In this document: one piece after another, positions 1-64,000 of the stretch
How positions within the stretch are numbered: the stretch's first letter is position 1
Layout of the letters: each line of letters opens with the position of its first letter
DNA from: Elusimicrobiota bacterium
Lineage (GTDB): Bacteria > Elusimicrobiota > Elusimicrobia > UBA1565
Reading direction: 5' to 3'
Assembly: GCA_041660925.1 (NCBI GenBank)
Contig: JBAZVI010000002.1
Coordinates: 19,906 to 83,905 of the forward strand
Length of the DNA stretch: 64,000 nt
Notes under the pieces: generated by a model
Told to the model about the DNA's origin: nothing
What the model saw: only the letters and a program-made list of their open reading frames with translations
Database searches by the model: none
Program-made: the position numbers and the translations under genes

Positions 1-1602
1 GGGCGCGCCGTAGTCGAGCGCGTTGAGCAGGAGGCCGAAGCGCTCGCGCATCTCCTCCTTGCCGTAGCCCATGAGCGCGAAGATCCTCTCCTGGATGTCG
101 ACGCGGTGGTTGCGCACGGAGCCGGAGCCGAGCTCGACGCCGTTGACGACGAGGTCGTACTGGTAGGAGCGCACGCTCCCCGGGTCGCTCTCGAGCTTCT
201 GGATGTCCTCGTCGAGCGGCGCGGTGAAAGGGTTGTGGGTGAAGGTCCAGTTTCCGGTCTCGGCGTCCTTCTCGAGCAGCGGGAAGTGCCGCACCCAGAG
301 CAGCGCCCAGGGCCGCGCCGGCTTGAGGCCGAGCTTCGCGATGAGCTCCTTGCGCAGCGCTCCCAGGTGCGCGGAGACGTCGGCCGCGGGCCCGGCGCCG
401 AAAAGCAGGGCGTCCCCGGCCTTCGGAGCGAAGCGCTTCTTCAGGGCGTCGAGCTCCGAGGGCGTGAGGAACTTGGCGATGGGAGAGTCGGCCACGACCG
501 TCCCCCCCTCGTCCTTCCAGCGGATCCAGGCCAGGCCTTTGGCGCCCAGGGCTTTGACGAGGTCCGTGAGCTTGTCGAGGTCGGCGCGGTTGAGAGCCTT
601 CCCCTCGGGGCCGGCCGCCGCGGGCAGCGCGCGCACGACGCCGCCCGACTTCGCGGCTTCGGCGAAGACCTTGAAGGCGCTCGCGCGGAAGTCCTCGGTG
701 AGGTCGGCGATCTCGAGGTCGTAGCGCAGATCGGGCTTGTCGGAGCCGAAGCGGGCCATCGTCTCGGAGTAGTCGAGCGCCATGAACGGGGCGGCGATCT
801 CCACGCCGAGGGTCGCCTTGAAGATGTCGGCCATCATCCCCTCGACGAGGCGATGGACCTCGTCCTCGCCGATGAAGGACATCTCGACGTCGATCTGCGT
901 GTGCTCGGGCTGGCGGTCGGCGCGCAGGTCCTCGTCGCGGAAGGCGCGGGAGAACTGGAAGTAGCGCTCGACGCCGGAGACCATGAGGATCTGCTTGAAG
1001 ATCTGAGGGGACTGCGGAAGCGCGTAGAAGGTGCCGGGGTTGATGCGGCAGGGCACGAGGAAGTCGCGCGCCCCTTCCGGAGTGGACTTCGCGAGGATGG
1101 GAGTCTCCACCTCGATGAAGCCGCGTCCGTCGAGGAAGCGGCGCGCGGCGGCGGCGGCCTGGTGGCGCACGCGCAGGTTCCCGTACATGCGGGGGCGGCG
1201 CAGGTCGATGAAGCGGTACTTCAGGCGCGTGTCCTCGTTGGCGACGACGTCGTCCTGGACTTCGAACGGGAGGGTCTTGGAGACGTTGAGGACCGTGATC
1301 TCGTGGGCGTGGAGCTCGTAGAGCCCGGTCGGGATCTTCGGGTTCTCGCGGCCCGCGGGGCGCTTCTCGACGCGGCCGCGCACGCTGACGACGAACTCCG
1401 CGCCGAGCGCTCCGGCCGCCGCGAACGCCTCCTTCTGCGCGGGGTCGGCGACGACCTGGGCGACGCCGGTGCGGTCGCGCAGGTCGAAGAAATAGAGCCC
1501 GCCGTGGTCGCGCCGGGCGTTGACCCAGCCGGCCAGGTGGACCTCCTTGCCGACGCGGTCCGCGCCGATCTCTCCGCACCAAAGCGTCCTGTATTTTTGC
1601 AT
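1..1602 (-). CDS. aspS: aspartate--tRNA ligase (partial; C-terminal end lies beyond window start)
   Basis: Not in ORF track (no stop inside window). Reverse-complement from ATG at 1600-1602 reads MQKYRTLWCGEIGADRVGKEVHLAGWVNARRDHGGLYFFDLRDRTGVAQVV..., later FQFSRAFRDEDLRADRQPEHTQIDVEMSF, matching conserved AspS class II motifs; frame open to position 1. Confidence 0.8.
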   Translation of the reverse strand, partial: MQKYRTLWCGEIGADRVGKEVHLAGWVNARRDHGGLYFFDLRDRTGVAQVVADPAQKEAFAAAGALGAEFVVSVRGRVEKRPAGRENPKIPTGLYELHAHEITVLNVSKTLPFEVQDDVVANEDTRLKYRFIDLRRPRMYGNLRVRHQAAAAARRFLDGRGFIEVETPILAKSTPEGARDFLVPCRINPGTFYALPQSPQIFKQILMVSGVERYFQFSRAFRDEDLRADRQPEHTQIDVEMSFIGEDEVHRLVEGMMADIFKATLGVEIAAPFMALDYSETMARFGSDKPDLRYDLEIADLTEDFRASAFKVFAEAAKSGGVVRALPAAAGPEGKALNRADLDKLTDLVKALGAKGLAWIRWKDEGGTVVADSPIAKFLTPSELDALKKRFAPKAGDALLFGAGPAADVSAHLGALRKELIAKLGLKPARPWALLWVRHFPLLEKDAETGNWTFTHNPFTAPLDEDIQKLESDPGSVRSYQYDLVVNGVELGSGSVRNHRVDIQERIFALMGYGKEEMRERFGLLLNALDYGAP

Positions 1603-1610
1603 GGCGTCCC

Positions 1611-2903
1611 TCAGGCCGCGCGGGCGGCGGCGGCGACTTCGTCGAGCGCGACGCGGCGTTCCGCGCCGCCGGTCATGTCCTTGAGCGTGCACGCGCCGCT
1701 CTTGAGCTCCTCTTCGCCGAGGATGGCCACGAAGCGGGCGCCACAGCGGTTGGCCTCGCGCATCTGCGCCTTGAGGCTGGAGGCGAAGAGCCCCCCCGCC
1801 GCCCGCAGGCCGGCGCGGCGCACGGCCTCGAGCAGGCGCATCCCCGCGGCGTCGGCCTCGTCTCCGCGTCCCTGGAGCGCGACGAAGACGTCGGGCTTCT
1901 CGGCGGGCATGGCGCGGCGCAGCGCCGCCCCTTCGGGGTCGGCGGCCAGGGCCGCCATGAGCGTGCGCTCGACGCCGAGCGCCCAGCCGACGGCGGGCGT
2001 CGCCGGGCCGCCCATGGAGCCGACGAGCCCGTCGTAGCGGCCTCCGCCGGCGAGCGCGTCCTGAGCGCCGACGCCCGCGGCGGTGAACTCGAAGACGGTG
2101 CGGGTGTAGTAGTCGAGACCGCGCACGAGGTTCGCGTCCGGGTAGACGTGGGCGCAGCCCTCGGCGCTCAGCGCGCGAGAGACCGTCCCGACGTGGGCCG
2201 CGCAGGCGGCGCAGGGCTCCAGGCGGGGAGCGTCGGCGGCGAGGCGCGGACCGTCGGCCTTGCAGTCGAGAGCGCGCAGCGGGTTGCGTCCGACGCGGCG
2301 CCGGCAGCTCTCGCAGAGCTCCGCCTCGCGGGCCGAGAGGTACTCCTTCAGGCGGGCGCGGAAGCCCGGGCGGCAGGAGGGGTCCTCGTCGCAGCCGAGG
2401 TTGTTGAGACGGAGCTTCACGCGCCCCTCGAGCCCGGCCGCGTCGAAGACGGCCTTGAGCGCCAGGATGGACTCGACGTCGGCGGCGGGGTGGGGGTTGC
2501 CCAGGGTCTCGGCGCCGATCTGCTCGAACTCGCGGTAGCGTCCGGCCTGCGGGCGCTCGGCGCGGAACATCGAGCCGACATAGTAGAGCTTGCAGGCCGG
2601 TCCGCCCTGCGAGAGGGAGTGCTGCAGGAAGGCGCGCACCGCCCCCGGGGTCCCCTCGGGGCGCAGGGCCAGCCGGCGTCCGCCGGCGTCTTCGAAGGCG
2701 AACATCTCCTTCTCGACGATGTCGGTGGTCTCGCCGGTCGACTTCACGAAGAGCTCGTGGTTCTCGACGGTCGGCAGGCGGAGCTCGCGGAAACCGTAGC
2801 GCGCGAGCGCGGCGCGCGCGAGCGCCTCGAGGGCGGCCGTGCGCTCGGACTCGGGCGGCAGGAGGTCGCGGAAGCCGCGGACGCTCTGGATCTTCGAGGA
2901 CAT
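1611..2903 (-). CDS. hisS: histidine--tRNA ligase
   Basis: ORF track 430 aa; N-terminal GFRDLLPPES and overall class II HisS-like sequence; 4-nt gap to upstream crp-like stop. Confidence 0.9.
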   Translation of the reverse strand: MSSKIQSVRGFRDLLPPESERTAALEALARAALARYGFRELRLPTVENHELFVKSTGETTDIVEKEMFAFEDAGGRRLALRPEGTPGAVRAFLQHSLSQGGPACKLYYVGSMFRAERPQAGRYREFEQIGAETLGNPHPAADVESILALKAVFDAAGLEGRVKLRLNNLGCDEDPSCRPGFRARLKEYLSAREAELCESCRRRVGRNPLRALDCKADGPRLAADAPRLEPCAACAAHVGTVSRALSAEGCAHVYPDANLVRGLDYYTRTVFEFTAAGVGAQDALAGGGRYDGLVGSMGGPATPAVGWALGVERTLMAALAADPEGAALRRAMPAEKPDVFVALQGRGDEADAAGMRLLEAVRRAGLRAAGGLFASSLKAQMREANRCGARFVAILGEEELKSGACTLKDMTGGAERRVALDEVAAAARAA

Positions 2904-2907
2904 CGCG

Positions 2908-3603
2908 TCAGCCGGCGACGACGGAGTCGCGGATCATCCCCGCGAGCTTCTTAGGGTCGGGGATGAAGAAGCGGCCCTCGTGGGTGTCCACGATCTGGGC
3001 GCTGCGCAGCATCGCGAGCGCGCGGGAGAGCGGCTCGCGCGTCGTCCCGACGAGGTCGGCGAGCTCCTGGTGCGTATAGCGCTCCTGGAGCAGGACGCCG
3101 CGGCGCTGCGGGCGGCCGCAGTGGGCGGCGAGGTCGTGGAGCGTCTTTGAGACGCGGCCGAGGATGTTGCGGAAGAGCAGGCTCTCGATCTCGTCGTCGG
3201 CGTGGCGCAGCCGCTCCGCGACCGTGCGCAGGAGGGTGAGGGTCACGTTGGGGTCGGAGAGGAGGAAGCGCTCGAAGTCCCGGTTGCGGATGATGAGCAG
3301 GCGCGAGGGGATGACGGCCTGGGCGGAGGCGGAACGGGGCGCATGGAGCAGCAGGCCCATCTCGCCGAAGATGTCCCCCGCCGAGAGGTAGGCGAAGGTC
3401 TTGCGCTTGCGCGCCGGGGACTGGCAGTAGATCTTCACCCGTCCCGAGACGACGAAGAAGATGTGGTTGGCGGTCTCGGACTTCGAGAACACGAGCTGGC
3501 CGGCGGCGAAGTCGCGCGTCTTCGCGAGCTTGAGGATGCGCTGAAGCTGCGTCTTGGGCAGGGTGCGCAGGAGGGCGAAGCGATGGAGCTGGGAAAGGGT
3601 CAT
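2908..3603 (-). CDS. Crp/Fnr-family transcriptional regulator (cNMP-binding domain + C-terminal HTH)
   Basis: 231 aa; cNMP-binding-like FFVVSGRVKIY...GDIFGEMGLL followed by HTH-like QELADLVGTTREPLSRAL. Confidence 0.8.
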   Translation of the reverse strand: MTLSQLHRFALLRTLPKTQLQRILKLAKTRDFAAGQLVFSKSETANHIFFVVSGRVKIYCQSPARKRKTFAYLSAGDIFGEMGLLLHAPRSASAQAVIPSRLLIIRNRDFERFLLSDPNVTLTLLRTVAERLRHADDEIESLLFRNILGRVSKTLHDLAAHCGRPQRRGVLLQERYTHQELADLVGTTREPLSRALAMLRSAQIVDTHEGRFFIPDPKKLAGMIRDSVVAG

Positions 3604-3614
3604 GGGCGGAGTCT

Positions 3615-3659
3615 ACCGAAAAAGCCGACGTCCGGCAATCCCCGGACGGGGATTGCCGG
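3615..3659 (-). terminator. intrinsic terminator-like hairpin with U-run (read on minus strand), 12 nt upstream of crp-like start
   Basis: Perfect 12-bp stem ccggcaatcccc/ggggattgccgg (3632-3659) preceded on plus strand by gaaaaag, i.e. hairpin followed by UUUUUC on the minus-strand transcript. Confidence 0.55.
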
Positions 3660-3765
3660 AGGGCTTCGTTTTCGACGGGGTTAGGTGACGCTCGTCCGAA
3701 TCGATTCGCCTGGGAAATCCGGCGCAGCGGGATTCATCGGCTGGCGAGGGAATGCGCCGGATTTT

Positions 3766-5718
3766 TCAGGCGAGAGGAAGACGGAACCAGAAGCGGGTGC
3801 CGCGGCCGGGGCTGTCGAAGCCGATGCTCCCTCCGTGGGCTTCGACGATGCCCTTGACGATGTAGAGGCCGAGTCCGGCGCCCTGCAGGCGGCGGGTCGC
3901 CTCGTCGCCGGCGCGGAAGAAGCGCTGGAAGATGCGGCCGCGCGCGGCCTCCGGGATGCCGGGGCCCTCGTCGGCGACCGAGCACTCGAGCTCATCGTCC
4001 CTGCGGCGGCCGGCGATGAGCACGCGACCGCCTCTGGGCGAGTACTTGAGCGCGTTCCCGACGAGGTTGAGGAGGACGCGCTGGATCCCGTCGGCGTCGA
4101 CGGAGGCCTTCGGCAGGCCGCTCTCGAAGTCGAGCTCGACGCGGACCCCCGAGGGGTGCCCGGCGAAGGTCTCGGCGACGCGCGCGGCGAGCTCGGCGAG
4201 GTCGGCCGGCGCCCGCTCCAGCCGGGCGCCGCCGGACTCGAGGCGCGAGACGTCCAGGAAATCGGTGAGGAGGCGCGCGAGACGGGCCGACTCTCGGGCG
4301 ATGACCTCGAGCTGCTTCCCGCGCTCCTCCCGGGTCATCTTCTCTCCGTACTCGAGCAGGGTCTCGGAGAAGCCGCGGATGGAGGTCAGAGGACCGCGCA
4401 GCTCGTGGCTGACGACGTTGACGAGCTCGGTCTTGAGGCGCTCGAGCTCCTGGCGGCGGCGCAGGTCGCGCACGATCAGGAGCAGCGCGAACGGGCGGTC
4501 CTTCTCGTCGTCGATGCGCGTCATCGTGAGCTCGACGGGGACGAGCTCTCCGTCGGCCCGCAGGTAGAGGGTCTCGTGGTCGCGCAGGGTCCCGCGCTCG
4601 AGGGCCCTGGCCGCGGCCTTGCGGTGTTCCACGCGGCGGTCGGCGGGGACGAGCAGCTCCTCGAGCGGCTGTCGGAGCGTCCTCTCGGCCGCGTGCCCGA
4701 AGAACTCGGCGGCGGTACGGCTCCAGAGGGTGATCCGGCCTTCGAGGTCCATGAGGATGACGGGGTCGGCCGACTGGTCGAGCATCGCGGCGAGGGTGCG
4801 TTCGCGGCGCAGCTCGCCTTCGAGGACGAGGGCGTTGTAGAGGAGGCGTGCGACCTCCTCGAGGGCGTGGGAGGCCGCGTCGGTCCTGACGCCGGCGGAG
4901 CGCGGGAAGCCGACGACGACGATCCCGGCGAGATGGGAGTCAGCGCCGGCCGCCGCCGCGGGCATGGCGAAGAGGCCGATCTCCTCGCGCGTGAGGGCGG
5001 CGGGCTTGCGCTCGCGGCGGACCTGCTCGATGAGCGCGCGCTCCGCCCCAGCGGCCTCCTCGGTCCGGAAGCGCGCGTCGCCCATGCGGTGCAGGGCCTG
5101 GAGGGACGAACCCTCGATGCGGTGCACGCCGAAGTACTTGGCGCCCGTCAGGGCCAGGACGTTGTGCCCGACCGCGCCGAGGGAGGCCTCGAGCGACTCC
5201 TTCGCGAAGAGGCCGAGCGCGAAATGGTTGAGGAGGACGAGCTTCTGGTAGCGCTCGGCGAGAGCGTTCTCGGGCGCGCCGCCGCCGGCCGGGGCCGCGG
5301 CGGCCTCCAGGGCCCCTCCCGCGTGCAGGTGCAGCCGGTTCCCCCCCGCATCGACCGCTTCGCGCAGGGCCCGGGCGGCGCGCTCGCAGAGGTCGCGGGG
5401 GTCCCCGCCCGCGGCGAGGCCGAGGCTCACGGGGAAGCGGAACTCCTCTCGCAGGCGGCGCAGCAGCTCCGCGGCGCGCGCGCGCGCGTCCTCCGCGCGC
5501 AGGCTCAGCGCGAGGCCCCCCTCGAAAGGCCCGGCGAGCTCCCCCTCTGAGAGGAGCGCGTGGAGGGAGAGCTCGAGGCGGCCGAGGAGGCGGCGCGCGG
5601 TCGGCTCTCCGCGCGTTCGCCGGACCGTCTCGAGTTCGTCGACGGCGAGGGCGAGGACGGCGCCTCCGCGGCGCTCGGCCTCGGCGCGGAAGGCGGCTTC
5701 GTCGAGGGCGACGCTCAT
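3766..5718 (-). CDS. multidomain sensor histidine kinase (N-terminal sensor region, GAF-like, PAS-like, HisKA, HATPase_c)
   Basis: Longest ORF 3766..6150 has an Arg/Pro-rich junk N-terminus; trimmed to ATG at 5716-5718 (MSVALDE...), which overlaps capA stop as ATGA. C-terminus has H-box VSHELRGPLTSI and HATPase motifs LLNLVGNALKYS, DEGPGIP, GAGLGL. Confidence 0.8.
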   Translation of the reverse strand: MSVALDEAAFRAEAERRGGAVLALAVDELETVRRTRGEPTARRLLGRLELSLHALLSEGELAGPFEGGLALSLRAEDARARAAELLRRLREEFRFPVSLGLAAGGDPRDLCERAARALREAVDAGGNRLHLHAGGALEAAAAPAGGGAPENALAERYQKLVLLNHFALGLFAKESLEASLGAVGHNVLALTGAKYFGVHRIEGSSLQALHRMGDARFRTEEAAGAERALIEQVRRERKPAALTREEIGLFAMPAAAAGADSHLAGIVVVGFPRSAGVRTDAASHALEEVARLLYNALVLEGELRRERTLAAMLDQSADPVILMDLEGRITLWSRTAAEFFGHAAERTLRQPLEELLVPADRRVEHRKAAARALERGTLRDHETLYLRADGELVPVELTMTRIDDEKDRPFALLLIVRDLRRRQELERLKTELVNVVSHELRGPLTSIRGFSETLLEYGEKMTREERGKQLEVIARESARLARLLTDFLDVSRLESGGARLERAPADLAELAARVAETFAGHPSGVRVELDFESGLPKASVDADGIQRVLLNLVGNALKYSPRGGRVLIAGRRRDDELECSVADEGPGIPEAARGRIFQRFFRAGDEATRRLQGAGLGLYIVKGIVEAHGGSIGFDSPGRGTRFWFRLPLA

Positions 5719-6905
5719 CGCGGGTCCGCCAGGCGGAAGAGCTCGGGATGGGCGCTCAGGGTCCCGTCGCGGTCGAGCGCCGCGCGGACGATGTCCGCGG
5801 AGTCGGGGGCCGGGCGCAGGCGGCCGTCGGACCAGGTGTCGGTCGGCACGAACTCCACGCCGAGGACGCCGCGGCGTCCTATGCGGATGCGCGCGAGCGC
5901 GCTCCAGCGCGTGACCGGGGTCGGGGAGACGAAGAGACCGTTGCCGATGCTGTGGAGGATGGGGCGGCCTTTGTAGAGTTCGACCGCCTGAAGGACGTGC
6001 GGGTGGTGTCCGATCACGGCGTCCGCGCCGGCGTCGACCGCGAGGCGGCCGAAGGCGCGCTGGATCTCGTTGGGGTCTTCCGCCTTCTCCGTCCCTCCGT
6101 GGAAGGAGACGAGGAGGACGTCGCAGGAGGATTTCGCGAGCCGGATCCATTCGGGCACGCGCGCGTCGCCCGAATACGCGACGCCGGGGCGCTCGCGCCG
6201 GGCCCAGGCCTCTTCGGGGTGCGTGCTCGTGAAGGCGAGCAGGCCGACGCGCAGTCCGCCGCGCTCGAAGAAGACCGGGCGCACGGCCTCGCCGAGGTCG
6301 CGCCCGGCGCCCACCCGGCGGAAGCCGCCCTCGTCGAGGAGGCGCAGGGTGTCGAGGAAGGCCTCGGGCCCGTAGTCCATGACGTGATTGTTGGCCAGGT
6401 TGAGGACCGTGAATCCCGTCGCGCGCAGGATGGCGATGTTCTCGGGCGGGGCGCGGAAGGTGAAGGTCTTCCCCCGCGTCGGCGCTCCCCGCCGGGAGAC
6501 GGAGGTCTCGAGGTTCCCGAAGAGGACGTCGCCCTCGAGCCAGCGCCGGACGGCCGAGGCCGGGGCCGAGGGGCCGTTCTCCGCAAAGGCCCGGCCCTCC
6601 GGGCCATCGAGGCGGATGTCCCCCATCGCTACAAAAATCATCTCCGGCTCCGGCGTCGGAGCCGGAGATGGGGTGTTGGGAACGGTGACTGTCGGGGTGG
6701 AGATGACGGCGGGCGCCGAGGCGGAGGAGAGGTCGACGGAGGCTGTCGGCTCCGCGGCCTGCGCGGCGGGCGTCAGCCCAAGGAGGATAGAGGTCAGGAG
6801 GATGACACTACTGGAGGTACGCGGCGGTTCGAGCAACGACGCCGGAGGCCGAAAGCCGCGTTTGCAGGCGCAGCGGGGTTTCTGGATGGCTTCTAGAAGG
6901 ACCAT
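5715..6905 (-). CDS. CapA/PgsA-family metallophosphatase-like protein (poly-gamma-glutamate synthesis family), signal peptide
   Basis: Trimmed from ORF 5715..8063 to ATG at 6903-6905 (MVLLEAIQ...); hydrophobic N-terminus, Pro/Thr/Ser linker, then CapA-like core (VLNLANNHVMDYG, GHHPHVLQ). Confidence 0.75.
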   Translation of the reverse strand: MVLLEAIQKPRCACKRGFRPPASLLEPPRTSSSVILLTSILLGLTPAAQAAEPTASVDLSSASAPAVISTPTVTVPNTPSPAPTPEPEMIFVAMGDIRLDGPEGRAFAENGPSAPASAVRRWLEGDVLFGNLETSVSRRGAPTRGKTFTFRAPPENIAILRATGFTVLNLANNHVMDYGPEAFLDTLRLLDEGGFRRVGAGRDLGEAVRPVFFERGGLRVGLLAFTSTHPEEAWARRERPGVAYSGDARVPEWIRLAKSSCDVLLVSFHGGTEKAEDPNEIQRAFGRLAVDAGADAVIGHHPHVLQAVELYKGRPILHSIGNGLFVSPTPVTRWSALARIRIGRRGVLGVEFVPTDTWSDGRLRPAPDSADIVRAALDRDGTLSAHPELFRLADPR

Positions 6906-7657
6906 GTGCGCAGCTCGTCCATCATGGGAAGATAGGTGTGGTCGATGTTCAGCGGGGTCACGGAGACGAAGCCGTCGGCGACCGCGCGTACGTCGGTGCC
7001 CGGTTCCAGGACGCTGGAGACGTACGGGCCGGAGAGCCAGAAATAGCGCTTCCCGTTGGGGTCGCGCCGGACCTCGACCTTCTTCGAGTAGAGGCGGCGT
7101 CCGAGCCGCGCGGTCCGGAAACCCTTCAGCCGCGCCTTCGGCAGGGCGGGGACGTTCACGTTGAGGCAGACGCCCGGAGGCAGGCCGCGCGCGAGGATGC
7201 GGGCCGCGACCTTGCCTGCGGCTTCGGCCGCGGGGATGAAGTCGCGGGAGCGGCGCGAGCGGCCCCGGCTGACGGAGAGGGCGGGCGCGCCGAGGAGGAC
7301 CCCTTCGAGGGCGCCGGCGACCGTGCCCGAGTAGACGACGTCGGAGCCCAGGTTGTAGCCGTCGTTGATCCCGGAGACGACGAGGTCGGCCCGGCCCTTG
7401 AGGACCTCGAGGAGCCCCAGGCGCGCGCAGTCCGCCGGGGTCCCGTCGACGGCGTAGAGGCCGGCGCGCACCTCGCGCATGCGCAGCGGATGGCGCAGGG
7501 TGAGGCAGTGGCTCACCGCGGAGCGTTCCCCCTCCGGGACCACCGCGACGACCTCTCCCAATCCGGAGAGCACCGCGATGAGGGGAAGCAGGCCGGCGCC
7601 CGGGAGCCCGTCGTCGTTGACGACGAGGATCCGAGGCCGTCGGCAGGGACGCTTCAC
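6893..7657 (-). CDS. surE: 5'/3'-nucleotidase SurE
   Basis: 254 aa; RILVVNDDG motif near N-terminus; start is GTG at 7655-7657 overlapping murG stop (GTGA). Confidence 0.85.
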   Translation of the reverse strand: MKRPCRRPRILVVNDDGLPGAGLLPLIAVLSGLGEVVAVVPEGERSAVSHCLTLRHPLRMREVRAGLYAVDGTPADCARLGLLEVLKGRADLVVSGINDGYNLGSDVVYSGTVAGALEGVLLGAPALSVSRGRSRRSRDFIPAAEAAGKVAARILARGLPPGVCLNVNVPALPKARLKGFRTARLGRRLYSKKVEVRRDPNGKRYFWLSGPYVSSVLEPGTDVRAVADGFVSVTPLNIDHTYLPMMDELRTWSF

Positions 7658-8769
7658 GCGTTCCTCCGCGGGTGCGCGCGCACGACCTTTTCGACGAGGT
7701 CGGCGAGGGCCGAAGCGCTCTCCTTCGCGGAGGGCAGCCCGATGCGGGCGTAGGCGTCCGCCATCCGCGCGCGCAGGGCCGCGTCGGAGAAAAGCTCGCG
7801 CAGGCGGTCGGCGAGGGCCTCCGGCGGGAAGGGTTCCTTGAGCATCCGCGCGGCGCCTGCCGTCTCGAGCACGCGGGCGTTGCGCTCCTGGTGCCCGGCG
7901 GCGGCGCTGGGGTAGGGGACGAGGACCGCCGCGCGGCGCGCGGCCGCCAGTTCGGCCAGGGTGGCGGCGCCGGCTCGGCAGAGCACGACGTCGGCGGCCG
8001 CGTACGCGGCCGGCATATCCTCGAGATAGGGAAGGACGCGCGCTTCGGGGAGTCCGGCTTCACGATAGAGGCGCGACGTCTCTTCCGCCTCCGCGCGCCC
8101 GGCGAGGTGGAGGACTTGCGGACGGACGCCCTCGGCGCGCAGGCGCGCGAGCGCCGCGGGGGCGGCCCGGTTCACCGCGCGGGCTCCCTGGGAGCCGCCG
8201 AAGACCAGGAGGGTCGCCCGTTCGGGCTCGAGGGAGAGCCGGCGGCGGGCCTCGGTCGAGTCGGGGAGTTTCGAGAAGCCGGAGCGCACCGGCGTGCCGG
8301 TGAGCGTCGCTCCGGGCGCGGCGCCCGGGTCGCAGAGCGGGAGGCCGAGGGCGAGGGCGTCGGCGAAGGGGAGGATCGCGCGGACCGCCAGGCCGAGCAC
8401 GGCGTTGGATTCATGGAGCACGACCGGGATCCCGCACGAGCGCGCGGCGGCCCCGAGCGGGAAGGTCAGGTAGCCCCCCATCCCGACGGCCGCGGAGGGC
8501 CGCCAGGCGCGGATCAGCGCGCGCGCCGCCAGGACGCTGCGTCCCAGGCGCCAGGGGAACGCGAGGAGCTCGGTGGAGACCTTGCGGGGCAGGCCGCGCA
8601 GGTCGAGCTCCGCGTACGGGAGGTCGTCGGCCTCGAGGCGCGCGGCCGCGGGGTCGTCGCTGCGCAACACGAAGAGGACTTCGTGGCCGCGCTCGCGCAG
8701 ACGGCGTCCGAGCGCGTAGCCGGGGTAGAAATGGCCGCCGGTCCCCCCGCAGGCGATGACGATGCGCAT
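7654..8769 (-). CDS. murG: undecaprenyldiphospho-muramoylpentapeptide beta-N-acetylglucosaminyltransferase
   Basis: 371 aa; N-terminal MRIVIACGGTGGHFYPG signature of MurG. Confidence 0.9.
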   Translation of the reverse strand: MRIVIACGGTGGHFYPGYALGRRLRERGHEVLFVLRSDDPAAARLEADDLPYAELDLRGLPRKVSTELLAFPWRLGRSVLAARALIRAWRPSAAVGMGGYLTFPLGAAARSCGIPVVLHESNAVLGLAVRAILPFADALALGLPLCDPGAAPGATLTGTPVRSGFSKLPDSTEARRRLSLEPERATLLVFGGSQGARAVNRAAPAALARLRAEGVRPQVLHLAGRAEAEETSRLYREAGLPEARVLPYLEDMPAAYAAADVVLCRAGAATLAELAAARRAAVLVPYPSAAAGHQERNARVLETAGAARMLKEPFPPEALADRLRELFSDAALRARMADAYARIGLPSAKESASALADLVEKVVRAHPRRNA

Positions 8770-8819
8770 GGCCCAATCATGCCAGTTTTTGGCCGGGATT
8801 TCCCAGCGGGAAATCCCGC

Positions 8820-9932
8820 TCAGCGCGTCGGGCTCGCGCCCTGGCGGGAGATGTTGAGCAGGATCCCCACCGCACAGAGGCTCACGAGCAGGGAGGAGCC
8901 GCCGTAGGAGAAGAAGGGCAGGGGGATGCCCTTGGTGGGGATGAGGCCGATGGACATCGCGACGTTGAAGAAGGCCTGCAGGACCAGCAGGAGCGTGAGG
9001 CCGGAGGCGAGGAGGCTGCCGAAGAGGTCGGGGGCGTGCCGCGCGGCCCGGAGCCCGCGCATGAGCAGGGAGGCGAAGAGGGCGAGGACCGCGAGGGCGC
9101 CGACGAAGCCGAGCTCTTCACAGACGATGGGGAAGATGAAGTCGGTGTGCGGGGCGGGGAGGTACATGAGCTTGAGCTGGGAGGCGCCGAGGCCCTTCCC
9201 GAACCAGCCCCCCGAGCCGACCGCGATGAGCGACTGCGCGAGCTGGTAGCCCGCGCCCTGGGCCTGCTCGAAGGGGTCGAGGAAGGTGAGCAGGCGCTTG
9301 CGGCGGTAGGGCTTGCGCAGGAGCTCGACGATGACGATCGGGACGGCCGCCAGGATGGCGCCGAGCACGTAGGAGACGCGGGCGCCGCCGATGAACAGGG
9401 TGAGGATGACCGTCGCGAAGATGAGCGCCGGCGTGCCGAGGTCGGGCTCCAGGCCCATGAGGACCAGCGGGACGGCGACCACCCCGAGCGGGACGAGGAG
9501 GCCGATCAGCGGGGAGCCGATGCGGCTCTTCTTGCGGTCGACGAAATCCGCGATGAAGAGGATGACCGAGAGCTTCGCGAACTCGGCCGGCTGGAGCCCG
9601 AAGGGCCCGAGGCGGATCCAGCGGCGCACCCCCGCCACCGGGGGCATGAAGAGCACCGCCGCCAGCAGGAGGACGCTCACGAAGAAGGCCGGCCAGACCC
9701 AGCCGCGCAGGCGGTGGTAGTCGGTGCGGGCGAAGAAGGCCATGAGCATGAGGCCGACGGCGGCGAAGAGGCCCTGGCGCTTGAGGAAGAAGAGGGAGTC
9801 GTGCATCTGCTGGTCGGCGAGGATCGCGCTCGCGGACCACATCATCATGAGACCGAAGCCGAGCAGGAGGAGGGCGGCCAGGAGCAGGCCGTAGTCGGAC
9901 TGCGCGTCGCGGCGGCGCGCGCGGGGGATCAT
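8820..9932 (-). CDS. ftsW: SEDS-family peptidoglycan glycosyltransferase FtsW
   Basis: 370 aa polytopic membrane protein with FtsW/RodA-like motifs (IGSGGWFGKGLG, FIFPIVCEELG, PLPFFSYGGSS); placed between murD and murG. Confidence 0.9.
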   Translation of the reverse strand: MIPRARRRDAQSDYGLLLAALLLLGFGLMMMWSASAILADQQMHDSLFFLKRQGLFAAVGLMLMAFFARTDYHRLRGWVWPAFFVSVLLLAAVLFMPPVAGVRRWIRLGPFGLQPAEFAKLSVILFIADFVDRKKSRIGSPLIGLLVPLGVVAVPLVLMGLEPDLGTPALIFATVILTLFIGGARVSYVLGAILAAVPIVIVELLRKPYRRKRLLTFLDPFEQAQGAGYQLAQSLIAVGSGGWFGKGLGASQLKLMYLPAPHTDFIFPIVCEELGFVGALAVLALFASLLMRGLRAARHAPDLFGSLLASGLTLLLVLQAFFNVAMSIGLIPTKGIPLPFFSYGGSSLLVSLCAVGILLNISRQGASPTR

Positions 9933-11413
9933 CGCGGCTTCGTCGTCTCGACCAGCTCCTTGAAGGCGCGGCCGCGGTGCTCGAAGTCCCTGAACTGGTC
10001 CATCGAGGCGCAGGCGGGAGAGAGCAGGAGCGTCTCGCCCTTCTGCCCGATGCGGAAGGCCACCTCGACGGCCTGCGCGAGGGTCTCGCAGGGGAAGACG
10101 GGCGCGGCGCCGGCGAGGTCCTCTTCGATCTTGGCGGCCGCGCTGCCGATGGTGAGCACCGCCTTCGCGCAGCGGGAGACGAGCGGGCGCAGCGCGGCGA
10201 AGCCGCCGGGCTTGGCCAGCCCGCCGAGGATGAGGAGGATCTTCCCGGCGCGCTCGTCGAGGCTCTTGAGCGCGACGAGGGTGGAGTCGACGTTCGTGGC
10301 CTTGGAGTCGTTGATGCAGTCGAGTCCGTGGTGGCTCCCGCAGTCCTCGATGCGGTGCTCGACGCCGCGGAAGGCGCGGAAGGCCTTCGCGATGGCGGCG
10401 TCGGGGACCTTCTGCGAGAGGGCGAGGAGGGCGGCCGCCATCGCGTTCTCGAGGTTGTGGTCGCCGGGGAGCCGCGGGGGCGCGAGCTTCCGGGGCTTCT
10501 TCTCGCCCGGCAGGCGCGCGAAGATCTTCCCCCCCTCGACCCAGGCCGAGCCCGCCGTCGAGGGCGAGAGCGCGAAGAGGAGGCGGCGGGCCCGGCAGGT
10601 CCGGGCGAGCCCGAAGCAGAGAGGGTCGGCCGAATTGAAGACGCAGACGCCTCCGCGGTCCATGTCGCGGAAGACCCGGGCCTTCGCCGCGACGTACGCG
10701 GCCATGCTGCCGTGGTGGTCGACGTGGTCGGAGGTGATGTTGAGGATCGCCGCCGAGGACGGACGGAACCGGCGGCTGTCCTCGAGCTGGTAGCTCGAGA
10801 CCTCGAGGACGAGGACGTCTCCCTTCCGGACGCGGGCGGCTTCGGCGGAGAGCGGGGTCCCGACGTTCCCGACGAGATGGACGCGGCGGCGCGCGGCTCG
10901 GAAGACGGCCTCGGTCAGGTGCGCCGTCGTGGTCTTCCCGTTGGTCCCCGTCACCGCCACGACGCGGACGTCGGGCGGGCAGAAGGCGAGGGCGACCTCG
11001 AGCTCGCTGAAGACCGGGATGCCCGCCTCTTTCAGCTTCGCGAGCACGCTCGCTCCCGGCAGGAGGCCGGGGCTCTTCACCGCGAAGCCGCAGGTGAGGA
11101 CCTTCTCCATGCGGCCGCCCGCCTCGAGGACGACGCCCTCGGGCAGCTTGTCGGCGAACGGGAGGTCGCGGCGCTGCTTGTCGTCCTGGACGAGGACGCG
11201 GAAGCCCTTGCGGCGCAGCAGGACGGCGGCGTGGAAGCCCGAGCGTCCCAGGCCGAGCACGAGGGCGCGCTTGCCCTTCCAGGCGGCGGGGAGGAACCGG
11301 TCCTGGGGCGGCGCCGGCCTGGGCCGGCGGACGGGCGCCTTTCTCGCCGCCTTGCGCGGAGGCGCCTTCTTCCCGCGCGCCGCAGACTTTTTCGCCGCCT
11401 TCCGCTTCTTCAA
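9929..11413 (-). CDS. murD: UDP-N-acetylmuramoylalanine--D-glutamate ligase
   Basis: 494 aa; Mur ligase P-loop VTGTNGKTTT; about 45 aa Lys/Ala/Pro/Arg-rich N-terminal extension before the Rossmann segment ALVLGLGRSG, so true start uncertain. Confidence 0.85.
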   Translation of the reverse strand: MKKRKAAKKSAARGKKAPPRKAARKAPVRRPRPAPPQDRFLPAAWKGKRALVLGLGRSGFHAAVLLRRKGFRVLVQDDKQRRDLPFADKLPEGVVLEAGGRMEKVLTCGFAVKSPGLLPGASVLAKLKEAGIPVFSELEVALAFCPPDVRVVAVTGTNGKTTTAHLTEAVFRAARRRVHLVGNVGTPLSAEAARVRKGDVLVLEVSSYQLEDSRRFRPSSAAILNITSDHVDHHGSMAAYVAAKARVFRDMDRGGVCVFNSADPLCFGLARTCRARRLLFALSPSTAGSAWVEGGKIFARLPGEKKPRKLAPPRLPGDHNLENAMAAALLALSQKVPDAAIAKAFRAFRGVEHRIEDCGSHHGLDCINDSKATNVDSTLVALKSLDERAGKILLILGGLAKPGGFAALRPLVSRCAKAVLTIGSAAAKIEEDLAGAAPVFPCETLAQAVEVAFRIGQKGETLLLSPACASMDQFRDFEHRGRAFKELVETTKPR

Positions 11414-11414
11414 C

Positions 11415-12500
11415 TCAGCGCACCTTCAGCGAGGCCAGGGCGGCCAGCATGAGCACGATGCAGGTGATCCAGAAGCGGACGGTGACCTTGGACTCCGCGA
11501 CCCCGCCGAGCTCGAAGTGGTGGTGGATGGGGGCCATGCGGAAGACGCGCTTGCCGCCCCGGAGCTTGTAGGAGCCCATCTGGAGGATGACGGAGAGGGT
11601 CTCGACGACGAAGACCCCGCCGACGACCGGGAGGATGAGCTCCTGCTTGACGCAGAGCGCGATGGTGCCGATGACGCCTCCGAGGAAGAGCGAGGAGGTG
11701 TCGCCCATGAAGACCTCGGCCGGGTAGGCGTTGAACCAGAGGAAGCCGAGGCAGGCGCCGATGAGGGCGGCGCAGAAGACGGCGATCTCTCCGGCGTTCT
11801 CGACGTGGATGATCCGCAGGTAGTCGGCGAACTTGGCGTTGCCGGCCGTGTAGGCGAACACGCCGTAGGCGATGGCGCAGAAGATGATCGAGCCGGCCGC
11901 CAGCCCGTCGAGTCCGTCGGTGAGGTTCACCGCGTTGGAGGAGCCGACGATGATCAGTACGCCGAGCACGAAGTAGAGCGAGCCCAGCGCGACGTAGAGT
12001 CCCTTGGTGTAGGGGACGAGCAGGGAGTCGACGTAGTCTCCGTTGGGCGGGCGCACCGCGAGCCAGGCGACGACGACGACCGCCGCGGCGATCTGGACGG
12101 CGAACTTGAGCCGCGAGGGCGCCCCGCGCGGGTCCTTGCGCACGAGCTTGAGGTAGTCGTCCCAGAAGCCGACCGCCCCCAGCGCGGCGGTGACGAAGAG
12201 GAGTATCCAGGTGAAGCGGACGTCGGGCCGCATCCAGAGCAGGGTCGAGAGGGTCAGCGCGAGGAGGATGAGCAGGCCTCCCATCGTCGGCGTGCCGTGC
12301 TTGGCGAGGTGGCTCTTGGGACCGTCGGTGCGCTGCTGCTGGCCGATCTTCTTCTCGCGCAGCAGGGCGATGAGGGAGGGCCCGAAGAGCAGGGAGATCC
12401 CGAGGGCGGTCAGCATGGCGCCGCCGCTGCGGAAGGTGATGTAGCGGAAGACGTTGAGCGGGCCCCAGGACTCACGCAGCAGATGGAGATAATAGAGCAT
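11415..12500 (-). CDS. mraY: phospho-N-acetylmuramoyl-pentapeptide transferase
   Basis: 361 aa polytopic membrane protein with MraY motifs (GTPTMGG, NAVNLTDGLDGLA, HHHFE). Confidence 0.9.
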   Translation of the reverse strand: MLYYLHLLRESWGPLNVFRYITFRSGGAMLTALGISLLFGPSLIALLREKKIGQQQRTDGPKSHLAKHGTPTMGGLLILLALTLSTLLWMRPDVRFTWILLFVTAALGAVGFWDDYLKLVRKDPRGAPSRLKFAVQIAAAVVVVAWLAVRPPNGDYVDSLLVPYTKGLYVALGSLYFVLGVLIIVGSSNAVNLTDGLDGLAAGSIIFCAIAYGVFAYTAGNAKFADYLRIIHVENAGEIAVFCAALIGACLGFLWFNAYPAEVFMGDTSSLFLGGVIGTIALCVKQELILPVVGGVFVVETLSVILQMGSYKLRGGKRVFRMAPIHHHFELGGVAESKVTVRFWITCIVLMLAALASLKVR

Positions 12501-13885
12501 CAGAGCGCCTCCGCGAGGGCCTCCAGGCGCATGGCGCGCGAGGCCTTGAAGTAGACGCTGACGGCGGGTGCGAGCAGGCCGCGCAGGGCGTCTCGCAGCC
12601 CGTCGGCGTCGGGAGCGTGGAGGATCTCGAAGCGGGCGCCCTTCTCCCGCAGCCCCTCGGCGGTCTCGGCGCTCAGGGGCCCGGCGAGGAGGACGGCGGA
12701 GAGCGGGAGGCCGGCGAGCCAGCGGCCCAGTTCGCGGTGGAAGCGCGGCGACTCCGGGCCCAGCTCGCGCATGTCGCCGAGCACGAGGACCCGCCGGCCG
12801 GGCGGGGCGGTCTCCAGGAAGGTCTCCACCCCGGCCCGCATCGAGTCCGGGTTGGCGTTGTAGGCGTCGACGAGCAGCCAGGCTCCGCTCGCATGCGCGC
12901 GCTGCGCGAAGCGCAGCGGCGCCGGGCGGAAATCCGCGAGGCCGGCGGCGATCTCCGCGGCGGAGAAGCCGAGCGCGTGGGCGGCGGCGGCCGCCGCCGC
13001 CGCGTCGAGGCGGTGGGGACGCCCGATCGGCCCCCCCGGACGGGCGCGGGCCTCTCCGTCGGGCAGGCGCAGGGCGATCTCCCCGGCCTCGGCCGGGAGC
13101 GCGCGCACGCGCGCCTCCGCGCCGAAGCCGAAGGTGACCGCGCGCGCGCCGAGGCCCGGCAGCAGGCGGCAGAGATAGGGGTCGTCGGCGTTGAGCACCG
13201 CGGGGGCGTCGGCCGGCAGCGCTTCGAAGAGCTCCGCCTTGGTCTTGAACACGCGCTCGAGACTGCCGAAGTACTCGAGGTGGGCCGCGCCGATGTTCGT
13301 GAGGACGCCGAGCGTCGGTCGGGCCGCCCGGCAGAGGTACGCGATGTCCCCCGGGCGGGAGGCCCCCATCTCGAAGACGGCGAAGGCGTGCTCGGCGCGC
13401 AGGCCCAGCACGGTCATGGGCAGGCCGACCTCGTTGTTGAAGTTGAGCTCGGTCGCGCAGACCTTCCCGCGGCGGGCGAGGACGGCGCGGAGCATCTCCT
13501 TGGTCGTGGTCTTGCCGTTGGTGCCGGTGAGCCCCACGACGGGGAGGGTGAAGCGGGAGCGGTGCTCCGCCGCGGCGTCGGAGAGGGCCTTCAGCGTGTC
13601 GGGGACCTCGAGCACGCAGGGCGGCTGGAGGGCGGGCAGCGGCGCGCCGGCGCGCACGATCCAGCCGCCGGCGGCGCGAGCGGCGTGCTCGTTGAGGAAG
13701 GCGTGGGCGTCGAAGCGCTCCCCCTTGAGCGCGAGGAAGGCCTCTCCGGGGCGCAGGAGCCGGCTGTCGGTGCAGAGGGAGCGCACGGGGGCGTCGGGGC
13801 GGCCGCGCAGGAGCCGTCCGCCGGCGGCGCGCGCGAAGTCTCCCCAGGTCAGCGTCAGTTCCATCCTCTCCTCTGCCGTCAGCAT
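12500..13885 (-). CDS. murF: UDP-N-acetylmuramoyl-tripeptide--D-alanyl-D-alanine ligase
   Basis: 461 aa; Mur ligase P-loop GLTGTNGKTTTKEM; position between murE and mraY. Confidence 0.9.
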   Translation of the reverse strand: MLTAEERMELTLTWGDFARAAGGRLLRGRPDAPVRSLCTDSRLLRPGEAFLALKGERFDAHAFLNEHAARAAGGWIVRAGAPLPALQPPCVLEVPDTLKALSDAAAEHRSRFTLPVVGLTGTNGKTTTKEMLRAVLARRGKVCATELNFNNEVGLPMTVLGLRAEHAFAVFEMGASRPGDIAYLCRAARPTLGVLTNIGAAHLEYFGSLERVFKTKAELFEALPADAPAVLNADDPYLCRLLPGLGARAVTFGFGAEARVRALPAEAGEIALRLPDGEARARPGGPIGRPHRLDAAAAAAAAHALGFSAAEIAAGLADFRPAPLRFAQRAHASGAWLLVDAYNANPDSMRAGVETFLETAPPGRRVLVLGDMRELGPESPRFHRELGRWLAGLPLSAVLLAGPLSAETAEGLREKGARFEILHAPDADGLRDALRGLLAPAVSVYFKASRAMRLEALAEAL

Positions 13886-15396
13886 CGGCCCAGGTCCTTC
13901 AGGGCCTCGCGGGCGACCTCGCGGTCGTCGAAGCGCACGGTGCGCTCGCGCAGGATCTGATGGTCCTCGTGCCCCTTCCCGGCGATGAGGACGAGGTCCT
14001 CGGGCTGGGCCAGGCGCACGGCCTCGCGGATCGCTTCCCGTCGGTCGGGGACGATTCTATAATTTTGCCGGCCGGCGCGCTTGAGCCCCTCCTCGACCGC
14101 GGCGAGGATCGCGAGCGGGTCCTCCCCGCGAGGGTTGTCGCTCGTCGCGAGGACGACGTCGCTGCCCGCGGCCGCGGCCTCTCCCATCGGCGCGCGCTTC
14201 CCGGGGTCGCGGTCTCCGCCGCAGCCGAAGACGGTCACGATGCGGCGGTGCGGCAGCGCGCGCACGGTCTCGAGCGCCGAGGCGAGGGCCTCGGCGGTAT
14301 GGGCGAAATCGACGAGCACGGCGAACTCCTGGCCCGCCTCGACGGGCTCCAGCCGGCCCGGGACGCATTCCAGGGCCGCGAGCCCTTCCAGGACGCCCTG
14401 TTCCGGGAGGCCCAGCGCCCACGCCGCCGCCGCCGCCGCCAGGGCGTTGGAGACGTTGTGGCGCCCGAGCAGGCGCAGGGTGACCGCCGCCTCCGCGCCC
14501 GTGCGCCGGAGGCGGAAGGTCGTGCCGCGGCGGCCGAGCACCACGCCCTCGGCGCGGAGGTCGGCGGCCTCGTGGAAGCCGTAGCTGACGAGGCGGGCTC
14601 CCTCGGCCGCGCGGGCGAAGCGCGCGAAGGCCGGGTCGTCGCGGTTGACCACGGCCGCGCGCTCGCGCTTCGAGGAGGAGGCCCGGTCGAGGAGCTCGAA
14701 GAGCCGGAGCTTGGCCTCGAGGTAGGCCTCGTGCGTCTTGTGGAAGTCGAGGTGGTCGCGCTGGAGGTTGGTGAGGACCGCGGCGTCGAACTCGACGTCC
14801 TCGACGCGCTTCGTCGAGAGCGCGTGAGAGGAGACCTCCATCGCGACGTGCGTGGCTCCGCCCTCGCGCATGCGCGCGAGCAGGCGCAGGAGGTCGAGGC
14901 TGTAGGGCGTGGTGTTCGCCGCCTTCTCGAGGACCCGGTGGCGCAGGCGGTGGGCGATGGTCCCCACGAGGCCGGGGACCTTCCCGCAGCGGCTGAACAC
15001 GGATTCGAGGAACCACGCCGTCGTCGTCTTCCCGTTGGTCCCGGTGATCCCGACGACGGAGAGCCCCGCGCTCGGGTCGCCGAAGAAGTTGTTCGCCCCG
15101 CGGCTCATGGCCTCGAACGCGTCGGGGACCTGCACCCAGGCGGCGCCCCCTCCTCCCGGACGCGCGAGCGTCATCGGCGGCGGGGGCGGCGCGAGCTCGC
15201 TGACCACGGCCGCCGCGCCGCGCTCGACGGCCTCGCGGGCATGCCGGTTCCCGTCGGTGCGGGCGCCGGGCAGCGCGAAGAAGACGGTGCCGGGCAGGAC
15301 GCGCCGGGAGTCGTGGGCGACGTCGGAGGCCTCGCGGTCTCCCGCGGCGCCGAGCGGCGGGTGCTGGACGCCGCGCAGGACCTCCGCGAGCCTCAT
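13879..15396 (-). CDS. murE: UDP-N-acetylmuramoyl-L-alanyl-D-glutamate--2,6-diaminopimelate ligase
   Basis: 505 aa; GITGTNGKTTT P-loop and MurE-like C-terminus; ATGA overlap with ftsI. Confidence 0.9.
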   Translation of the reverse strand: MRLAEVLRGVQHPPLGAAGDREASDVAHDSRRVLPGTVFFALPGARTDGNRHAREAVERGAAAVVSELAPPPPPMTLARPGGGGAAWVQVPDAFEAMSRGANNFFGDPSAGLSVVGITGTNGKTTTAWFLESVFSRCGKVPGLVGTIAHRLRHRVLEKAANTTPYSLDLLRLLARMREGGATHVAMEVSSHALSTKRVEDVEFDAAVLTNLQRDHLDFHKTHEAYLEAKLRLFELLDRASSSKRERAAVVNRDDPAFARFARAAEGARLVSYGFHEAADLRAEGVVLGRRGTTFRLRRTGAEAAVTLRLLGRHNVSNALAAAAAAWALGLPEQGVLEGLAALECVPGRLEPVEAGQEFAVLVDFAHTAEALASALETVRALPHRRIVTVFGCGGDRDPGKRAPMGEAAAAGSDVVLATSDNPRGEDPLAILAAVEEGLKRAGRQNYRIVPDRREAIREAVRLAQPEDLVLIAGKGHEDHQILRERTVRFDDREVAREALKDLGRC

Positions 15397-17168
15397 GCGC
15401 CGCTCGGGCGGCCGAGGGCGGGCGAGGCGGCCTTCCCGCCGGGGGCCTGGACGCGGCCGGGCGCCAGGGGGCGCGCGGGGAGCGCGGGGCGCTGGGGCGC
15501 GGTGCGCCAGGCGTTGGGTCCGCTCGGGATGCGCAGCGGCAGCGACACGTCGGGCGGGATCCCGCGATGGGCGAGGACCTCGCGCGCGACGCGCGAGAAG
15601 ACGGGGCCCGCGACCTCGGAGCCGTAGTAGCCGACGCGCGGGCTGTCGATGACGACGAGGACGGTGAGCTTCGGGTCCCGGGCCGGCAGGTAGCCGATGA
15701 AGGACGAGACGTAGTCGTTGGGGGAGTAGCGGCCGGTCGCGGGGTCGATCTTCTGGGCGGTCCCGGTCTTGCCCGCGGTCCGGAAGCCGGGGACCTGCGC
15801 CGACTGTCCGGTCCCGCGCAGGACGACGCCCTCGAGCATGTCGCGCACGGCCGCGACCGCCTCCGGCGACGCCACCTGACGCAGGCGCACGGGCCCGGGA
15901 GCCTCGCGCTCTCCCAGCGCGAGCAGGAGGCGGGGCGCGAGGAGCTCCCCGTCGTTGGCGATGGCGGAATAGGCGCCGGCGAGCTGGAGCGGCGTCACCG
16001 CGACGCCCTGGCCGAAGCCGGCGTTGGCCAGACGCACCGGGGTGAACTCCTTGGGCTCGGGCAGAAGCCCCGCGCTCTCGCCGGGCAGCGGCAGGCCGGT
16101 CTTGTAGCCGAATCCGAAGAGGCGGCAGAAGCGGTGGAAGCTCCCGGCGCCGACGCGCAGGGTGACCTTGGCCGTCCCGATGTTCGACGAGCGCTCCAGG
16201 ACCTGGGAGAGGGTGATGCGGGTCTCGGGTTCGTGGTCCTTGATGGTGACGCCTTTGGCGACCTCCCAGCGGCCTCCCTCGCAGTCGACGATGTCGTCGG
16301 GGCGGAAGAGACCCTTGTCGAGCGCGGCGGCGAGCGCGACGAGCTTGAAGGTCGAGCCGGGCTCGTAGACGTCCTGCACCGCGTGGTTCTTGAGCGCGTC
16401 CGGGGGCCAGGAGGCGAGGGCGAGCAGGTCGCCTGTGCGCGGATCCTGCACCACGACGGTGCCGCGCTTGGCGCGGCGCGCGACGACCGCTTCGCGGACG
16501 GCCGACTCCGCGAAGTGCTGGACGCTGCGGTCGATGCTCAGGCGCAGGTCCGGCGCTCGCGCGGTGTCGGGCGGTCCCTCCTGGACGATCGCGTTGCCCG
16601 CGCGGTCCTTCGTCGTCCGGACGCGGTAGGAGCGCCCGCTGAGCTCGCGGTCGTAGGCGAGCTCGAGGCCGGAGAGTCCCTTCTCGTCGAGGTCCACGGA
16701 GCCGATGACCGCGCGGAGCATCTCCCCGTTGGGATAGACGCGCTGCTCGTCGGCGACGAAGCCGACCCAGGGCAGGCGGAAGGCGCGCAGCCGGGCGGCC
16801 TCCTCCGGCAGCATCTTGCGCTTGAGCCAGAGGAAGCGCCGGCCGGGACGCAGCTTCCCGAGCAGGGGGCCGGCGTCGACGCCGGCCGCCTTGGCCGCCG
16901 CGCGCAGGGCGCGCGCGGGCTCCTCGACGCCGGTGAAGTCGCAGAAGCTGGAGGAGACGGGGACGGACTCCGCGAGGACGCGGCCTTCCCGGTCGAGGAT
17001 GCGGCCGCGGGGGACGAGGATCAGCTCGCTGCCGAGCGTCTCGTCGGCGGCTTTCAGCTCGAGCTGCTGATGGCGGACGACCTGCAGCCAGGCCAGGCGC
17101 AGGGCGAGCGGAAGGAGTGCGAGGATGCAGAGGGTTCGGACGACGGCCAGGCGGCTGCGAGTTTCCAA
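15393..17168 (-). CDS. ftsI: peptidoglycan D,D-transpeptidase FtsI (class B PBP)
   Basis: 591 aa; N-terminal membrane anchor, transpeptidase motifs STFK and KTGTA. Confidence 0.9.
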   Translation of the reverse strand: METRSRLAVVRTLCILALLPLALRLAWLQVVRHQQLELKAADETLGSELILVPRGRILDREGRVLAESVPVSSSFCDFTGVEEPARALRAAAKAAGVDAGPLLGKLRPGRRFLWLKRKMLPEEAARLRAFRLPWVGFVADEQRVYPNGEMLRAVIGSVDLDEKGLSGLELAYDRELSGRSYRVRTTKDRAGNAIVQEGPPDTARAPDLRLSIDRSVQHFAESAVREAVVARRAKRGTVVVQDPRTGDLLALASWPPDALKNHAVQDVYEPGSTFKLVALAAALDKGLFRPDDIVDCEGGRWEVAKGVTIKDHEPETRITLSQVLERSSNIGTAKVTLRVGAGSFHRFCRLFGFGYKTGLPLPGESAGLLPEPKEFTPVRLANAGFGQGVAVTPLQLAGAYSAIANDGELLAPRLLLALGEREAPGPVRLRQVASPEAVAAVRDMLEGVVLRGTGQSAQVPGFRTAGKTGTAQKIDPATGRYSPNDYVSSFIGYLPARDPKLTVLVVIDSPRVGYYGSEVAGPVFSRVAREVLAHRGIPPDVSLPLRIPSGPNAWRTAPQRPALPARPLAPGRVQAPGGKAASPALGRPSGA

Positions 17169-17175
17169 CCGCGCC

Positions 17176-17487
17176 TCAATGGATCAGGAAGCTGAGAAGA
17201 CCCTGCCCTTCTCCCCCCCGGGCGAGCGCGCGTCCGAGGAAAATCTGACTCTCCGGCGTCGGCGGCGTCATGCGCAGGCGGGTCTCCGCCTCGCGGGCGA
17301 TCCGCTCCGGGGCCCGCAGGCGCGCGAGCTGCATGCGCAGATGGACGACCGTCTGCGACTGCAGGCGCAGCTCCTTGCGGGCCCGGCCCACCTCATAGCC
17401 CACCCGCACGGCCTGTACCTGCTCCCAGAGGAACAGGAAGGCCAGTGCGGTGAGGGCTGCGAGGACGACGACGCGGATGCGGTTCAT
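17176..17487 (-). CDS. ftsL: cell division protein FtsL-like (small bitopic protein)
   Basis: 103 aa; single N-terminal TM helix then coiled-coil-like region; canonical position immediately upstream of ftsI. Confidence 0.6.
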   Translation of the reverse strand: MNRIRVVVLAALTALAFLFLWEQVQAVRVGYEVGRARKELRLQSQTVVHLRMQLARLRAPERIAREAETRLRMTPPTPESQIFLGRALARGGEGQGLLSFLIH

Positions 17488-17535
17488 TCAAAATGCGGCG
17501 GGCACCCCGCCGAGTAGGTGCCCACCAGATCGGTT

Positions 17536-17706
17536 TCAGTGCCTCTGGGGCCGTCCCTTGAGGAAGACGCGCTGCCAGATATAGCCGGCGCCGGAGGCCG
17601 GGCCGACGGGCATCAGCCGGATGATCTGTTCGCGGGCCGGGAGCATGCGCGCCGCGCCCTCGCCCCCCTCGCTTCCGCCGGTCCCGCCGAAGAAGAACTC
17701 TTTCAT
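17536..17706 (-). CDS. hypothetical small Gly-rich protein (56 aa)
   Basis: Tail of ORF 17536..18177; ATG at 17704-17706 preceded by GGGGGGAG Shine-Dalgarno-like run at optimal spacing; lies between rsmH and ftsL. Confidence 0.3.
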   Translation of the reverse strand: MKEFFFGGTGGSEGGEGAARMLPAREQIIRLMPVGPASGAGYIWQRVFLKGRPQRH

Positions 17707-17720
17707 GATCTCCCCCCTGT

Positions 17721-18623
17721 TCAGAGTTTCTCGACGACGCGGAGCTTCGCGCTCCGCGCCCGCGGATTTCGAGCGATCTCTTCCGGCTGGGGTGAGACCG
17801 CGCCTTCCGTCACCCATCGGCAGCTGCCCGAGGCCACGTACGACTTGAAAACGTTCTTCGCGATGCGGTCTTCCAGGGAGTGGAAGGAGATCGCGGCGAC
17901 CCGTCCGCCGGAGCGCAGCATCCCCAGGACGTCCTCGAGGCCGCGGGTCAGGTTCTCGAGCTCGCCGTTGACCGCGATGCGCAGCGCCTGGAAGGTCCGG
18001 GTCGCCGGGTGGATGCGTCCGGTGCGGGGCAGGCGGGACTCGAGAAGGACGGCGAGGTCGCCGGTCGTCTCGAAGGGCTTCGCCGCGCGCGCGTCGACGA
18101 CCCAGCGCGCGATGCGCGCGGCTTCCCGCTCCTCCCCGTATTCCCTCAGAAGCAGCTCGATCTGCTCGGCCGGCCACTCGTTGACGATGCGGGCGGCGGT
18201 GAGCGGATTCGACGGATCGAGCCTCATGTCGAGCGGTCCTTCCCGCTGGATCGCGAAGCCGCGCTCCGCCTTGTCGAACTGGAGGGAGGAAACCCCGAGA
18301 TCGAACAAGGCACCGGCCAGCGGGAAGAACCCCTCGTTCTGGAGGATGCGGACGAGGTCGCGGAAATTGCCCTGGACGAGGCGGCAGCGCCCCGCGTAGG
18401 AGCGCAGGCGCTCCTCGGCGAGCGCGAGGGCCTCGGGGTCGAGGTCGATGCCGAGCAGGCGGCCCTGCGGAAGAAGGCCGCGCAGCACCGCCTCCGCGTG
18501 GCCCCCGAGCCCGAGGGTCGCGTCGAGGTAGAGGCCTTCGCGGTCGGTGACGAGCGCGGAGACCGTCTCTTCGAGGAGGACCGGTGCGTGAGTGTATTCT
18601 TCGTTCATGGTCGCGGTGCTCAT
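17721..18623 (-). CDS. rsmH: 16S rRNA (cytosine1402-N4)-methyltransferase RsmH/MraW
   Basis: Trimmed from ORF 17721..18944 to ATG at 18621-18623 (MSTATMNEEYTHAPVLLEE...); RsmH-like core with HxPVLL start and SAM-binding region; alternative ATG at 18606-18608. Confidence 0.85.
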   Translation of the reverse strand: MSTATMNEEYTHAPVLLEETVSALVTDREGLYLDATLGLGGHAEAVLRGLLPQGRLLGIDLDPEALALAEERLRSYAGRCRLVQGNFRDLVRILQNEGFFPLAGALFDLGVSSLQFDKAERGFAIQREGPLDMRLDPSNPLTAARIVNEWPAEQIELLLREYGEEREAARIARWVVDARAAKPFETTGDLAVLLESRLPRTGRIHPATRTFQALRIAVNGELENLTRGLEDVLGMLRSGGRVAAISFHSLEDRIAKNVFKSYVASGSCRWVTEGAVSPQPEEIARNPRARSAKLRVVEKL

Positions 18624-19075
18624 CAGAGATCGAGGTCCTTGGCGAGCTCCGTGAAGGACGGCGCGGCGTGCTTGCGGGAGTATTCCTGCCAGCGCGCGCG
18701 GTCCCAGATCTCGGCCTTGTTCCCCGCCCCGGCCACCACCACGTCCTTCTTGAGCCCTGCGAAATCCTTGAGGTTCTGCGGGACGAGCACGCGGCCCTGC
18801 TCGTCCACCGGCGCCTCGACCGCGCTGCTGAAGATGAAGCGCTTCGCGGCGCGGGCCTTCTTCTTGTCCTTGATGTCCTGCGTATGCGTCTTCGCGTCGT
18901 CCAGGAACGCCTCCCATTGGGACGGGAGGAACAGCCAGAGGCATTCGTCCTGACCGATCGCCAGCACGAAGTGCGAGCCCTTCTCCGCGATGAGCGCTTC
19001 GCGGTAGCGCGGCGGTACGACGACCCGGTTCTTCGGGTCGAGAGAGTAGTCGTACTGTCCGATGGTGACGGTCAT
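18623..19075 (-). CDS. mraZ: transcriptional regulator MraZ
   Basis: Trimmed from GTG-initiated ORF 18623..19117 to ATG at 19073-19075 (MTVTIGQYDYSLDPKNRVVVPPRYR...), giving a typical 150-aa two-repeat MraZ; the longer ORF would run through the operator repeats. Confidence 0.8.
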   Translation of the reverse strand: MTVTIGQYDYSLDPKNRVVVPPRYREALIAEKGSHFVLAIGQDECLWLFLPSQWEAFLDDAKTHTQDIKDKKKARAAKRFIFSSAVEAPVDEQGRVLVPQNLKDFAGLKKDVVVAGAGNKAEIWDRARWQEYSRKHAAPSFTELAKDLDL

Positions 19076-19100
19076 TTTCTTTTTTCTGCGGGGTCCCAGT

Positions 19101-19140
19101 TCCCTACTTTTCCCCACTCTTTGCCACTCTTCCCCACTGG
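19101..19140 (-). promoter_or_regulatory. candidate MraZ operator: four 10-bp-phased direct repeats with GTGGG-like cores
   Basis: Minus-strand reading CCAGTGGGGA AGAGTGGCAA AGAGTGGGGA AAAGTAGGGA, 26-65 nt upstream of the proposed mraZ ATG. Confidence 0.6.
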
Positions 19141-19315
19141 GAGCTTGAGTATAGGTAGTGAGTCGCGATTTGTCAAGACCTAGTTGAAAAAGAGCGCGCG
19201 GTGCCGACGTACTATCGCGCGCGTGAGGAACACGCGCGCGTAGTGGATGCGCGCGGTGCGCGCGCGAACCTTATAGGGGAGTGTCGGGTTCCGTTGGGAG
19301 TTGGGTTCCTTAACT

Positions 19316-19415
19316 CCCTCCCCTTCGGGGGAGGGAAGGGTGGGGGAGGACGGATGCCATCGCTAGGTACAACAGCAGGTTCCCCCTCCTCCTGCCTCCT
19401 CCCGCGGGAGGAGGA
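19316..19415. repeat. two GC-rich hairpins of the CCCTCCC-loop-GGGAGGG family
   Basis: 19316-19335 ccctcccc-ttcg-ggggaggg (8-bp stem, UUCG-type loop) and 19395-19415 cctcctccc-gcg-gggaggagg, between an upstream minus-strand gene and the mraZ leader. Confidence 0.6.
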
Positions 19416-19430
19416 GTTGAGGAAGGTCGT

Positions 19431-20558
19431 CTACATCCTGTGTTGCTGAAGATCGTAGCGCCAGGCGTACTCGAGCGCCTTGACGCGGTTGAAGGGCATG
19501 CCGTACGCGCGGTAGAGCGCGTCGTGCACGGCGACGCCGTCCTTGAGGAGGGCCGAGAAGCGGAAGAACGAGGACTTGTACTGCGCGCGGATGAGGAAGC
19601 GCACGACGCTGTAGGCCTGCGTGTACCAGAGGCGCACGCTCGCGTCGTCGGCGCCCGCCGTGTTCTCGACCGAAAGGAGCTCGGTGAGCGCGTAGCCGCC
19701 GCCGCGGCGGAGGACCTCCATGTTCTCCTTGAGCCAGTTCGGCGCCGCGAGTCCGCGCTCGGTCTGCACGAGCGTCGCCATGCCCTCGCTGAGCCAGAGC
19801 GGGTTGGAGCGTCCCCCCAGGAAGAAGCTGTCGAAGTAGATGTGGCAGAGCTCGTGGGCGAGGATGCCGATGCTCTCCTCGCTCTCGTAGAGGTAGATCT
19901 TGCGGCCCTTCACCGAACTCGCGCCGCCCGACCAGGACGGCCGGCCGGTGACGCGGCGGTAGGAGTCCTGGCTTCGGAAGAGGTAGATGGAGACGCGCTC
20001 GTCGCGCGCCCACGGGGAGAACGCCGCGAGGTCGAGCATGAGGTTGGCGTGGAGGTTCTCGATGGCGTCCACATAGGCGGCCGGCGCCTCGGTCCCTTCG
20101 GCGTAGATGTTGAAGTGGCGCGTCTGCGTCCGAAGGAAGCCCTTGGGCGTCGCGGGCTCCGCGGCCGTGGGCGCGGGCCGCACGGGCCGTTCGGGGACGG
20201 GGCGCGGAGCGCTCTCGTCCACCGGCGCCGGCCCGATCGGCTGGGGCGTCGTCGGCAGCGCGCGCAGGTGCGGGAGGGCGGCGAGCGCGGCCTCTTCGCG
20301 CGCGCGGTCCACCTGCTTCGGCAAAGTCGAGGAGGGCGGCGCGGGCTCCTGCAGCAGGTCCTCGGCGGGGCGCGGCGGGAAGAGCTGGGCATGGGAGACG
20401 GGCTCGGCCGGCGGCGGCGCCGTGGCGATGCGGCTGGTGACCCAGCGCATCTGCGGCAGCTCCCCGGTCTCGTCCTCCAGGAACTGATAGATCATGATCC
20501 CCCACAGGCAGAGGACCATGAGCCAGAGGTACAGCCGCAGCTTGATCAGGATGTCCAT
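19431..20558 (-). CDS. hypothetical membrane-anchored protein with HExxH motif (putative zinc metallopeptidase-like)
   Basis: 375 aa; N-terminal TM helix, Pro-rich linker, then domain containing ILAHELCHIYF; family assignment from memory only. Confidence 0.65.
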   Translation of the reverse strand: MDILIKLRLYLWLMVLCLWGIMIYQFLEDETGELPQMRWVTSRIATAPPPAEPVSHAQLFPPRPAEDLLQEPAPPSSTLPKQVDRAREEAALAALPHLRALPTTPQPIGPAPVDESAPRPVPERPVRPAPTAAEPATPKGFLRTQTRHFNIYAEGTEAPAAYVDAIENLHANLMLDLAAFSPWARDERVSIYLFRSQDSYRRVTGRPSWSGGASSVKGRKIYLYESEESIGILAHELCHIYFDSFFLGGRSNPLWLSEGMATLVQTERGLAAPNWLKENMEVLRRGGGYALTELLSVENTAGADDASVRLWYTQAYSVVRFLIRAQYKSSFFRFSALLKDGVAVHDALYRAYGMPFNRVKALEYAWRYDLQQHRM

Positions 20559-20646
20559 TCTTCAAACGATACGAACAGAAACCTCGTCGAGAACCGCCTC
20601 CTTTATAGGAACCGCCGGGGGGCCCGAAAGCCCCCCCCGCGGAGCC

Positions 20647-21165
20647 CTAGACCCTCGAGCCGACGTCCCGCATGCGCAGGGCGGTCTCGGCCAGAGCGTG
20701 CGCGAACATCCCGATGACGACGATGAAGACCGCGTGCACGCCGGCCATCGCCCAATGCTGTTCGCCGAGCTCGAGACCCTGGGTGTGCGCGCGCAGCGCG
20801 TAGAGCGCGAGCATCGTCAGGCCCGAGACGACCGCGGTGGCGAAGGTCTGCCAGCGGCCCTGATACATCGCCGCGGTCACCGGGGCCATCGTGAAGAGCA
20901 GCCACATCGGCCCCCAGTAGGTCCCGAGCAGGTAGAAGAGCGGGATGACCCAGAAGTAGGTGAGCCAGACCTGGAGGAGCTTCAGGCGGCTCGCCCAGCC
21001 GACGAAGCGGTAGGTGTTGCGCGCGAACCAGTGGTTGACGAGCAGCGAGGCCAGCAGCACGCCGAAGGACATGTTGCGGGTGAGCTTGTCGGGCTCCGAG
21101 AAGTAGATCGCGGCCAGGACCAGCATGGTCGCGAACGGGGTGAAGTAGATGTTCATCAGGTTCAT
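20647..21165 (-). CDS. hypothetical polytopic membrane protein
   Basis: 172 aa with several hydrophobic helices; ATG overlaps rsmG stop (ATGA), implying co-translation with rsmG. Confidence 0.6.
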   Translation of the reverse strand: MNLMNIYFTPFATMLVLAAIYFSEPDKLTRNMSFGVLLASLLVNHWFARNTYRFVGWASRLKLLQVWLTYFWVIPLFYLLGTYWGPMWLLFTMAPVTAAMYQGRWQTFATAVVSGLTMLALYALRAHTQGLELGEQHWAMAGVHAVFIVVIGMFAHALAETALRMRDVGSRV

Positions 21166-21848
21166 GCGTTCCCTCTCTCGGCGGGGCTTTTCGCCCCGAC
21201 CAGGACGATGTGGCGTTCCCGCTCCTCGCCGGGCAGGCGGTAGGTGCGGTCCTCCAGCACGGCGGCGGCGTGCGGCGAAAGCGCTTTCTCGAGCGCGGCG
21301 TCGCCCGGCGAGGGCGGCGCGCTGGTCCAGGCGGCCAGCAGCGGGGCCATCGGCAGGGCGATGCGCGCGAGCTCCGGGAGCGGCGCGACGGCGCGCGCCA
21401 TCACGGCGTCGTAGCGCCCCGCGCCCGGCGCGGGGACGCGGCGGGGCTCGATGCGCTCGTGCACGACGCGCAGGCCCGGCACGCCCAGGTGCAGCGCGGC
21501 GACGTTCAGGAAGCGGTACTTCCGGTACACGGATTCGATGAGCGTGACCTCGGCCTCGGGCCAGGCGATCTTCACGCAGAAGCCCAAAAAGCCCCCGCCC
21601 GCGCCCACGTCGGCGATGCGCGGAGCGGGGCCGAGGCGCCCGCGCAGCGCGTTCACGCCCGCGAAGGAGTCGAGGAGGTGGCGGCGGACGAGCTCCTCCT
21701 CTCCCTCCGCCGCGGTGATGTTGACGCGGCGGCTGTATTCCAACACATCGACGAGATAATTGTCCAGGAGTCCCCAGGCCCTGGCGTCCAGGGACATCCC
21801 CCAGGAGGAGAGGACCGCTTCCGCCTCGGCGCGCAGCTCGGGCTTCAT
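21162..21848 (-). CDS. rsmG: 16S rRNA (guanine527-N7)-methyltransferase RsmG (GidB)
   Basis: Trimmed from ORF 21162..23297 to ATG at 21846-21848 (MKPELRAE..., 228 aa); SAM-binding [10 protein letters not shown]; ATGA overlap with mnmG stop. Confidence 0.85.
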
Positions 21849-23584
21849 GCGGCGCACCTCTTGAGCCAGACCGAGAGGACCTGGAGGTCGGCGGCGGTGA
21901 CGCCGTGGACGCGGGAGGCCTGCGCGAGGTTCTCGGGACGGACGCGCGAGAGCCGGACGCGCGCCTCGGCGACCAGCGGCAGGCGCTCGTAGCGGAAGGC
22001 GGCGGGGATCGGCGTGCGCTCGAGGCGGCGCAGCTCCTCGAGAGCGCGCAGGTCGCGGCGCACGTAGGCGGCGTAGTGGCGGACCGTCTCGGCCTGCGCC
22101 CGCGCCTTCTCCAGCGACCAGGGGCTCATCGCCGCGTCGCCGTCCGCCGGCGCGCGGCCGGCGGCAAGAGCGTCGACCGCGTCGCGGTAGCGGAGGAAGC
22201 GCTCGCGAAGCTCGCGTCCGACGAGGCCCAGCGCGAAGCCCTTCTCGAGCAGGCGGAGGTCGGCGTTGTCGGCGCGCAGGGAGAGGCGGTGTTCGGCGCG
22301 GGCGGTGAAGAGCCGGTAGGGCTCGTCGGCGCCCCGGGTCACGAGGTCGTCGACCATGACCCCGAGGTAGGCCTCCTCCCGGGAGAGGGTGAAGCTTTCG
22401 CGCCCGAGCGCGGCCTGCGCGGCGTTGATCCCGGCGAGCAGGCCCTGGCCGGCGGCTTCCTCGTAGCCGGTGGTCCCGTTGAGCTGTCCGGCGAGGAAGA
22501 GCCCGGGCACGGCCTTCGTCTCGAGGCTCGCGCGCAGGCCCGTCGGCGGGCAGTAGTCGTACTCGATCGCGTAGCCGGGCCGCGCGACTTCGACGCGCTC
22601 GAGACCGGGGATCGTCCGCAGGAACTCGAGCTGGACCTCCTCGGGGAGGCTCGTGGAGAGGCCGCTGGGATAAAGCTCGTCGGAGTCCCGCCCCTCGGGC
22701 TCCAGGAAGACCTGGTGGCGGGTCTTCTCCGGGAACTTCACGACCTTGTCCTCGATGGAGGGGCAGTAGCGCGGGCCGAGCGCGCTCACGACGCCGCCGT
22801 AGAGGGCCGAGCGGGACAGGTTCGCGCGGATGAGCGCGTGCGCGGCTTCCCCGGTCCACGCGATCCAGCACGGCTGGAAGGGCCCGCGCGGCTTCGGTGA
22901 GCGCAGGGAGAACGGCTCGGGCTCGGGGTCGGGCTCCTCGCGCTCGAGGCGCCCGAGGTCGACGGAGCCCGCGCGCAGGCGCGGCGGCGTCCCGGTCTTG
23001 AAGCGCGCGACCTCGAGACCGAGCGCGCGCAGCGAGGCCGAGAGCCGCTGCGCGGGGGGCTCTCCGGCGCGGCCGCCGGGCTCGGTGCGCGAGCCGACGT
23101 GGATGCGGCCGCCGAGGAAGGTCCCGGCGCAGAGCACGACGGCGTCCGCCTCCACGCGGCCGGCTCGGCGCGCGAGGACGCCCCGCGCGCGGCCGTTCTC
23201 GACGAGCACCTCCTCGACCTCGTCTTCGAGGACCTCGAGCCCCGGCTGGGCCTCGAGCGCGGCGCGCATCGCCGCCGAGTAGGCCTCGCGGCCGCACTGC
23301 ACGCGCGGCGCGCGGACCGCGGCCCCGCGCGAGCGGTTGAGCGTCATGTAGTGGAGCGCGGAGCGGTCGGCGGCCAGCGCCGTCTCTCCTCCGAGGGCGT
23401 CGAGCTCGCGCACGAGCTGCCCCTTCGCGGTGCCGCCGATCGACGGGTTGCAGGACATCCGTCCCGCCGAGGCGAGGGCGTGCGTGGCGAGGACCGCGCG
23501 GCAGCCCAGGCGCGCGGCGGCGAGGGCCGCTTCGCAGCCCGCGTGGCCGGCGCCGACCACGACGACGACGGGCGCCGCGCTCAT
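21845..23584 (-). CDS. mnmG: tRNA uridine 5-carboxymethylaminomethyl modification enzyme MnmG (GidA)
   Basis: Trimmed from ORF 21845..23881 to ATG at 23582-23584 ([20 protein letters not shown]..., FAD-binding fold); MnmG-like throughout. Confidence 0.9.
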
Positions 23585-24384
23585 ACGGACATGAGCGCCT
23601 TGAGCACGGTGCGCGGGAGCGCCCCGAGGTAGTGGAAGGCGAAGACGAGGACGATCTGCGAGAGCATCGCCAGGAAGAGGGCGCAGAAGGCCCGGGCGTT
23701 GGGCAGCCGGGCGATGCGGGCGACGCCGTAGGTCCCCCACCCCAGCGTCGCGAAGAGCAGGGCGATCTCGAGCCCGTTGTAGAGCAGGGCGGCGCGCAGC
23801 AGGACGGCGGCGGCGAAGAGCGGCATCAGCGCGAGGTTGAGTGCGTTGACGAGCAGGAGCCAGCCTGCGAGCGGCCGCCACAGCGAGGGGTCGGTCGCGC
23901 GCAGGCGGCGGCCGATGAGGGCGGCGAGCGCGAGGAGTCCGGCGCCGAGCGCCCAGCGCGGCATCCCCGTGTTCCGGTAGATGAGCAGGAGCGCGAGGGG
24001 CGCGGCCGCGCTCGCGCAGGCCGCCAGCAGGCGCGGCGCGAGGCGCCGGCCGGCGAGGAGCGTCAGGAAGAAGGCCGTGAGCGCGCAGAGGAGCGCGGTC
24101 AGGGGCGGGCTCCAGGCCTGGACCTGCGCCCAGAAGAGGAGACCCCCCTCGGGAGGCGTGAAGGGCTGCTCCGGCCCGAGCGGCGGGAAGCCGGCGGGCT
24201 TGAGCGCGTAGAAGACGGTGCTGAAGGCGAGGTAGGCGGCGTAGACGCGCGCGGCCGACCAGAGCGCCTCGGGGTCCTCGTGCAGCGCGCGCAGGGCGCG
24301 GGCCGGCGCGAACACCAGGTCCCGCGCGAGCGCCCAGGCCGACGCGGCCTCCGCGAGGGTCTTCGCTTCCCCCTTACGCGGCAC
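23581..24384 (-). CDS. hypothetical polytopic membrane protein
   Basis: 267 aa, multiple TM helices; stop overlaps mnmG start (ATGA). Confidence 0.55.
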
Positions 24385-25645
24385 GGGCGGCCTCCCGGGA
24401 GTCGGTCTCCACGCTGCGCGCGCCCCAGAGGCAGAAGGCGCCGGCCAGGCCCATGAACGCCATGGAGCCGAGCAGGGCGGCGCGCAGGCCCCAGAGGTCG
24501 GAGGCGCGGCCGATGAGCGTCGGGCTGACCGCGTCGCCGAGGGCGTGGATGACGAAGATGTTGGCCGCGAAGGCCATGGAGCGGACGGCCGGGGCCGTGA
24601 CGGAGACGATGACCCCGTTGAGCGGCCCCATGTTCAGGAAGGCGCAGGTCTCCGCGAGGAAGAGGGCGCCGAGCGTCAGCGGCAGCGAGCCCGCGCAGAG
24701 GGACCAGATCCCGAAGGGCATCGCGAGCAGGAGTCCCGTGCCGGAGACGAGGAAGTAGGCCTTGCCGGTGACTTTGAGGAGGCGGTCTCCGAGCCAGCCG
24801 CCGAGGAGGCTCCCGACGAGTCCCCCCGCCACCGTGACGGCGCCGAAGAGCGTCCCGGCGCGGGCGACGTCCATGCCCCAGTAGCGGTTGAAGAAGCTCG
24901 GCATCCAGACCGCGAGGCCGCCGAGGCAGAAGGTCATCGCGGCCATGGCGAGCGTGCTCGCGAGGTAGGAGGGGTTGCGGTAGAGCGCCGCGTACTCTCG
25001 AAGGGTCGGCGGGATGCGGGAGGCGCCGGCTTCCCCGCGCGGGTCGCGCAGGCGCAGGGCGAGCGCGGCGAGCAGGAGCCCCGGGAGGCCGAGGAGGAAG
25101 AAGGCGGCGCGCCAGCCGAAGCGGCCGCCGAACCAGCCGCCGAGGACGTAGCCGAGCGCGCTGCCGACGGGGATGGCCATCGAGAAGAGGGCGAGGACGC
25201 GGCCGCGGCGCTCGGCCGGGAAGGGTTCCGCGACGAACGAGGGAGAGACGCTGCCGTAGCAGGACTCTCCGATGCCCACCGCGGCGCGCGCGGCGAAGAG
25301 CTGCGCGTAGCCGCGGGCGAGCCCCGAGAAGCAGGTCGCGACGCTCCAGAAGGCGATGCCTCCGGCGATCCAGCGGGTCCGGCGGGTGCGGTCGGCGAGC
25401 CAGCCGATGGGCGGGGCCGCGCACATGTAGACGAGCATGAACGCCGAGGCGAGGGCTCCGAGCCGCGCGTCGCTGACGAGGAACTCCGCCTTGATGAGCG
25501 GAAGCAGCGCGTAGAGGACCTGCCGGTCGATGTAGTTGAAGAGGTTGATGAAGAAGAGGAGCAGCAGCGCGCCGTTGGGAGAGGCGATCCCCGCCCAGGC
25601 CGCCGCGCGCTCGGAGGGAAGGTCGGCCGTGATGGGAGAGCTCAC
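24374..25645 (-). CDS. MFS transporter
   Basis: 423 aa, about 12 predicted TM helices, MFS-like loop motifs (GWLADRTRRTRW, GRFGWR). Confidence 0.8.
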   Translation of the reverse strand: MSSPITADLPSERAAAWAGIASPNGALLLLFFINLFNYIDRQVLYALLPLIKAEFLVSDARLGALASAFMLVYMCAAPPIGWLADRTRRTRWIAGGIAFWSVATCFSGLARGYAQLFAARAAVGIGESCYGSVSPSFVAEPFPAERRGRVLALFSMAIPVGSALGYVLGGWFGGRFGWRAAFFLLGLPGLLLAALALRLRDPRGEAGASRIPPTLREYAALYRNPSYLASTLAMAAMTFCLGGLAVWMPSFFNRYWGMDVARAGTLFGAVTVAGGLVGSLLGGWLGDRLLKVTGKAYFLVSGTGLLLAMPFGIWSLCAGSLPLTLGALFLAETCAFLNMGPLNGVIVSVTAPAVRSMAFAANIFVIHALGDAVSPTLIGRASDLWGLRAALLGSMAFMGLAGAFCLWGARSVETDSREAARAA

Positions 25646-25673
25646 GCGCGCGGTCCGCCCATAAGTTGTTCCC

Positions 25674-25760
25674 CCCTCCCTCTCGAGGGAGGGGTAGGGG
25701 GGAGGGTAGAGCTCTGAACGGCAGTTCTACCCACTCCGTCCCTCCCTCGAAGAGGGAGGG
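25674..25760. repeat. two GC-rich hairpins of the CCCTCCC-loop-GGGAGGG family
   Basis: 25674-25693 ccctccc-tctcga-gggaggg and 25740-25760 ccctccct-cgaag-agggaggg, in the intergenic region between mnmE stop and MFS start. Confidence 0.6.
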
Positions 25761-25793
25761 TGATGGAAAGTCGGGCGATCGGGTCGGGCGGAC

Positions 25794-27146
25794 TCATTTG
25801 CCTACACAAAAGTGCGCAAACACCGCGGAGAGGACGTCTTCGCGCGTCGTCCGTCCGCAGAGCTCGTCGAGGGCGTCGAGCGCCGCGCGCAGGTGCGCGG
25901 CCGCGAGCTCGGGTTCGGCGGCCCGAGCGCAGGCGGCGTCCGTCTCCTTCAGCGCCTCCTCCAGGGCCGCGAGGTGGCGCTCCCCGAGCCCGAAGGCCCA
26001 GGGCTCGCCGGCGTCGTCGGCGGGAACGGCGGCGGCGCGCAGGCCGGAGGCGAGCGCCTCGAGACCCTCCCCGCGCAGGGCGGAGACCTCGACGACCGGC
26101 AGGCCGGGCGTCCAGGAGAGGACCGCGGGCGTCGTAAGGCCGGCGGGCAGGTCGCACTTGTTGAGGGCGGCGACGGCCGGCCTCCCCTCCCGCGCGACGC
26201 GCTCGAGCAGCGCGCGCTGCGGTCCCGGGGAGGCCGCGCGGTCGAGCACGACGAGGGCGGCGTCGCAGCCGGCGAGCTCCGCCTCGGCGCGGCGGCGTCC
26301 CTCGGCTTCCACGGCGCCGACTCCGTCCTCGCGCAGCCCCGCCGTGTCCACCAGGACGGCGGGGAGGCCGTCGAGGTCGCAGGCGGCTTCGAGCGTGTCG
26401 CGCGTCGTCCCCGGCAGCGGGGAGACGATGGCCCGTTCGCGCCCGAGCAGGGCGTTGAGGAGCGAGGACTTCCCGGCGTTGGGGCGCCCGAGGATGGCGA
26501 TGCGCGGCTCCGCCGAAAGGATGCGCCCGCGGCGCGCGGCCGCGGCCGTCCGGAAGAGGCGTTCGCGGGCGCGCGCGAGCGCGCGGCGGAGGCTCTCTGC
26601 GGAGAGCGCGGCGACCTCCCCTTCGGGGTGGTCGACGGCGGCCTCGACGGGGGCCAGGGCGTCGAGCAGGACGGCGCGCAGCGCCGCGGTCTCGCGGGAG
26701 AGGCCGCCCTCGAGGCGCAGCATCGCGCCCCGGTGGGCCCGGCGGCTGCGGGCGGCGATGAGGTCGGCGACGGCCTCGGCCTGGGAGAGGTCGAGACGTC
26801 CGTTGAGGTAGGCGCGCTGGGTGAACTCCCCCGGCCGCGCCGGCCGCGCTCCGGCTTCGCGGCAGAGCGCGAGCAGGCGCTCGAGGATCCAGGGGGAGCC
26901 GTGCGCGGAGAACTCCACCGCGTCCTCACCCGTGGAGCTCGAAGCGGCGGGGAAGTAGGTCACGAGCGCGCGGTCGAGCGGCTTCCCCCCGTCGAAGACC
27001 GTGCGCAGGACGGGATGGCGAGCGGGGAGCTCCGCCCCGGCGAGGAGGGCGCGCGCGAGCGCGCGCGCCCCCCCGCCGGAGAGCCGGACGATCCCGAGCG
27101 CCCCTCGTCCGGGGGGCGTCGCGAGCGCGGCGATGACGTCGCTCAC
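25794..27146 (-). CDS. mnmE: tRNA modification GTPase MnmE (TrmE)
   Basis: 450 aa; G1 motif GRPNAGKSSLLNAL, G3 DTAGLR, characteristic C-terminal FCVGK. Confidence 0.9.
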   Translation of the reverse strand: MSDVIAALATPPGRGALGIVRLSGGGARALARALLAGAELPARHPVLRTVFDGGKPLDRALVTYFPAASSSTGEDAVEFSAHGSPWILERLLALCREAGARPARPGEFTQRAYLNGRLDLSQAEAVADLIAARSRRAHRGAMLRLEGGLSRETAALRAVLLDALAPVEAAVDHPEGEVAALSAESLRRALARARERLFRTAAAARRGRILSAEPRIAILGRPNAGKSSLLNALLGRERAIVSPLPGTTRDTLEAACDLDGLPAVLVDTAGLREDGVGAVEAEGRRRAEAELAGCDAALVVLDRAASPGPQRALLERVAREGRPAVAALNKCDLPAGLTTPAVLSWTPGLPVVEVSALRGEGLEALASGLRAAAVPADDAGEPWAFGLGERHLAALEEALKETDAACARAAEPELAAAHLRAALDALDELCGRTTREDVLSAVFAHFCVGK

Positions 27147-27157
27147 CGCGCGGGGTC

Positions 27158-28006
27158 TCAGCCCTTGCGGGGCTTGACGACGACCTTCCGCCAGGGACCT
27201 TCCCCTTCGGAGGCCGTCTCGACGTCCGGGTCGTTCATGAGCTTTCGGTGGATGAGGCGGCGCATCGCGGGGTCCATGGGCTCGAAGCGCCAGGGACGGC
27301 CCGTGCTCTTGACCTGAGCGACGGCGGCGCCGATGTCGGCGACGATCCGCTCCTCGATGCGCTTCCAGTAGCCCTGGCTGTCGACCTGCACGGCGACCGG
27401 CGAGCCCATGCGGCGCCCGGCGATCACGGTGACGAGGAACTGCAGGGACTCCAGGGTCTTCCCACCCTTGCCGATGAGCAGCGCGGCGTCGACGGTCTCG
27501 ACCTCCGCGCGCACGCGCGCCTGCTCGACGTCCCAGGCGGCGCTCACCCCGACCTCGGCGACGCCGAGCAGCGGGAGGAACTCCTTGAGGACCTCCTGCG
27601 CGACGGCGCAGGCCTTGGCGGTGTCGACGGGGACTTCCGGCTCCTGGGGACGCGGTTCGCGCCGTTCCGGCGCGGGACCCGGCCGGTGCTCGGGCGCGGC
27701 GTGCGGGCGCGGGGTCCTCTCCGCGCGCGGGGCGTGGCGTTCCGGGCGCGGCGTCGAGTGCGCTCGCGCGACCGGCTTGGGCGCGGCGGGACGGACGGAC
27801 GGGGGCTCGGAGGGCTCCGGCGCCTCGGGTCCCCAGCGCTTCTCGCGGATGAGCACGCGGGCGGGCTTGGCGCCGATGCCGAGGAAGCCCGCGTTGCCTT
27901 CTTCGAGGACCTGCACCTCGACCTGGTCGCGGCGCAGGCCGATCTCCTTGAGGCCGTGCTCGACGGCGATGGTGACGGTCTTTCCTTCCATCTCTAGTTC
28001 TTTCAT
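27158..28006 (-). CDS. jag: Jag/KhpB-family RNA-binding protein (KH + R3H domains)
   Basis: Trimmed from ORF 27158..28981 to ATG at 28004-28006 (MKELEMEGK...), 2 nt after yidC stop; KH-like LIGKGGKTLESLQ and R3H-like C-terminus; canonical position after yidC. Confidence 0.8.
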   Translation of the reverse strand: MKELEMEGKTVTIAVEHGLKEIGLRRDQVEVQVLEEGNAGFLGIGAKPARVLIREKRWGPEAPEPSEPPSVRPAAPKPVARAHSTPRPERHAPRAERTPRPHAAPEHRPGPAPERREPRPQEPEVPVDTAKACAVAQEVLKEFLPLLGVAEVGVSAAWDVEQARVRAEVETVDAALLIGKGGKTLESLQFLVTVIAGRRMGSPVAVQVDSQGYWKRIEERIVADIGAAVAQVKSTGRPWRFEPMDPAMRRLIHRKLMNDPDVETASEGEGPWRKVVVKPRKG

Positions 28007-28008
28007 GG

Positions 28009-29598
28009 TCAGCTCCAGTGCTTGCGGAGGGAATATTGCTGGATGAGGCCGAGCGTGCTGTTGGTGAGCCAGTAGAGCACGAGCCCGGCCGGGAACTTCA
28101 GGAACATGAACGTGAAGATCACGGGCATGTACTGGAACATCTTCGACTGCACGGGGTCGCCCGTCTGCACGGGGTTCAGTCGGCTCTGCAGGAACATGAC
28201 TCCGCCCATCACCAGCGGGAGCGCGTAGTACGGGTCGTGCGCGGACAGGTCGTGGATCCAGAAGATCCACGGCGCGCCGTGCAGCTCCCAGGCGTTGCGC
28301 AGGGCGTTGAAGAGCGCGACGAAGACCGGCATCTGCAGGAGGATGGGCAGGCAGCCTCCGAGCGGATTGGCGCCGTGCTTCCGGTAGAGCTCCATCATCT
28401 CCTGGTTCATGCGTGCGGGGTCCTTCGAGTACTTCTGCTGGATGCGGGACATCTCGGGCTGCACCTTCTTCATGATGGCCGCGGACTTCATCTGCTTGTA
28501 CGTGAGAGGGAACATCAGGATCTGCAGCAGGACGGTCATGAGCAGGATCGCCCAGCCGTAGTTCCCGGTCAGCCGGTAGAGACGGTAGATGACCTTGAGC
28601 GCCGCGCGCCCGAAGGTGTCGAACCAGCCGAACTGCACCGACTTCTCGAGGCCGAGCTGCAGGTCCCGCAGGGCCACGTAGCCCTTGGGGCCGAGGTAGA
28701 ACGGCAGCTCGAGGGTCATCTCGGCGCGGGGCTCGAGGGCGAGCGGCTTCATCCCCACGCGCGTGCGCGGGGCGAGGTCCCCCGCCATCGGCTCGGCCGA
28801 GGTCTCGACGCGGCCGGAGGCCGCGTCGCCGGGAAGGACGACGGCGAGGAAGTAGCGGTTGTGCACGCCGGCCCAGCGGAACTCCCCGTCGCGGGAGACG
28901 GGCTCTCCTTTGGGCTTGAAGTCCTGGAAGCGCGGCTGCTTCTTGCCGAGCTCCGGGGGCAGCAGGAGCGCGCTCCTCCACTGAGACGAGTTCTCCTTGA
29001 GCTCGCTGGGGACCGTGCCGAGACCGGGACCGACCGACAGGTCCCAGGCGGGGAGCTCGACGCGCTTCGCTCCGGGGTTGTTCACCGTGAGCTTCATCTT
29101 GTGCAGCCCGCGCGCTTCGTCGAAGAGGTACTCCTTGCGGATGAGCGCGCCGGAGGGGTGCTTCGCCTCGAAGGCCAGGGCGCCCGCTCCCGCGGGGACC
29201 GCGCGGAAGGCGAGCTCGGGCCAGGTCGCGAAGAAGCCCGGCCGGGCCGCGGGCACGAGCTCGACGGGGCCGAGAGGCCCGGGGTAGCGGTAGCTTGCGA
29301 TCGACGCGCCGAGCGGCTGGACCTTGAGCTCGACGCGTCCGAGCGTGTAGGGCAGGGCCCCCTCGGTCCCGTCGTCGGGGAGCGCGGAGACCGGGGCCGC
29401 GGGCAGCGCGGCGGCGGTCTTCCCCTCCGCGGCCGCGGTCCGCGCGGCTGCGGCGGGAGCGGCCTTCCCTCCCGCGGACGCCGATGCGGCCGGCGGCGCG
29501 GGCTTGTTCGTGTCCGGGTAGACGCGCTTCATGATGCCGAACCAGCCGGCGTAGACGAGGATCGAGAGGGCTACGGCTAGGAAGAGGTTGCGGTCCAT
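28009..29598 (-). CDS. yidC: membrane protein insertase YidC
   Basis: 529 aa; N-terminal TM, large periplasmic domain, conserved C-terminal core (PLGGCLPILLQMPVF...). Confidence 0.9.
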   Translation of the reverse strand: MDRNLFLAVALSILVYAGWFGIMKRVYPDTNKPAPPAASASAGGKAAPAAAARTAAAEGKTAAALPAAPVSALPDDGTEGALPYTLGRVELKVQPLGASIASYRYPGPLGPVELVPAARPGFFATWPELAFRAVPAGAGALAFEAKHPSGALIRKEYLFDEARGLHKMKLTVNNPGAKRVELPAWDLSVGPGLGTVPSELKENSSQWRSALLLPPELGKKQPRFQDFKPKGEPVSRDGEFRWAGVHNRYFLAVVLPGDAASGRVETSAEPMAGDLAPRTRVGMKPLALEPRAEMTLELPFYLGPKGYVALRDLQLGLEKSVQFGWFDTFGRAALKVIYRLYRLTGNYGWAILLMTVLLQILMFPLTYKQMKSAAIMKKVQPEMSRIQQKYSKDPARMNQEMMELYRKHGANPLGGCLPILLQMPVFVALFNALRNAWELHGAPWIFWIHDLSAHDPYYALPLVMGGVMFLQSRLNPVQTGDPVQSKMFQYMPVIFTFMFLKFPAGLVLYWLTNSTLGLIQQYSLRKHWS

Positions 29599-29653
29599 TC
29601 CATCTCCAGGCGATGACGGTCGCCGTCCGGCTGGAGGCCGCGAGCGCGCGGGG

Positions 29654-29911
29654 TCATCCGGCCGGTACGGGGTCGTGGCCGCCGGGATGGAACGGATGGC
29701 AGCGCAGGAGCCGCCCGACGATCCTCATGAAGGCGAGGTGCAGGGGCAGGCGGGTGAGCGCTTCGCGGGCGTAGAGAGAGCAGGTCGGAGAGAACCGGCA
29801 GCTCGCCGGCCACAGGGCCGCACGGGCCGCGCGGAACAGGTCGAGCACCGTCAGGAGTACGGTCCGCACCTTCTCATTCATGGCGGAGGATGCCCGCTCT
29901 GCGGCAGACAT
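29654..29911 (-). CDS. yidD: membrane protein insertion efficiency factor YidD
   Basis: 85 aa with CRFSPTCSLY...RCHPFHPGGHDPVP signature; true start may be the internal Met (MNEKV...), which shortens the overlap with rnpA. Confidence 0.8.
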   Translation of the reverse strand: MSAAERASSAMNEKVRTVLLTVLDLFRAARAALWPASCRFSPTCSLYAREALTRLPLHLAFMRIVGRLLRCHPFHPGGHDPVPAG

Positions 29912-30233
29912 CCAGGAGCGCTGCCTCTGCGTCGTCCAGTCCCATCCAACGGCAGCCGGGGCGCGGATAGAAGATACAGTCCGCCCCGGGGTCGATGCGG
30001 CTTCGGTTGAGGCGGAAAGCTTCGCGGAGCAGACGCTTCAACCGGCTGCGGCGCACGGCGCCGCCGAGCTTGCGGCTGACGGAGAGTCCGATGCGCGGAC
30101 CGACCGTCGTCCCCGAGTCCCGTCGGTACCAGAGGATCAGGTCCGGGCGCACGCACTTGCGGCCTGAGGAGAAGACGCCCCTCATCGCGAGGGCCGTCAT
30201 CCGCGCGCATCGCCCGAGTCCTCCGGTGCGCAC
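29874..30233 (-). CDS. rnpA: ribonuclease P protein component
   Basis: 119 aa basic protein with RnpA-like core (GLSVSRKLGGAVRRSRLKRLLREAFR); position between rpmH and yidD; start uncertain. Confidence 0.75.
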   Translation of the reverse strand: MRTGGLGRCARMTALAMRGVFSSGRKCVRPDLILWYRRDSGTTVGPRIGLSVSRKLGGAVRRSRLKRLLREAFRLNRSRIDPGADCIFYPRPGCRWMGLDDAEAALLDVCRRAGILRHE

Positions 30234-30244
30234 CGGGCGGAGAC

Positions 30245-30391
30245 TCAGTGCTTCTCGATCTTGATCAGCTGGTGCCGGCCTTTTCTTCGGCGAGCCGAAA
30301 GGACCTTGCGGCCCCCGGCCGTCTTCATGCGGGCCCGGAAACCGATGTGCTTAGCGCGCTTGCGTCGATTGGGTCGATATGTGGGAAGCAT
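30245..30391 (-). CDS. rpmH: 50S ribosomal protein L34
   Basis: Last 48 codons of ORF 30245..31471 read [48 protein letters not shown] from ATG at 30389-30391, a near-canonical L34 sequence. Confidence 0.85.
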
Positions 30392-30517
30392 GGTGCGGAT
30401 TATAGTAAAAATCGGCGCGAAGGCGGCATCGGAGAATCGTCCCGGCGTATATATAGGAATCCGACGCGCCGGCGCCGCTCCCTCGCGGGGAAGTCGGGGG
30501 CGTCGAAAAAATGATAT

Positions 30518-31726
30518 ATGAGGCGTACGATGACGAGCTTCTTCTCCGCCGCGCTCCTCCTCCTGGCCCTGCCGGCCGCGTCCGCCCCCGCGCCGACGGA
30601 AGCCGGCCCCATCGAGGAGGAGGCCCCCGCCGAGGTCCCCGACACCGCGGGCGCGGGCCTCAAGGAGGTCCTGCGGCGCGCGCGCCTCTCCCGCGCGGAC
30701 GCGCGCCTGGTCTCCATCTCGGCGCGCACCACGGCCTCCGGGACCGTCCTCTGCGACCCGACGGCCCCTTTCCAGGAGGGCTGGCGCTTCAGCCTCTACT
30801 CCAAATCGGCCCGGAAGTTCCTCCTGCTCGCCGAGTGCGCGGGGGCCGTCGCCGGGCCGCTCGAGGAGATGCGCGACAGCGAGATCCTCCAGCGTCCCAT
30901 CGAGGGCAGCTTCATCGACAGCGACGAGGCCATGCGCGTGCTCTCCGCCCAGAAGGTCTCGCTCGACCCGAAGGAGTACCGGGTCGTCGGCAAGCGCCCC
31001 TTCTCCCTGAAGCTCTCGAGCATCGAGGACCAGCGCTTCCCCGACCCCAAGCCCGCGGTCTGGGAGGTGACGGTCGGCTCTTCCCGGTTCACCGTCGACG
31101 CCGGGAAGGCCGGACTCTTCGACCCCGCCGCCTACGGTCTGAACCCGGAGATCTTCCTGCCCGACGAGGAGATCGCCAAGCGCGAAGCGAACCTGAAGCA
31201 GCGCCCGAAGAAGGGCAAGCGCAACGCGACGGCGCGCACCGACTACGACAAGGTCATGGCCTTCGCCGGCAAGAAGTATCCCGGATCGCGGCTCATGGCC
31301 GTCGAGAGCATCGTCGACTCCTGGGGCGGCTCCCCCTGCGTGGGGCCCGGCGACGGCTGGGCGTACTACTTCGCGTATCCCGACCGGAAGGACTTCGCGG
31401 CGATCTTCTCCTGCCTCGGGGACGTCGGCGTGGGCGCCTCGCCGAACATCCCGGTGAGCAAGGAGACCCATCAGCCCCTCGAGGGACGCTTCGTCGACAG
31501 CGACGTCATCCTCGACGGACTGCTCAAGCTCCAGCCCGGCTCCATGAACGAGGGGCTCGGCCGCAACTACACGCGCCTGGGCACGCTGCGCCTCGTCAAC
31601 TTCAAGAAGGCGCCCTTCCGCGACCCCGCGCTCTCCCAGGTCACCCTCTTCTGGGTCTTCAACCTGGGGAACTCGCGCTACACCTTCAACGCGCGCGACG
31701 GGCGTCTGGTGGATACGCGCGAGTGA
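30518..31726 (+). CDS. hypothetical secreted protein (N-terminal signal peptide)
   Basis: 402 aa; hydrophobic signal-like N-terminus [19 protein letters not shown]; no family recognised. Confidence 0.65.
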
Positions 31727-31810
31727 ACGTCTTGTATACGGGGCCCGCTTTCAATGCTAGAATCCAGAGGTTCGGATGACGGACGAGAAGCCCATTTCAC
31801 CGGAGGCCTG

Positions 31811-32494
31811 ATGGCGAGCAAACCGACCCAGAAGAAGATCAACGTCCTTATCGCGGACGATCAGACTCTTTTCCGCGAGGGCATCAAGGACGTTCTCGAG
31901 GGTGAGCGGGACATCGTCATCGTCGGCGAGGCCGTCGACGGCGCGGACGCCGTGGCGAAGGCCAAGCGCCTGAAGCCCGACGTCGTGCTCATGGACATCA
32001 AGCTTCCGAAGCTCGACGGCATCGGCGCCACGCGGCAGATCCGCAAGGAATGCCCCAGCATCAACATCCTCATCCTCTCCTCTTTCGAAGACGAGTCTCA
32101 CGTGCTCGAGGCCATCTCGGCCGGAGCCAACGGCTACCTCTCCAAGATGCTCCCGGCCGTCGAGCTCATCCGCGCGCTGAAGACCTTCGCCAACGAGGGC
32201 GTCATGATCCCGCAGGGCGTCATGGGAAAGCTCCTCGAGGGCCTGCGCTCGAAGGCGCTCAGCCCCGACTCCGGCGGCACCGCCCTCACGAAGACCGAGG
32301 TCAAGGTCCTCACCTGCCTCGGCCGGGGGCTCTCCAACAAGGAGATCGCCGCGGCGCTCGAGTGCAGCGTGAAGACGGTCAAGAACCACCTCAACAGCAT
32401 CTTCCAGAAGCTCGACGTCAGCAACCGCACCGAGGCCGTCGTGCGCGGCATCGAGATGGGCCTCATCTCCGGAGAGGACTCCTCCGCGAGCTGA
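31811..32494 (+). CDS. two-component response regulator, NarL/FixJ (LuxR-type HTH) family
   Basis: Trimmed from ORF 31754..32494 to ATG at 31811 (MASKPTQKKINVLIADDQ...) with GGAGG 5 nt upstream; receiver domain (DVVLMDIKLP) plus LuxR-type HTH (LSNKEIAAALECSVKTVKNH). Confidence 0.85.
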   Translation: MASKPTQKKINVLIADDQTLFREGIKDVLEGERDIVIVGEAVDGADAVAKAKRLKPDVVLMDIKLPKLDGIGATRQIRKECPSINILILSSFEDESHVLEAISAGANGYLSKMLPAVELIRALKTFANEGVMIPQGVMGKLLEGLRSKALSPDSGGTALTKTEVKVLTCLGRGLSNKEIAAALECSVKTVKNHLNSIFQKLDVSNRTEAVVRGIEMGLISGEDSSAS

Positions 32495-32505
32495 ACCGAG
32501 GGACG

Positions 32506-32877
32506 ATGACCGACCTCGACGGCCTGCGCCGCCTCGCGACTTCGCGGCGCTACGAGCATCTCAGCGAGCGCCTCAACGACGAGCCGGTCCCGCCGCTCGC
32601 CGAGGCCTGGCCGCGTCTCAAGCAGCTCGAGAAGCTCGTGTTCTTCAAGCTGCTCGACTCCGACCGCGCGATGCGCCTCTATGCGGCGCTCCCCTTCGAG
32701 GAGAAGTACTTCCTCCTGCTCGGCTACGCGCCCGCGTCCGTCGCGCCCGCGCTCGAGGGTCTCCCCCCCGCCGCCCGCCGCCTCTTCACCCGCCTCCCCG
32801 AGGGCTGCTACGACAGCATGCTGAAGCTCCTCGTCGGGGAAGAGATCGACATCCCCCTGACGTTCGACCGGAACTGA
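32506..32877 (+). CDS. hypothetical protein (123 aa)
   Basis: In-frame tail of ORF 32050..32877 starting at ATG 32506 (MTDLDGLRRL...), 12 nt after the response regulator stop. Confidence 0.45.
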   Translation: MTDLDGLRRLATSRRYEHLSERLNDEPVPPLAEAWPRLKQLEKLVFFKLLDSDRAMRLYAALPFEEKYFLLLGYAPASVAPALEGLPPAARRLFTRLPEGCYDSMLKLLVGEEIDIPLTFDRN

Positions 32878-32879
32878 CC

Positions 32880-33674
32880 ATGGCGGGCCGTCGCCACTCG
32901 CGCGGTCGCATGGCGATCGCCCAGGGGCTCGTCCTTCGCCGGGGAGTGCTCGGAGAGTCCGACCGCTTCTGCGTCCTCTACACGGCCGAGTACGGCAAGC
33001 TGCCGGTCCGCTTCATCGGCGTCAACCGCCCGCACGGGAAGCTCAAGGCCCTCTCCGAGCCGCTGGCCCTGGGCGAGTACCGCCTCCACCTGCGCGAGGG
33101 CTCCGAGTCGGCGCTCTGCACGGGAGGGTCCCTGACCACCACCCACCCGCGCCTGCGCGCCGACCTCGACCGGCTGCTGCGCGCGCTGCAGGTCTGCGAG
33201 CTGCTCGACCGCCTGACGCCCGTCTCTCAGCCGAGTCCCGCCAAGTTCTCGCTCGCGCTCGAGACCCTCGCGCGCATCGAGGACGCCGAGGCCCTCTTCT
33301 CCTGCGACTGGCTGCTCATCTCCTTCTCGCTGCGCCTGCTCGGCGAGGCCGGCTTCGGCGTGGCCGACCTGCCCGTCACGGAGCGCAACCGCGCGCTCTG
33401 GGACCTGCTCCACGACGCGCCGCTCTCCGAGGTCGCGGCCCTGCCCGAGGACCCCGAGCGCCGCGCGCGCCTCGAGGGCTATCTCCAGCGCAGCGTCGAG
33501 GGCCTGACCGAGAAGCCGCTGCGCACGCTCCGGATGCGCGCGCAGCTCGCCGCGCCCATCATCTCCCCTCCCTTCTCAAGGGAGGGGCTGGGGGTGGGTA
33601 GGACTCCTAAGACGGCGGTTCTCCCCCACCCTGCCCTCCCCGTAGGGGAGGGAATATTGAAAGGACGACCCTGA
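32880..33674 (+). CDS. recO: DNA repair protein RecO
   Basis: 264 aa; N-terminal OB-fold-like segment [30 protein letters not shown]; start may be the internal ATG near 32910; 3' end runs through two GC-rich hairpin repeats. Confidence 0.7.
33565..33652. repeat. two GC-rich hairpins of the CCCTCCC-loop-GGGAGGG family
   Basis: 33565-33587 cccctccc-ttctcaa-gggagggg and 33634-33652 ccctcccc-gta-ggggaggg, inside the last about 35 codons of the recO ORF and just upstream of glyQ. Confidence 0.6.
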
Positions 33675-33681
33675 GGAACCA

Positions 33682-34551
33682 ATGAACTTCCAGGATCTCG
33701 TGATGAACCTCCAGCGCTTCTGGGCGCGCCAGGGCTGCCTCATCGTCCAGCCCTACGACCTCGAGAAGGGCGCCGGCACCTTCAACCCGGCGACCTTCTT
33801 CGGCGTCCTGGGTCCCAAGCCGACGCGGGCCGCCTACGTCGAGCCCTCGCGCCGCCCCGGCGACGGGCGCTACGGGGAGAACCCGAACCGCCTCGGCAAG
33901 TACTTCCAGTTCCAGGTCATCCTGAAGCCCGCGCCGGCCGACGTCCAGGCCGTCTACCTGCGCTCGCTGAAGGCCATCGGCCTCGACGCGCGCCGCCACG
34001 ACATCCGCTGGATCGAGGACGACTGGGAGTCCCCCACCCTCGGCGCCGCCGGCGTGGGCTGGGAGGTCTGGCTCGACGGCATGGAAGTCACCCAGTTCAC
34101 CTATTTCCAGCAGATGGGCGGCCAGACGCTGAACCCGGTCTCCGTGGAGATCACCTACGGGCTCGAGCGCCTCGCGATGTACTCCCAGAAGAAGGACCGG
34201 GTCTACGACCTCGATTACAACGACGACACGACCTACGGAGACCTCTTCCTCCGCCAGGAGCGGGAGTTCTCCCCCTACCACTTCGAGCACTCCGACCCGG
34301 AGATGCTGCGCCGGCACTTCGACGACTACGAGAAGGAAGGCGCCCGGCTCTGCGAGAAGGAGCTTCCGCTGGCCGCCTACGACTGCGTGCTCAAATGCTC
34401 GCACCTCTTCAACCTGCTCGACGCGCGCGGGGCCATCTCGGTCTCCGAGCGCCAGGGCTACATCTCCCGCGTGCGCGGCGCGGCCAAGCGCGTCATCGGG
34501 GCGTATCTCGGCGAGCCGAAGAAGGACGCCGTCGCCGGAGGCGCGCGATGA
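33682..34551 (+). CDS. glyQ: glycine--tRNA ligase alpha subunit
   Basis: 289 aa; highly conserved GlyQ sequence ([19 protein letters not shown]..., FQFQVILKP). Confidence 0.9.
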
Positions 34552-36647
34552 AGACCGCCCTGCTCGAGATCGGCGTCGAGACCCTGCCGGCGCGCTTCAT
34601 CCGTCCGACCCTGCGCCAGATGGAGGCGCTGGCCGTCGAGATGCTCAAGGCCGAGCGCCTCGAGCACGGCGCCGTCCGCGCCGTCGGCTCTCCGATGCGC
34701 CTGGCGCTCCTCATCTCGGGCGTCGCCGAGAAGTCCTCCGCCGACGAGCGCGAGGCCTCCGGGCCGCCCGCGCGCCTGCTCAAGGACGAGAAGGGCGCGT
34801 ACACGCCGCAGGCGCTGGGCTTCGCCCGGGCGCAGGGCGTCCGGGTCGAGGACCTCTCGACGAAGGAGACGCCCAAGGGACTCGTCCTGCTCGCCCGCAA
34901 GACCCTTCCCGGCGAGGGCGCGCTGCAGGTCCTGCGCCGCGTCTTCCCGGCGCTCATCGGGCGTCTCGAGTTCCCGAAGACCCTCGAGTGGGAGGAGTCG
35001 CGCTTCCGCTTCGGCCGACCGATCCGCAACCTCGTCGCCCTCTACGGGAAGAAGGTCGTGCCCTTCACGCTGGCCGGCGTGCGCGCGGGCAGCCGCACGC
35101 GCGGACTCGCCGCGCTCGGGCAGAAGCCCGTGCCCGTCGCCGACCCCGACAAGTACGTGAAGACCCTGCGCGACCGCTGCGTGCTCGTCGACCAGGACGA
35201 GCGCATGAAGGCCCTGCGCGAGGGGCTCGAAGCCGCCGCGAAGCGCTCCGGCGGCCGCCTCGACGAGGACGACGAGCTCCTCGAGCAGCTGAACTTCCTC
35301 TGCGAGCATCCCGTCGCCGTGCTCGCCGGCTTCGACAAGGCCTATCTCGAGCTGCCGCAGGCCCTGCTCACGACCGTGCTCAAGACCCAGCTCAAGTTCT
35401 TCCCGCTCGTCGGCAAGGACGGCCGGCTCCTCCCCGAGTTCATCGGGGTCCGCGACGGCGTCAGCGAGGGCCAGAAGGAGGTGCAGTACGGCTTCGAGCG
35501 CGTGCTCACCGCGCGCTACAGCGACGCGCGCTTCTTCTTCGGGCGCGACCGCGAGACGACGCTGTCCGCCAAGCGCGCGAAGCTGAAGCTCGTCGGCTTC
35601 CAGAAGGGCCTGGGCACGATGCTCGACAAGAGCGACCGCACCCTCGCCCTGACGCGCTGGCTCTGCGAGCGCCTGCGCCAGGAGAAGCATCTCGACGAGC
35701 GTTCGGCCGAGGCCATCGCCGACCTCTGCCACTGCGACCTCGTCAGCGACGTGGTCAAGGAGTTCCCCGAGCTGCAGGGGACGATGGGCGGCGTCTACGC
35801 CCGCCACGAGGACCTCGGCGAGCGCGTCGCGCTCGGTCTCGAGGAGTTCTACTTCCCCGTGGGAGCGAAGGGCCGGCTCCCCTCGCACCTGGAGGCCGTG
35901 CTCGCCTCGCTCGCCGGGAAAGTCGACGCCGTCGCCGCGATGTTCTCCGCCGGGATGAAGCCGACGGGCAGCGAGGACCCCTTCGCGCTGCGCCGGCTCG
36001 GCAACGGCGCCGTGCGCATCCTCCTCGAGAAGCAGGTCCGCGTCCCGCTGCGCGAGATCCTCGAGGCGGCTCTTGCCGTCGTCGAGAAGCAGGAGCTTCC
36101 CGCCTCCCGGCTCAAGGACGGGAAGGCCGAGACCCTGCGCGAGCTCGAGGAGTTCTTCTGGCAGCGGGCCGAGTCGCTCTTCCTCGACCAGGGCTTCCGG
36201 CAGGACGAGCTCAAGGCGGTCAAAGACGGCGGCCTCGACGACTTCCCCCGCACCTACAAACGCCTCGCCGCCCTGCACGCCCTGCGCGCGGAAGCCGAGT
36301 TCTCCGCGCTCGCCCAGGCCTTCAAGCGCGCCTCGCACATCGTGAAGGGCGACGACGGGGCTTCGCTCCAGGACGTCGACAAGGCCCTGTTCTCCGAGGA
36401 GGCCGAGCGCGGGCTCTACGACGCGCTCGCCCGCGTCGAGGGCGAGGTCCGCAGCAAGACCGCCGAGGAGGAGTACGAGGCGGCCCTGCGGGCGCTGGTG
36501 CGCATCAAGCCGGACCTCGACCTCTTCTTCGAGAAGGTCCTCGTCATGGCCCAGGACCCGAAGGTGAAGGCGAACCGCCTCTCGCTCGTCGGCCGGCTCG
36601 TGCGGCTCTTCCGCTCGGTCGCCGACGTCTCCCAGATCCAGAACTAA
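34548..36647 (+). CDS. glyS: glycine--tRNA ligase beta subunit
   Basis: Trimmed from ORF 34395..36647 to ATG at 34548 ([17 protein letters not shown]...), overlapping glyQ stop as ATGA; GlyS-like throughout. Confidence 0.9.
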
Positions 36648-36652
36648 GCGAA

Positions 36653-36702
36653 GCGTGAAACAGCGTGGAGGGGCCTTTCGGCCCCGCCCCGCTGTTTCAC
36701 GC
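36653..36702. terminator. nested inverted repeat between convergent glyS and toxin-antitoxin genes (candidate bidirectional terminator)
   Basis: 13-bp outer inverted repeat gcgtgaaacagcg/cgctgtttcacgc enclosing inner hairpin ggggcc-tttc-ggcccc; no clean U-tract on either strand. Confidence 0.45.
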
Positions 36703-36707
36703 TCTGT

Positions 36708-36869
36708 TCAGTGAAGACGGCGACGATAGGTCCGTTCGTTGCGGCGTAGGACTCGCAGGACCGTCACGATGCGCTTGCCGTCGTCGATGGAGTAGAGGAT
36801 CCGCCAGATGCATCCTTCGCCCGTCGGGTGAAATACCCCCGGGCCGAGACCGCCTTCTCCGGACGCTTC
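36708..36869 (-). pseudogene. RelE/ParE-family toxin C-terminal remnant (N-terminal half absent; probable degraded toxin)
   Basis: Frame ending at stop 36708-36710 reads ...GVFHPTGEGCIWRILYSIDDGKRIVTVLRVLRRNERTYRRRLH, resembling RelE/ParE C-termini; upstream in this frame is only the off-frame translation of the antitoxin gene. Confidence 0.4.
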
Positions 36870-37039
36870 AGGTGACTCTTCCACGCTTTCTGTGCGGCGC
36901 GGAGGTCCGCCAGCTCCTGGTGGTAGGTCTCCTCCACGGCTTTCCGCAGGAGATCCGCCATCGGGCAGCGCATCTCGACGGCGAGATGCTTGAGCCCGCT
37001 GTGCAGTTCTTCCGGCAGATAGATGGTCGTGCGTACCAT
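36764..37039 (-). CDS. ribbon-helix-helix (CopG/ParD-like) antitoxin
   Basis: ATG at 37037-37039 preceded by GGAGGG; MVRTTIYLPEELHSGLKHLAVEMRCPMADLLRKAVEETY is a typical RHH N-terminal domain; 91 aa, translated manually codon by codon. Confidence 0.65.
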   Translation of the reverse strand: MVRTTIYLPEELHSGLKHLAVEMRCPMADLLRKAVEETYHQELADLRAAQKAWKSHLKRPEKAVSARGYFTRRAKDASGGSSTPSTTASAS

Positions 37040-37348
37040 GGGGATACCCTCCATGGATAGTATGGGGTATAGACATACATATGTCAATATGTCCCAAAGC
37101 CATCTCCCCACCCCGATCATCCCCCCTCCTGCGGTCTTCAAATAGGATACGTACGGGAACGCAATAAGTTCCATTTGAGATATGAATATTTGGCGGACGC
37201 CTTCGGCCCTGCCCCGCGAATCTGGAACTTTCCCACGCCTCGGCGCGTACTCCCTATATGGATGCAGCGGCGTCAGATACAGCGGCGTCAGGCACCGCAA
37301 CTTTCGGAACTTATTGGGGGTGCGCGGGGATAAGCGCGGGCCTGTGCT

Positions 37349-37648
37349 CGCTAGGAGTCCGTCCGAGTAATAGCGTATTCCCCGGAGGCCCTCAGCCTGA
37401 GCCGTGCGCAAGGCGTGACGAGCGAGCATAGCTTCGCTATGTGAGCGAGGAGCAACGCGGCGCACGGCCGGGATGGGGCCTCCCGCTCCTCCTCGTATCC
37501 TCGTCGGAGGAGCGGGTCGCGCGCTATTGGGCTCCTCCTTCGTTGCTCGTCGCTTACAGGCCTTCAGGCCTGCGCGCTCCTCGCGCCTCGGCTCGCTCCA
37601 ACAGCGCGCGACCGGAGAACACGCTATTACTCGGACGGACTCCTAGCG
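37349..37648. repeat. 300-bp element bounded by 28-bp perfect terminal inverted repeats (candidate MITE or structured RNA)
   Basis: cgctaggagtccgtccgagtaatagcgt at 37349-37376 is the exact reverse complement of acgctattactcggacggactcctagcg at 37621-37648; interior holds further hairpins; no credible ORF. Confidence 0.45.
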
Positions 37649-37906
37649 GCTGCGTGAGCGCAAGTCTCGAAAGTTGCAAAAGTTGACGTCTGACCCCATC
37701 AGGATCACCTCAGTGAAAGTTCCATATCTCCCCTTCCTGCGAGTTCGCACTATCGGACTCCTCATTGCGTGCGATCGCGGCACTATCAGGGATGGGGTGC
37801 CGCCGAAGGGGCAGGGGAAGGGGGCTCTTTCCTCCCCGCGTACGGTCCTGACGCTATGGGTCGGGGTGTCGGTGAAGAGGGCGATGCGGGGGCGGGAGGT
37901 GGAGGG

Positions 37907-39535
37907 TCAGCGGTACTTGCCGCGGGCGACGGGCATGCGCCGGCCGATGCCGAAGGCCTTTCCGGTGATCTTCACTCCGGGAGCGGCCTGGCGGCGCTTG
38001 TACTCGGTGCGGTCGATGCGGTCGAGCACGTCGAGGACGAGGGCCTTGCGGTGTCCCCGGCGGACGATGGCGTCGAGCGTGCGGCCCTCCTCGACGTAGG
38101 CGCGCATGATGTCGTCGAGGACCTCGTAGTCGGGGAGGTCGTCCTGGTCCTTCTGTCCCGGCTTGAGCTCGGCCGAGGGGGCCTTGCGGATGGAGCTCTC
38201 GGGGATGCGCTCCCCTCCGCGGTTGATGAAGCGCGCGAGCTCGTAGACCGTGGTCTTGGGCACGTCCGAGATGAGGGAGAGCCCCCCCGCCATGTCGCCG
38301 TAGAGCGTGCAGTAGCCCACCGAGCACTCCGACTTGTTCCCCGTCGAGAGCAGCAGCGCCCCGCGCTGGTTGCTCAGCGCCATGAGGAGCATCCCGCGCA
38401 GGCGCGCCTGGACGTTCTGCTCGACGAGCGAGCCCGGCGCGGCGGTCTCTCCGAGCGCCCCGAGCGCGGCCTGGTGGATGGGGTTGATGGGGAGCATCAC
38501 CGTCTCGACGCCGAGGTTGCGCGCGAGGGCGAGCGCGTCGTCGACGCTCCCTTTGCTGGAGTACTTCGAGGGCATGAGGACGCCGAGCACGTTGCCCGGG
38601 CCGAGGGCGTCGGCCGCGAGCGTGCAGACGAGAGCCGAGTCGATGCCGCCGCTCAAACCCACGACGGCGCGGGTGAAGCCGCACTTGCGCGCGTAGTCGC
38701 GCAGGCCGAGCAGCAGGGCTTTGTAGATCTCCTCGGTCTCTCCCTCCGCGCGCAGGGCGATGGCCGGCGCGGCGGCGTCCGGGTCGACGAGGACGAGGTC
38801 CTCCCCGAAGCCGCGGGCGAGCGCGACGAGGCGTCCCTTCGCGTCGAGCGCCATGCTCGCGCCGTCGAAGACGAGCTCGTCGTTGCCGCCGACGAGGTTG
38901 CAGTAGAGGAACGGGAGGCGGTGGCGCCGGGCCTGGCTGCGCAGCATCTTCAGGCGGAAGCCGCGCTTGCCGCGGTAGTAGGGCGAGGCGGAGAGGTTGA
39001 GGAGGAGGTCCGCCTTGGCCCGGGCGAGCGCCGCGACCGGGTCGCGGTCATAGAGCGGCTTCTCCCAGAAGGAGCGGTCGTTCCAGGCGTCCTCGCAGAC
39101 GGTGACGCCGAGGCGGCGGCCTTCGAAGGGGATGGGTTCGTTGCGCGGGGAGGGCTCGAAGTAGCGGCCCTCGTCGAAGACGTCGTAGGTCGGGATGAGG
39201 GTCTTGAAGCGCCGGGCGGCGACCTTCCCGCGGTGCAGGAGGGCGGCGGCGTTGAAGAGGGCCTTGCCGCGGCCGCGGTTGGGCTCGGCGTAGCCTACGA
39301 GCATCGCGGTCCGGCGGGAGGCGCGGGCGAGCTCCCCGAGGGCCTTGAGGTTCGCGCGCACGAAGTCGGGCTGGTAGAGCAGGTCCCCCGAGGGGTAGCC
39401 GGGGATGCACAGCTCGGGGAAGAGCACGAGTCCGGCCCCGCGGCGCTCGGCCTCGGCGTAGGCGTGCAGGATGCGGTCGCGGTTCCCTCGGATGTCTCCG
39501 ACGGTGGTGTCGAGCTGGGCGAGCGCGACCTTCAT
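37907..39535 (-). CDS. nadE: glutamine-dependent NAD+ synthetase (N-terminal CN-hydrolase domain + C-terminal synthetase domain)
   Basis: 542 aa; nitrilase-like N-terminus (MKVALAQLDTTVGDI..., LFPELCIPGYP) and NAD synthetase PP-loop GLSGGIDS. Confidence 0.9.
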   Translation of the reverse strand: MKVALAQLDTTVGDIRGNRDRILHAYAEAERRGAGLVLFPELCIPGYPSGDLLYQPDFVRANLKALGELARASRRTAMLVGYAEPNRGRGKALFNAAALLHRGKVAARRFKTLIPTYDVFDEGRYFEPSPRNEPIPFEGRRLGVTVCEDAWNDRSFWEKPLYDRDPVAALARAKADLLLNLSASPYYRGKRGFRLKMLRSQARRHRLPFLYCNLVGGNDELVFDGASMALDAKGRLVALARGFGEDLVLVDPDAAAPAIALRAEGETEEIYKALLLGLRDYARKCGFTRAVVGLSGGIDSALVCTLAADALGPGNVLGVLMPSKYSSKGSVDDALALARNLGVETVMLPINPIHQAALGALGETAAPGSLVEQNVQARLRGMLLMALSNQRGALLLSTGNKSECSVGYCTLYGDMAGGLSLISDVPKTTVYELARFINRGGERIPESSIRKAPSAELKPGQKDQDDLPDYEVLDDIMRAYVEEGRTLDAIVRRGHRKALVLDVLDRIDRTEYKRRQAAPGVKITGKAFGIGRRMPVARGKYR

Positions 39536-39975
39536 CCGCGCAGTTCGCGGCAGAGGTCGGCGAAGATCCCGCCCGCGCCCATGAAGGCCGACTCGATCTC
39601 GTTCTGGACGGCGACGATGACGGGCGGCTGGACCATCTTCATGACCCGCGCGACGCCCTGCAGGCCCCAGGTGAGCATCTCCTGGGGGTCGATGCCGACG
39701 TCCTGGGCGGCGTCGGCGGTGCGGCGGAGGATGAAGACCGCGGACATCGGCAGCTCGCGCTCGATGAGGAGGATCCCGGCCAGAGAGCCGGCGACGACCT
39801 GGCGCACGATCTCGTCGGGGGCCTGCTTCGCGTCGCGGGTACCCTTGATGGCCGCCACGATGGTGCGTTTGACGAGGTCCGCCGTCTTGTCGGGGGCGTC
39901 CGGGACGCCCTTGAACTGGGAGACGACGATCTCCCGGGAGAGCTTCTCGAAATCGTAGGCGTTTTCAGCGTCCAT
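39532..39975 (-). CDS. hypothetical protein (147 aa)
   Basis: Trimmed from ORF 39532..40533 to ATG at 39973-39975 (MDAENAYDFEKL...); stop overlaps nadE start (ATGA); upstream part of the ORF is antisense to the divergent lipoprotein gene. Confidence 0.55.
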   Translation of the reverse strand: MDAENAYDFEKLSREIVVSQFKGVPDAPDKTADLVKRTIVAAIKGTRDAKQAPDEIVRQVVAGSLAGILLIERELPMSAVFILRRTADAAQDVGIDPQEMLTWGLQGVARVMKMVQPPVIVAVQNEIESAFMGAGGIFADLCRELRG

Positions 39976-40011
39976 CGCCTGTAATATACAAAAAAGTATC
40001 ATGTAGCCATC

Positions 40012-40605
40012 ATGACCGGGTCCCTGCGGCGGCTCCTCCTGCTGGCGGCGGCGCTCCCCGTGCTCGCCTGCGCGAACCCGCCGAACTTCGTGAAGAAGAC
40101 CCCCGTGCTGAGGACGCTCTACCGTCCCCCCTTCAAGCCGTACCTCGACAGCCCGGTCTTCTCCTTCGAGATCCGCCGCTCCTGGACGGGCCCCGAGCCC
40201 GTCGCCGGCGGGACGCGCTATCGCTCGAAGGACGGCGCGTCGACCATCGAGGTGGCCTTCCACGCCGAGAACGCGAAGGGCTGGCGGCCCGTCGCGGAGC
40301 TCCGCCGGGACATGGCCGCCTGGGGCTCGGTCGAGGACACGCACACCGTCGTCCCCGTTCGGGTCTCCACCGCGAGCGCCTACCGCGTCGCCTTCACGAG
40401 CTACGAATACGACCCCGAGTACCTGCTCGGCGCGAGTTCCCGCGTCACCTTCACGGACTTCGTGCTCGTGCCGGACCCCGAAGGGATCATCGTCGCCCGC
40501 CTGCGCGTACCCAAGGGCGACTATGAGCGCCACTTGCGGACCTTCAACGAACTCCTGCGCTCGATGGTCATCCGCACCGTGACGTCGGCCGCCGCCGAGG
40601 AGTGA
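40012..40605 (+). CDS. hypothetical lipoprotein
   Basis: 197 aa; signal peptide ending in a lipobox-like LAC (LLLAAALPVLACANPP); no family recognised. Confidence 0.6.
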   Translation: MTGSLRRLLLLAAALPVLACANPPNFVKKTPVLRTLYRPPFKPYLDSPVFSFEIRRSWTGPEPVAGGTRYRSKDGASTIEVAFHAENAKGWRPVAELRRDMAAWGSVEDTHTVVPVRVSTASAYRVAFTSYEYDPEYLLGASSRVTFTDFVLVPDPEGIIVARLRVPKGDYERHLRTFNELLRSMVIRTVTSAAAEE

Positions 40606-40633
40606 GCGGGGCGTTCCGACGGGCCCCGCTCAC
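40602..40633 (+). terminator. stem-loop overlapping the lipoprotein stop codon (terminator-like, no U-tract)
   Basis: gtgagcggggc-loop-gccccgctcac, 11-bp perfect stem. Confidence 0.4.
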
Positions 40634-40847
40634 TCCCCTCACCCCCGCCCCCTCGCCGGCACCCCGACGCTGATAGTGCCGCAGACCGGACGCTTGCGGA
40701 ACCTGTAGTCCGGTCGCCCGCGTGGCGGTAGAGGGGAGGTAGTTTAACGGCGGGGCGTTCCGACGGGTCCCCGGGGGCCCTTGGGCCCACCTTGCGCAAG
40801 GCCTCCCGACCCTTCATCCCGGGCGCATCGCCGGCTATCCTGAGGAC

Positions 40848-41384
40848 ATGGGCCTCACGCTGTGGCCGCGCACACGGGCGGGCGGGAAGGCGGAGAACCG
40901 CCGCGACCATCGCCACTTCTGCGACTTCAAGCTCTCGCTGCTGGACGGTTCCCGCCGCTCCGTCCCCCGCCCGGCGTTCCTCACCGACATGAGCCGCTCC
41001 GGCCTCGGCCTGCGCACGGACCTCCCCTTCTCCGTGGGCGACAAGCTGGGCGTCCAACTCGCGCTCGCGGGCGGCCGGCGCATCGACGCCTCGTGCACGG
41101 TGCGCTGGACGCGTTCGGAGGGCTTCCTCAACTCCTACGGTCTCGAGTTCGAGGGGCTCGCCCGACGCGACCGGGCAGGCATCGCCTCTCTGCTCGAGCC
41201 GGCGCCCGAAGTCGACCGCGTGGGGCTGTTCCTGCAGGCCGGCGCGAGCATCGTCCTCGTCCTGGTCTTCGCCGACCTCATGGCCGGCAGCGACGCCGTG
41301 CGCTCCTCCGTCGTCGGAGCCCTCCCCTACGTCCTCATCTTCGGCGGCTGCCTCGCCGGGCTCTGGGCCTCTTTCCGGTCGTAA
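40848..41384 (+). CDS. PilZ-domain protein with C-terminal membrane segment
   Basis: 178 aa; PilZ motifs RRDHR (RxxxR) and DMSRSGLGL (DxSxxG); hydrophobic C-terminus. Confidence 0.65.
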   Translation: MGLTLWPRTRAGGKAENRRDHRHFCDFKLSLLDGSRRSVPRPAFLTDMSRSGLGLRTDLPFSVGDKLGVQLALAGGRRIDASCTVRWTRSEGFLNSYGLEFEGLARRDRAGIASLLEPAPEVDRVGLFLQAGASIVLVLVFADLMAGSDAVRSSVVGALPYVLIFGGCLAGLWASFRS

Positions 41385-41488
41385 GAGCGCCCGAAACGTG
41401 ATTGTCGCGTTTGGGACCCATATAGGCCTTTAGTCCCATGTCGTCATGGGCCGTTCGGGGCACGCTATCCCTGACGGGAGGGCGCGCC

Positions 41489-41896
41489 ATGGCGGAAACG
41501 GATCGGCGCCGGCATCACCGATACGACCAGGAAGTCAGCGTACAGCTGCGGGGCCAGAACCCCTGCAGCGTCCTCCATGTCATCGATATCAGCATGGGCG
41601 GCCTGGGGTTCCAGCTCTCCGAGCCCCTGAAGGTCGGACAGAAGATCGCCTTCCGCATGGACCTCCCCGCAGGACCCGTGGACGGAGTCGCGGTCGTCCG
41701 CTGGCTCGCCCCCCACCATCTGGGCTGGCGCTGCGGCGTGGAGCTCCGGGACCCGGGCTACCTCGCCCGGCGGCGCATGCGCCTCTTCCTGGAGCCCTGG
41801 TCCTTCAACGCCCTGCGCGTCTTCGACCGCCTTCTCATCGTGCTCGCGCCGACCATCCTCGCGCTGGCCATCCTCGACTCGGTCTTCAGTCGTTGA
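41489..41896 (+). CDS. PilZ-domain protein with C-terminal membrane segment
   Basis: Trimmed from ORF 41438..41896 to ATG at 41489 (MAETDRRRHHRY...) with GGGAGGG 6 nt upstream; PilZ motifs RRRHHR and DISMGGLGF. Confidence 0.65.
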   Translation: MAETDRRRHHRYDQEVSVQLRGQNPCSVLHVIDISMGGLGFQLSEPLKVGQKIAFRMDLPAGPVDGVAVVRWLAPHHLGWRCGVELRDPGYLARRRMRLFLEPWSFNALRVFDRLLIVLAPTILALAILDSVFSR

Positions 41897-41911
41897 ACCG
41901 CTGACGCAACA

Positions 41912-41948
41912 GGGAAGCCCTTGGCACGAAGGGCTTCCCTCTTTGTCC
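41912..41948 (+). terminator. intrinsic terminator after the second PilZ gene
   Basis: 11-bp perfect stem gggaagccctt/aagggcttccc with 6-nt loop, followed by tctttgtcc. Confidence 0.6.
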
Positions 41949-41965
41949 GGGAGGAGACGACGGGT

Positions 41966-42955
41966 CTAGAAGTTTTCCCTGCAGCGGGGGTCGAGCGCGT
42001 CCATGAGGAACGGCAAAGGGCCCTGCGGGGTGACTCGGAAGCCCCAGCGCTCGTGGCCCCAGAGCGGCTCCTTCGTCGTGTAGGCGAGGACGAAGGGGCT
42101 GCCTCCCCGGGTGGGGTCGTAGGCCACGAACTCGAGCGCGCGGGTCTCCGCCATGAGGACGTTGGGCATCGCGACGCAGCCCCCGAGCATGTCTTTCCCT
42201 TCGAAGAGCCGCATGCAGCGGCGGTAGGTCTGGGAGACCTGCGTGCCCTCGACGAGGAGGAAAGCGTCCTTGAGCCCCTTCACGCGCAGGCGCGAGCCGA
42301 AGTCGATCTTCATCTGCAGGCGCAGAGGGTCGGGGTCGGCCGCGAAGTTCCGGCCCTCGTCGTCGCCCGGCTTCACGGCGAAGGAGCCGGTCTTGAGGTC
42401 CTCCACGTTCGCCTTGCGGATGGCGAAGTCGAGGCGCTGGTAGATGCTCTCGCGGACCTCGTTCTTGAGGGCGTAGAAGTGCGCCTTGGAGAGGTCGAAC
42501 GCCGCGTTCTCCTTGAGGAGGATGGCGACGACGGGGGTCCCGACCGTCGCGAAGGCCTCCCGGCTCTCCCCCTTGAGCCACCAGGCGCGCACGCGGGAGG
42601 GCTTGCGGTCCGTGCACGCGGCTCCCCAGTTGGCGCTCGACTTCGCGGCCGTGAACTCCTCGATGCCCGCGCTGCCGATGACGAGGAGGCGGCTGCCCTT
42701 GGCGATGCGGCCCTTTCCCGCGCTCCGGTCGAGGAGCAGCCAGCGCCCGTCGAACGCGTAGACCGGGAAGATGTTCGAAGAGGAGCGCCGCGGTTCGGCG
42801 GTCTTCGGGTTTCCGGCGACGACGTCCCCCACCGTGTAGAGCGTCCCGTCGACGCCGCGGGCTTGGGGCCGCCCGTCGTCCATCCCGACGTAGCCGGTCT
42901 CGGCGGCGCAGGGCGCGGCGAGGACGGCGAGGAGCGCGAGGAGGCGGAGGATCAT
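41966..42955 (-). CDS. hypothetical secreted protein
   Basis: 329 aa; signal peptide MILRLLALLAVLAAPCAAE; no family recognised. Confidence 0.6.
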   Translation of the reverse strand: MILRLLALLAVLAAPCAAETGYVGMDDGRPQARGVDGTLYTVGDVVAGNPKTAEPRRSSSNIFPVYAFDGRWLLLDRSAGKGRIAKGSRLLVIGSAGIEEFTAAKSSANWGAACTDRKPSRVRAWWLKGESREAFATVGTPVVAILLKENAAFDLSKAHFYALKNEVRESIYQRLDFAIRKANVEDLKTGSFAVKPGDDEGRNFAADPDPLRLQMKIDFGSRLRVKGLKDAFLLVEGTQVSQTYRRCMRLFEGKDMLGGCVAMPNVLMAETRALEFVAYDPTRGGSPFVLAYTTKEPLWGHERWGFRVTPQGPLPFLMDALDPRCRENF

Positions 42956-42987
42956 GACCGGATTCTAACAAACTCCGCGGGAGGACA

Positions 42988-43818
42988 TCACGGCGCCGCG
43001 TCGGGCGGGGCGAAGGCCGTGAGGAAGGCGTCGAAGGCGTCCTTCTCTCCGGAGAAGGCCTCGCGGGGGGCGCGCAGGCGCAGCGCGTAGAAGCCTCCGC
43101 CGCGGATGGGGCGCAGGTGGACGCTCTCGCGCTCCACCTTGCGGGTCGAGCCGTACTGCCACTCGTCGCGGGCCATGATGCGCAGGCGGTACATGCTCGG
43201 CTTCGGGATGTCCGGGACCTGCTCGCCCTCGGCCATCGCCATCAGGATGCCGGTCCCGAAGCAGGTGGAGACTACCTGCCGCTGCACGGGACTCAGGCGG
43301 GAGCGGAACTCCGCGAGGTCCCCCTCGCCGGCCTTGAGGCTCCGGTAGCGGCGCAGGGTGCGCCAGGCGTCGAGCTCGATGCAGCGGTAGAGCCGGTAGG
43401 CGTCGCCGCCTTTGGGGAAGCGGCGGGATTCGAAGAAGCTCAGGCGGGGAGGCGAGGGCGAGGTGCCCAGCGTCTCCGCGTACGGATCGCCCTGCTGGAC
43501 CTGGCGGGTGAAGGTCTCGACGTCGATGCCCTCGTAGAGCTCGAAGGCGCGGCCCCCGATCTTCCGGACGGCGCGGCGCGCGCCGGCGCCGAGGTTGCGC
43601 GCGAAGACGGCGGGGTCGCCGTCGGGGTCCTCCGCCGCGTAGCGCTCGACGATGAGCGCGGCCTCCCCGTCGTGCAGCCGCTTGGAGAAGACGGCGACGA
43701 TCGGCGCGCCGAGCCGGGCGTCGCTGGCCTTGTAGCCTTCGGGCGGCGTCAGGGTGATCGGGGCGGCGGTCGAAAGGAGCGTGGAGGTTGCGAGGACGAC
43801 GGCGGCGAGGGCTTCCAT
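42988..43818 (-). CDS. hypothetical secreted protein
   Basis: Trimmed from ORF 42988..45036 to ATG at 43816-43818 (MEALAAVVLATSTLLSTAAP..., signal-like); no family recognised. Confidence 0.55.
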   Translation of the reverse strand: MEALAAVVLATSTLLSTAAPITLTPPEGYKASDARLGAPIVAVFSKRLHDGEAALIVERYAAEDPDGDPAVFARNLGAGARRAVRKIGGRAFELYEGIDVETFTRQVQQGDPYAETLGTSPSPPRLSFFESRRFPKGGDAYRLYRCIELDAWRTLRRYRSLKAGEGDLAEFRSRLSPVQRQVVSTCFGTGILMAMAEGEQVPDIPKPSMYRLRIMARDEWQYGSTRKVERESVHLRPIRGGGFYALRLRAPREAFSGEKDAFDAFLTAFAPPDAAP

Positions 43819-43844
43819 TGGTGGGGATTCTAGCATACGGCTCG

Positions 43845-45158
43845 TTACTGGCCAGCAGCCAGTAACTCGCCCGTGCGTGCATCGAACACCGCCCAGCCCT
43901 CGCCGGGGGTGACGACGGCCACGCGCAGGCCGTCGGCGCTGTAGACGATGCGCGTGCCGGTGGCCGGGTGGATGAGCCCCTCGCGGGCCCACTCGGCGAA
44001 GCGCCGGCGCAGCCAGGGCTCCCCGTCGTGGAGCACGAACCAGCCGTCGCGCGTGCGCCACCACCAGCGGTCCTGATGGCGCACCATCCGAGGACTTCCG
44101 CTCGTCGGCGTCCACCAGCGCGCGCCCTTGCGGATGAGCCAGGCCCAGCGGCCCTCCCGGCCAGCGCCCCAGGCCGCGCCCGCGTGCAGCCACGCGGCGT
44201 TCTTCCCCGCGTGCCAGTGCGGCTTGCGCGCGCCGCCGTCGGCGGCGCGCCAGGCCGCATAGGCCGGTTCGGCGTCCGGCGGCTCGAGGCGCTCGATGAA
44301 GGCCGGCGGCGGGACGCTCGCGCGTACCGGCGTCCCGTCGGGCAGGGCCGCCGGGGTGAGCGCCCTGAGGTGGGCGAAGCTCGGCGCGGCGAGCTTCCCC
44401 GTCGGCGGGTCGAAGGGGTCCTTCCCCAGCCAGTGCTTGAGGGTCGGCGGCCGGAACTCGAAGGGACGACTCTTCTTCGCAGGCTTCGACGCGGCCTTCT
44501 TCGGGGCGCGCAGGGCCGCGAGCAGGGGCTCCGGCAGCGGCGCCATCCGGCCCTCGAAGTCCGCGCGGGCCTCGACCGCTTCGACTTCGCGCCAATCGTC
44601 GATGTCGGTCCCGTGCGTGGAGCCGCCGTTGCGGCGGTGTCCAGCTCTCTGTCCGCGCACGCGCTCGGAGGAGGCTCCTCCTGAAGCGTGGGAGTCCCCC
44701 CCCGCTTGCGCGGGGGCATCCGCATCGTTGGCGCGCGTCCATTCCCCCGCCCGGGATGCGCGGGCCGACAGGTCCGAGAAGGCCCCCGCGCCCACGGCGT
44801 CGCGCAGAGCTTCTCCTTCGCGCGGACGGGCGGAGTCCGTCGCGCGGGCCCGGGCCGAGCTGTGCTCTGAGAGCCGGGCGAGCGCCCGCTCGAGCCGAGT
44901 CAGGTCCTCGCGGTAGAAGGCTTCCACCCGCTCGGGAGTAGGCGACGACGCCTCCGGACGGGGCGGGTTTGGCACCGCGCCCTTCCTCGGCGGAGCGCCC
45001 GGCAGCAGCGAACGCAGCGCGCTCAATGTCCGGCAATCGCTCAGGAAGGGCGGCAGGTCGTTTTCGGGGAGCAGGAGCAGGGCGAACGAGAGCCCCGCCA
45101 GCAGGCCGCCCAGTCCGGCCGCCGCTTTGCGCCTCCAGGAGACCTCTCCGAAGGGCAT
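43845..45158 (-). CDS. hypothetical membrane-anchored protein with Trp-rich C-terminal domain
   Basis: 437 aa; N-terminal TM helix, long Ala/Arg/Ser-rich low-complexity region, W-rich C-terminal domain; coding status partly uncertain in high-GC DNA. Confidence 0.45.
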   Translation of the reverse strand: MPFGEVSWRRKAAAGLGGLLAGLSFALLLLPENDLPPFLSDCRTLSALRSLLPGAPPRKGAVPNPPRPEASSPTPERVEAFYREDLTRLERALARLSEHSSARARATDSARPREGEALRDAVGAGAFSDLSARASRAGEWTRANDADAPAQAGGDSHASGGASSERVRGQRAGHRRNGGSTHGTDIDDWREVEAVEARADFEGRMAPLPEPLLAALRAPKKAASKPAKKSRPFEFRPPTLKHWLGKDPFDPPTGKLAAPSFAHLRALTPAALPDGTPVRASVPPPAFIERLEPPDAEPAYAAWRAADGGARKPHWHAGKNAAWLHAGAAWGAGREGRWAWLIRKGARWWTPTSGSPRMVRHQDRWWWRTRDGWFVLHDGEPWLRRRFAEWAREGLIHPATGTRIVYSADGLRVAVVTPGEGWAVFDARTGELLAAGQ

Positions 45159-45236
45159 GGCATACTCTTGCTCCGGAGAGGTCCAGGGGGCAGGGCCGCG
45201 CGGGCCTCCCGATACAGGGCCTCCGGGCCTATATTG

Positions 45237-45902
45237 TCAGTGAAGGGGCGGTTTGGGAGGTCCTTCGAGCTTCGTCAGGCGCGCATCGTGGCTTCGGATC
45301 GTCTTCCCGTGCTCGGAGAGGATGTGGTCGTTCATGATGGTCTTCTCGTCGTTGCTCGCCATCCGCTGGAGGGCGACGCGGATGTAGTCCTTGAGCTCCG
45401 CGAAGTCCTTCTTCGTGGTGAACTCCGTGCGCATCGCCTTCAATTCTTTTTGAAGGGAGACGACCATCCCAGCGATGCGGTTGGTGATGGCCTTGTGGCT
45501 TTCCCCATCGGCCCTCAGCCAGCTGACATCGGTCTTCAGCGTGCTGACATCGGCTTTCAGGGTGCTGATGTCGGCTTTCATGGGCGCAAGTTCAGTCTTC
45601 GTCGCCATGTCTGCGATGTCCCGCTTCATGGCGATGCCAAGCTGCTGGATGTCATTCTTGGTCGCGATGGCCAGCGCTTGCAGATCGCGCTTGGACGCGG
45701 TGGAGAGTGCTTGCAGATCGCGCTTGGTCGCGGTGGAGAGTGCTTGCAGATCGCGCTTGGTCGCGGTGGAGAGTGCTTGCAGATCGCGCTTGGTCGCGGT
45801 GGAGAGCGCTTGCAGATCGCGCTTGGACGCGGTGGAGAGTGCTTGCAGATCGCGTTTGGTGGCGGGAGCGTTGAGTTCGGCGCTCTTCATGTCGTCTTCC
45901 AT
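45237..45902 (-). CDS. coiled-coil protein with six 11-residue tandem repeats (TKRDLQALSTA)
   Basis: Trimmed from ORF 45237..45995 to ATG at 45900-45902 (MEDDMKSAELN...) with AAGAGGGGAA upstream; repeats encoded by 33-bp tandem DNA repeats. Confidence 0.6.
   Translation of the reverse strand: MEDDMKSAELNAPATKRDLQALSTASKRDLQALSTATKRDLQALSTATKRDLQALSTATKRDLQALSTASKRDLQALAIATKNDIQQLGIAMKRDIADMATKTELAPMKADISTLKADVSTLKTDVSWLRADGESHKAITNRIAGMVVSLQKELKAMRTEFTTKKDFAELKDYIRVALQRMASNDEKTIMNDHILSEHGKTIRSHDARLTKLEGPPKPPLH
45676..45873. repeat. 33-bp tandem repeat, about six copies, in-frame within a CDS
   Basis: Unit gcttgcagatcgcgcttgg(a/t)cgcggtggagag(t/c) repeated head-to-tail, last copy degenerate. 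Confidence 0.85.
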
Positions 45903-46042
45903 GGTAGCAGTTCCCCTCTTTTCGGATAAGGGCCCAAGGTCCCATACTTGCCCGGGTCTGCCCAAGTTACGATTGAGAGGTGCGAATAGTTCCATTGAGG
46001 GAAGCGCGGCCGGACGGGAGAAGGGATGAAAGCTGATGCTCC

Positions 46043-46183
46043 CTAGCGGGAGCGCGAGCTCTTCAGGTCCAGCTCGAAGGCGATCTTCGAACGATTCTCC
46101 CAGAAATGCGCCATCTTCTGCCTTGCCGACTTGCGGGGACGCGCAGAAGAGGCCGCGGCTTTTCTTGGTCGAGAGGCGGTCAT
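46043..46183 (-). CDS. hypothetical small basic protein (46 aa)
   Basis: ATG overlaps gmd stop (ATGA); Arg/Lys-rich; could equally be non-coding. Confidence 0.2.
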
Positions 46184-47190
46184 TTCTTTATGAGCTTGTC
46201 GGGGTCGAGGCCGGCGAGTTTGAGGTCCTCGCGCACCATGAGGCGCACGAGCTCCTTGAAGCCCACCTTCGGCTTCCAGCCCAGGGCCTTGCGCGCCTTG
46301 GAGGCGTCGCCGATGAGGAGGTCCACCTCGGTCGGGCGCAGGTAGCGCGGGTCGTAGCGGACGAAGTCCTTCGGGTCGAGCTCGACGAGCCCGAAGGCCT
46401 CGTCGAGGAACTCGCGCACGGTGTGGGTCTCGCCGGTGGCGATGACGAAGTCGTCGGCCTTGGGCTGCTGGAGCATGAGCCACATCGCCTCGACGAAGTC
46501 CTTGGCGTAGCCCCAGTCGCGCTTGGAGTCGAGGTTCCCCAGGTGCAGGTGTTCCTGCTTCTTGGCCAGGATGTTGGCCAGCGCCATCGTGATCTTGCGG
46601 GTCACGAAGGTCCCGCCGCGGCGCGGGGACTCGTGGTTGAAGAGGATGCCGTTGGCGGCGTAGATGCCGTACGCCTCGCGGTAGTTCACCGTGGTCCAGT
46701 AGGCGTAGACCTTGGCGCAGGCGTAGGGGCTGCGCGGGTAGAAGGGCGTGGCCTCCGTCTGCGGCACCTGCTGCGCCTTGCCGAACATCTCGGAGCTCGA
46801 GGCCTGGTAGAAGCGCGTCGGGATGCCCGTGTCGCGGATGGCGTCGAGGAGGCGGGTCGTGCTCAGGCCCGTCACGTCGCCGGTGTACTCGGGAGTGTCG
46901 AAGCTCACGCGCACGTGGCTCTGGGCGCCCAGGTGGTAGATCTCGTCGGGCACGAGCTTGCGCAGGATGTGGTTCAGGCCCGAGGAGTCGCTCAAGTCCC
47001 CGTAGTGCAGGAAGAGCTTCACGCCCTCGGTGTGCGGGTCGCGGAAGATGTGGTCGATGCGCTCGGTGTTGAACGAGCTCGAGCGCCGGATGACCCCGTG
47101 CACCTCGTAGCCCTTCTCCAGCAGGAGCTCCGCCAGATAGGACCCGTCCTGCCCCGTGATGCCCGTGATCAGCGCCTTTTTCGTTGCCAT
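46180..47190 (-). CDS. gmd: GDP-mannose 4,6-dehydratase
   Basis: 336 aa; [20 protein letters not shown]-terminus and SDR catalytic YACAK motif typical of Gmd. Confidence 0.9.
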
Positions 47191-47225
47191 GTCGTCCGCG
47201 ATTCTAGCAGTTTTCGTCCGAGGAG

Positions 47226-47462
47226 CTACTCGAGTGGAAGCGAATCGATAGTGGCAGGCGGGGAGTCTAAACCGGCGAGGAAACGCGCTACGAATTTTGC
47301 AGCGATGAGCCCGGCGAGCAGGATGAGGATAAGTCGGAGTTGCGTGGCGTGGAAGCGCCGCACCTTCATGTACTTCTTGTAGACGACACCGTCGCGCGTG
47401 ACCTTCCCGATGAATTTGCGACGGTATAATACGCGTTCCCAGCGGGAAGAGGGCATAGGCAC
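47226..47462 (-). CDS. hypothetical small membrane protein (78 aa)
   Basis: ORF track only; one hydrophobic helix; lower-GC region. Confidence 0.35.
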
Positions 47463-47532
47463 ATTTCTCTGTTGTCTCTCTCCGTTTGGAGCGAGAGTCG
47501 GATGTGCGCGGAAGGACGGTGCATCCTACAAA

Positions 47533-48687
47533 TTACAGGAGCATCTCTTCATCCCGATGGCATGGGAGCGTCGAGGGCTTTGATTTCTGCTCATGCAATA
47601 GTGCTAGCTCATGTCCGCGTCGAAGCATCGGCCGCTCAAGCAGATAGAAACTGATTGTGGCGCAGATGAACGCCGCAAGGACGTTCAAAGGGAATGCCTG
47701 TGCGAGACCCAGCGGCCGTCCTGCGAGCTCCGACCCGCTTACGAGGAATATCTGTTGCCAGAGGTAGAGGCCGTAAGAGATTCTCCCTACCCAGCGCAGC
47801 CACGGCAATTCCAGCATGCGACCTGCCAAGGTGTGGGGATTCAGCATCGTGCATGCGACCAGCGCGGCAGCGGATATCCCAAGGAGCATCGTCATGAGCG
47901 GAGGACGAAAGATGACGATCGCAAAGAAGCCGAAGAAAAGGAGTGGGAACTTCGATGGGGAAAGGACGCGTCGGGAGCGTGCTAGCCACGTGGGATACTC
48001 GAATAGAATCGCGGTGAGGCATCCCCAAAGCAGGCCGTCGAACCTCAGATCCGTCCGTGCGGAGCGGTTGAGGCCGGGTATAAACGCATCGACGATCCCG
48101 AATTGCCCATCGAGATTCCTCCAGATCGGGAGAATGAGTACGGCAAGAACGAGAGCGGTCCTTCCATTCCGTATGCCCAGCATCGCGAGACATACAGGCC
48201 AAAGCAAGTAGAACTGTTCTTCGATGGATAGCGACCATATGTGCGCGGTGTACCATCCGTGTCCCGGCGCATATGTGAGCAGGTTGCGAATGTGGAGAAG
48301 ACAAGTCATCCATTCTCCGCGAGAGACATTCACTCCAAAGAGTATCGAGATAACCGCCAAAATGAATAGGAATAACGCGTATGCGGGGATGATTCGGAAT
48401 GCTCGACGGAGATAAAAAGGCAGAAGGGCGAAATCTCCGATTTTCCGTTTATCGCGTATCAGTCTGTTCGTGATGAGAAAACCACTGAGCGTAAAAAAAA
48501 GGTCCACCCCGCAACTGCCGTTGCGCAGGATATTATCGAAAATCCAGGAGAGGACTCTGCCGGGTGGGGTCGGCATGGCTGCGCTGGCATGGGCGACCAA
48601 GACGAGGAGTATAGCGACGCCTCTCCATCCATCCAAAGTCGGGAGATGCCCTTGTAAGAATGAACGCGCATCCTTTTCGCGTTGCAT
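47533..48687 (-). CDS. acyltransferase family 3 membrane protein (OafA/OatA-like O-acyltransferase)
   Basis: Trimmed from ORF 47533..49065 to ATG at 48685-48687 (MQREKDARSFLQGHLPTLDGWRGVAILLVLVAH...); polytopic, acyltransferase-3-like N-terminal motif. Confidence 0.7.
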   Translation of the reverse strand: MQREKDARSFLQGHLPTLDGWRGVAILLVLVAHASAAMPTPPGRVLSWIFDNILRNGSCGVDLFFTLSGFLITNRLIRDKRKIGDFALLPFYLRRAFRIIPAYALFLFILAVISILFGVNVSRGEWMTCLLHIRNLLTYAPGHGWYTAHIWSLSIEEQFYLLWPVCLAMLGIRNGRTALVLAVLILPIWRNLDGQFGIVDAFIPGLNRSARTDLRFDGLLWGCLTAILFEYPTWLARSRRVLSPSKFPLLFFGFFAIVIFRPPLMTMLLGISAAALVACTMLNPHTLAGRMLELPWLRWVGRISYGLYLWQQIFLVSGSELAGRPLGLAQAFPLNVLAAFICATISFYLLERPMLRRGHELALLHEQKSKPSTLPCHRDEEMLL

Positions 48688-48689
48688 CG

Positions 48690-49739
48690 CTAGAAGATGC
48701 GGCTTCGGAATACGAGGATCTGATAGGGGCGCATAAGATGGCGCCCGCCCATCTCGATCAGGAGTTCCGGCAGGTAGCGGCGCGGCTCGAAGAGCGGGAT
48801 CCAGTGCCGATCGAAGAGTGCCTGCGGGCATTCGATGTAGCGGCTGGTGGTATTCGCGATGACGATGTAGTCGCGCAGGCGGTAGCGCCAGGCTTTCGCC
48901 TTGAGGCCAGCGGCGAGGTTTGCAAACGGAGGCGGCTTCGGAGTTCCTTTCTCGAGGATCGGCCGCATAACGGCGAGTTCCCGGACCACCCAGGTCAGGG
49001 CGAACCATAGCGCGGGAGCGTCGGAGAGTACCGCTCCATTCGGCCGGCGGTAGGTGTAGAACCAAAGGCCCTTTGCCCCTTCGAGAATGGCGTGATAACT
49101 CATGAACCGGAGCTCAAGAATGTCAGGGAAGCGGCCGATGGCCGGTTTCCCCGACGGGGGTTTTAGATAATCGCGCCAATCCATCGCTTGCAGAACCGCC
49201 CATACCGGCTTCCCATTTGCTGCGGCGACGGTCATCCTCACCTGTTCACCTAGTGATTCGAGGGGCCGATGGGGCACTGGGTACCAATCCACCATCAGGG
49301 CGTCGCCGCTGGCCGAGTAGCGCTCGGCGGAAGCTCCCCGACCGACGACGAAGGCCGTGGGCGCTCCGTGGGACCAGCCCTTCACTTTACGCTCGAAGGC
49401 GGCGAGCTCTTCCGGAGGGGTCCTGGCGACGTCGGGTTCGTCCTGGAGATACCAGGCGGCGAGTGGGAACCCTTTCGTCGAGACGGTGGAGGTCAGAAGT
49501 TCGTGTGGATGGACGAGAATCCGCATCCGCTCCTTCCGAGCCGCCGATGCAATCGCGTGGAGGGTCGAGGGCTCCCGCGAATAACTCTGGAGCGCGTTGA
49601 AACCTTCCCTGCTCAGTAGCGCGACGGCAGCCGGGTCGTCGACCCCAAATAGGCCGAGCGGGAACCATTGCCCCGGGGCGGACGGTTTTCGAGAGCAGCC
49701 GCAGGTTATGATGAGAAGTCCGATGAAGAGTCTCTTCAC
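48690..49739 (-). CDS. hypothetical lipoprotein/secreted protein
   Basis: From ORF 48690..49826; likely GTG start at 49737-49739 overlapping capD stop (GTGA), giving a signal-like N-terminus KRLFIGLLIITCGC. Confidence 0.55.
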   Translation of the reverse strand: MKRLFIGLLIITCGCSRKPSAPGQWFPLGLFGVDDPAAVALLSREGFNALQSYSREPSTLHAIASAARKERMRILVHPHELLTSTVSTKGFPLAAWYLQDEPDVARTPPEELAAFERKVKGWSHGAPTAFVVGRGASAERYSASGDALMVDWYPVPHRPLESLGEQVRMTVAAANGKPVWAVLQAMDWRDYLKPPSGKPAIGRFPDILELRFMSYHAILEGAKGLWFYTYRRPNGAVLSDAPALWFALTWVVRELAVMRPILEKGTPKPPPFANLAAGLKAKAWRYRLRDYIVIANTTSRYIECPQALFDRHWIPLFEPRRYLPELLIEMGGRHLMRPYQILVFRSRIF

Positions 49740-51598
49740 GGCGACCGGGTGGGTGCTGCGGGCTGGTATGCAGGGACCAAGTCTTTCATCATGTTCCGGA
49801 TGGGCGCAGAGTCCGCAAGCGAGCACAAGCGCTTAAGTTCGCTGATCTGGTCGCGCAAGATCGAGAGGTCGGCCTCTTCGGGGACGGCGGCGAAGATGTC
49901 GGGGTGCCCGGTGTCCATGCGCACATCGTGTGGACGAAACAGCTCCTCGTACATCTTCTCTCCGGGACGCATCCCTGTGAAGACGATCTTGATGTCGCGA
50001 TCGGGTTCGAATCCCGAGAGAAGGATGAGGTTGCGTGCGACGTCCAACACTTTGACGGGTTCGCCCATGTTCAGCACGAAGATCTCCCCGCCTCTGCCCA
50101 GGAAGGCTGCATGAAGGATGAGCTGGACGGCCTCTTCCGTGGTCATGAAGTAGCGGGTCACATCAGGATGCGTGACCGTGACCGGACCTCCCTGGGCGAT
50201 CTGCTCCTTGAAGATGTTGATCGCGCTGCCGGAACTCCCCAAGACGTTGCCGAATCGGACCGATATGAACTTCGTCGAAGACGTCCCGGAGAACGCCCGG
50301 ATGATCATTTCCGCCATGCGCTTCGAGACGCCCATGACACTGGTGGGGCGGACGGCCTTGTCCGTCGATATGAAGAGGAAGCGCTCGACGCCGTGCCGGG
50401 CGCACTTCTCGGCGAGGAGATGGGTGCAGAGGGTGTTGTTCTTGACCGCTTCCTGGGGATTCGATTCCATGAGCGGGACGTGCTTATGCGCGGCGGCATG
50501 GAAGACCAGTTGTGGCCTGTGTGTGACGAAGAGGTTTTCCAGCAGGTCGGCGTCTCCGACGTCGCCCGCGATGGCGAGGCGCGTGACGACGGAGTTCATG
50601 GCGGAAAGCTCCCGGTCGATGTAGAACAAGTCGGTGTTGTGCTTCTCCAGAAGCAGGAGCTTCGAGGGACCGAATCGCATAATCTGCCTAGCGAGCTCCG
50701 AGCCGATGGTCCCCCCCGCGCCGGTCACCAGTACGGTCTTGCCCTGAAGGATGCCTCGGACCGAGGCGAGGTCGGTCTTCACAGACTTGCGAGGGAGGAG
50801 GTCGGCGAGCTCGATCTTGCGCATGCCGCGGGGCTGAGAGTTGTCCTTGCGCAGGGTTTCCTCGAGGGTGGGGACTGTCTTGAACTGGACTTTGAAGCCG
50901 TCTGAGTGGGGGCAGATTTCCATAAGACTCTTGATCAGCGGGCCGCGAGAGTGGTTCACGGCCACGACGATCTCATCGATCTGCTTCTGGGCGATGATCC
51001 TCGGCAGATCTTGACGGCAGCCGAGGATGGCGATTCCATGGATGCTCCGGTGGAGCTTGGCAGGATCGTCATCGATGAAGCCGATGACCCTGTGCGTCTT
51101 GTAGTCTCGGCGTTGCATGTCGCGCACGATGCTTTCCCCCAGGTCTCCGGCGCCGAAGATGAGCACTCTGGGTAGGCTCGAAGTGTCCTGCTGATAGCGC
51201 CATTCGCGCGTGAGCCGGATGGCGAACCGGATCGAGCCGACCAGGATGAGGGTAAGGAGCGGGTCGATGAAGAGCACCGATCTCGGGAATCGCGGGTGCT
51301 GGATGAGCATGAGCGAGGCGATGATGAAGATCTGGCTGGAGCTGACGGCCTTGAACAGGGCGTTCAAGTCCGACATGCTCGCATAGCGCCAGACGCCGGC
51401 GTAGGCTCCGAAGTACGCGAAGGCTCCGGTGCGGAGAAGGACGACGATCCCGATCGTCGACGCGCAGATGCTCAACTCATGCCCGGGCACCTGGAAGTCG
51501 AATCGGAGAAGGAATGCAAGAGCGTAGGAGACGAGGAAAGCCGAGATGTCCGCGAAGAGGACTAAGGGGCGGCTGAATGCAATGAGTCTCTTATACAT
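49736..51598 (-). CDS. membrane-anchored nucleotide-sugar 4,6-dehydratase (CapD/PglF/WbpM family)
   Basis: From ORF 49736..51652, probable ATG at 51596-51598 (MYKRLIAF...); N-terminal TM helices then SDR domain with LVTGAGGTIGSEL. Confidence 0.8.
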   Translation of the reverse strand: MYKRLIAFSRPLVLFADISAFLVSYALAFLLRFDFQVPGHELSICASTIGIVVLLRTGAFAYFGAYAGVWRYASMSDLNALFKAVSSSQIFIIASLMLIQHPRFPRSVLFIDPLLTLILVGSIRFAIRLTREWRYQQDTSSLPRVLIFGAGDLGESIVRDMQRRDYKTHRVIGFIDDDPAKLHRSIHGIAILGCRQDLPRIIAQKQIDEIVVAVNHSRGPLIKSLMEICPHSDGFKVQFKTVPTLEETLRKDNSQPRGMRKIELADLLPRKSVKTDLASVRGILQGKTVLVTGAGGTIGSELARQIMRFGPSKLLLLEKHNTDLFYIDRELSAMNSVVTRLAIAGDVGDADLLENLFVTHRPQLVFHAAAHKHVPLMESNPQEAVKNNTLCTHLLAEKCARHGVERFLFISTDKAVRPTSVMGVSKRMAEMIIRAFSGTSSTKFISVRFGNVLGSSGSAINIFKEQIAQGGPVTVTHPDVTRYFMTTEEAVQLILHAAFLGRGGEIFVLNMGEPVKVLDVARNLILLSGFEPDRDIKIVFTGMRPGEKMYEELFRPHDVRMDTGHPDIFAAVPEEADLSILRDQISELKRLCSLADSAPIRNMMKDLVPAYQPAAPTRSP

Positions 51599-51673
51599 GG
51601 TCGCAGAACTCGAGGTATCTCGGGTGCCGAGCCGTTCGGCTCGGGTGAGCATATCCGGCGGATAGAGGAGTAT

Positions 51674-53575
51674 TCACCGGGCGGTGCTGTCGACGCGGAG
51701 CAGGGTCTTCACTCCAGCCCCGGACTCCGACAGTTCCCATGCGCGCGAGAACTCCGCTAGCGGGAGGGGTTCGGAAAGCATAGATTCCGGGGAGAGTCGT
51801 GCTAGGATCTTCAGGGCCTCCTCGAAGTCTTCCCCGCTGCTTCCAACGGAGCCGATGACGGACTTGTCACTGCCGACGATGGACTCGAAATTGAAGGGGA
51901 CCTCTGCGTAGGGAAAGCCCAGGAGGAGCAGGGTGGCGCCCGCGCGGCTCTTCGATAGCGCCGAGTGCAATGCGCCGACATCTCCTGTCGCCTCGATGAG
52001 GATGTCGAAATCCGCAAGGGCTGCGAGGTCTGTCGATACGGCGATTCCCGCCTCCTTGAGGACGCTTAGGCGTCCTTCGTTGCGGTCGAAGGTCGTCACG
52101 GATTCGCCGCGCAGTGACAGGACTTTCGCGGCGAGATGCCCGATGGGGCCGGCGCCGATGACTGCATGGCGAAGTACTCCACGAGCGCCGTGTGTCGAAG
52201 CATCGAGGCGACGCAGGGCCTTCAAGACAACCGCCGTGGGCTCGCATAGACAGGCCGCTCGAAGCGAAACCTCTGGAGGGATGCGATGGACGAATCGCCC
52301 CGGCACGACGACGTATTCGGAATACCCGCCGTCGCGTCCCATCACACCCACTTCAGCCCTTTGAGAACAGCCAATGGCGTTCCCGCGCTGGCAGGGTCCG
52401 CAATCGCCGCAGCCCTGGATGCACTCAGCGACGACGAGGTCTCCTTCCGCGACGTTCTCGACGCGCGGCCCCGCTGCGACCACGGTGCCGGAGAACTCAT
52501 GCCCAGGGACGATGGGATAACGGGCAAGGCCGGTCCTATAGTATCCGAGGGAGCCGTGGTAGATGTCGAGGTCAGTTCCGCAGACGCCCTCGAAGGCGAC
52601 GCGGATGAGCACGTCTCCGGGGCGGATCTCTGGCAGTTCGATGTCGACGTACGCCGCGTCACGCGGCCCGCGGACGACGACGGCCCGCGAACGACGGTCG
52701 AAGAAAAGGCGCTCGCGCTTGAGGGGGTTGTCCATCGCGGCGCCGTCGAGGACTCCTGCGCAGGTCCCGCGGAGCTTCTCCCAGCGAAAACGAAGGATCT
52801 CCGGGGTCTTGGTGAGGAGTTTCCCTTCTCTCGCTGCCCTGCGAAGGTCGCCCGCAGTACGGCGGGCTTCCTGGACCAACGCGACCGGCAGATCCCGGCG
52901 GTTCAAGACGCCTATCCACTTGGCGGCCTGCCCTTCGCGATAGAATCTGCGACGTACCTGGCTCCAGTTCTCGTCATGGATATGACGAATGTCGGCCTTG
53001 GCGGCGTAGACGACGACGAAGCCTTGCTCCATCCAGTGCTTCGCCCATTCGATGTCCTCGAGCCCCGGCAGGGTCTCGTCGAAGGGGTGTTTCTCCCAGA
53101 GGTCCCGGCGGATCGCCGAGTTCGCGTTGTTGGCGAAGAAGTCCGGAGGTGTCAGGATTCGGTCTGCGACGCCGAACGTGCGCTGGAAGTCGAGCTGCTC
53201 GGAAAACTTCGAGCGATCGTCGCCGGATTGCCGCCCGTAGACCATCGCGGTGCGCCCGTCGCGGAGGGGCTTTATCAGTTCTTCAAGCCAATGCATGCCC
53301 GCGGGAACGGTGTGTGCGGAGACGATGGCGAGGAAGCGCCCCTCGGACGCTTGGATCCCCACGTTGAGGGAGTGCCCGAAGGTGAAGTCGTGACGGGTCA
53401 GGCGAACGAGGCGATGCGTCCGTTCCGAGGCGATTTGCCGGGTGTGGTCGAAGGAGCCGGAATCCACGACGATGATCTCAAAGTCTCTGTAGCTTTGCGC
53501 GGCAAGGCCGTCGAGCAGGACCGGCAGATGCCGCTCTTCGTTGAATGCGCGGATGATGATCGATGTCTCAGGCAT
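51674..53575 (-). CDS. fusion protein: N-terminal family-2 glycosyltransferase domain + C-terminal zinc-dependent alcohol dehydrogenase (MDR) domain
   Basis: 633-aa continuous ORF; GT2-like start (IIIRAFNEE, IIVVDSGS) then MDR-like region (RVAFEGVCGTDL, GHEFSGTV, Rossmann GAGPIGHLA). Confidence 0.7.
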   Translation of the reverse strand: MPETSIIIRAFNEERHLPVLLDGLAAQSYRDFEIIVVDSGSFDHTRQIASERTHRLVRLTRHDFTFGHSLNVGIQASEGRFLAIVSAHTVPAGMHWLEELIKPLRDGRTAMVYGRQSGDDRSKFSEQLDFQRTFGVADRILTPPDFFANNANSAIRRDLWEKHPFDETLPGLEDIEWAKHWMEQGFVVVYAAKADIRHIHDENWSQVRRRFYREGQAAKWIGVLNRRDLPVALVQEARRTAGDLRRAAREGKLLTKTPEILRFRWEKLRGTCAGVLDGAAMDNPLKRERLFFDRRSRAVVVRGPRDAAYVDIELPEIRPGDVLIRVAFEGVCGTDLDIYHGSLGYYRTGLARYPIVPGHEFSGTVVAAGPRVENVAEGDLVVAECIQGCGDCGPCQRGNAIGCSQRAEVGVMGRDGGYSEYVVVPGRFVHRIPPEVSLRAACLCEPTAVVLKALRRLDASTHGARGVLRHAVIGAGPIGHLAAKVLSLRGESVTTFDRNEGRLSVLKEAGIAVSTDLAALADFDILIEATGDVGALHSALSKSRAGATLLLLGFPYAEVPFNFESIVGSDKSVIGSVGSSGEDFEEALKILARLSPESMLSEPLPLAEFSRAWELSESGAGVKTLLRVDSTAR

Positions 53576-54527
53576 CGGTGGGCCCGACGGCGGCCGGAGC
53601 GAGTACGCGGAGGAGGTTCAGGATCGTATTCTCGTGGACCCTTGCCGCGGAGGATGGACTGCTGTTCGCGTTGTGCGGGGAAAGCAGGCAGTTGCTGTGG
53701 CGGCGCAACGGGCTGTCCGCCGGAAGCGGTTCTCGCTCGTAGACATCGAGTGCGGCTCCGGCAAGTCGTCTCTCGTCGAGCGCTTGCGCCAGCGCGGACT
53801 CCACGACGACCGGGCCTCTCGAAGTGTTGATGAGGTACCCCGAAGAGCGCATCCTCTTCAAGGCCGCGGCGTCGATGAGACTGCGGCTGGTCTCGTTGAG
53901 GTCGGGGTGGAGGGAGACGAAGTCCGACTCTTCGAGGAGTCGTTCCCGGTTCACAATCGACATCCCGACGGCGTCCAGATAACCTCTTTCCGGGATGACA
54001 GGGTCGCAGCCGAGGATGCGCATGCCGAATGCCGCCGCGCGGCGGCCTACTGCCCGGCCGATGTTTCCCACCCCGATGATTCCCAAGGTCTTTTCCTTGA
54101 GTGCGAAGAGTTGGGGCTTCTCCCAAAGGCCATTGCGCATATCCTGATCCATGCGGGCGAGACCGCGCGCAAAGAGGAGCATGTATCCAAGGACAGTGTC
54201 TGCGACGGGCTCAGTGAAAGCATCGGGTGTGTTTCTAACGGGGATTCCGCGAGCCGCCGCCGCGACCTTGTCGATCGAATCGATGCCTGTTCCCCATTTC
54301 GAGATGACCTTGAGTCGCGGAGCGGCGTCCAGGACCTTTGCGGTGATCTGGTCGTCTCCGCAGATGATTCCGTCGACGTCCTTGATCAGCTCGAGAAGCT
54401 CTCCTTCCGTCAGGCGCTCGCGGACTCTGGCGATGACAAGCTCGCAACCGGCCTCCTCGAGGCGCCTACGGTAGATGTCGAGGACGGGCATGACGTACGG
54501 CGCGGAGATTAAGACGCGAGACTTCAT
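53568..54527 (-). CDS. D-isomer-specific 2-hydroxyacid dehydrogenase (phosphoglycerate dehydrogenase-like)
   Basis: 319 aa; NAD-binding GIIGVGNIGRAVG and 2-hydroxyacid dehydrogenase-like catalytic region. Confidence 0.8.
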   Translation of the reverse strand: MKSRVLISAPYVMPVLDIYRRRLEEAGCELVIARVRERLTEGELLELIKDVDGIICGDDQITAKVLDAAPRLKVISKWGTGIDSIDKVAAAARGIPVRNTPDAFTEPVADTVLGYMLLFARGLARMDQDMRNGLWEKPQLFALKEKTLGIIGVGNIGRAVGRRAAAFGMRILGCDPVIPERGYLDAVGMSIVNRERLLEESDFVSLHPDLNETSRSLIDAAALKRMRSSGYLINTSRGPVVVESALAQALDERRLAGAALDVYEREPLPADSPLRRHSNCLLSPHNANSSPSSAARVHENTILNLLRVLAPAAVGPTDA

Positions 54528-55330
54528 CGGAATGCCTCTCGACGGTACTGCGCGAAGGCGGGGTCGCTGCGCATCAGTCGTTCCGCTCGACGCAGGTCGG
54601 ACGGCGTGTCAACCGACTGTGTCCGTTCCTTTGTGCGAATCATGCGGACGGGGATCCCGTGTCCCACGAAGCGGAGCATGTCGATGGATTCTGCCTTTTC
54701 GAGGGCGGTCGGCTCGAGTCTTTCGAAAGCAAGGAGCGCATCCCGGCGGAATGGGATGACGCATACCTGCTTGAAGACCCGCAGATCGCGGAAGTTCACG
54801 CGCGCCGTCGTCGGGATGGGCTCCCTGGAGAAGTAGAGGGCGTCCCCCCTCTCGTCGGTCACGACCTTGATCGTGTTGGGGTCTGAGAAGTCGCGCTCGT
54901 CATCGATGGGGGCCATCAGGTTTACGCATTGGACCTTCGGGTCCTCCCGCATGGGGAGGAGCGCTTGCTCCAGCATCCGCGTGGTGATGAGCGGCTCGTC
55001 GCCCTGGACCATAAGGATGATCGTCTCCTTGCGCGACCGCGCTATCTCCGCGACGCGGTCGGTGGCTCGCTGGTGGGAGGGAGAGGTCATCACGGCCTGG
55101 GCACCGAAGGCGGCGGCGGCGCGGGCGATCTCCTTGTCGCAGGTCGCGATGAGGACTCTGGAGATCATCGGACAGCGCCGGACTCTCCTCCATACATGCT
55201 CGATCATCGGCAGGCCGGCGATGCGGGCGAGCGGCTTCCCCGGGAAGCGGGTCGATGCCATCCTCGCGGGGATGACGCAGAGGACCTCCGCATCCGTGCG
55301 GTTCAACTCAGCTCGACGGAGACCTGGCAT
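54524..55330 (-). CDS. sugar-acid cytidylyltransferase (CMP-Kdo / CMP-nonulosonate synthetase family)
   Basis: From ORF 54524..55540, probable ATG at 55328-55330; motif VIPARMASTRFPGKPLA typical of the KdsB/NeuA family. Confidence 0.75.
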   Translation of the reverse strand: MPGLRRAELNRTDAEVLCVIPARMASTRFPGKPLARIAGLPMIEHVWRRVRRCPMISRVLIATCDKEIARAAAAFGAQAVMTSPSHQRATDRVAEIARSRKETIILMVQGDEPLITTRMLEQALLPMREDPKVQCVNLMAPIDDERDFSDPNTIKVVTDERGDALYFSREPIPTTARVNFRDLRVFKQVCVIPFRRDALLAFERLEPTALEKAESIDMLRFVGHGIPVRMIRTKERTQSVDTPSDLRRAERLMRSDPAFAQYRREAFR

Positions 55331-56247
55331 TCGAGTGTGCCTCCCGGGAGAAGTTCCGCGCAAGTGCCGTTCTTGAGCGCCGCGCCCAGATCCTTCGGCA
55401 TGTTCGTGCAAGGTTCGAGGACCACGGTGTAAAGGTCCCGCCAGCCTCCGAAGGTCATGAATAGCCAAGTGAAGGGAAATACGTGAAGAGGAAAGTGCAG
55501 GCGGATGCGGCGTCCCGTACGCGAATCCCTGACTCCGCACCAGCCCGCTGGGAGGTCTCGGACGCAGAGGAAATCGCGGTGCTTATGCTCGGGAGAGGGC
55601 AGCTCTTCGAGGTTTACTCGGCGCCCTTCTGGGCCTGGGGCGAGCGGCCAAGTGAAACCCCCGCCAGAGACGATTCGAGTCCCGAAGCCTTCTTCGATGG
55701 GGAGGACAGTCCCTCCAGGGAGCTCTAGACGATGATGAGGTGTCACCGCGATGGGGAGGTGCTGTTTGAAGAGAAAGCGCAAGGGTTTGTCATCGAGATT
55801 GCGGATCCGGTAGCGGATGTCCATCCGTGCCGCTTCCGGGTCCATGGAGACGGTCTTCTCGCAGTAGGCGGGGACGGAGGCTGTCCTCAGGGTCATCTGA
55901 GCGCAACGCTCTGTCTCCTCGCAATCCCATGCCCGCGACCACCATTCCCCATGATCCGGTAATCTTCGGCCCTGAAACGAGCATTCCGCGTCATTCGGGA
56001 AAAGCTCTTCCCAGCCGCCGGACCAATGGTCGTCGTATCCGGCGCTTTCGTGCGGGCGCTGCAGGCCGACGTGCGGGTTCCGCCAGATCCATTCGGTTCC
56101 CGTGGCCTTGTCGACCAAACTCCAAATCTTCGCGCCGAAATCCGGAAGGATGTCGGCGTGCATTCGGGGGTTTTCAAGGCGAATGACACGGTGAGCGGCG
56201 CTGCCGCAGTGGCCTTTCGTGCGCACCGTCATCTTCCCGTTTGGCAT
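55303..56247 (-). CDS. hypothetical protein
   Basis: From ORF 55303..56355, start uncertain (ATG 56245-56247 or 56230-56232); no family recognised. Confidence 0.5.
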   Translation of the reverse strand: MPNGKMTVRTKGHCGSAAHRVIRLENPRMHADILPDFGAKIWSLVDKATGTEWIWRNPHVGLQRPHESAGYDDHWSGGWEELFPNDAECSFQGRRLPDHGEWWSRAWDCEETERCAQMTLRTASVPAYCEKTVSMDPEAARMDIRYRIRNLDDKPLRFLFKQHLPIAVTPHHRLELPGGTVLPIEEGFGTRIVSGGGFTWPLAPGPEGRRVNLEELPSPEHKHRDFLCVRDLPAGWCGVRDSRTGRRIRLHFPLHVFPFTWLFMTFGGWRDLYTVVLEPCTNMPKDLGAALKNGTCAELLPGGTLECQVSVELS

Positions 56248-56269
56248 GGAGGGATTCGCTCTAGCGTAG

Positions 56270-57298
56270 TCAGCCCTTCGCCGGGCTCTCCGCAGTGCAG
56301 ATCTCGTGATGGAGTGCGACATATGTCGGGGGGCACCAATGAGGGAGCGTGCCATCCCCCCCGCGGACGTCCGTCTCGAACACCGGCGTGGTCTTCCCGA
56401 ATCGCGTTAGAAGCGTGTTCTTGGCGGCGACGTCCTCGAACTTGTCAAGGATGACGAACTTGTAGCCATTGTAATCGTCTGCCTTCTTGAAATCGAGATA
56501 CGCGACCCCATGCGCTTCACAAAGCCTCCTGTACGCGGAGGCGATCTCGACCCGTTTGTCCCGGTAGTATTCACGGAGTTCAGGGCCCGTCATCAGCATG
56601 TGAATCAGGCAGGCAGTCAGTTCATTCGCACGGAGATTCAGTCCGTATGAGAGCGTCATGTCATGCTTGTCGTAGATTAGGAAGCGTCGGACCCAGGAAT
56701 AGACGTCCGCTCGCCGTGTGGAAACGAGGCCTCCCTCTCCCGATGGGAGGATCTTCGTAGCATAGAATGAGAACGCGAGGTCGGCATACGCCGATCCGAG
56801 AACTCCCTCGAGGTAGTGTGCGTGGGCGGCATCCACGATGAGAGGTATTCGGTTCTTCTCGCAGTAGGATTCGATCTCGCGGTATGAGGGTGATAGGAAT
56901 CCTCCGATCACCGAGTAGACGACTACGGCGGCGCGTGGGTCCGGGAGGGCAGCGACCGTCGAGGCAAGAGATTCGGGAGTCATCGCCAGGAAGTCTTTTG
57001 TGGCGGAATCGGCGACGAGGACCTCCATCCCCAACAGCTTCGGGACCGTGTAGAGCGCTCGCATCGTGTTCGATTGGATGATGACGTGAGTCTTCGAGCA
57101 GGCATATTTGTAGTATGCCAACAGGCAGAAAATCGCGGCCCCTCCAGAACAAACGGGGACCGAGTCCTTCCCCGGAAGGAACTCTCGGGAGGATTCCTGA
57201 TAGAAGTGTCCTTCCGCGACCTTGCCTGTCTTAAAAAGCTCCTCGGCCTTGCGCAGGTATGAGGCCACAAGACAATCGGGGAATGAGACGATATTCAT
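56270..57298 (-). CDS. DegT/DnrJ/EryC1/StrS-family PLP-dependent sugar aminotransferase
   Basis: From ORF 56270..57370, ATG at 57296-57298 preceded by GGGAGGA; PLP-lysine region SFYATKILPSGEGG. Confidence 0.8.
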   Translation of the reverse strand: MNIVSFPDCLVASYLRKAEELFKTGKVAEGHFYQESSREFLPGKDSVPVCSGGAAIFCLLAYYKYACSKTHVIIQSNTMRALYTVPKLLGMEVLVADSATKDFLAMTPESLASTVAALPDPRAAVVVYSVIGGFLSPSYREIESYCEKNRIPLIVDAAHAHYLEGVLGSAYADLAFSFYATKILPSGEGGLVSTRRADVYSWVRRFLIYDKHDMTLSYGLNLRANELTACLIHMLMTGPELREYYRDKRVEIASAYRRLCEAHGVAYLDFKKADDYNGYKFVILDKFEDVAAKNTLLTRFGKTTPVFETDVRGGDGTLPHWCPPTYVALHHEICTAESPAKG

Positions 57299-57432
57299 CG
57301 GTCCTCCCGCCTCGCCGGATGCTCCATGCTGTTCGTGAAATCGTACAAAATTGCCTCTTCGATGAGGCAATCCCGTCCGACTCAGTTTGATGCAGCTATA
57401 AGGTAAGAGAGAACGGGCGGCATGCCGTCAAC

Positions 57433-58659
57433 TCACGCGCCGGGTGCGTGGGAGTTCGACGGCATCGAGAGGATACTCGGATGTCCCGATTCAAGACATC
57501 GTCCTGCCAAGGTCTCGCAATACAATGCACCCATCTTCTCGACATATCGGGCCATGCTGAACTTCTCGCTCCAGGTCCGGTACCCGGCTTCCCGCAAGGC
57601 GGCGAGAGAGGCTGACGGCGCGGCGAAGATTCGAAGAAGGCGATCCGCCAGGACAGAGGGATCGTTCGGCGGGATGAGGAACCCGTTGGTCTCGTCCTGG
57701 ATTATTTCCGGGACTCCCCCTACGGCAGTGGCTACGACAAGTTTCTTCAGACACAGCGCCTCGAGGATGCTGTTCGGGATGCCTTCGCTTTCCGATGGGA
57801 GTGCGACGACGTCCGCGGTCTTGAGCGCGGCGGCGACATCCTCGATGTGACCCTTGAAGTGTATCCAATCGCGGACTCCCTCAGCGACGGCCATGCGGCA
57901 GAGAGCGTCGAAGTAGAGGCCTCCCCCGCCGTCCGTGGCGGATTCGTGGGAACCATAAACGACGACCGACAGCGGGGGTCCGCGTCGTCGGATCAATGCC
58001 AGCGCGCGCAGGAGAGTCTCGAAGCCCTTCCGTACGGTGATGCGGCTGACGACCGCTAATATCGGAGGGAGAGGTTCTCCGTCGGCGCGGACGATGTCTG
58101 GCTCCGCCAGAGGAGGACGCCCGTCGTAGATGCACGCGATCTTCGTCGGGGAAATCCTGGAACGCTGGATGAGCTCATCTCGGAGGTATTCGCCGTTCAC
58201 CGCGTAGGCGTCCACATGCGTCTGGGTGAGACGGTCGAGCTGGTGGTATGCCCACAACACGGACGCTGGCCGGTCGGACCAGTCGAGGCTTGTGTGCATG
58301 CGGAAGATATGACGCACCCCCGGGGAACTCCGCCTGACCAAGCGGCAGACGATGCTCTCGCGAAAGGCGTTCGATTGGAGGAGACGGATGCCTTCGCGGC
58401 GGGTGAGTTCGAGGATGCGTGCCGCCGCTGGCCACGGGCGCCGGAACATCAGTTCGGGTATCACATGCACGCCGAGGCCCGTCTCGGTGAACTTCCGGGC
58501 TAGAGGCCCATCCCTTCCCGTCAGGAGGAGTGGGCGACAGTGCAGACGGTCGCGCAGATGGATGGCCCAGCGGTGGACCTGCCCTTCGATTCCTCCCAGC
58601 GAGGAGGCCCGGCGCACCAGCCCAATGGGGCATCCCTCGGGCAGTTCAGATAGAGTCAT
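57433..58659 (-). CDS. glycosyltransferase family 4 (GT-B fold)
   Basis: Trimmed from ORF 57433..59169 to ATG at 58657-58659 (MTLSELPEG...); C-terminal motif LPSESEGIPNSILEAL typical of GT4. Confidence 0.8.
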   Translation of the reverse strand: MTLSELPEGCPIGLVRRASSLGGIEGQVHRWAIHLRDRLHCRPLLLTGRDGPLARKFTETGLGVHVIPELMFRRPWPAAARILELTRREGIRLLQSNAFRESIVCRLVRRSSPGVRHIFRMHTSLDWSDRPASVLWAYHQLDRLTQTHVDAYAVNGEYLRDELIQRSRISPTKIACIYDGRPPLAEPDIVRADGEPLPPILAVVSRITVRKGFETLLRALALIRRRGPPLSVVVYGSHESATDGGGGLYFDALCRMAVAEGVRDWIHFKGHIEDVAAALKTADVVALPSESEGIPNSILEALCLKKLVVATAVGGVPEIIQDETNGFLIPPNDPSVLADRLLRIFAAPSASLAALREAGYRTWSEKFSMARYVEKMGALYCETLAGRCLESGHPSILSMPSNSHAPGA

Positions 58660-59384
58660 GACGATGGCGGACGGATGAATGCAAGATAATGGGTGCACAG
58701 GAACGGCACGCGACTCAAGAGCGCACAGACGGCCGGCGAGTACGGGGCAAGGGCTCGCGTGATGGGCGGGGCCAGGGTGATCGGAATCAGTTCTATAGTG
58801 GAATCGGGGAAGAGGCTGAAGATCTCGGCGCGAGAAATCCCGTGGACATCGCGGTTGAAAGGGTTGTCGATGCGGAAGTCGTACCATACGATCGTCCCAT
58901 TTGGAGCAAGGACGCGGACCATCTCCCGAGCAATTTCGGCCTTTAATGCGGAGTCCGCGATCGAGGTGAACATCGTGCTTTGGAGTACGATGTCGAATGC
59001 TGCGTCGGGGAGTCCAGTCCGGGCGGCGTTCCTGCAGAGGATGCGGACGCTCCCGCCGGTGCGGTAGAGGGCCTCGCGGGCGCGCGCTTCGATGAGTTCG
59101 ATGCCGATGAGATTCTCCGGCCGCACGCCCCATCGAATGAACTCGAGCAGCCAGGTTCCTTCGCCGCACCCGAGCTCGAGAACGTGCATCCCGGGGAATT
59201 CGGGCAGGCCGATGCGCTGCAACGCATGCAGGACGGCTTCGTTTCGTTCACGGGTCATGAGGATGTGCGCCGGATTGTCGTCGGAATAGCGGGCGTGTAC
59301 ATCGGCTTTCTCTCGGCGCTTATACGACGCGCGTATCCGCGCTTCTTCGTCCTCGAAGTCGCGGGAAGGCTCTCGGATCATCAT
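58656..59384 (-). CDS. class I SAM-dependent methyltransferase
   Basis: 242 aa; SAM-binding motif VLELGCGEG; stop overlaps GT4 start (ATGA). Confidence 0.75.
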   Translation of the reverse strand: MMIREPSRDFEDEEARIRASYKRREKADVHARYSDDNPAHILMTRERNEAVLHALQRIGLPEFPGMHVLELGCGEGTWLLEFIRWGVRPENLIGIELIEARAREALYRTGGSVRILCRNAARTGLPDAAFDIVLQSTMFTSIADSALKAEIAREMVRVLAPNGTIVWYDFRIDNPFNRDVHGISRAEIFSLFPDSTIELIPITLAPPITRALAPYSPAVCALLSRVPFLCTHYLAFIRPPSS

Positions 59385-60745
59385 GTCTTCGCTGGCGGGA
59401 ACTCTCCCGTCTTCAAAAGGGTACGGTAACGCTTCTGGGATTCCCCCCCCAGCCCGAAGAAGAAGAATTGCGCGAGTTCCGACAGGGCCGCCGCCTCCTT
59501 CTGCGGAGCCGCGCGCGCTTTGTTCCAGAGTCCCAGGAGCCCCCTTGCATCCTCGAATTCGTCCGGATGGTCCGCCATGCTGTAATAGCCCGCATCCTTG
59601 TATCGGAAGACGGGTACGGCGCGGACGAGCATCTCATTGTAAACGGTCGATGTCCGTGCGACGCAGAAATCGATTCGAGAGGCGAAGTCGTCCATCGCCA
59701 GATCGAGCGACCCCATCCCGACGCAACGATGCAGCACCTCAGCCTCCGGATAATCTGCGCGCACGTTCAAGGGGTGCATCTTGACGACATATCGGAGATC
59801 GAGAACCTCCGCGACCTTCTCCGCGATGGAGAGCATCCGGCGGTTGCTGCCTTTGTAGATCTCCTGCTCGAAAGCGATGCCGAAGACCCCGGAGGGCGGT
59901 CGTGCGGCTCGCGCGGCCTTCACCGCCGCATGGTCGAAATCCAGGTAGCGGGGATGTCCCATGATGAACAACCGCTCGGCGGGGATGCGCTTGCACAGCT
60001 CACGGCGAGTGAACTCTCCCCAGATCAGAAACGCATCCGAGACGAAAGACTCGTAATTAATCATGTTGATGTGTGGGTCGCTCTCATCGTAGACGATGAT
60101 CTGACCATGCTGTAGCGCGGCGGTGCGGCATCCCTGGGCTTTCGCCACTTGCATCAGGACATTCGGCCATGGGAGGGCGTCGCTGAAGGCGAGGGCAAGG
60201 CGGTAGCGCTTGAAAGATATCGCGCGGGGAAGAGTGGCGGCGAACTTCACATGCTGTCCAAGGAGGCATGACAGGTAGAGGCGTTGGTCGAGACGAAGTT
60301 CGGCCGGAAGCGTGAGGGCGGTCGGGAGCAGCTGTGTGAGGAGATAGTGCAGTCCCGCTGGGCTTGCGGATGCCTCCCAGCCCCGAAGGTCGAGGACGTC
60401 GGCATCGTCGGAGAGGGCCTGTATCTTGCGGAAGGTCTCCTCGAGATCGGAGCGAAGGAATTCCCCGTGAACGAGGATGACGCGGGGGCTCTTCGACGGC
60501 GTCCGTCTCAGCCAACGGAGCTTGGGAGAAAACGCCAGGAGACGGAGCAGGCCCGAGCAGAGGAAGAGAATCGTCCTGAGTGCTCCCCATTCCGCATGTA
60601 TCGTCGTCCAGATGTGATATGAGAGGGCAGCGCCATACGCGACGCCGGCGTCGACCTGTCGATCCAGTATGGTGCGGACCTTGCGGTAGAGGAGATATTC
60701 TCGACGGGAATCCCTGCAGGGTGCCGCGTGCTCGTAGCGTCTCAT
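59381..60745 (-). CDS. hypothetical glycan-biosynthesis protein
   Basis: Trimmed from ORF 59381..61168 to ATG at 60743-60745 (MRRYEHAAP...); resembles capsule polysaccharide biosynthesis proteins only loosely. Confidence 0.55.
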   Translation of the reverse strand: MRRYEHAAPCRDSRREYLLYRKVRTILDRQVDAGVAYGAALSYHIWTTIHAEWGALRTILFLCSGLLRLLAFSPKLRWLRRTPSKSPRVILVHGEFLRSDLEETFRKIQALSDDADVLDLRGWEASASPAGLHYLLTQLLPTALTLPAELRLDQRLYLSCLLGQHVKFAATLPRAISFKRYRLALAFSDALPWPNVLMQVAKAQGCRTAALQHGQIIVYDESDPHINMINYESFVSDAFLIWGEFTRRELCKRIPAERLFIMGHPRYLDFDHAAVKAARAARPPSGVFGIAFEQEIYKGSNRRMLSIAEKVAEVLDLRYVVKMHPLNVRADYPEAEVLHRCVGMGSLDLAMDDFASRIDFCVARTSTVYNEMLVRAVPVFRYKDAGYYSMADHPDEFEDARGLLGLWNKARAAPQKEAAALSELAQFFFFGLGGESQKRYRTLLKTGEFPPAKT

Positions 60746-61830
60746 CGGGCGGATGCCCGCGCGTATGGTTTCTCTGGGGGGACGGAGGGCAGCGCCTTGG
60801 CGAGGACGACGAAAACCTGGTCCCCTCTCCCCTCCTCGTTGAGCTGGCGCGCATTCGACCGGAATCTTCGCAGTTCCTCCTTCGTGAAGATGCTGTTGCG
60901 CGGAGACTTTATGTGGGATCGATCGGACATCAGGGGTATGTCTCGGCGATATTGCTCGCTGCCTATGAATTGGAACTGCGTCGAGTCCCATCCCCACCTC
61001 TCGATGCGGAGCCCTGCGTGGGACGCCAACAGCTCGAGAGCCTTCCGCGTGAAGATGAAGCAGTGGCGCGGTGCGTCGAGCTGCACCCAGGACGGGCCAT
61101 AGATCTCCCAACAGTAGTTGGGGAGGATGGGTGTTCGAATTAGGATCTTCCCTTCGTCGGCAAGACACCTCGAGAGCGCAATCAGGGTCGTCTCTGGCTC
61201 CGGCACATGCTCGAGGGAATGGTTCATCAGGATGAGATCGAACCGCTCTGCGGATTCCGGGAGAGCGCTCCTGCGGAGCACGAGTCTGCCGTCATCGCTG
61301 GAGGCCCCAGTCGGCGGCAGGAATGGGTCGATGCCGCGCAGATGCGAGAACCCATCTCGGTAGAGGGACTGGAGTAGTCCACCTCCCCCGCATCCGACGT
61401 CGAGGATGCGGGAGCTGCGGCCTGCACCGGCCCACTCGAGCCACCGATAATGCTCGGGGTAGCCTTGCCAGGCGATGATCAACGCCCCCAGCATCCGCTT
61501 GGGTAGGGATCCGTCACCAAGACAGAAGCATGAACGGCATCGGCGGGCGAATGTCTCGAAGAAGCCCGGAGGATGCAGTGGGCCCATCGGAGTGGAGTCG
61601 AAGGAGTAGTATTCCGCGGGGTATGCGATTCCTGGACGGAGTTGAATCTCCGCGCGCTGCATCGTCCCGCAGCCTCCGCAGAGGGCATACGTGTAAGGTT
61701 CTCTTCCTCCGAAGAACATTTCATGGATTGAGAACGATTCGTTCCCGGTGGCATTCCCGCAAATCCGGCATGGAAAGGCATCCTGCGCGACGTCTGCTCC
61801 CGGAGTAGCGTTCGTTCCGGAAGGCTTCAT
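60742..61830 (-). CDS. class I SAM-dependent methyltransferase with N-terminal Cys4 zinc-ribbon
   Basis: From ORF 60742..61902, ATG at 61828-61830; CRICGN...CGGCG zinc-ribbon-like pair then LDVGCGGGGLL SAM-binding motif. Confidence 0.7.
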   Translation of the reverse strand: MKPSGTNATPGADVAQDAFPCRICGNATGNESFSIHEMFFGGREPYTYALCGGCGTMQRAEIQLRPGIAYPAEYYSFDSTPMGPLHPPGFFETFARRCRSCFCLGDGSLPKRMLGALIIAWQGYPEHYRWLEWAGAGRSSRILDVGCGGGGLLQSLYRDGFSHLRGIDPFLPPTGASSDDGRLVLRRSALPESAERFDLILMNHSLEHVPEPETTLIALSRCLADEGKILIRTPILPNYCWEIYGPSWVQLDAPRHCFIFTRKALELLASHAGLRIERWGWDSTQFQFIGSEQYRRDIPLMSDRSHIKSPRNSIFTKEELRRFRSNARQLNEEGRGDQVFVVLAKALPSVPPEKPYARASAR

Positions 61831-62792
61831 AGGTTGTCGAGTGCATCCCAATCCGGGTCGTGATGGTATCCCGGATCGAGCGGTGAGATGAAGGCGGCGC
61901 ATCTGCGGAACAACCGGCTCAGTCGTTCGCTTCTGGGGAGGCCGGCGGGTGGGAGACTGCCCGATGCGCGCAGGATCCGTCTCATATGCTCGGTTTTAGT
62001 CGCCGGGAGCCGCTGCTCACTCTCGGCCTGACGGGTCAACAGGAAGGCGAAATCCCAGTAGCGGTATGCGAGGTAGCACGCGAAGGCGCGTAGGATCTTT
62101 AATGGGTTCGACGCGAACCGCTTCAGCACGACTTCCGGCGGGAGGAAATAGAGGGCGTCGACCTCCGTCAGTTGCCCGGCGCTGCGGAGATTCGCCGGGA
62201 GGTCCGCGCGGGTCCAGTAATGCCGACGAAGATCGATGAGTTGAAGTCCGTGTGAGGTCAGGCGCTCGTGGATCTCTCCGAACGAGCATCCGCCTCCATA
62301 GATGGGCGCCAACCGAGCTTCGCTCTCGACGCCGATGATGTTGGTGAGGGTGCGTGAGGCGCCCTCCAGGACAGCGGACTCATGTCCTTGGACGTCTAAC
62401 TTCATGAAATCCAGGTCTTCACGTCCAATGAGATTCAGCTGTCTGTCGAGGTTGTCTCCAGTGAGATCGATGGTGTTGACGATTTCATAACGCTCCGGGG
62501 CATGGAAGAGGCGGAGGAAGGGGGAATGCGGCTCGTGAAGCGAGGAGACTTGCTGCTTGCGGCATTGGAAGAGTCGAACATTTCCTGAAGCGCGGGTCAG
62601 CGCCACCCTCAGGATATGCGAATCGTCTCCATCCGCGTGCGGAAGCGATGCGCGGGAGTCCGGTTCAACGAGAATCGCATGCAGACAGCTGGTGAGGTCC
62701 CCCCATCGCGGGTGCAGACCTCCAGATGCGCCGATGTCGGCGATGTTGAGTACGGTCCCGCGGAGGAGGTCGTTCATTTCCATGGAGCACAT
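61827..62792 (-). CDS. FkbM-family methyltransferase
   Basis: 321 aa; NIADIGASGG motif near N-terminus typical of FkbM-type methyltransferases. Confidence 0.7.
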   Translation of the reverse strand: MCSMEMNDLLRGTVLNIADIGASGGLHPRWGDLTSCLHAILVEPDSRASLPHADGDDSHILRVALTRASGNVRLFQCRKQQVSSLHEPHSPFLRLFHAPERYEIVNTIDLTGDNLDRQLNLIGREDLDFMKLDVQGHESAVLEGASRTLTNIIGVESEARLAPIYGGGCSFGEIHERLTSHGLQLIDLRRHYWTRADLPANLRSAGQLTEVDALYFLPPEVVLKRFASNPLKILRAFACYLAYRYWDFAFLLTRQAESEQRLPATKTEHMRRILRASGSLPPAGLPRSERLSRLFRRCAAFISPLDPGYHHDPDWDALDNL

Positions 62793-62840
62793 TCAGTAAT
62801 GTCCCGAAATCATTTTGAAGGGAAGTCTTGTCGCCGGATG

Positions 62841-63905
62841 CTAAATGAAATGACGCGTATGGACGGAGTTGACGTCGCAGAAAACTCTGTTGAACGAGGT
62901 TATCCGGCATACGCTGCAGCCGGATTGGTTCTCCGCATGGAGAAGCTTGCGGGTCGCGCTCCTCCGAATGTCTGAGTGCCAGATGTCTTCGAATGAGGAC
63001 GTCCGGAGGTTGCCGAGTGTGATCGGGTCATGACGACGCTTTTCACACAGGACGACGTCCCCGTCGGCATGAATGATGCATGCGAGTGAATGTGCGACGC
63101 AGGGCAGATGATCGTTACTTGCGATCAGACGCTCATTGATCGTCAGGAGCGGCCGGATTCGCGAGATGTCTGAAAATGCGATGAGTGCCTTCTTGAGGTC
63201 GAGGAGGTTCGCGGTCGACGGGAGGAGTTCTGGGGTCTCCTCAATGGGTCGGAAGTAGATGTAATCGACGCCGATGCGGTCGAGCACGACGAGGAGCTCC
63301 GAGATCGCCGCGATGTTCCTGTTGGTCAGGACGTACCCGACGCCGACGTGGGTCTTCTGAGGGTCCCGGGCGGAGGCGAGCCGGCCGAGATTCGTGAGGA
63401 CCTGGTCGAACATGTCGGCGCCCTTTTCGACTAGGAACTCCTTTCTGCTGCCGGCATCGAGCGAGAAGCGGATCCAGTCGAACTGGCCGGCGAATTGAGA
63501 GACGTCCTTGACACCGTTGGTCAACATCCCGAGATGGAGACCTTGGGTCGCCGCATGCGCGAGAAGCTCCAGGAAATCAGGGTGCAGTGTGGGCTCTCCG
63601 CCGCCTTCAATCGTGACCCCGACGTTGTTCTTGGCGCAATATGTGAACAGCCTGAGCAAGTCCTCCTTGCGTTGAGAGGTCTGGTTGTCTCGGATCCGTC
63701 GGTCTGTGCACCAGGAGCAGTTGAGGTTGCAAACGTTGGTGAGATGCAGCTCGATGCTGATGGGAGGGAGCGAATCGTAGTCTGCGGTGCGGTTGTAGAC
63801 ATCCAGGATGGTCTGAACCTTTTTGGGGTTTAAGAGAAGCTTGAGTTTGTTGTATTCAAAATCGCTCCAGAAGTTCATGCCACCACCTTGTCGCTTGAAG
63901 GGCAT
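62841..63905 (-). CDS. radical SAM protein with C-terminal Cys-rich (SPASM-like) region
   Basis: 354 aa; CxxxCxxC motif CNLNCSWC, glycine-rich TIEGGGEPTL, C-terminal cysteines (CVAHSLAC, CSVC); start may be the internal Met (MNFWSDF...). Confidence 0.75.
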   Translation of the reverse strand: MPFKRQGGGMNFWSDFEYNKLKLLLNPKKVQTILDVYNRTADYDSLPPISIELHLTNVCNLNCSWCTDRRIRDNQTSQRKEDLLRLFTYCAKNNVGVTIEGGGEPTLHPDFLELLAHAATQGLHLGMLTNGVKDVSQFAGQFDWIRFSLDAGSRKEFLVEKGADMFDQVLTNLGRLASARDPQKTHVGVGYVLTNRNIAAISELLVVLDRIGVDYIYFRPIEETPELLPSTANLLDLKKALIAFSDISRIRPLLTINERLIASNDHLPCVAHSLACIIHADGDVVLCEKRRHDPITLGNLRTSSFEDIWHSDIRRSATRKLLHAENQSGCSVCRITSFNRVFCDVNSVHTRHFI

Positions 63906-64000
63906 CGAGAGTAGAAGACGCTAGGCGTTCTCATGGGAGTCCTTGGGCGCGTGGTCATGTCGTTGTCCTGCTGGAAAGATTCCAAAGGAGGAGCTCCTTC

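What the first reader, a model, noticed from the sequence alone, without database searches (positions are those of the whole stretch)
40012..41896. Lipoprotein followed by two tandem PilZ-domain proteins with C-terminal membrane segments
Two adjacent small proteins each have RxxxR and DxSxxG PilZ motifs plus a hydrophobic C-terminus and share a terminator. This suggests a duplicated membrane-tethered c-di-GMP receptor pair, with an upstream lipoprotein of unknown function; their output is not obvious from context.
Basis: partly seen in the sequence, partly recalled or inferred. Interest (0 to 1): 0.45.

Follow-up and report, generated by a model that had tools for sequence, protein, structure and literature searches.

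The report
Membrane-anchored PilZ pair with lipoprotein
Two neighbouring small genes of an uncultured Elusimicrobiota bacterium encode membrane-anchored sensors of the bacterial signal c-di-GMP, next to a gene for an exported lipoprotein; the trio is conserved in related bacteria, but it is a modest variation on a well-known sensor family and what it controls is unknown.

Summary
Window 40012-41896 holds three real genes on the + strand. The first is a 197-aa lipoprotein. The other two are small PilZ proteins, each scoring 46 bits against Pfam PilZ (cut-off 22.5). Both keep intact RxxxR and DxSxxG motifs and have hydrophobic C-termini: two helices in PilZ-A, one in PilZ-B.

The organism is an Elusimicrobiota MAG. 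PilZ-A belongs to a small family, roughly 30 full-length cluster representatives among 1.84 billion, built as PilZ plus a C-terminal two-helix membrane hairpin. The order lipoprotein, PilZ, PilZ recurs in ten of twelve lineages examined. In distant lineages both PilZ proteins keep two helices.

PilZ-A has its own conserved promoter-like element: a TAnnnT hexamer exactly 6 nt before the start codon. The lipoprotein gene ends in a hairpin, so the two are probably separate transcripts.

The surrounding 16 kb of core genes is syntenic too, so adjacency is weak evidence of a shared function. No GGDEF, EAL or HD-GYP gene lies in the window.

Most likely this is a heteromeric inner-membrane c-di-GMP receptor acting on a membrane or envelope partner. 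It is a new variant of a known kind, of modest interest.

The parts
39983..40002 (.). AT-rich divergent promoter region between the 147-aa gene (- strand) and the lipoprotein gene. It holds TATATT on the - strand (39983-39988), 7 nt before the 147-aa gene's ATG, and TATCAT on the + strand (39997-40002), 9 nt before the lipoprotein ATG.
   Evidence: Sequence read; hexamer scan. The consensus sigma-70 scan found no full promoter, so this is inferred.
40012..40605 (+). Exported lipoprotein, 197 aa. Signal peptide with lipobox VLAC, conserved mature N-terminus CANPPxFV[KR][KR]TPVLR and invariant YDPEYLLG motif. The predicted fold is a PsbP/Mog1/LpqN/DcrB-like alpha-beta-alpha sandwich.
40599..40637 (+). 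14-bp GC-rich hairpin overlapping the lipoprotein stop codon, with no U-tract. It may be a terminator or an mRNA-stabilising stem.
   Evidence: Fold dG -32.8 kcal/mol, z -5.3.
40606..40767 (+). Strain-specific insertion of about 155-160 nt in the lipoprotein/PilZ-A spacer, bounded by an 18-nt direct repeat GCGGGGCGTTCCGACGGG (40606-40623 and 40750-40767). It is not part of the conserved module.
   Evidence: Absent in the 87%-identical relative L002. Repeat expected 0.03 times by chance. Four other assemblies carrying identical sequence (three different samples) break inside or just after it.
40808..40841 (+). Conserved promoter-like element of PilZ-A: a GACCCTT box (40808-40814, overlapping a -35-like TTCATC) and a -10-like TATCCT (40836-40841) exactly 6 nt before the ATG. 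This suggests a leaderless or near-leaderless transcript.
   Evidence: In the alignment of ten lineages the A and the final T of TAnnnT are invariant, and the 6-nt spacing holds in 8 of 10.
40848..41384 (+). PilZ-A, 178 aa. Cytoplasmic PilZ domain (residues 16-116, nt 40893-41195) followed by a C-terminal hairpin of two membrane helices (residues 124-147 and 149-177, nt 41217-41378).
   Evidence: Pfam PilZ 46.1 bits. Hydropathy. AF2 pLDDT 89.4. Foldseek matches to solved PilZ domains. Family alignment with invariant R18, R22, G52, W87 and P160.
41476..41482 (+). Shine-Dalgarno GGGAGGG for PilZ-B, with no -10-like hexamer upstream. This is consistent with co-transcription with PilZ-A.
   Evidence: Sequence; hexamer scan.
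41489..41896 (+). PilZ-B, 135 aa (the alternative start 41438 gives 152 aa). Cytoplasmic PilZ domain (nt 41501-41755) plus a single C-terminal membrane helix (nt 41831-41887), leaving only 2 residues (SR) beyond the hydrophobic segment.
   Evidence: Pfam PilZ 46.3 bits. Hydropathy 2.44. Public gene call of 135 aa. Orthologue alignment with invariant R7, R11, S35 and G38.
41911..41948 (.). 12-bp hairpin plus CUCUUUGU between the convergent PilZ-B and 329-aa genes; a likely bidirectional terminator.
   Evidence: dG -34.2 (+ strand) and -32.1 (- strand) kcal/mol, z about -3.2 to -3.3. Not called by the consensus scan.

Best explanation
Shown:
- The locus encodes two paralogous small proteins. Each has an N-terminal canonical PilZ domain with all c-di-GMP-contacting motifs intact.
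- Each PilZ domain is followed directly by C-terminal hydrophobic helices: a two-helix hairpin in PilZ-A and one helix in PilZ-B.
- A gene for an exported lipoprotein with a PsbP/LpqN/DcrB-like fold lies immediately upstream.
- The three genes recur together in a clade of Elusimicrobiota.

Inferred topology: the PilZ domains face the cytoplasm, because c-di-GMP is cytoplasmic. Only about 12 residues of PilZ-A (between the two conserved prolines, S[ND]P ... [LF]P) reach the periplasmic face. For PilZ-B only 2 to 4 residues do.

Inferred mechanism: PilZ-A and PilZ-B are made from one leaderless bicistronic transcript and assemble in the inner membrane as a three- or four-helix heteromer. c-di-GMP binds to the RxxxR/DxSxxG sites and re-orients the barrels relative to the post-barrel helix, as in BcsA and Alg44. 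That changes the packing of the membrane helices and so switches a partner that is itself in the membrane or at its outer face.

The most likely partner is the neighbouring lipoprotein. Its strongly conserved N-terminal stretch, right after the lipidated Cys, would sit at the membrane surface. The effect would be to carry the cytoplasmic c-di-GMP level to an envelope process (inside-out signalling).

My confidence by step:
- About 0.85 that these are membrane-anchored c-di-GMP receptors.
- About 0.6 that A and B act together.
- About 0.35 that the lipoprotein is the direct partner.
For: PilZ identity:
- Pfam scores are twice the cut-off for both proteins.
- RxxxR is invariant and [D/N]xSxxG nearly so across 32 PilZ-A relatives (23-87% identical to the window protein): R18 32/32, R22 32/32, D/N47 32/32, S49 29/32, G52 32/32.
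- The same motifs are conserved across 9 PilZ-B relatives.
- The AF2 model (pLDDT 89.4) has a barrel, a helix and a helical hairpin.
- Its best structural matches are c-di-GMP-bound PilZ domains of BcsA, Alg44, MotI and MapZ.

Membrane anchoring:
- Hydropathy is 1.9-2.4 over 19 residues in the window proteins and the L006/L007 orthologues tested, and the hydrophobic C-terminal segments are retained in all ~30 aligned relatives.
- P160 at the start of helix 2 is as invariant as the ligand-binding arginines. D/E143 is kept in 25/32 and P149 in 24/32. This points to more than a passive anchor.

Pairing:
- A second PilZ follows in every locus with enough downstream sequence except L019.
- PilZ-B has a Shine-Dalgarno but no -10 element.

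Lipoprotein link:
- It lies immediately upstream on the same strand in 10 of 12 lineages, down to 22-28% PilZ-A identity.
- No lipoprotein homologue was found away from a PilZ pair.
- Solved relatives of the fold include proteins known, from general knowledge not tested here, to dock on membrane complexes, such as PsbP, LpqN and DcrB.
Against: - No binding, topology or interaction data exist; every mechanistic step is inferred.
- The lipoprotein and PilZ-A appear to be separate transcription units. A hairpin follows the lipoprotein gene, and a conserved -10-like hexamer sits 6 nt before the PilZ-A start.
- One lineage keeps the PilZ pair without the lipoprotein (L017/L018). The most distant member stands alone next to a polytopic membrane protein (L019).
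- Synteny extends over at least 16 kb of housekeeping genes (glyQS, recO, nadE), so adjacency may reflect a conserved core region rather than function.
- All lineages with the module are related, so the co-occurrence counts are not independent.
- The periplasmic exposure of the PilZ proteins is very small.
- The lipoprotein model is only moderately confident: one of five models reached pLDDT 72.9, the other four 31-52, from a 4-sequence alignment.
- No diguanylate cyclase or phosphodiesterase gene lies in the window.
Confidence: 0.55

Rival explanations
1. The PilZ pair is a membrane-anchored c-di-GMP receptor, but the lipoprotein is only a neighbour in a conserved core-genome block. The true partner is encoded elsewhere. 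It could be a polysaccharide synthase or exporter, a pilus or secretion motor, or a transporter that the membrane helices contact within the bilayer.
For: - Separate promoter-like element for PilZ-A and a hairpin after the lipoprotein gene.
- Synteny of the whole region including nadE, glyQS and recO.
- L017/L018 lack the lipoprotein.
- L019 places a family member directly after a 433-aa polytopic membrane protein.
- A polysaccharide biosynthesis cluster starts about 4 kb away at 46 kb.
Against: - The lipoprotein is upstream in 10 of 12 lineages, while other neighbours vary. The 147-aa gene is missing in L007, and the order of the downstream genes differs in L006/L007.
- No lipoprotein homologue was found without the PilZ genes.
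Confidence: 0.3
2. The C-terminal helices are not membrane-spanning. They would be a soluble oligomerisation bundle, as in the tetramer-forming tPilZ proteins, making these cytoplasmic PilZ adaptors.
For: - Helical extensions of PilZ are known to drive tetramer formation (Galperin and Chou preprint 10.1101/814665, read).
- AF2 simply predicts a helical hairpin.
Against: - Hydropathy of 1.9-2.8 over 19-residue windows.
- TM2 carries on average 0.7 charged or polar residues per sequence.
- Basic residues cluster at the extreme C-terminus.
- In tPilZ the helices are an insertion and amphipathic, not a terminal hydrophobic pair.
Confidence: 0.07
3. The PilZ domains are degenerate adaptors that no longer bind c-di-GMP, like Xanthomonas or Pseudomonas PilZ, or they bind another ligand. 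The organism may not make c-di-GMP at all.
For: - No GGDEF, EAL or HD-GYP gene in the 64-kb window.
- No literature on c-di-GMP in Elusimicrobia turned up.
- The most distant member, P0075, has DxGxxG and no precomputed Pfam hit.
Against: - Both motifs are intact and among the most conserved columns in both paralogues across all lineages.
- By the Galperin and Chou analysis, loss of binding goes with loss of these motifs.
- A 64-kb window is about a tenth of one contig, so the absence of cyclases there says little.
Confidence: 0.08

Closest known systems
Alg44 (Pseudomonas aeruginosa alginate co-polymerase; PDB 4RT0/4RT1)
   Same: It has an N-terminal canonical PilZ domain followed by a membrane span. 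It is the best sequence-profile match among solved structures (E 0.0095) and among the top fold matches. In Alg44, c-di-GMP binding in the cytoplasm controls a membrane and periplasmic process (PMC12564702).
   Different: Alg44 continues into a large periplasmic membrane-fusion domain and sits in the alginate operon. The proteins here end 0-4 residues after the last membrane helix, have no periplasmic domain, come as a pair and are not in a polysaccharide operon.
BcsA C-terminal PilZ domain (cellulose synthase; PDB 4P00/5EJ1)
   Same: It is the top Foldseek match. The PilZ barrel is held against the inner membrane next to membrane helices and gates a membrane machine.
   Different: In BcsA the PilZ domain is fused to the enzyme it regulates, and it follows the membrane helices. 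Here PilZ precedes the helices and no enzyme domain is present.
Stand-alone PilZ receptors (MapZ/PA4608, PA0012, MotI/DgrA, YcgR)
   Same: Same small single-domain receptor logic and the same motifs; structural matches.
   Different: Those proteins are soluble and act by docking on CheR1, the flagellar stator or rotor, and similar targets. YcgR and MotI carry an N-terminal PilZN domain that is absent here.
N-terminally anchored PilZ proteins (YcgR-NpzN, Leptospira LIC_20136 and LIC_20173)
   Same: They are membrane-anchored PilZ proteins with a cytoplasmic PilZ domain (PMC12943098; preprint 10.1101/814665).
   Different: Their anchor is N-terminal and comes with extra domains (NpzN, PrsW protease). 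Here the anchor is a C-terminal hairpin or tail anchor, and nothing else is present.
LapD-LapG inside-out signalling
   Same: It serves as the model for a cytoplasmic c-di-GMP signal being passed to a periplasmic protein (PMC3032553 and PMC3032545, listed).
   Different: LapD senses through a degenerate EAL domain and has a real periplasmic output domain that captures a protease. No such domain or protease is found here. The resemblance is functional analogy only.
LpqN, DcrB, PsbP and DUF1795 proteins (PsbP/Mog1-like fold)
   Different: No detectable sequence similarity: no Pfam hit at E up to 1 and no PDB sequence hit. The ligand or partner is unknown.

Membership tests
PilZ domain (Pfam PF07238) | Profile HMM score above the curated gathering threshold | tested here: met
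   PilZ-A 46.1 bits and PilZ-B 46.3 bits against a cut-off of 22.5.
PilZ domain (Pfam PF07238) | RxxxR motif in the N-terminal arm | tested here: met
   RRDHR in PilZ-A and RRHHR in PilZ-B. Both arginines are invariant in 32 PilZ-A relatives and 9 PilZ-B relatives.
PilZ domain (Pfam PF07238) | [D/N]xSxxG motif on the barrel | tested here: met
   DMSRSG and DISMGG. Across 32 relatives: D/N 32/32, S 29/32, G 32/32. S and G are invariant in the PilZ-B set.
PilZ domain (Pfam PF07238) | [quoted passage not shown] | tested here: met
   PilZ-A AF2 model, pLDDT 89.4, with strands in 28-102 and a helix at 106-116. Foldseek probability 1.00 to BcsA, Alg44, MotI and MapZ PilZ domains. PilZ-B was not modelled; it is 28% identical to PilZ-A.
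PilZ domain (Pfam PF07238) | Binds c-di-GMP | not testable with these tools
   Needs a biochemical assay.
Alg44-type PilZ-TM-periplasmic protein | N-terminal PilZ domain followed by a membrane span | tested here: met
Alg44-type PilZ-TM-periplasmic protein | Periplasmic membrane-fusion (HlyD-like) domain after the membrane span | tested here: not met
   The proteins end within 0-4 residues of the last hydrophobic helix, and there is no further Pfam domain at E up to 1.
YcgR/MotI/FlgZ flagellar-brake PilZ proteins | N-terminal PilZN (YcgR_N) domain before PilZ | tested here: not met
   Only 4-21 residues precede the RxxxR motif; there is no PilZN hit.
Tetramer-forming tPilZ | Two-helix insertion forming a soluble helical bundle | tested here: not met
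   The helices are C-terminal and strongly hydrophobic (Kyte-Doolittle 1.9-2.4). The feature is defined in preprint 10.1101/814665.
PsbP/Mog1/LpqN/DcrB-like fold (lipoprotein) | Alpha-beta-alpha sandwich superposable on family members | tested here: met
PsbP/Mog1/LpqN/DcrB-like fold (lipoprotein) | Sequence-profile membership in PsbP, LpqN or DUF1795 Pfam families | tested here: not met
   No Pfam family at E up to 1, none in NCBIfam, and no PDB sequence match.
Bacterial lipoprotein | Signal peptide ending in a lipobox with invariant Cys | tested here: met
   MTGSLRRLLLLAAALPVLAC|ANPP. The Cys is conserved at the end of the hydrophobic segment in the homologues. This is a pattern inspection only; no LipoP or SignalP run.
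Operon of lipoprotein + PilZ-A + PilZ-B | Co-transcription of all three genes | tested here: inconclusive
   Same strand, with spacers of 70-131 nt in other lineages. However, a hairpin follows the lipoprotein gene, and a conserved -10-like hexamer lies 6 nt before PilZ-A. PilZ-B has a Shine-Dalgarno and no hexamer.

The most novel reading that the evidence does not exclude
The PsbP-fold lipoprotein and the two PilZ proteins would form a previously undescribed minimal trans-membrane c-di-GMP relay specific to Elusimicrobiota. Nucleotide binding in the cytoplasm would rearrange a three- or four-helix membrane bundle. The tiny conserved periplasmic turn of that bundle (S[ND]P ... LP) would then capture or release the lipid-anchored N-terminal segment of the lipoprotein. 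This would control an envelope process without any dedicated periplasmic receptor domain.
Probability: 0.15. Interest if true: 0.6.

Novelty: new variant of a known kind. Interest (0 to 1): 0.3.

Why it matters
PilZ receptors are the best-studied c-di-GMP sensors. Almost all the mechanistic knowledge comes from Proteobacteria, Firmicutes and spirochaetes, and a literature search found nothing on c-di-GMP signalling in Elusimicrobia.

This locus defines a compact architecture that is easy to test: a bare PilZ domain welded to a C-terminal membrane hairpin. It is always duplicated and usually lies next to one particular lipoprotein.

If the pair really transmits the c-di-GMP level through a helix bundle with almost no periplasmic part, it would be a minimal model for how PilZ domains move membrane helices. 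That question is also relevant to BcsA and Alg44.

If it does not, the result is still a useful annotation. Two 'PilZ domain-containing proteins' and one 'hypothetical protein' become a named, lineage-specific module. The hypothetical protein gains a fold assignment.

Tried and rejected
- **Rfam.** The whole window at gathering threshold gave nothing. The lipoprotein/PilZ-A spacer at E up to 10 gave only chance microRNA-type matches to the hairpin. So there is no c-di-GMP riboswitch or other known RNA.
- **Paralogy with the downstream 276-aa protein.** I suspected this from a similar C-terminal pattern, but BLASTP shows no similarity to the lipoprotein.
- **Defence-system membership.** No PADLOC hit for the three proteins or four neighbours.
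- **NCBIfam.** Only a sub-threshold match of both PilZ proteins to the Myxococcus paralogous PilZ-type domain TIGR02266: 36 and 28 bits against a cut-off of 68.7.
- **Metagenome scans.** Scans with the broad PilZ-A alignments failed for lack of a conserved 7-10-residue stretch. The narrow alignment found a single extra locus.
- **AFDB fold search.** Not available for the lipoprotein.
- **Word-indexed homologue searches.** They found very few relatives: 2, 1 and 4. The exhaustive HMMER search was needed to see the PilZ-A family.
- **PDB sequence searches.** Searches with the lipoprotein profile, the 147-aa protein and the 329-aa protein gave nothing meaningful.
- **Consensus promoter/terminator scan.** It found no site in 39400-42400. 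The regulatory elements proposed here rest on cross-lineage conservation and folding instead.
- **GGDEF/EAL census.** Possible only inside the window, by motif scan and by Pfam on about 50 genes. None was found.
Full report
**What is there**

The window is about 70% GC up to 46 kb. The interval 40012-41896 holds three + strand ORFs whose codon-position GC pattern (GC3 0.86-0.95, GC2 about 0.5) marks them as real genes:
- a 197-aa protein at 40012-40605;
- a 178-aa protein at 40848-41384, here called PilZ-A;
- a 152-aa ORF at 41438-41896, here called PilZ-B.

Exact-sequence look-ups identify the source as a metagenome-assembled Elusimicrobiota bacterium. There the two small proteins are already labelled 'PilZ domain-containing protein' and the first 'hypothetical protein'.

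PilZ-B most likely starts at ATG 41489, giving 135 aa. That start has a GGGAGGG Shine-Dalgarno at 41476-41482, is the one used in the public gene call, and fits the orthologues.

**Check of the PilZ claim**

- Both proteins hit Pfam PilZ at 46 bits against a cut-off of 22.5 (E about 6e-12), and nothing else in Pfam matches them.
- The RxxxR and DxSxxG motifs are present (RRDHR/DMSRSG and RRHHR/DISMGG).
- A high-confidence AlphaFold model of PilZ-A (pLDDT 89.4, built on a 32-sequence alignment) shows a beta-barrel (28-102), the usual post-barrel helix (106-116) and then two long helices (124-147, 149-177).
- Its best matches among solved structures are the c-di-GMP-bound PilZ domains of BcsA, Alg44, a P. 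aeruginosa PilZ protein, MotI and MapZ.
- By sequence profile the nearest solved protein is Alg44.

**Check of the membrane claim**

Kyte-Doolittle averages over 19 residues reach 2.15 and 1.89 for two segments of PilZ-A and 2.44 for one segment of PilZ-B. PilZ-A ends 3 residues after its second helix, and PilZ-B ends 2 residues (SR) after its only hydrophobic segment. Because c-di-GMP is cytoplasmic, the PilZ domains must be inside. PilZ-A is then an N-in, C-in hairpin and PilZ-B a tail-anchored protein. This topology is inferred.

**The two are old paralogues**

They are 28% identical. Beyond the barrel they share the helix, an LEP linker and the first membrane helix. One PilZ-plus-membrane-helix ancestor was therefore duplicated.

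Each copy has its own orthologues in other MAGs. In the more distant lineages L013, L014 and L015 both copies keep two membrane helices. In the window's sub-clade PilZ-B has lost the second helix.

**The family**

The word-indexed searches found almost no relatives. An exhaustive HMMER search of 1.84 billion cluster representatives with PilZ-A found 81 proteins at E up to 0.001. About 30 of them align over the full length, including both membrane helices.

In a 32-sequence alignment, 23-87% identical to the window protein, the invariant residues are R18, R22, G52, G64, W87, G98 and P160. P160 lies at the start of the second membrane helix. D47, S49, P118 and L129 are nearly invariant. A loop motif S[ND]P (P149 in 24/32) and an acidic residue at the end of helix 1 (D/E143 in 25/32) are common.

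So the ligand-binding residues are under strong constraint, and the membrane part carries specific conserved positions rather than only hydrophobicity. Mean pairwise identity is 0.35 in the barrel and 0.21-0.27 in the helices.

**The lipoprotein**

It has no Pfam, NCBIfam or PDB sequence match. Its N-terminus, MTGSLRRLLLLAAALPVLAC|ANPP, looks like a lipoprotein signal. The Cys, the following stretch CANPPxFV[KR][KR]TPVLR and a YDPEYLLG motif are conserved in homologues.

I take the fold assignment as probable, not certain.

**Conservation of the arrangement**

The order lipoprotein, PilZ, PilZ on one strand recurs in L003/L005, L006, L007, L012, L013, L014 and L015. It also appears, truncated by contig ends, in L002 and L011. 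PilZ-A identity in these loci ranges from 87% down to about 22-28%. No lipoprotein homologue was found elsewhere.

There are two exceptions:
- L017/L018 have the PilZ pair but no lipoprotein.
- The most distant member (L019, 22% identity, DxGxxG) stands alone after a 433-aa polytopic membrane protein.

An important caveat: the neighbourhood is conserved far beyond the trio. NAD synthetase and a 147-aa unknown protein lie divergently upstream. A 329-aa secreted unknown protein lies convergently downstream. In L003 the same glyQ, glyS, recO and response-regulator genes as in the window are present.

NadE is 57-69% identical across these lineages while PilZ-A is 22-44%. The lineages are therefore moderately related and the PilZ genes evolve fast. 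The window itself lies in a region of core housekeeping genes (rnpA-yidD-yidC-jag-mnmE, mnmG-rsmG, the dcw cluster). Adjacency alone is thus weak evidence for functional coupling.

**Transcription units**

A 14-bp hairpin overlaps the lipoprotein stop codon (dG -32.8, z -5.3). Related lineages also have short GC-rich hairpins just after that stop.

Upstream of PilZ-A, an alignment of ten lineages shows conserved non-coding boxes. A GACCCTT box overlaps a -35-like hexamer. A TAnnnT hexamer (TATCCT at 40836-40841) lies exactly 6 nt before the start codon in 8 of 10 lineages. That spacing would place the transcription start at the first base of the start codon, giving a leaderless mRNA. This is inferred.

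PilZ-B has a Shine-Dalgarno and no such hexamer. A 12-bp hairpin with a short U-rich tail follows it. The most economical reading is a monocistronic lipoprotein gene plus a PilZ-A/PilZ-B bicistron, with possible read-through.

In the window the lipoprotein/PilZ-A spacer is 242 nt, against 70-131 nt elsewhere. The difference is a strain-specific insertion of about 155-160 nt.

**How it most likely works**

Both paralogues keep their binding motifs, are probably made from one transcript, share a conserved membrane segment and are kept together in nearly all lineages. I therefore propose that they form a heteromeric three- or four-helix bundle in the inner membrane, with two PilZ barrels on the cytoplasmic face.

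c-di-GMP binding would re-orient the barrels against the post-barrel helix, as described for BcsA and Alg44. It would thereby alter the helix bundle and switch a partner in the membrane or at its outer surface.

The neighbouring PsbP-fold lipoprotein is the leading candidate partner. Its most conserved stretch is the segment right after the lipidated Cys, which would lie at the membrane surface next to the only exposed part of PilZ-A.

The main rival is that the lipoprotein is a bystander and the partner is encoded elsewhere. One candidate is the polysaccharide machinery encoded from 46 kb onward. Another is a transporter, as in L019.

No c-di-GMP cyclase or phosphodiesterase is encoded in the window. 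The rest of the genome could not be examined.

**Comparison with known systems**

The domain is a canonical PilZ domain, and the membership features that could be tested are met.

The architecture resembles Alg44 in having PilZ followed by a membrane span, but it lacks Alg44's periplasmic domain, so it is not an Alg44 family member. It lacks the PilZN domain of YcgR and MotI. It differs from the N-terminally anchored PilZ proteins described in spirochaetes.

The survey of PilZ architectures by Galperin and Chou (preprint 10.1101/814665) mentions a possible N-terminal membrane anchor in one group, but no C-terminal one. Full-text searches did not turn up a description of this architecture or of c-di-GMP signalling in Elusimicrobia. 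I could not consult InterPro architecture tables, so a prior listing of 'PilZ + TM' proteins cannot be excluded.

**Verdict**

The finding is a lineage-specific, uncharacterised variant of a very well-known receptor family, with a conserved gene partner and an unknown output. It is a sound annotation improvement and a reasonable small experimental target, but not a surprise to a specialist. Interest is 0.3.

Noticed in passing
window 40606-40767: An insertion of about 155-160 nt lies in the lipoprotein/PilZ-A spacer and is absent from the 87%-identical relative L002. It is bounded by an 18-nt direct repeat GCGGGGCGTTCCGACGGG, and the first copy forms part of a 14-bp hairpin. Four other assemblies carrying identical sequence (L001, L008, L009, L010, from three different samples) end inside or just after it, which suggests a sequence repeated elsewhere in the genome, such as a small mobile or REP-like element.
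   Followed up: partly
window 37777-37817 and 40642-40682: A 41-nt piece of that insertion (C-rich run, then GGCACCCC..CTGATAGTGCCGC) recurs at 85% identity in inverted orientation just 3' of nadE. The two copies therefore flank the block nadE, 147-aa gene, lipoprotein.
   Followed up: no
window 37100-37900: About 800 nt of apparently non-coding, lower-GC sequence lies between a small RHH-like gene and nadE. It contains a near-perfect 27-nt inverted repeat (GCTAGGAGTCCGTCCGAGTAATAGCGT at 37349-37375 and 37622-37648) enclosing about 245 nt. There is no Rfam match.
   Followed up: no
window 39983-39988 (-), 39997-40002 (+), 40836-40841 (+), about 42962-42967 (-), about 47201-47206 (-): Several first-in-operon genes (147-aa gene, lipoprotein, PilZ-A, 329-aa gene, gmd) have a TAnnnT hexamer only 6-10 nt before the start codon and no Shine-Dalgarno. 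This suggests that leaderless or near-leaderless transcripts are common in this Elusimicrobiota lineage.
   Followed up: partly
window 40768-40847 and the homologous spacers in L002, L003, L006, L007, L011, L012, L015, L017: Besides the -10-like hexamer, the spacer upstream of PilZ-A carries conserved GGNCC-type boxes (GGCCCTTGGGCCCA, AAGGCC, GACCCTT) across lineages whose proteins are only 30-40% identical. They could be an operator for an unknown regulator.
   Followed up: no
window 39532-39975 (-): A 147-aa, apparently all-helical protein with no family match overlaps the start of nadE by 4 nt. It keeps this position in most related lineages (33-41% identity; 97% in the close relative L002), including L017/L018, which lack the lipoprotein. 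It is absent in L007.
   Followed up: partly
window 41966-42955 (-), 42988-43818 (-), 43845-45158 (-): Three exported or membrane proteins with no Pfam, NCBIfam or PADLOC match (329, 276 and 437 aa; the last has a Trp-rich C-terminal region) are conserved next to the PilZ pair in the related MAGs, although their order varies.
   Followed up: partly
window 45586-45865: A 33-nt tandem repeat of about 8 copies at 62-80% identity lies inside a 221-252-aa ORF on the - strand (45237-45995). That ORF has only weak coiled-coil-type Pfam hits.
   Followed up: no
window 46000-64000: GC content drops from about 70% to about 60%, and the genes change to a polysaccharide or glycan biosynthesis cluster, all on the - strand. 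It includes GDP-mannose dehydratase, Polysacc_synt_2, a GT2-dehydrogenase fusion, a cytidylyltransferase, a DegT aminotransferase, GT1, methyltransferases and a SPASM protein. It may be a horizontally acquired or fast-evolving surface-glycan locus.
   Followed up: partly
window 1-30233: A core housekeeping region, all on the - strand: aspS, hisS, a Crp-type cNMP-binding regulator (2908-3603), a PAS histidine kinase, surE, the dcw cluster (murG, ftsW, murD, mraY, murF, murE, ftsI, rsmH, mraZ), rsmG, mnmG, an MFS transporter, mnmE, jag, yidC, yidD and rnpA. Genes of this kind often lie near the replication origin; that placement is my general knowledge and was not tested here.
   Followed up: no
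L019 1161-3069: The most distant PilZ-plus-two-helix family member (P0075, with DxGxxG instead of DxSxxG) stands alone directly after a 433-aa polytopic membrane protein. This hints that proteins of this architecture can pair with integral membrane partners.
   Followed up: partly

What the first reader, a model, noticed from the sequence alone, without database searches (positions are those of the whole stretch)
41966..45158. Cluster of three co-oriented secreted or membrane proteins with no recognisable family
Two signal-peptide proteins and a membrane-anchored protein with a long low-complexity region and a Trp-rich C-terminal domain are packed with 30-bp spacers between two terminators. 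This is a candidate envelope-associated module of unknown function.
Basis: inference. Interest (0 to 1): 0.45.

Follow-up and report, generated by a model that had tools for sequence, protein, structure and literature searches.

The report
Elusimicrobial envelope gene pair, unknown families
Three neighbouring genes of an uncultured Elusimicrobiota bacterium encode a membrane-anchored protein and two exported proteins that match no known family; the anchored protein and one exported partner stay side by side across dozens of related species, so they probably work together in the cell envelope, but what they do is unknown.

Summary
The three minus-strand genes are real: A 43845-45158, B 42988-43818, C 41966-42955. 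The window is an Elusimicrobiota MAG of about 70% GC.

- **B** has a hydrophobic N-terminus without basic residues. Eight of its 17 family members are lipoproteins, and its C-terminus is related to the nearby lipoprotein p197.

None of the three matches Pfam, NCBIfam, PADLOC, PHROGs or PDB sequences.

The conserved core is the A-C pair. A lies directly upstream of C in 53 of 69 Elusimicrobiota loci. B occurs only in the window's subclade, where A has lost a conserved tail and C has gained an N-terminal extension.

B and C each sit 6-8 nt behind a TGnTAGAAT element. The equivalent element precedes C in 44 of 61 loci, suggesting its own leaderless transcript. Only the downstream terminator is supported.

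My reading is a lineage-specific periplasmic A-C complex tethered to the inner membrane. Its function is unresolved.

The parts
43845..45158 (-). Gene A, 437 aa. A bitopic membrane protein with a short basic N-terminus, one membrane anchor, a disordered linker and a Trp-rich C-terminal domain.
   Evidence: ORF. Identical to WC969_02875. An A-like protein of about 450 aa lies upstream of C in all five other loci fetched by exact protein look-up and in 53 of 69 genome loci.
45069..45125 (-). Membrane anchor of A (residues ~12-30), preceded by WRRK. Predicted N-in, C-out.
   Evidence: Kyte-Doolittle 19-mer maximum 2.09 at residue 12. Most of the 46 full-length family members show the same basic N-terminus followed by a hydrophobic stretch; 23 exceed the 1.6 cut-off and no second hydrophobic segment occurs.
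44469..45053 (-). Low-complexity linker of A (residues ~36-230), not conserved in sequence but conserved in length.
   Evidence: Composition A 18%, R 13.5%, P 9.5%, S 9.5%. In most relatives the linker is about 200-245 aa, 73-93% disorder-promoting residues and usually net basic. It does not align between homologues.
43848..44468 (-). Conserved C-terminal domain of A (207 aa). It starts with a Pro-rich segment of ~80 aa, continues as an 8-strand beta-meander with invariant Trp, then a helix, and ends in a 4-strand WD40-like blade.
43851..43952 (-). WD40-like single repeat at the end of A (residues ~403-436, YSADGLRVAVVTPGEGWAVFDARTGELL).
   Evidence: Profile positions ~163-203 hit 12-19 stretches each in 1000-1900-aa proteins. 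Those proteins are WD40 proteins by Pfam. The same positions hit Apaf-1 WD40 repeats at E 0.002. Pfam WD40 itself is not reached.
42988..43818 (-). Gene B, 276 aa (an alternative in-frame start lies at 43836). Probably exported, clade-specific, with a C-terminus related to lipoprotein p197.
   Evidence: Identical to WC969_02870. Seventeen homologues were found, all named ones Elusimicrobia. Eight of the 17 aligned family members carry a lipobox Cys. hhalign against p197 gives probability 94.6% and E 6.6e-8 over 51 columns. B is present in only about 11 of 69 loci.
41966..42955 (-). Gene C, 329 aa. A secreted protein with a signal peptide, a disordered segment (residues 16-53), a beta-barrel-like N-domain, a cystatin/NTF2-like helix-on-sheet domain, and a highly conserved C-terminal part (RRCxRL, FVAYDP, PLWGHERWGF, DPRCRExF).
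42962..42970 (-). TGTTAGAAT, an extended -10-like element ending 6 nt before the ATG of C.
   Evidence: An equivalent TGnTAnnnT ends 5-9 nt (mode 7) before the C start codon in most of the 44 of 61 related loci that carry it within 14 nt of the start, against a background expectation of 0.24%.
43827..43835 (-). TGCTAGAAT, an extended -10-like element ending 8 nt before the ATG of B at 43818.
   Evidence: (the only sigma-70-like hit in 41000-46500).
41911..41940 (.). 12-bp G+C-rich hairpin between the convergent genes C and PilZ. Terminator-like in both directions.
   Evidence: -32.1 kcal/mol (z -3.2) on the minus strand and -34.2 kcal/mol (z -3.5) on the plus strand. The U tracts are weak, and the consensus scan did not call it.
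40012..40605 (+). p197, a lipoprotein (LAC lipobox) and conserved neighbour. Its C-terminal ~50 aa are homologous to the C-terminus of B.
   Evidence: Found in 61 of 69 loci. hhalign to B. No Pfam or PDB relatives.
40848..41896 (+). Two PilZ-domain proteins with C-terminal hydrophobic helices (40848-41384 and 41438-41896), convergent with C. A frequent but not universal neighbour.
   Evidence: Pfam PilZ E 6e-12 for both. A PilZ gene lies next to C in all six distinct loci returned with gene tables. RxxxR and DxSxxG motifs appear in further loci, while several loci have no PilZ slot.

Best explanation
A and C are a lineage-specific pair of extracytoplasmic proteins that act together, most likely as a physical complex held at the inner membrane. 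B is an accessory in the window's subclade.

**Shown**
- A has a signal-anchor N-terminus, a linker of roughly constant length (~200-245 aa in most relatives) but non-conserved, disorder-type sequence, and a compact Trp-rich beta domain of a fold not seen in the PDB. That domain ends in one WD40-like blade.
- C has a cleavable signal peptide and two conserved Cys pairs. One pair sits at cross-strand positions of a hairpin, which fits a disulfide and therefore the periplasm.
- C has a two-part fold with a cystatin/NTF2-like cone.
- The A-C gene order is kept across species that share only 38-60% identity.

**Inferred**
- A projects its globular domain into the periplasm on a flexible spacer and docks C.
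- In most lineages the contact would use A's conserved Pro/Arg-rich C-terminal tail.
- In the window's clade the tail is gone. The contact would be rebuilt from C's N-terminal extension and from B, a paralogue of the neighbouring lipoprotein p197.
- The aromatic-rich sheet of A and the cone of C are the likely ligand or partner surfaces.
- The genomic company is GDP-mannose dehydratase and other sugar enzymes, lytic transglycosylase, PBP1 and membrane PilZ proteins. It points loosely to cell-wall or surface-polysaccharide upkeep rather than metabolism.

C is additionally expressed from its own extended -10 promoter as a leaderless mRNA. This would allow more C than A.
For: - **Topology.** for the A anchor and linker; for the C signal peptide, conserved Cys and hairpin register; for lipoboxes in B relatives.
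- **Linkage.** A lies directly upstream of C on the same strand in 53 of 69 species-level loci, and most of the rest lack enough upstream DNA. In B-less loci the gap between the A stop and the C start has mode 13 nt and median 20 nt (n=41). The genes upstream of A vary between loci: Gmd, coiled-coil proteins, PBP1A, epimerases.
- **Coupled changes.** The A tail is absent in all 10 loci that have both A and B, and present in at least 34 of 43 B-less loci. C's N-terminus is 51-108 aa in the B/p265 clade against a median of 27 aa elsewhere.
- **Mirror tree.** The partial correlation of A and C distances given NadE is 0.34, with 0 of 2000 Mantel permutations reaching it.
- **Folds.**
- **B and p197.** Homology shown.
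- **Promoter.**
Against: - No experiment or annotation bears on function.
- All loci come from one phylum, so conserved order could partly be inherited synteny. NadE, p145 and p197 are conserved nearby too.
- Seven or eight loci have C without an adjacent A.
- The coupled tail, B and N-extension changes are a single phylogenetic event.
- Partial Mantel tests are known to be liberal.
- B's export is uncertain, because its N-terminus has no basic residue.
- Separate promoter-like elements before B and C weaken the argument from co-transcription.
- The link to cell wall or polysaccharide rests only on variable neighbours.
Confidence: 0.45

Rival explanations
1. The genes are unrelated neighbours in a conserved core-genome block. 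Their order is inherited synteny within one lineage, and each protein has its own separate role.
For: The same block also keeps NadE, p145, p197 and often GlyS and Gmd. All 69 loci are Elusimicrobiota. B and C have their own promoter-like elements. C occurs without an adjacent A in L023, L025, L030, L033, L036, L051 and L063.
Against: The A-C junction is 13-20 nt in most loci, and A's stop codon lies inside C's -10 element. Genes upstream of A change while A-C stays together. The tail, B and N-extension changes are coupled. The A-C residual distance correlation is 0.34 after removing the NadE signal.
Confidence: 0.2
2. C is a periplasmic proteinaceous inhibitor or regulator of an envelope hydrolase (lytic transglycosylase, lysozyme-type enzyme or protease) built on a cystatin-like domain. 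A tethers or presents it.
Against: Only 77-104 of about 270 folded residues align, at 4-11% identity. The same cone fold serves NTF2, VirB8, Tim44 and ARC6 proteins with no inhibitor role. The cystatin QxVxG motif is absent from the family consensus. SLT adjacency was seen directly upstream in only 2 loci and nearby in a few more.
Confidence: 0.12
3. A is a functional analogue of TonB, TolA or FtsN: a periplasm-spanning transducer or divisome tether whose C-terminal domain binds peptidoglycan or an outer-membrane partner. C would be its periplasmic cofactor.
For: The architecture is the same: short cytoplasmic N-terminus, one TM helix, a long Pro/Ala-rich disordered spacer and a C-terminal globular domain. 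The aromatic-rich beta-hairpins are of the kind that often bind glycans (general knowledge, not tested).
Against: No exbBD or tolQR genes lie within +/-10 kb in any locus examined. The TM has no conserved His or SHLS motif. There is no TonB_C, TolA_C or SPOR match by Pfam or fold. Elusimicrobia already have a Pro-rich TolA with Tol-Pal (PMC12204202).
Confidence: 0.12
4. The cluster is part of a c-di-GMP-controlled exopolysaccharide secretion or modification apparatus. The input would come through the adjacent membrane PilZ proteins, and C's barrel would act like a membrane-fusion-protein domain.
Against: No synthase, polymerase, outer-membrane porin or Wza-type gene was identified as a conserved neighbour. 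PilZ is missing in several loci. The sugar genes vary between loci, and in the window they belong to a lower-GC island. The fold scores are marginal.
Confidence: 0.08

Closest known systems
TonB / TolA periplasmic force transducers
   Same: N-in single-pass anchor, a long disordered Pro/Ala-rich periplasmic spacer and a globular C-terminal domain, encoded next to periplasmic partners.
   Different: There are no ExbBD or TolQR neighbours and no conserved TM His motif. The C-terminal domain is a Trp-rich beta-meander plus a WD40-like blade, not the TonB_C/TolA_C alpha/beta fold.
FtsN / SPOR-domain divisome proteins
   Same: A bitopic protein with a ~200-aa unstructured linker and a small C-terminal domain presumed to reach the cell wall.
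   Different: No SPOR domain by Pfam or fold search. The locus lies in no division gene cluster.
Cystatin / latexin / NTF2-like cone domains (including VirB8, Tim44 and ARC6 intermembrane-space domains)
   Different: This covers under a third of C at 4-11% identity. There is no QxVxG motif. C has an extra N-terminal barrel and a unique, highly conserved C-terminal sheet carrying WGHERWG. No sequence relation was found.
WD40 beta-propeller repeats
   Same: A's last ~40 residues match the WD40 repeat profile pattern (YS.DG..vA....dg.v.lWDa.tG) and fold as a 4-strand blade.
   Different: There is a single unit rather than 4-8. No propeller is present in the model, and Pfam WD40 is not reached.
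CPAP/TCP10 G-box single-layer beta-sheet
   Same: An extended meander of consecutive beta-hairpins. The G-box binds a Pro-rich peptide along the sheet, and A has a conserved Pro-rich segment before its meander. These were the best Foldseek hits (probability 0.5-0.75).
   Different: TM-scores are only 0.22-0.31 and E is about 0.04-0.08. There is no sequence relation, and the G-box is a eukaryotic centriole protein.

Membership tests
TonB/TolA-type transducers | C-terminal TonB_C or TolA_C domain | tested here: not met
TonB/TolA-type transducers | Partner motor genes (exbBD or tolQR) in the neighbourhood, and a conserved His/SHLS motif in the TM helix | tested here: not met
   Gene tables of six loci at +/-8-10 kb show none. 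The TM sequences of 46 relatives lack a conserved His.
TonB/TolA-type transducers | N-in anchor plus a long disordered periplasmic spacer | tested here: met
   Judged by hydropathy and composition only; no dedicated topology predictor was available.
WD40 beta-propeller | Several tandem WD40 repeats closing a propeller | tested here: not met
   Only profile positions ~163-203 match WD40 repeats. The self-comparison finds no further repeat. The model has one blade.
Cystatin superfamily inhibitors | Cystatin fold (helix on a 5-strand antiparallel sheet) | tested here: met
Cystatin superfamily inhibitors | Inhibitory wedge motifs (N-terminal Gly, QxVxG loop, PW loop) | tested here: not met
   Not present in the family consensus or among the invariant columns. 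There is no Pfam cystatin hit in 60 members.
Sec-exported periplasmic protein (C) | N-terminal signal peptide with basic n-region, hydrophobic core and an AxA-type cleavage site | tested here: met
   By inspection of C and about 60 orthologues. The conserved Cys pairs are consistent with this. SignalP was not available.
Bacterial lipoprotein (B) | Lipobox [LVI][ASTG][GAS]C at the end of the signal peptide | tested here: not met
   The window's B has no Cys in its N-terminus and no basic n-region. Eight of the 17 aligned family members do carry a lipobox.
Anti-phage defence systems or phage genes | Match to PADLOC or PHROGs models | tested here: not met
   No hits for A, B, C or p197.
Intrinsic-terminator-bounded operon | Stable hairpin with a U tract at both ends of the cluster | tested here: inconclusive
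   The downstream hairpin is strong but its U tract is weak. The upstream region has no significant structure.

The most novel reading that the evidence does not exclude
A and C are the two halves of a previously undescribed periplasmic assembly. A's Trp-rich meander and lone WD40-like blade would complete, or be completed by, the beta-sheets of C as a split, two-chain beta-structure. The assembly would hang on a ~200-aa spacer from the inner membrane and would couple through the p197-type lipoprotein and membrane PilZ proteins to c-di-GMP signalling. That would make it a new kind of trans-envelope module restricted to free-living Elusimicrobiota, with A's domain a new fold.
Probability: 0.1. 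Interest if true: 0.65.

Novelty: categorically new. Interest (0 to 1): 0.4.

Why it matters
If A and C do form an envelope complex, they would define new protein families. A's domain would also be a new fold, in a phylum whose free-living, high-GC lineages appear here only as metagenome-assembled genomes. That would add a lineage-specific component to diderm envelope biology.

The practical value is more modest. The work gives a well-delimited, conserved gene pair with high-confidence models, ready for complex prediction or heterologous expression. It also gives a clear example of a conserved extended -10 element placed for leaderless transcription in Elusimicrobiota.

Without functional data this remains one of many conserved hypothetical clusters.

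Tried and rejected
- **Known families by sequence.** Pfam, NCBIfam, PADLOC and PHROGs found nothing for A, B, C or p197, whether tested singly or over all family members.
- **PDB sequence profiles.** Nothing for B, C or p197. For A, only the WD40-like end matched.
- **Paralogy among A, B and C.** hhalign probabilities were 2.5% or lower.
- **Internal repeats in A's domain.** Only a 17-residue echo at E 0.02.
- **Extra domains in longer A forms.** By eye these show only longer low-complexity linkers; Pfam was not run on them.
- **A-C fusion in L057.** The apparent fusion ORF is a frameshifted A, not a real fusion.
- **Other copies.** No second copy of any of the genes in the window.
- **RNA families.** No Rfam hit in 39500-47500.
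- **AFDB fold libraries.** These were unavailable.
- **Structure job with locus-derived sequences.** I rebuilt the alignment from the representative-search hits, and that was accepted.
- **Systematic PilZ census.** High-GC ORF calling made it unreliable.
- **cc252.** The coiled-coil protein upstream of A is not conserved in the other loci.
Full report
**What is there**

The window is about 70% G+C up to ~46 kb and about 60% beyond.
- A, 43845-45158, 437 aa.
- B, 42988-43818, 276 aa, with an alternative in-frame ATG at 43836.
- C, 41966-42955, 329 aa.

They are identical to three consecutive hypothetical proteins, WC969_02875, WC969_02870 and WC969_02865, of an Elusimicrobiota metagenome-assembled genome. 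The spacers are 26 nt and 32 nt.

Flanking genes:
- Downstream and convergent: two PilZ-domain membrane proteins and a 197-aa lipoprotein (p197). Beyond them lies a small ORF followed by NAD synthetase.
- Upstream on the same strand: a repeat-rich coiled-coil protein, GDP-mannose 4,6-dehydratase and an acyltransferase.

**Checking the observation**

- A begins MPFGEVSWRRK followed by a 19-residue hydrophobic segment.
- It then has about 200 residues rich in Ala, Arg, Pro and Ser, and a C-terminal 202 residues with 16 Trp.
- C has a textbook signal peptide.
- In shorter orthologues the signal ends at AxA and is followed directly by QDEYGxxGIFPVY.
- B's N-terminus is hydrophobic but has no basic residue and no lipobox.
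- Eight of the 17 aligned B family members have a lipobox Cys, so export of B is an inference.
- A strong 12-bp hairpin follows C (z -3.2). The 78 nt before A fold no better than shuffled sequence.
- The claim of two terminators is therefore only half right.

**No known family**

- Pfam, NCBIfam, PADLOC and PHROGs give nothing for A, B or C. This holds both for the window proteins and for all 38, 17 and 60 aligned family members.
- Profiles of B and C find no PDB sequence.
- A, B and C are not related to each other.

**Structure of A's domain**

- The model of the 207-aa C-terminal domain used a 38-sequence alignment and reached pLDDT 93 and pTM 0.85.
- It consists of a conserved Pro-rich ~80 residues, eight consecutive beta-strands carrying the invariant Trp residues, a helix, and a four-strand sheet.
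- A profile search of 1.8 billion representatives found about 80 A-like proteins of ~450 aa.
- The same search hit thousands of large proteins 12-19 times each with profile positions ~163-203. Three sampled examples are WD40 proteins.
- The end of A is therefore one WD40-like blade. Pfam WD40 is not reached, and no further repeat is detectable.

**Structure of C**

- The model of C reached pLDDT 84 and pTM 0.80.
- The four conserved Cys are C114, C247, C260 and C325.
- C247 and C260 occupy cross-strand positions of the hairpin 243-252/255-262. That fits a disulfide and hence an oxidising compartment.

**Co-occurrence**

- Look-ups of C homologues returned the order A-like, then optional B, then C, with a convergent PilZ gene and the small ORF plus NadE further on.
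- A scan of one genome per species found 69 loci. All are Elusimicrobia-labelled MAGs except one unclassified "bacterium" record, and none is a cultured strain.
- A's domain lies directly upstream of C on the same strand in 53 of them.
- Of the other 16, eight or nine end too close to C to tell.
- Seven or eight have a different upstream gene. In L051 and L063 that gene is an SLT lytic transglycosylase immediately before C.
- B occurs in about 11 loci, all in the subclade nearest the window. p197 occurs in 61.
- In B-less loci the gap from the A stop to the C start has mode 13 nt and median 20 nt (n=41).
- The genes upstream of A differ between loci: Gmd, large coiled-coil proteins, PBP1A, epimerases.

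**Coupled changes in the window's clade**

- In at least 34 of 43 B-less loci, A ends in a conserved 22-24-residue tail, (R/E)W.E.E[LM]P.R.RP.AP..L.LPR(GI). All 10 loci with both A and B lack it, and so does the window.
- In the same clade C carries a 30-80-residue insertion between the signal peptide and the GIFPVY motif.
- B's C-terminal ~50 residues are homologous to those of p197 (hhalign 94.6%, E 6.6e-8).
- This is one evolutionary event, so it cannot be given a statistic.
- It reads as a remodelling of one interface that involves A's C-terminus, C's N-terminus and a p197-like module.
- A mirror-tree test on 27 loci gives a partial correlation of A and C distances, given NadE, of 0.34. 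For C and p197 it is 0.51, and for A and p197 it is 0.13. This is suggestive only.

**Expression signals**

- TGnTAGAAT ends 8 nt before the ATG of B and 6 nt before the ATG of C.
- Across relatives, 44 of 61 loci carry TGnTAnnnT within 14 nt upstream of the C start codon. In most of them it ends 5-9 nt before the start (mode 7). The background expectation is 0.24%.
- In many loci A's TGA stop supplies the TG of the element.
- In the window, six of the seven occurrences of the motif lie 6 to about 20 nt before start codons.
- This is the signature used to infer leaderless genes. It is probably a general promoter type of this organism.
- B and C can therefore be transcribed on their own, in addition to any read-through from A.

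**Interpretation**

The best-supported reading is a lineage-specific extracytoplasmic pair.
- A is tethered N-in in the inner membrane. It holds a novel Trp-rich beta domain on a spacer of roughly constant length but free sequence.
- C is a disulfide-bonded periplasmic protein that works with A, probably by direct binding.
- B is a p197-derived accessory in one subclade.

The neighbours are sugar-nucleotide enzymes, SLT, PBP1A and PilZ membrane proteins. They hint at cell-wall or surface-polysaccharide upkeep, but they vary between loci, and this step is inference.

Rival readings:
- Mere synteny.
- A cystatin-type inhibitor of an envelope hydrolase.
- A TonB/TolA/FtsN-like tether.
- A c-di-GMP-controlled polysaccharide apparatus.

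None is excluded. For the three named-family rivals, defining features tested here are not met: no motor genes, no TonB_C or SPOR domain, no inhibitory motifs and no conserved synthase or porin. Elusimicrobia already possess a Pro-rich TolA (PMC12204202).

**Novelty and score**

- By sequence and by fold, none of the three proteins can be filed under a known family. I therefore rate the distance from known systems as categorically new at the family level.
- The general architecture, an anchored spacer protein plus periplasmic partners, is familiar.
- Nothing is known about function, and such clade-restricted conserved hypotheticals are common.
- Interest is therefore moderate, at 0.4.

Noticed in passing
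window 42962-42970(-), 43827-43835(-), 47201-47209(-), 45901-45909(-), 31755-31763(+), 39993-40001(-): TGnTAnnnT, mostly TGCTAGAAT, occurs seven times in the 64 kb. Six of the seven lie 6 to about 20 nt upstream of start codons: B, C, gmd, an internal ATG of the coiled-coil gene, a plus-strand gene near 31.8 kb, and p145. This looks like the organism's general extended -10 promoter with leaderless or very short-leader mRNAs.
   Followed up: partly
L028-L079 (B-less loci), junction of A and C: A's TGA stop codon is the TG of the -10-like element in front of C (GGGATTTGATATTCT followed by 7 nt and ATG). The last residues of A's conserved tail (PRGI*) therefore overlap the putative promoter of C.
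   Followed up: partly
window 45237-45995 (-): The upstream ORF encodes a coiled-coil protein with 6.3 copies of a 33-nt (11-aa, TKRDLQALSTA) repeat at 93% identity and 3.6 copies of a 21-nt repeat. Its true start is probably the ATG near 45890, behind a TGCTACCAT element. It has no counterpart in the 69 related loci.
   Followed up: partly
window ~46000-64000: G+C drops from about 0.70 to about 0.60 beyond ~46 kb. The first genes there are GDP-mannose 4,6-dehydratase (46180-47190) and an Acyl_transf_3 protein (47533-48660). This suggests a surface-polysaccharide island of different composition next to the cluster.
   Followed up: partly
window 40848-41384 and 41438-41896 (+): Tandem PilZ-domain proteins each end in one or two hydrophobic helices, so they are membrane-anchored c-di-GMP receptor candidates. 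A PilZ gene sits convergent to C in many related loci but is missing in several (L041, L047, L068, L070-L072).
   Followed up: partly
window 40012-40605 (+); L028 7352-8506, L047 6840-8033: The lipoprotein p197 is conserved in 61 of 69 loci. In the B-less clade it forms the C-terminal part of a ~385-410-aa lipoprotein. It has no Pfam or PDB relatives. Its distances co-vary with those of C (partial r 0.51 given NadE).
   Followed up: partly
L051 882-1808, L063 4919-5845, L036 3604-4581: In loci where A is not upstream of C, an SLT-type lytic transglycosylase gene takes that place. In L051 and L063 it lies directly before C on the same strand.
   Followed up: no
L057 (CP096137.1, complete genome) 2896-6837: The A gene appears split over two reading frames and is fused in-frame to C in a 1314-codon ORF. 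This is probably a frameshift or assembly indel rather than a real fusion.
   Followed up: no
L005 3620-4477(-), L010 7060-7857(-): In sister loci a further uncharacterised secreted protein (p265, 265-285 aa) is inserted on the opposite strand between B and C. It is absent from the window.
   Followed up: no

What the first reader, a model, noticed from the sequence alone, without database searches (positions are those of the whole stretch)
45676..45873. Six in-frame 33-bp tandem repeats encoding an 11-residue repeat in a coiled-coil protein
Near-perfect head-to-tail DNA repeats produce TKRDLQALSTA repeated six times. Such arrays are prone to slipped-strand or recombinational copy-number change in multiples of three, giving length-variable proteins, often surface, phage-related or contingency proteins.
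Basis: seen in the sequence. Interest (0 to 1): 0.55.

Follow-up and report, generated by a model that had tools for sequence, protein, structure and literature searches.

The report
Length-variable coiled-coil rod protein gene
The 33-bp repeats are real and encode a stretch of helical rod in a small, soluble coiled-coil protein of an uncharacterised, mostly Elusimicrobiota family whose members differ mainly in how many such units they carry; it is a tidy but fairly ordinary case, and not a surface, phage or on/off switch gene.

Summary
Observation confirmed. A 33-bp, in-frame array (6.3 copies, 93% match) lies at 45657-45865, on the minus strand, in a 221-aa gene (45237-45902) that is identical to a hypothetical protein of an Elusimicrobiota MAG.

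Each unit carries the published beta-layer-type motif A-T-K-x-D-h. PDB 6h9l contains the same 11-spaced array. The motif runs through the N-terminal 130 residues at spacings of 11 (x7), 9, then 7, 7, 7. Hydrophobic periodicity is 3.69, and AlphaFold2 predicts one confident helix through the array.

The C-terminal ~95 residues, ending in H-x-x-R-x-x-x-x-E, define a family with no Pfam or NCBIfam model. Named members are mostly Elusimicrobiota. Members carry about 0-11 heptad or hendecad units.

Near-identical contigs encode 6-, 4- and 2-unit alleles (221, 199 and 177 aa). Five other near-identical clusters in the family also differ only by whole units. Short-read assembly collapse could produce the 4-unit allele, so polymorphism within this species is likely but not proven.

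The protein has no signal peptide or transmembrane segment, no phage context and no frame-shifting potential, so the surface/phage/contingency idea is not supported. Function is unknown. My best reading is an oligomeric rod whose length changes by repeat slippage, about 1.6 nm per unit. Interest is modest.

The parts
45237..45902 (-). Gene for a 221-aa soluble coiled-coil protein (stop codon included). Identical to NCBI MFA6028781.1, 'MAG: hypothetical protein WC969_02880 [Elusimicrobiota bacterium]'.
   Evidence: ORF list and translation. Exact cluster look-up. GC3 of 0.76 in this frame. Homologues found.
45913..45918 (-). Shine-Dalgarno-like GAGGGG, 10 nt upstream of the ATG at 45902.
   Evidence: Read from the sequence. 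Function is inferred.
45663..45860 (-). Six near-perfect 33-bp units encoding (T/S)KRDLQAL(ST/AI)A, residues 15-80. The three central units (45696-45794) have identical DNA.
   Evidence: TRF. Unit table and synonymous/non-synonymous counts. 111-nt perfectly periodic stretch.
45597..45662 (-). Two older, degenerate 11-residue units: TKNDIQQLGIA and MKRDIADMATK (15 and 17 nt differences from the core unit).
45591..45608 (-). M-A-T-K-T-E (residues 99-104). This is the only motif copy at 9-residue (nonad) spacing and a full match to the published beta-layer consensus [aliphatic]-A-T-K-[polar]-[D/E]. The AF2 helix breaks at residues 102-104.
   Evidence: Motif spacing. Motif scan. AF2 secondary structure. 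Consensus from PMC4786415.
45519..45581 (-). Three heptad units, MKADIST LKADVST LKTDVSW (residues 108-128). This is the repeat type that dominates the rest of the family.
   Evidence: TRF 21-bp array at 45506-45580. Spacing 7, 7, 7. Family alignment.
45240..45518 (-). Non-repeat C-terminal module (residues 129-221) that defines the family. It contains a second ATK-like motif, FTTKKD (45405-45422; the AF2 helix breaks at residue 163), and the signature HDARLTKLE (45264-45290) with H205, R208 and E213.
   Evidence: Alignments: H, R and E are invariant in A2; R is invariant and H and E nearly so in A3. Profile search gives 101 proteins. Motif position.

Best explanation
The array is the recently amplified part of a repeat-built coiled-coil rod.

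The gene encodes a small cytoplasmic protein of 221 aa with no signal peptide and no membrane anchor. Its N-terminal ~130 residues are made of one short motif, (A/L)-(T/S)-K-x-(D/E)-h-x-x-L, laid down at 11-residue spacing (eight units, six of them near-perfect), then once at 9 residues, then three times at 7 residues. A ~95-residue C-terminal helical module follows and defines an uncharacterised family enriched in Elusimicrobiota.

The 11-residue units most likely form a continuous, nearly straight hendecad coiled-coil segment in a homo-oligomer, plausibly a trimer. The canonical beta-layer-type motif acts at the N-terminal cap (PATKRD) and at the single nonad (MATKTE).

Because the central units are identical in DNA, replication slippage or unequal recombination adds or removes whole units. 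This always stays in frame and changes rod length by about 1.6 nm per unit.

Shown: the array, its reading frame and its motif; the family and its constant C-terminal module; unit-number differences between relatives.
Inferred: oligomeric state, a helical conformation for every unit, real polymorphism within this species, and any role for rod length.
For: Array and frame.

Motif identity: phmmer against PDB hits 6h9l (E = 1.8e-9), whose sequence carries (ATKEDIEALRK)n at the same 11-residue spacing, and the Tcar0761 alpha/beta coiled-coil construct 5apz. The consensus [aliphatic]-A-T-K-[polar]-[D/E] and its occurrence in DUF3782 and DUF1640 come from PMC4786415.

Soluble: maximum hydropathy is 0.61.

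Family: exhaustive HMMER finds 665 hits, including the full-length homologue P0010 (residues 10-217, E = 4e-17) and about 22 of the top 150 with the same C-terminal module. The profile of that module finds 101 proteins, and most named ones are Elusimicrobiota MAGs. No Pfam or NCBIfam family passes its cut-off.

Unit-number change: 6-, 4- and 2-unit alleles sit in one 90% cluster. The 4-unit contig shows a clean 66-bp indel, flanks 98.8-99.7% identical, and the gene otherwise 100% identical. Whole-heptad indels of 1 to 9 units are the only internal differences in five other near-identical clusters. Across 104 sequences with the C-terminal signature, length (63-221 aa) correlates with repeat residues (r = 0.70).

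Recent DNA-level amplification: the central units are identical at synonymous sites, and units decay towards the 3' end.
Against: - The alleles come from metagenome assemblies. The 6-unit array has a 111-nt perfectly periodic stretch, so k-mers of 78 or less repeat within it. The 4-unit allele is exactly the loop-collapse product.
- No reads could be inspected.
- AF2 was run on a monomer, so it cannot show oligomer state or beta-layers.
- The older units keep an aliphatic residue (I, I, M) at the beta1 position, which would be solvent-exposed in a plain hendecad helix. This hints that at least those units may not be simple helix.
- No conserved partner gene was found and no experiment exists, so the biological role of rod length is conjecture.
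Confidence: 0.6

Rival explanations
1. The array is real, but the copy-number differences (6, 4 and 2 units) are assembly artefacts. Short-read de Bruijn assemblers collapsed the perfect repeats, and the true copy number in this species is fixed and possibly even larger than 6.
For: The 111-nt perfectly periodic stretch means k-mers of 78 or less repeat within it. The 4-unit allele equals the collapse of the three identical units to one, and the gene is otherwise 100% identical. The 4-unit and 2-unit alleles sit on short contigs of 3.7 kb and 2.7 kb.
Against: The three alleles come from different sources and from distinguishable strains: flanks are 98.8-99.7% identical, and the 2-unit allele carries a D->E change. 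A read of about 113 nt or more resolves the array. Collapse from 4 to 2 units needs k of 50 or less. Assemblers did recover long perfect arrays in this family, for example P0250. Unit number also differs between diverged family members whose units are not identical, which cannot be collapse.
Confidence: 0.3
2. Each 11-residue unit forms a beta-layer in a trimer, so the array is an alpha/beta coiled coil of the Tcar0761 kind rather than a continuous hendecad helix.
For: Every unit carries A-T/S-K-x-D-h, the beta-layer motif. The protein hits the Tcar0761 construct 5apz. The degenerate units keep an aliphatic beta1 residue that a plain helix would expose to solvent. 6h9l has three chains of identical sequence in its entry.
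Against: The published rule ties beta-layers to insertions of 2 or 6 residues (nonads, hexads), whereas 7+4 = 11 is helix-compatible. Periodicity of 3.69 matches 11/3. AF2 predicts a helix at pLDDT 96-98 through the array and breaks it only at the nonad. The amplified units have Thr rather than an aliphatic residue at beta1.
Confidence: 0.25
3. The 11-mer repeats form a lipid- or granule-binding amphipathic helix of the phasin, apolipoprotein or perilipin type, not a coiled coil.
For: An 11/3 periodicity is typical of such helices (my own knowledge). There are sub-threshold hits to Phasin, Apolipoprotein and PhaR models in this protein and in relatives. One relative is auto-named 'phasin' by JGI.
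Against: The hydrophobic seam covers only three of eleven positions (L-T-L, about 65 degrees) and is flanked by D and S. That is far narrower than a membrane-binding face. All the hits are below curated cut-offs. The closest solved relative is a coiled-coil stalk.
Confidence: 0.07
4. It is a surface, phage-derived or contingency (phase- or antigenic-variation) protein.
For: Tandem in-frame repeats are common in such proteins (general knowledge). The gene lies at the edge of a lower-GC glycan island. There are weak PHROG hits, e.g. phrog_19577 at 5.8e-8.
Against: There is no signal peptide, lipobox or transmembrane segment. No phage genes lie within about 20 kb. PHROG and PADLOC hits are restricted to the coiled-coil region and scattered over unrelated families. 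A 33-bp unit cannot shift the frame. Family members occur as single genes in varied housekeeping contexts.
Confidence: 0.05

Closest known systems
PDB 6h9l, 'Uncharacterized protein' (139 aa, three chains of identical sequence in the entry). From memory, unverified here, it belongs to the Lupas/Hartmann laboratory's work on prokaryotic head-neck-stalk proteins related to MCUR1/CCDC90B.
   Same: It has the same 11-residue unit with the same motif and spacing: ATKEDIEALRK at 11, 11, 11, 7, 11 against ATKRDLQALST at 11 x7. The L/I-T-L seam on an 11/3 net is identical. E = 1.8e-9.
   Different: 6h9l has an N-terminal domain of about 49 residues before the array, which aligns with DUF1640-type proteins. 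The window protein starts its array at residue 14 and has a different C-terminal module of about 95 residues.
Tcar0761 of Thermosinus carboxydivorans and the alpha/beta coiled coil (PDB 5apz; Hartmann et al. 2016, eLife 5:e11861, PMC4786415).
   Same: Both are stand-alone prokaryotic coiled-coil proteins built from many near-perfect tandem copies of the (M)ATKxD(I/L) motif flanked by heptads. There is a sequence hit at E = 4e-3.
   Different: Tcar0761 repeats are nonads (9 residues), which were shown to form beta-layers. Here the spacing is 11 residues, with a single nonad. Whether Tcar0761 shares the C-terminal module could not be tested.
DUF1640 / CCDC90-like family (Pfam PF07798; MCUR1, CCDC90B and prokaryotic homologues).
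   Same: The ATKxD motif sits at the start of a coiled-coil stalk. Many prokaryotic members carry the same 11-residue arrays, for example P0002, P0003, P0009 and P0017.
   Different: Those proteins have an N-terminal head domain and a C-terminal transmembrane anchor. The window protein has neither, and PF07798 does not hit it.
In-frame variable-number tandem repeats in bacterial coiled-coil and fibrous proteins in general (for example streptococcal M-like proteins and trimeric autotransporter stalks; from general knowledge).
   Same: DNA-identical, in-frame units allow change by whole units and so give length variants of a rod.
   Different: Those are secreted surface proteins under immune or phage selection. 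This one is predicted to be cytoplasmic, and its function is unknown.

Membership tests
DUF1640 / CCDC90-like (PF07798) | Match to the Pfam model at or above its gathering score | tested here: not met
   PF07798 is not among the hits at E <= 1 for the window protein. The relative P0010 scores 20.2 bits against a cut-off of 33.5.
DUF1640 / CCDC90-like (PF07798) | N-terminal head domain before the beta-layer neck | tested here: not met
   The first ATK motif is at residues 14-16, and only 13 hydrophilic residues precede it.
DUF1640 / CCDC90-like (PF07798) | C-terminal transmembrane anchor | tested here: not met
   Maximum 19-residue Kyte-Doolittle hydropathy is 0.61. The C-terminus is ...RLTKLEGPPKPPLH.
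DUF1640 / CCDC90-like (PF07798) | ATKxD-type motif at the start of the stalk | tested here: met
   P-A-T-K-R-D-L at residues 13-19.
Alpha/beta coiled coil, Tcar0761 / DUF3782 type | Motif [aliphatic]-A-T-K-[polar]-[D/E] | tested here: inconclusive
   There is a full match in MATKTE and near matches in IATKND and IAMKRD. The six amplified units read T-A-(T/S)-K-R-D, with Thr in place of the aliphatic residue.
Alpha/beta coiled coil, Tcar0761 / DUF3782 type | Motif repeated at 9- or 6-residue spacing (nonads or hexads) | tested here: not met
   Spacing is 11 x7, then 9 once, then 7, 7, 7.
Alpha/beta coiled coil, Tcar0761 / DUF3782 type | Three-stranded beta-layer actually formed in a trimer | not testable with these tools
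   Only monomer AF2 is available. Coordinates of 6h9l and 5apz cannot be inspected.
Alpha/beta coiled coil, Tcar0761 / DUF3782 type | PD-(D/E)XK nuclease domain (in the DUF3782 endonucleases) | tested here: not met
   No such Pfam hit. Tcar0761 itself also lacks this domain.
Hendecad (11/3) coiled coil | 11-residue sequence period with hydrophobic periodicity near 3.67 | tested here: met
   Period 33 bp = 11 aa. The spectral maximum is at 3.69 residues. The L-T-L seam is narrow on an 11/3 net.
Hendecad (11/3) coiled coil | Uninterrupted helix through the repeats, packed in an oligomer | tested here: inconclusive
   The AF2 monomer has helix 16-101 at pLDDT 96-98. Oligomer packing was not modelled.
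Uncharacterised 'PATKxD ... DHExRLtxLE' small coiled-coil family (proposed here) | Conserved C-terminal module of about 95 residues with H, R and E of H-x-x-R-x-x-x-x-E | tested here: met
   H, R and E are invariant in alignment A2. In A3, R is invariant and H and E are at least 90% conserved. The profile finds 101 proteins, down to E = 7e-36. P0010 aligns over residues 10-217.
Uncharacterised 'PATKxD ... DHExRLtxLE' small coiled-coil family (proposed here) | Variable N-terminal block of 7- and/or 11-residue K-x-D-h repeats; no transmembrane segment; about 100-220 aa | tested here: met
   (about 0-11 units; length against repeat residues r = 0.70).
Phase-variable contingency locus (simple-sequence-repeat switch) | Repeat changes shift the reading frame or alter a promoter, giving on/off expression | tested here: not met
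   The unit is 33 bp (a multiple of 3) and lies inside the coding region. All three alleles are in frame.
Phage structural or lysis protein | Specific family match plus phage gene neighbourhood | tested here: not met
   PHROG hits are confined to the coiled-coil region and scattered across families. The neighbours are GDP-mannose dehydratase, glycan genes, PilZ genes and NAD synthase.

The most novel reading that the evidence does not exclude
These proteins are a lineage-specific (Elusimicrobiota-enriched) class of cytoplasmic 'adjustable rulers'. They would be oligomeric rods whose length is retuned quickly by slippage of DNA-identical heptad or hendecad units, and whose constant C-terminal module docks them to a partner. 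In several lineages that partner would belong to sugar-nucleotide or polysaccharide machinery, or to the AdoHcy-hydrolase/methyltransferase genes they sit next to. Strain-level rod length would then set a physical spacing in the cell. In addition, the 11-spaced ATKxD array could be a third, undescribed spacing of the beta-layer fibre.
Probability: 0.1. Interest if true: 0.6.

Novelty: new member of a known kind. Interest (0 to 1): 0.33.

Why it matters
The result turns an anonymous hypothetical protein into a defined object. It is a repeat-built coiled-coil rod using the ATKxD motif known from beta-layer and MCUR1-type stalks, and it belongs to a family that no curated database model captures.

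The family offers natural series of rods that differ only in unit number. That could interest coiled-coil structural biologists and protein designers. It also raises a structural question that is easy to test: is an 11-spaced ATKxD unit a helix or a beta-layer?

Biologically it gives no new mechanism yet. Function is unknown, and in-frame repeat variation in fibrous proteins is a familiar phenomenon.

Tried and rejected
- **Pfam, NCBIfam, PHROG and PADLOC scans** of the protein and relatives gave only sub-threshold matches of the coiled-coil type.
- **Word-indexed homology search** with the non-repeat C-terminal 120 aa found only its own cluster. The exhaustive HMMER search was needed to find the family.
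- **Metagenome pattern scan** gave one true locus, the same contig as L001. Three others (L003-L005) were low-complexity false positives.
- **Genome-collection scans.** The first found nothing. The profile of the whole module was too diverse to scan with. A subfamily profile found two Elusimicrobiota MAGs only.
- **Exact look-up** of the window protein and of P0005 in the contig index found nothing on record. The 2-unit allele P0006 could not be looked up, so its DNA was not seen.
- **Profile of the C-terminal module against PDB sequences** gave generic coiled coils only.
- **Papers.** Adlakha et al. 2019 (Structure) and Martinez-Goikoetxea & Lupas 2023 (J Struct Biol) are not held in the library. 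Statements about them are from memory or from secondary citation.
- **Conserved operon partner.** Ten contexts were inspected and none is universal.
- **Rfam and promoter/terminator scans** found nothing informative near the gene.

Full report

Yes. Tandem Repeats Finder reports a 33-bp period with 6.3 copies, 93% matches and no indels (score 355) at 45657-45865. The next best tandem repeat in the 64-kb window scores 100.

The array is translated on the minus strand in ORF 45237-45995. The ATG at 45902 has GAGGGG 10 nt upstream, and it is the start used in both public gene calls. It gives a 221-aa product.

In coding register, the units at 45663-45860 read TKRDLQALSTA, SKRDLQALSTA, TKRDLQALSTA three times with identical DNA, and SKRDLQALAIA. 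Two degenerate units follow (TKNDIQQLGIA and MKRDIADMATK, 45597-45662). After them come three heptads, MKADIST / LKADVST / LKTDVSW, which TRF also detects as a 21-bp array at 45506-45580. The central units are identical even at synonymous sites, and divergence increases towards the 3' end of the array. That is the signature of recent amplification at the DNA level rather than of selection on the peptide.

**2. Where does it come from?**

The protein is identical to NCBI MFA6028781.1, 'MAG: hypothetical protein WC969_02880 [Elusimicrobiota bacterium]', on a 556-kb contig. The window has 68% GC.

The gene lies directly downstream of GDP-mannose 4,6-dehydratase (46180-47190). It sits at the 3' edge of a minus-strand block with lower GC, about 0.60 against 0.70. 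That block encodes an acyltransferase_3, a Polysacc_synt_2 dehydratase, glycosyltransferases, a DegT aminotransferase, a cytidylyltransferase, methyltransferases and a radical-SAM/SPASM enzyme. Immediately downstream is a 437-aa protein with an N-terminal membrane or signal segment and no family match. There are no phage genes, and no Rfam element occurs anywhere in the window.

**3. What is the repeat?**

A phmmer search of PDB sequences gave two specific hits:
- 6h9l (E = 1.8e-9), whose sequence contains (ATKEDIEALRK)n.
- 5apz, the GCN4-Tcar0761 construct with (MATKDDIAN)n.

Hartmann et al. 2016 (PMC4786415) define the motif [aliphatic]-A-T-K-[polar]-[D/E] as the beta-layer element. They found it in DUF3782 coiled coils, in stand-alone bacterial coiled-coil proteins such as Tcar0761, and at the start of the stalk of DUF1640 (MCUR1/CCDC90) proteins.

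In the window protein, K-x-[D/E]-h occurs at residues 16, 27, 38, 49, 60, 71, 82, 93, 102, 109, 116 and 123. The spacings are 11 x7, 9, 7, 7, 7. One more copy lies at residue 164. The whole N-terminal 130 residues are therefore one motif at three spacings. 6h9l shows 11, 11, 11, 7, 11.

Hydrophobic periodicity in the array is 3.69, against 11/3 = 3.67. On an 11/3 net the apolar seam is just L9-T2-L6, the same as in 6h9l. That seam is narrow, as expected for a coiled-coil core and unlike a lipid-binding face.

**4. What is the protein?**

It has no signal peptide or transmembrane segment; maximum hydropathy is 0.61. No Pfam or NCBIfam model passes its cut-off. The best is DUF1451 at 25.6 against 26.1 bits, a coiled-coil match.

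The word-indexed search found almost nothing. The exhaustive HMMER search found 665 proteins at E <= 1e-3. Two classes stand out among the top 150:
- About 48 have an N-terminal head, ATKxD repeats and a C-terminal transmembrane tail. These are DUF1640-like; P0017, for example, scores 32.0 bits on PF07798.
- About 22 are small soluble proteins that share the window protein's C-terminal module of about 95 residues, ending in ...L-x-D-H-E-x-R-L-t-x-L-E. P0010 aligns over residues 10-217 at 36% identity.

In the 15-sequence alignment of the module (A2), H, R and E are invariant. Its profile retrieves 101 proteins from the 5.8-billion-protein set. Five of the nine hits that carry an organism name are Elusimicrobiota MAGs. 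A genome-collection scan with a subfamily profile returned only two loci, both Elusimicrobiota.

Most members use heptads of the LKTDVSV type. Hendecad arrays like this one are the minority: 11 of 104 sequences have three or more hendecad spacings. The window protein is the longest sequence in the set.

**5. Does copy number vary?**

The 90%-identity cluster of this protein has three members:
- 221 aa, 6 units: NCBI and JGI, i.e. the window.
- 199 aa, 4 units: JGI metagenome 3300014208.
- 177 aa, 2 units: ENA, with one additional D->E substitution.

The 4-unit contig is 98.8% and 99.7% identical in the flanks. It is 100% identical in the gene apart from one clean 66-bp deletion that removes two of the three identical units.

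In five other near-identical clusters of the family, the only internal differences are deletions or insertions of 1, 2, 4, 6 or 9 intact heptads. Across 104 sequences with the C-terminal signature, total length (63-221 aa) tracks the number of repeat residues (r = 0.70).

Caveat: the 6-unit allele contains a 111-nt perfectly periodic stretch, so k-mers of 78 or less repeat within it. The 4-unit allele is exactly what a de Bruijn loop collapse would give. I therefore treat variation between species as established and variation within this species as likely but unproven (about 0.6-0.7).

**6. How it most likely works.**

The DNA-identical units allow slippage or unequal recombination. The outcome is always in frame and adds or removes about 1.6 nm of rod per unit (11 x 0.148 nm; and standard helix geometry). 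The protein is most likely a homo-oligomeric rod, plausibly a trimer like the beta-layer proteins, and 6h9l has three identical chains in its entry. It would have a constant C-terminal module and a variable-length N-terminal stalk.

What the rod does is unknown. Ten genomic contexts show no universal partner. Four lie next to sugar-nucleotide or polysaccharide genes (window, L007, L009, L014). Three lie next to AdoHcy hydrolase with a SAM methyltransferase (L006, L008, L015). Three are miscellaneous. Several of these share ancestry, so the associations are weak.

**7. Comparison with known families, and verdict.**

The protein works like the stalks of DUF1640 proteins and of 6h9l, and like Tcar0761. 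It fails the membership tests for DUF1640: no head, no transmembrane segment, no model match. It also fails the test for the nonad alpha/beta fibre, because the spacing is 11 and not 9 or 6. It belongs to a family with its own C-terminal module that curated libraries do not describe.

The surface/phage/contingency suggestion does not.

The phenomenon is a new member of a known kind. The protein is usefully characterised but not surprising, so interest is modest.

Noticed in passing
window 47200-64000 (minus strand): A block of about 17 kb with lower GC (about 0.60 against 0.70 upstream) encodes glycan-biosynthesis genes: acyltransferase_3, Polysacc_synt_2, a GT2-alcohol-dehydrogenase fusion, a 2-hydroxyacid dehydrogenase, a cytidylyltransferase, DegT, GT1, two methyltransferases and a radical-SAM/SPASM enzyme. 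It may be a horizontally acquired surface-glycan island.
   Followed up: partly
window 43845-45158 (minus strand): A 437-aa gene lies directly downstream of the coiled-coil gene. It has an N-terminal membrane or signal segment and a Trp/Arg-rich C-terminal region, and it has no hit in Pfam, NCBIfam, PHROGs or PADLOC. The adjacency is kept in the related contig L001.
   Followed up: partly
window 40848-41384 and 41438-41896 (plus strand): Two adjacent small PilZ-domain genes, which are candidate c-di-GMP receptors.
   Followed up: no
window 45141-45183: A 13-nt inverted repeat (92% complementary, 17-nt loop) spans the start codon region of the 437-aa gene, just downstream of the coiled-coil gene's stop. 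No T-run follows it.
   Followed up: no
window 29402-29502: A 45-bp tandem repeat (2.2 copies, 74% match) lies inside the ORF at 28009-29598.
   Followed up: no
L006, L008, L015 (family members P0064, P0169, P0168): In three loci the small coiled-coil gene sits next to S-adenosylhomocysteine hydrolase, with a SAM-dependent methyltransferase nearby, and with YaeQ in two of them. This is either lineage synteny or a functional hint.
   Followed up: partly
L011 347-760 and 915-2309: A family member (P0163) lies next to a group II intron reverse transcriptase (RVT_1 + GIIM).
   Followed up: no
L003, L004, L005: The metagenome contigs returned by the pattern scan are low-complexity 'ETYKRDLQKRPTK'-type repeats readable in several frames. 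They are not relatives but false positives caused by the KRDLQ word.
   Followed up: yes
window 59381-61168 and 39532-40533 (minus strand): Two sizeable ORFs (595 aa and 333 aa) have no Pfam match at E <= 1e-5. The first lies inside the glycan island.
   Followed up: no
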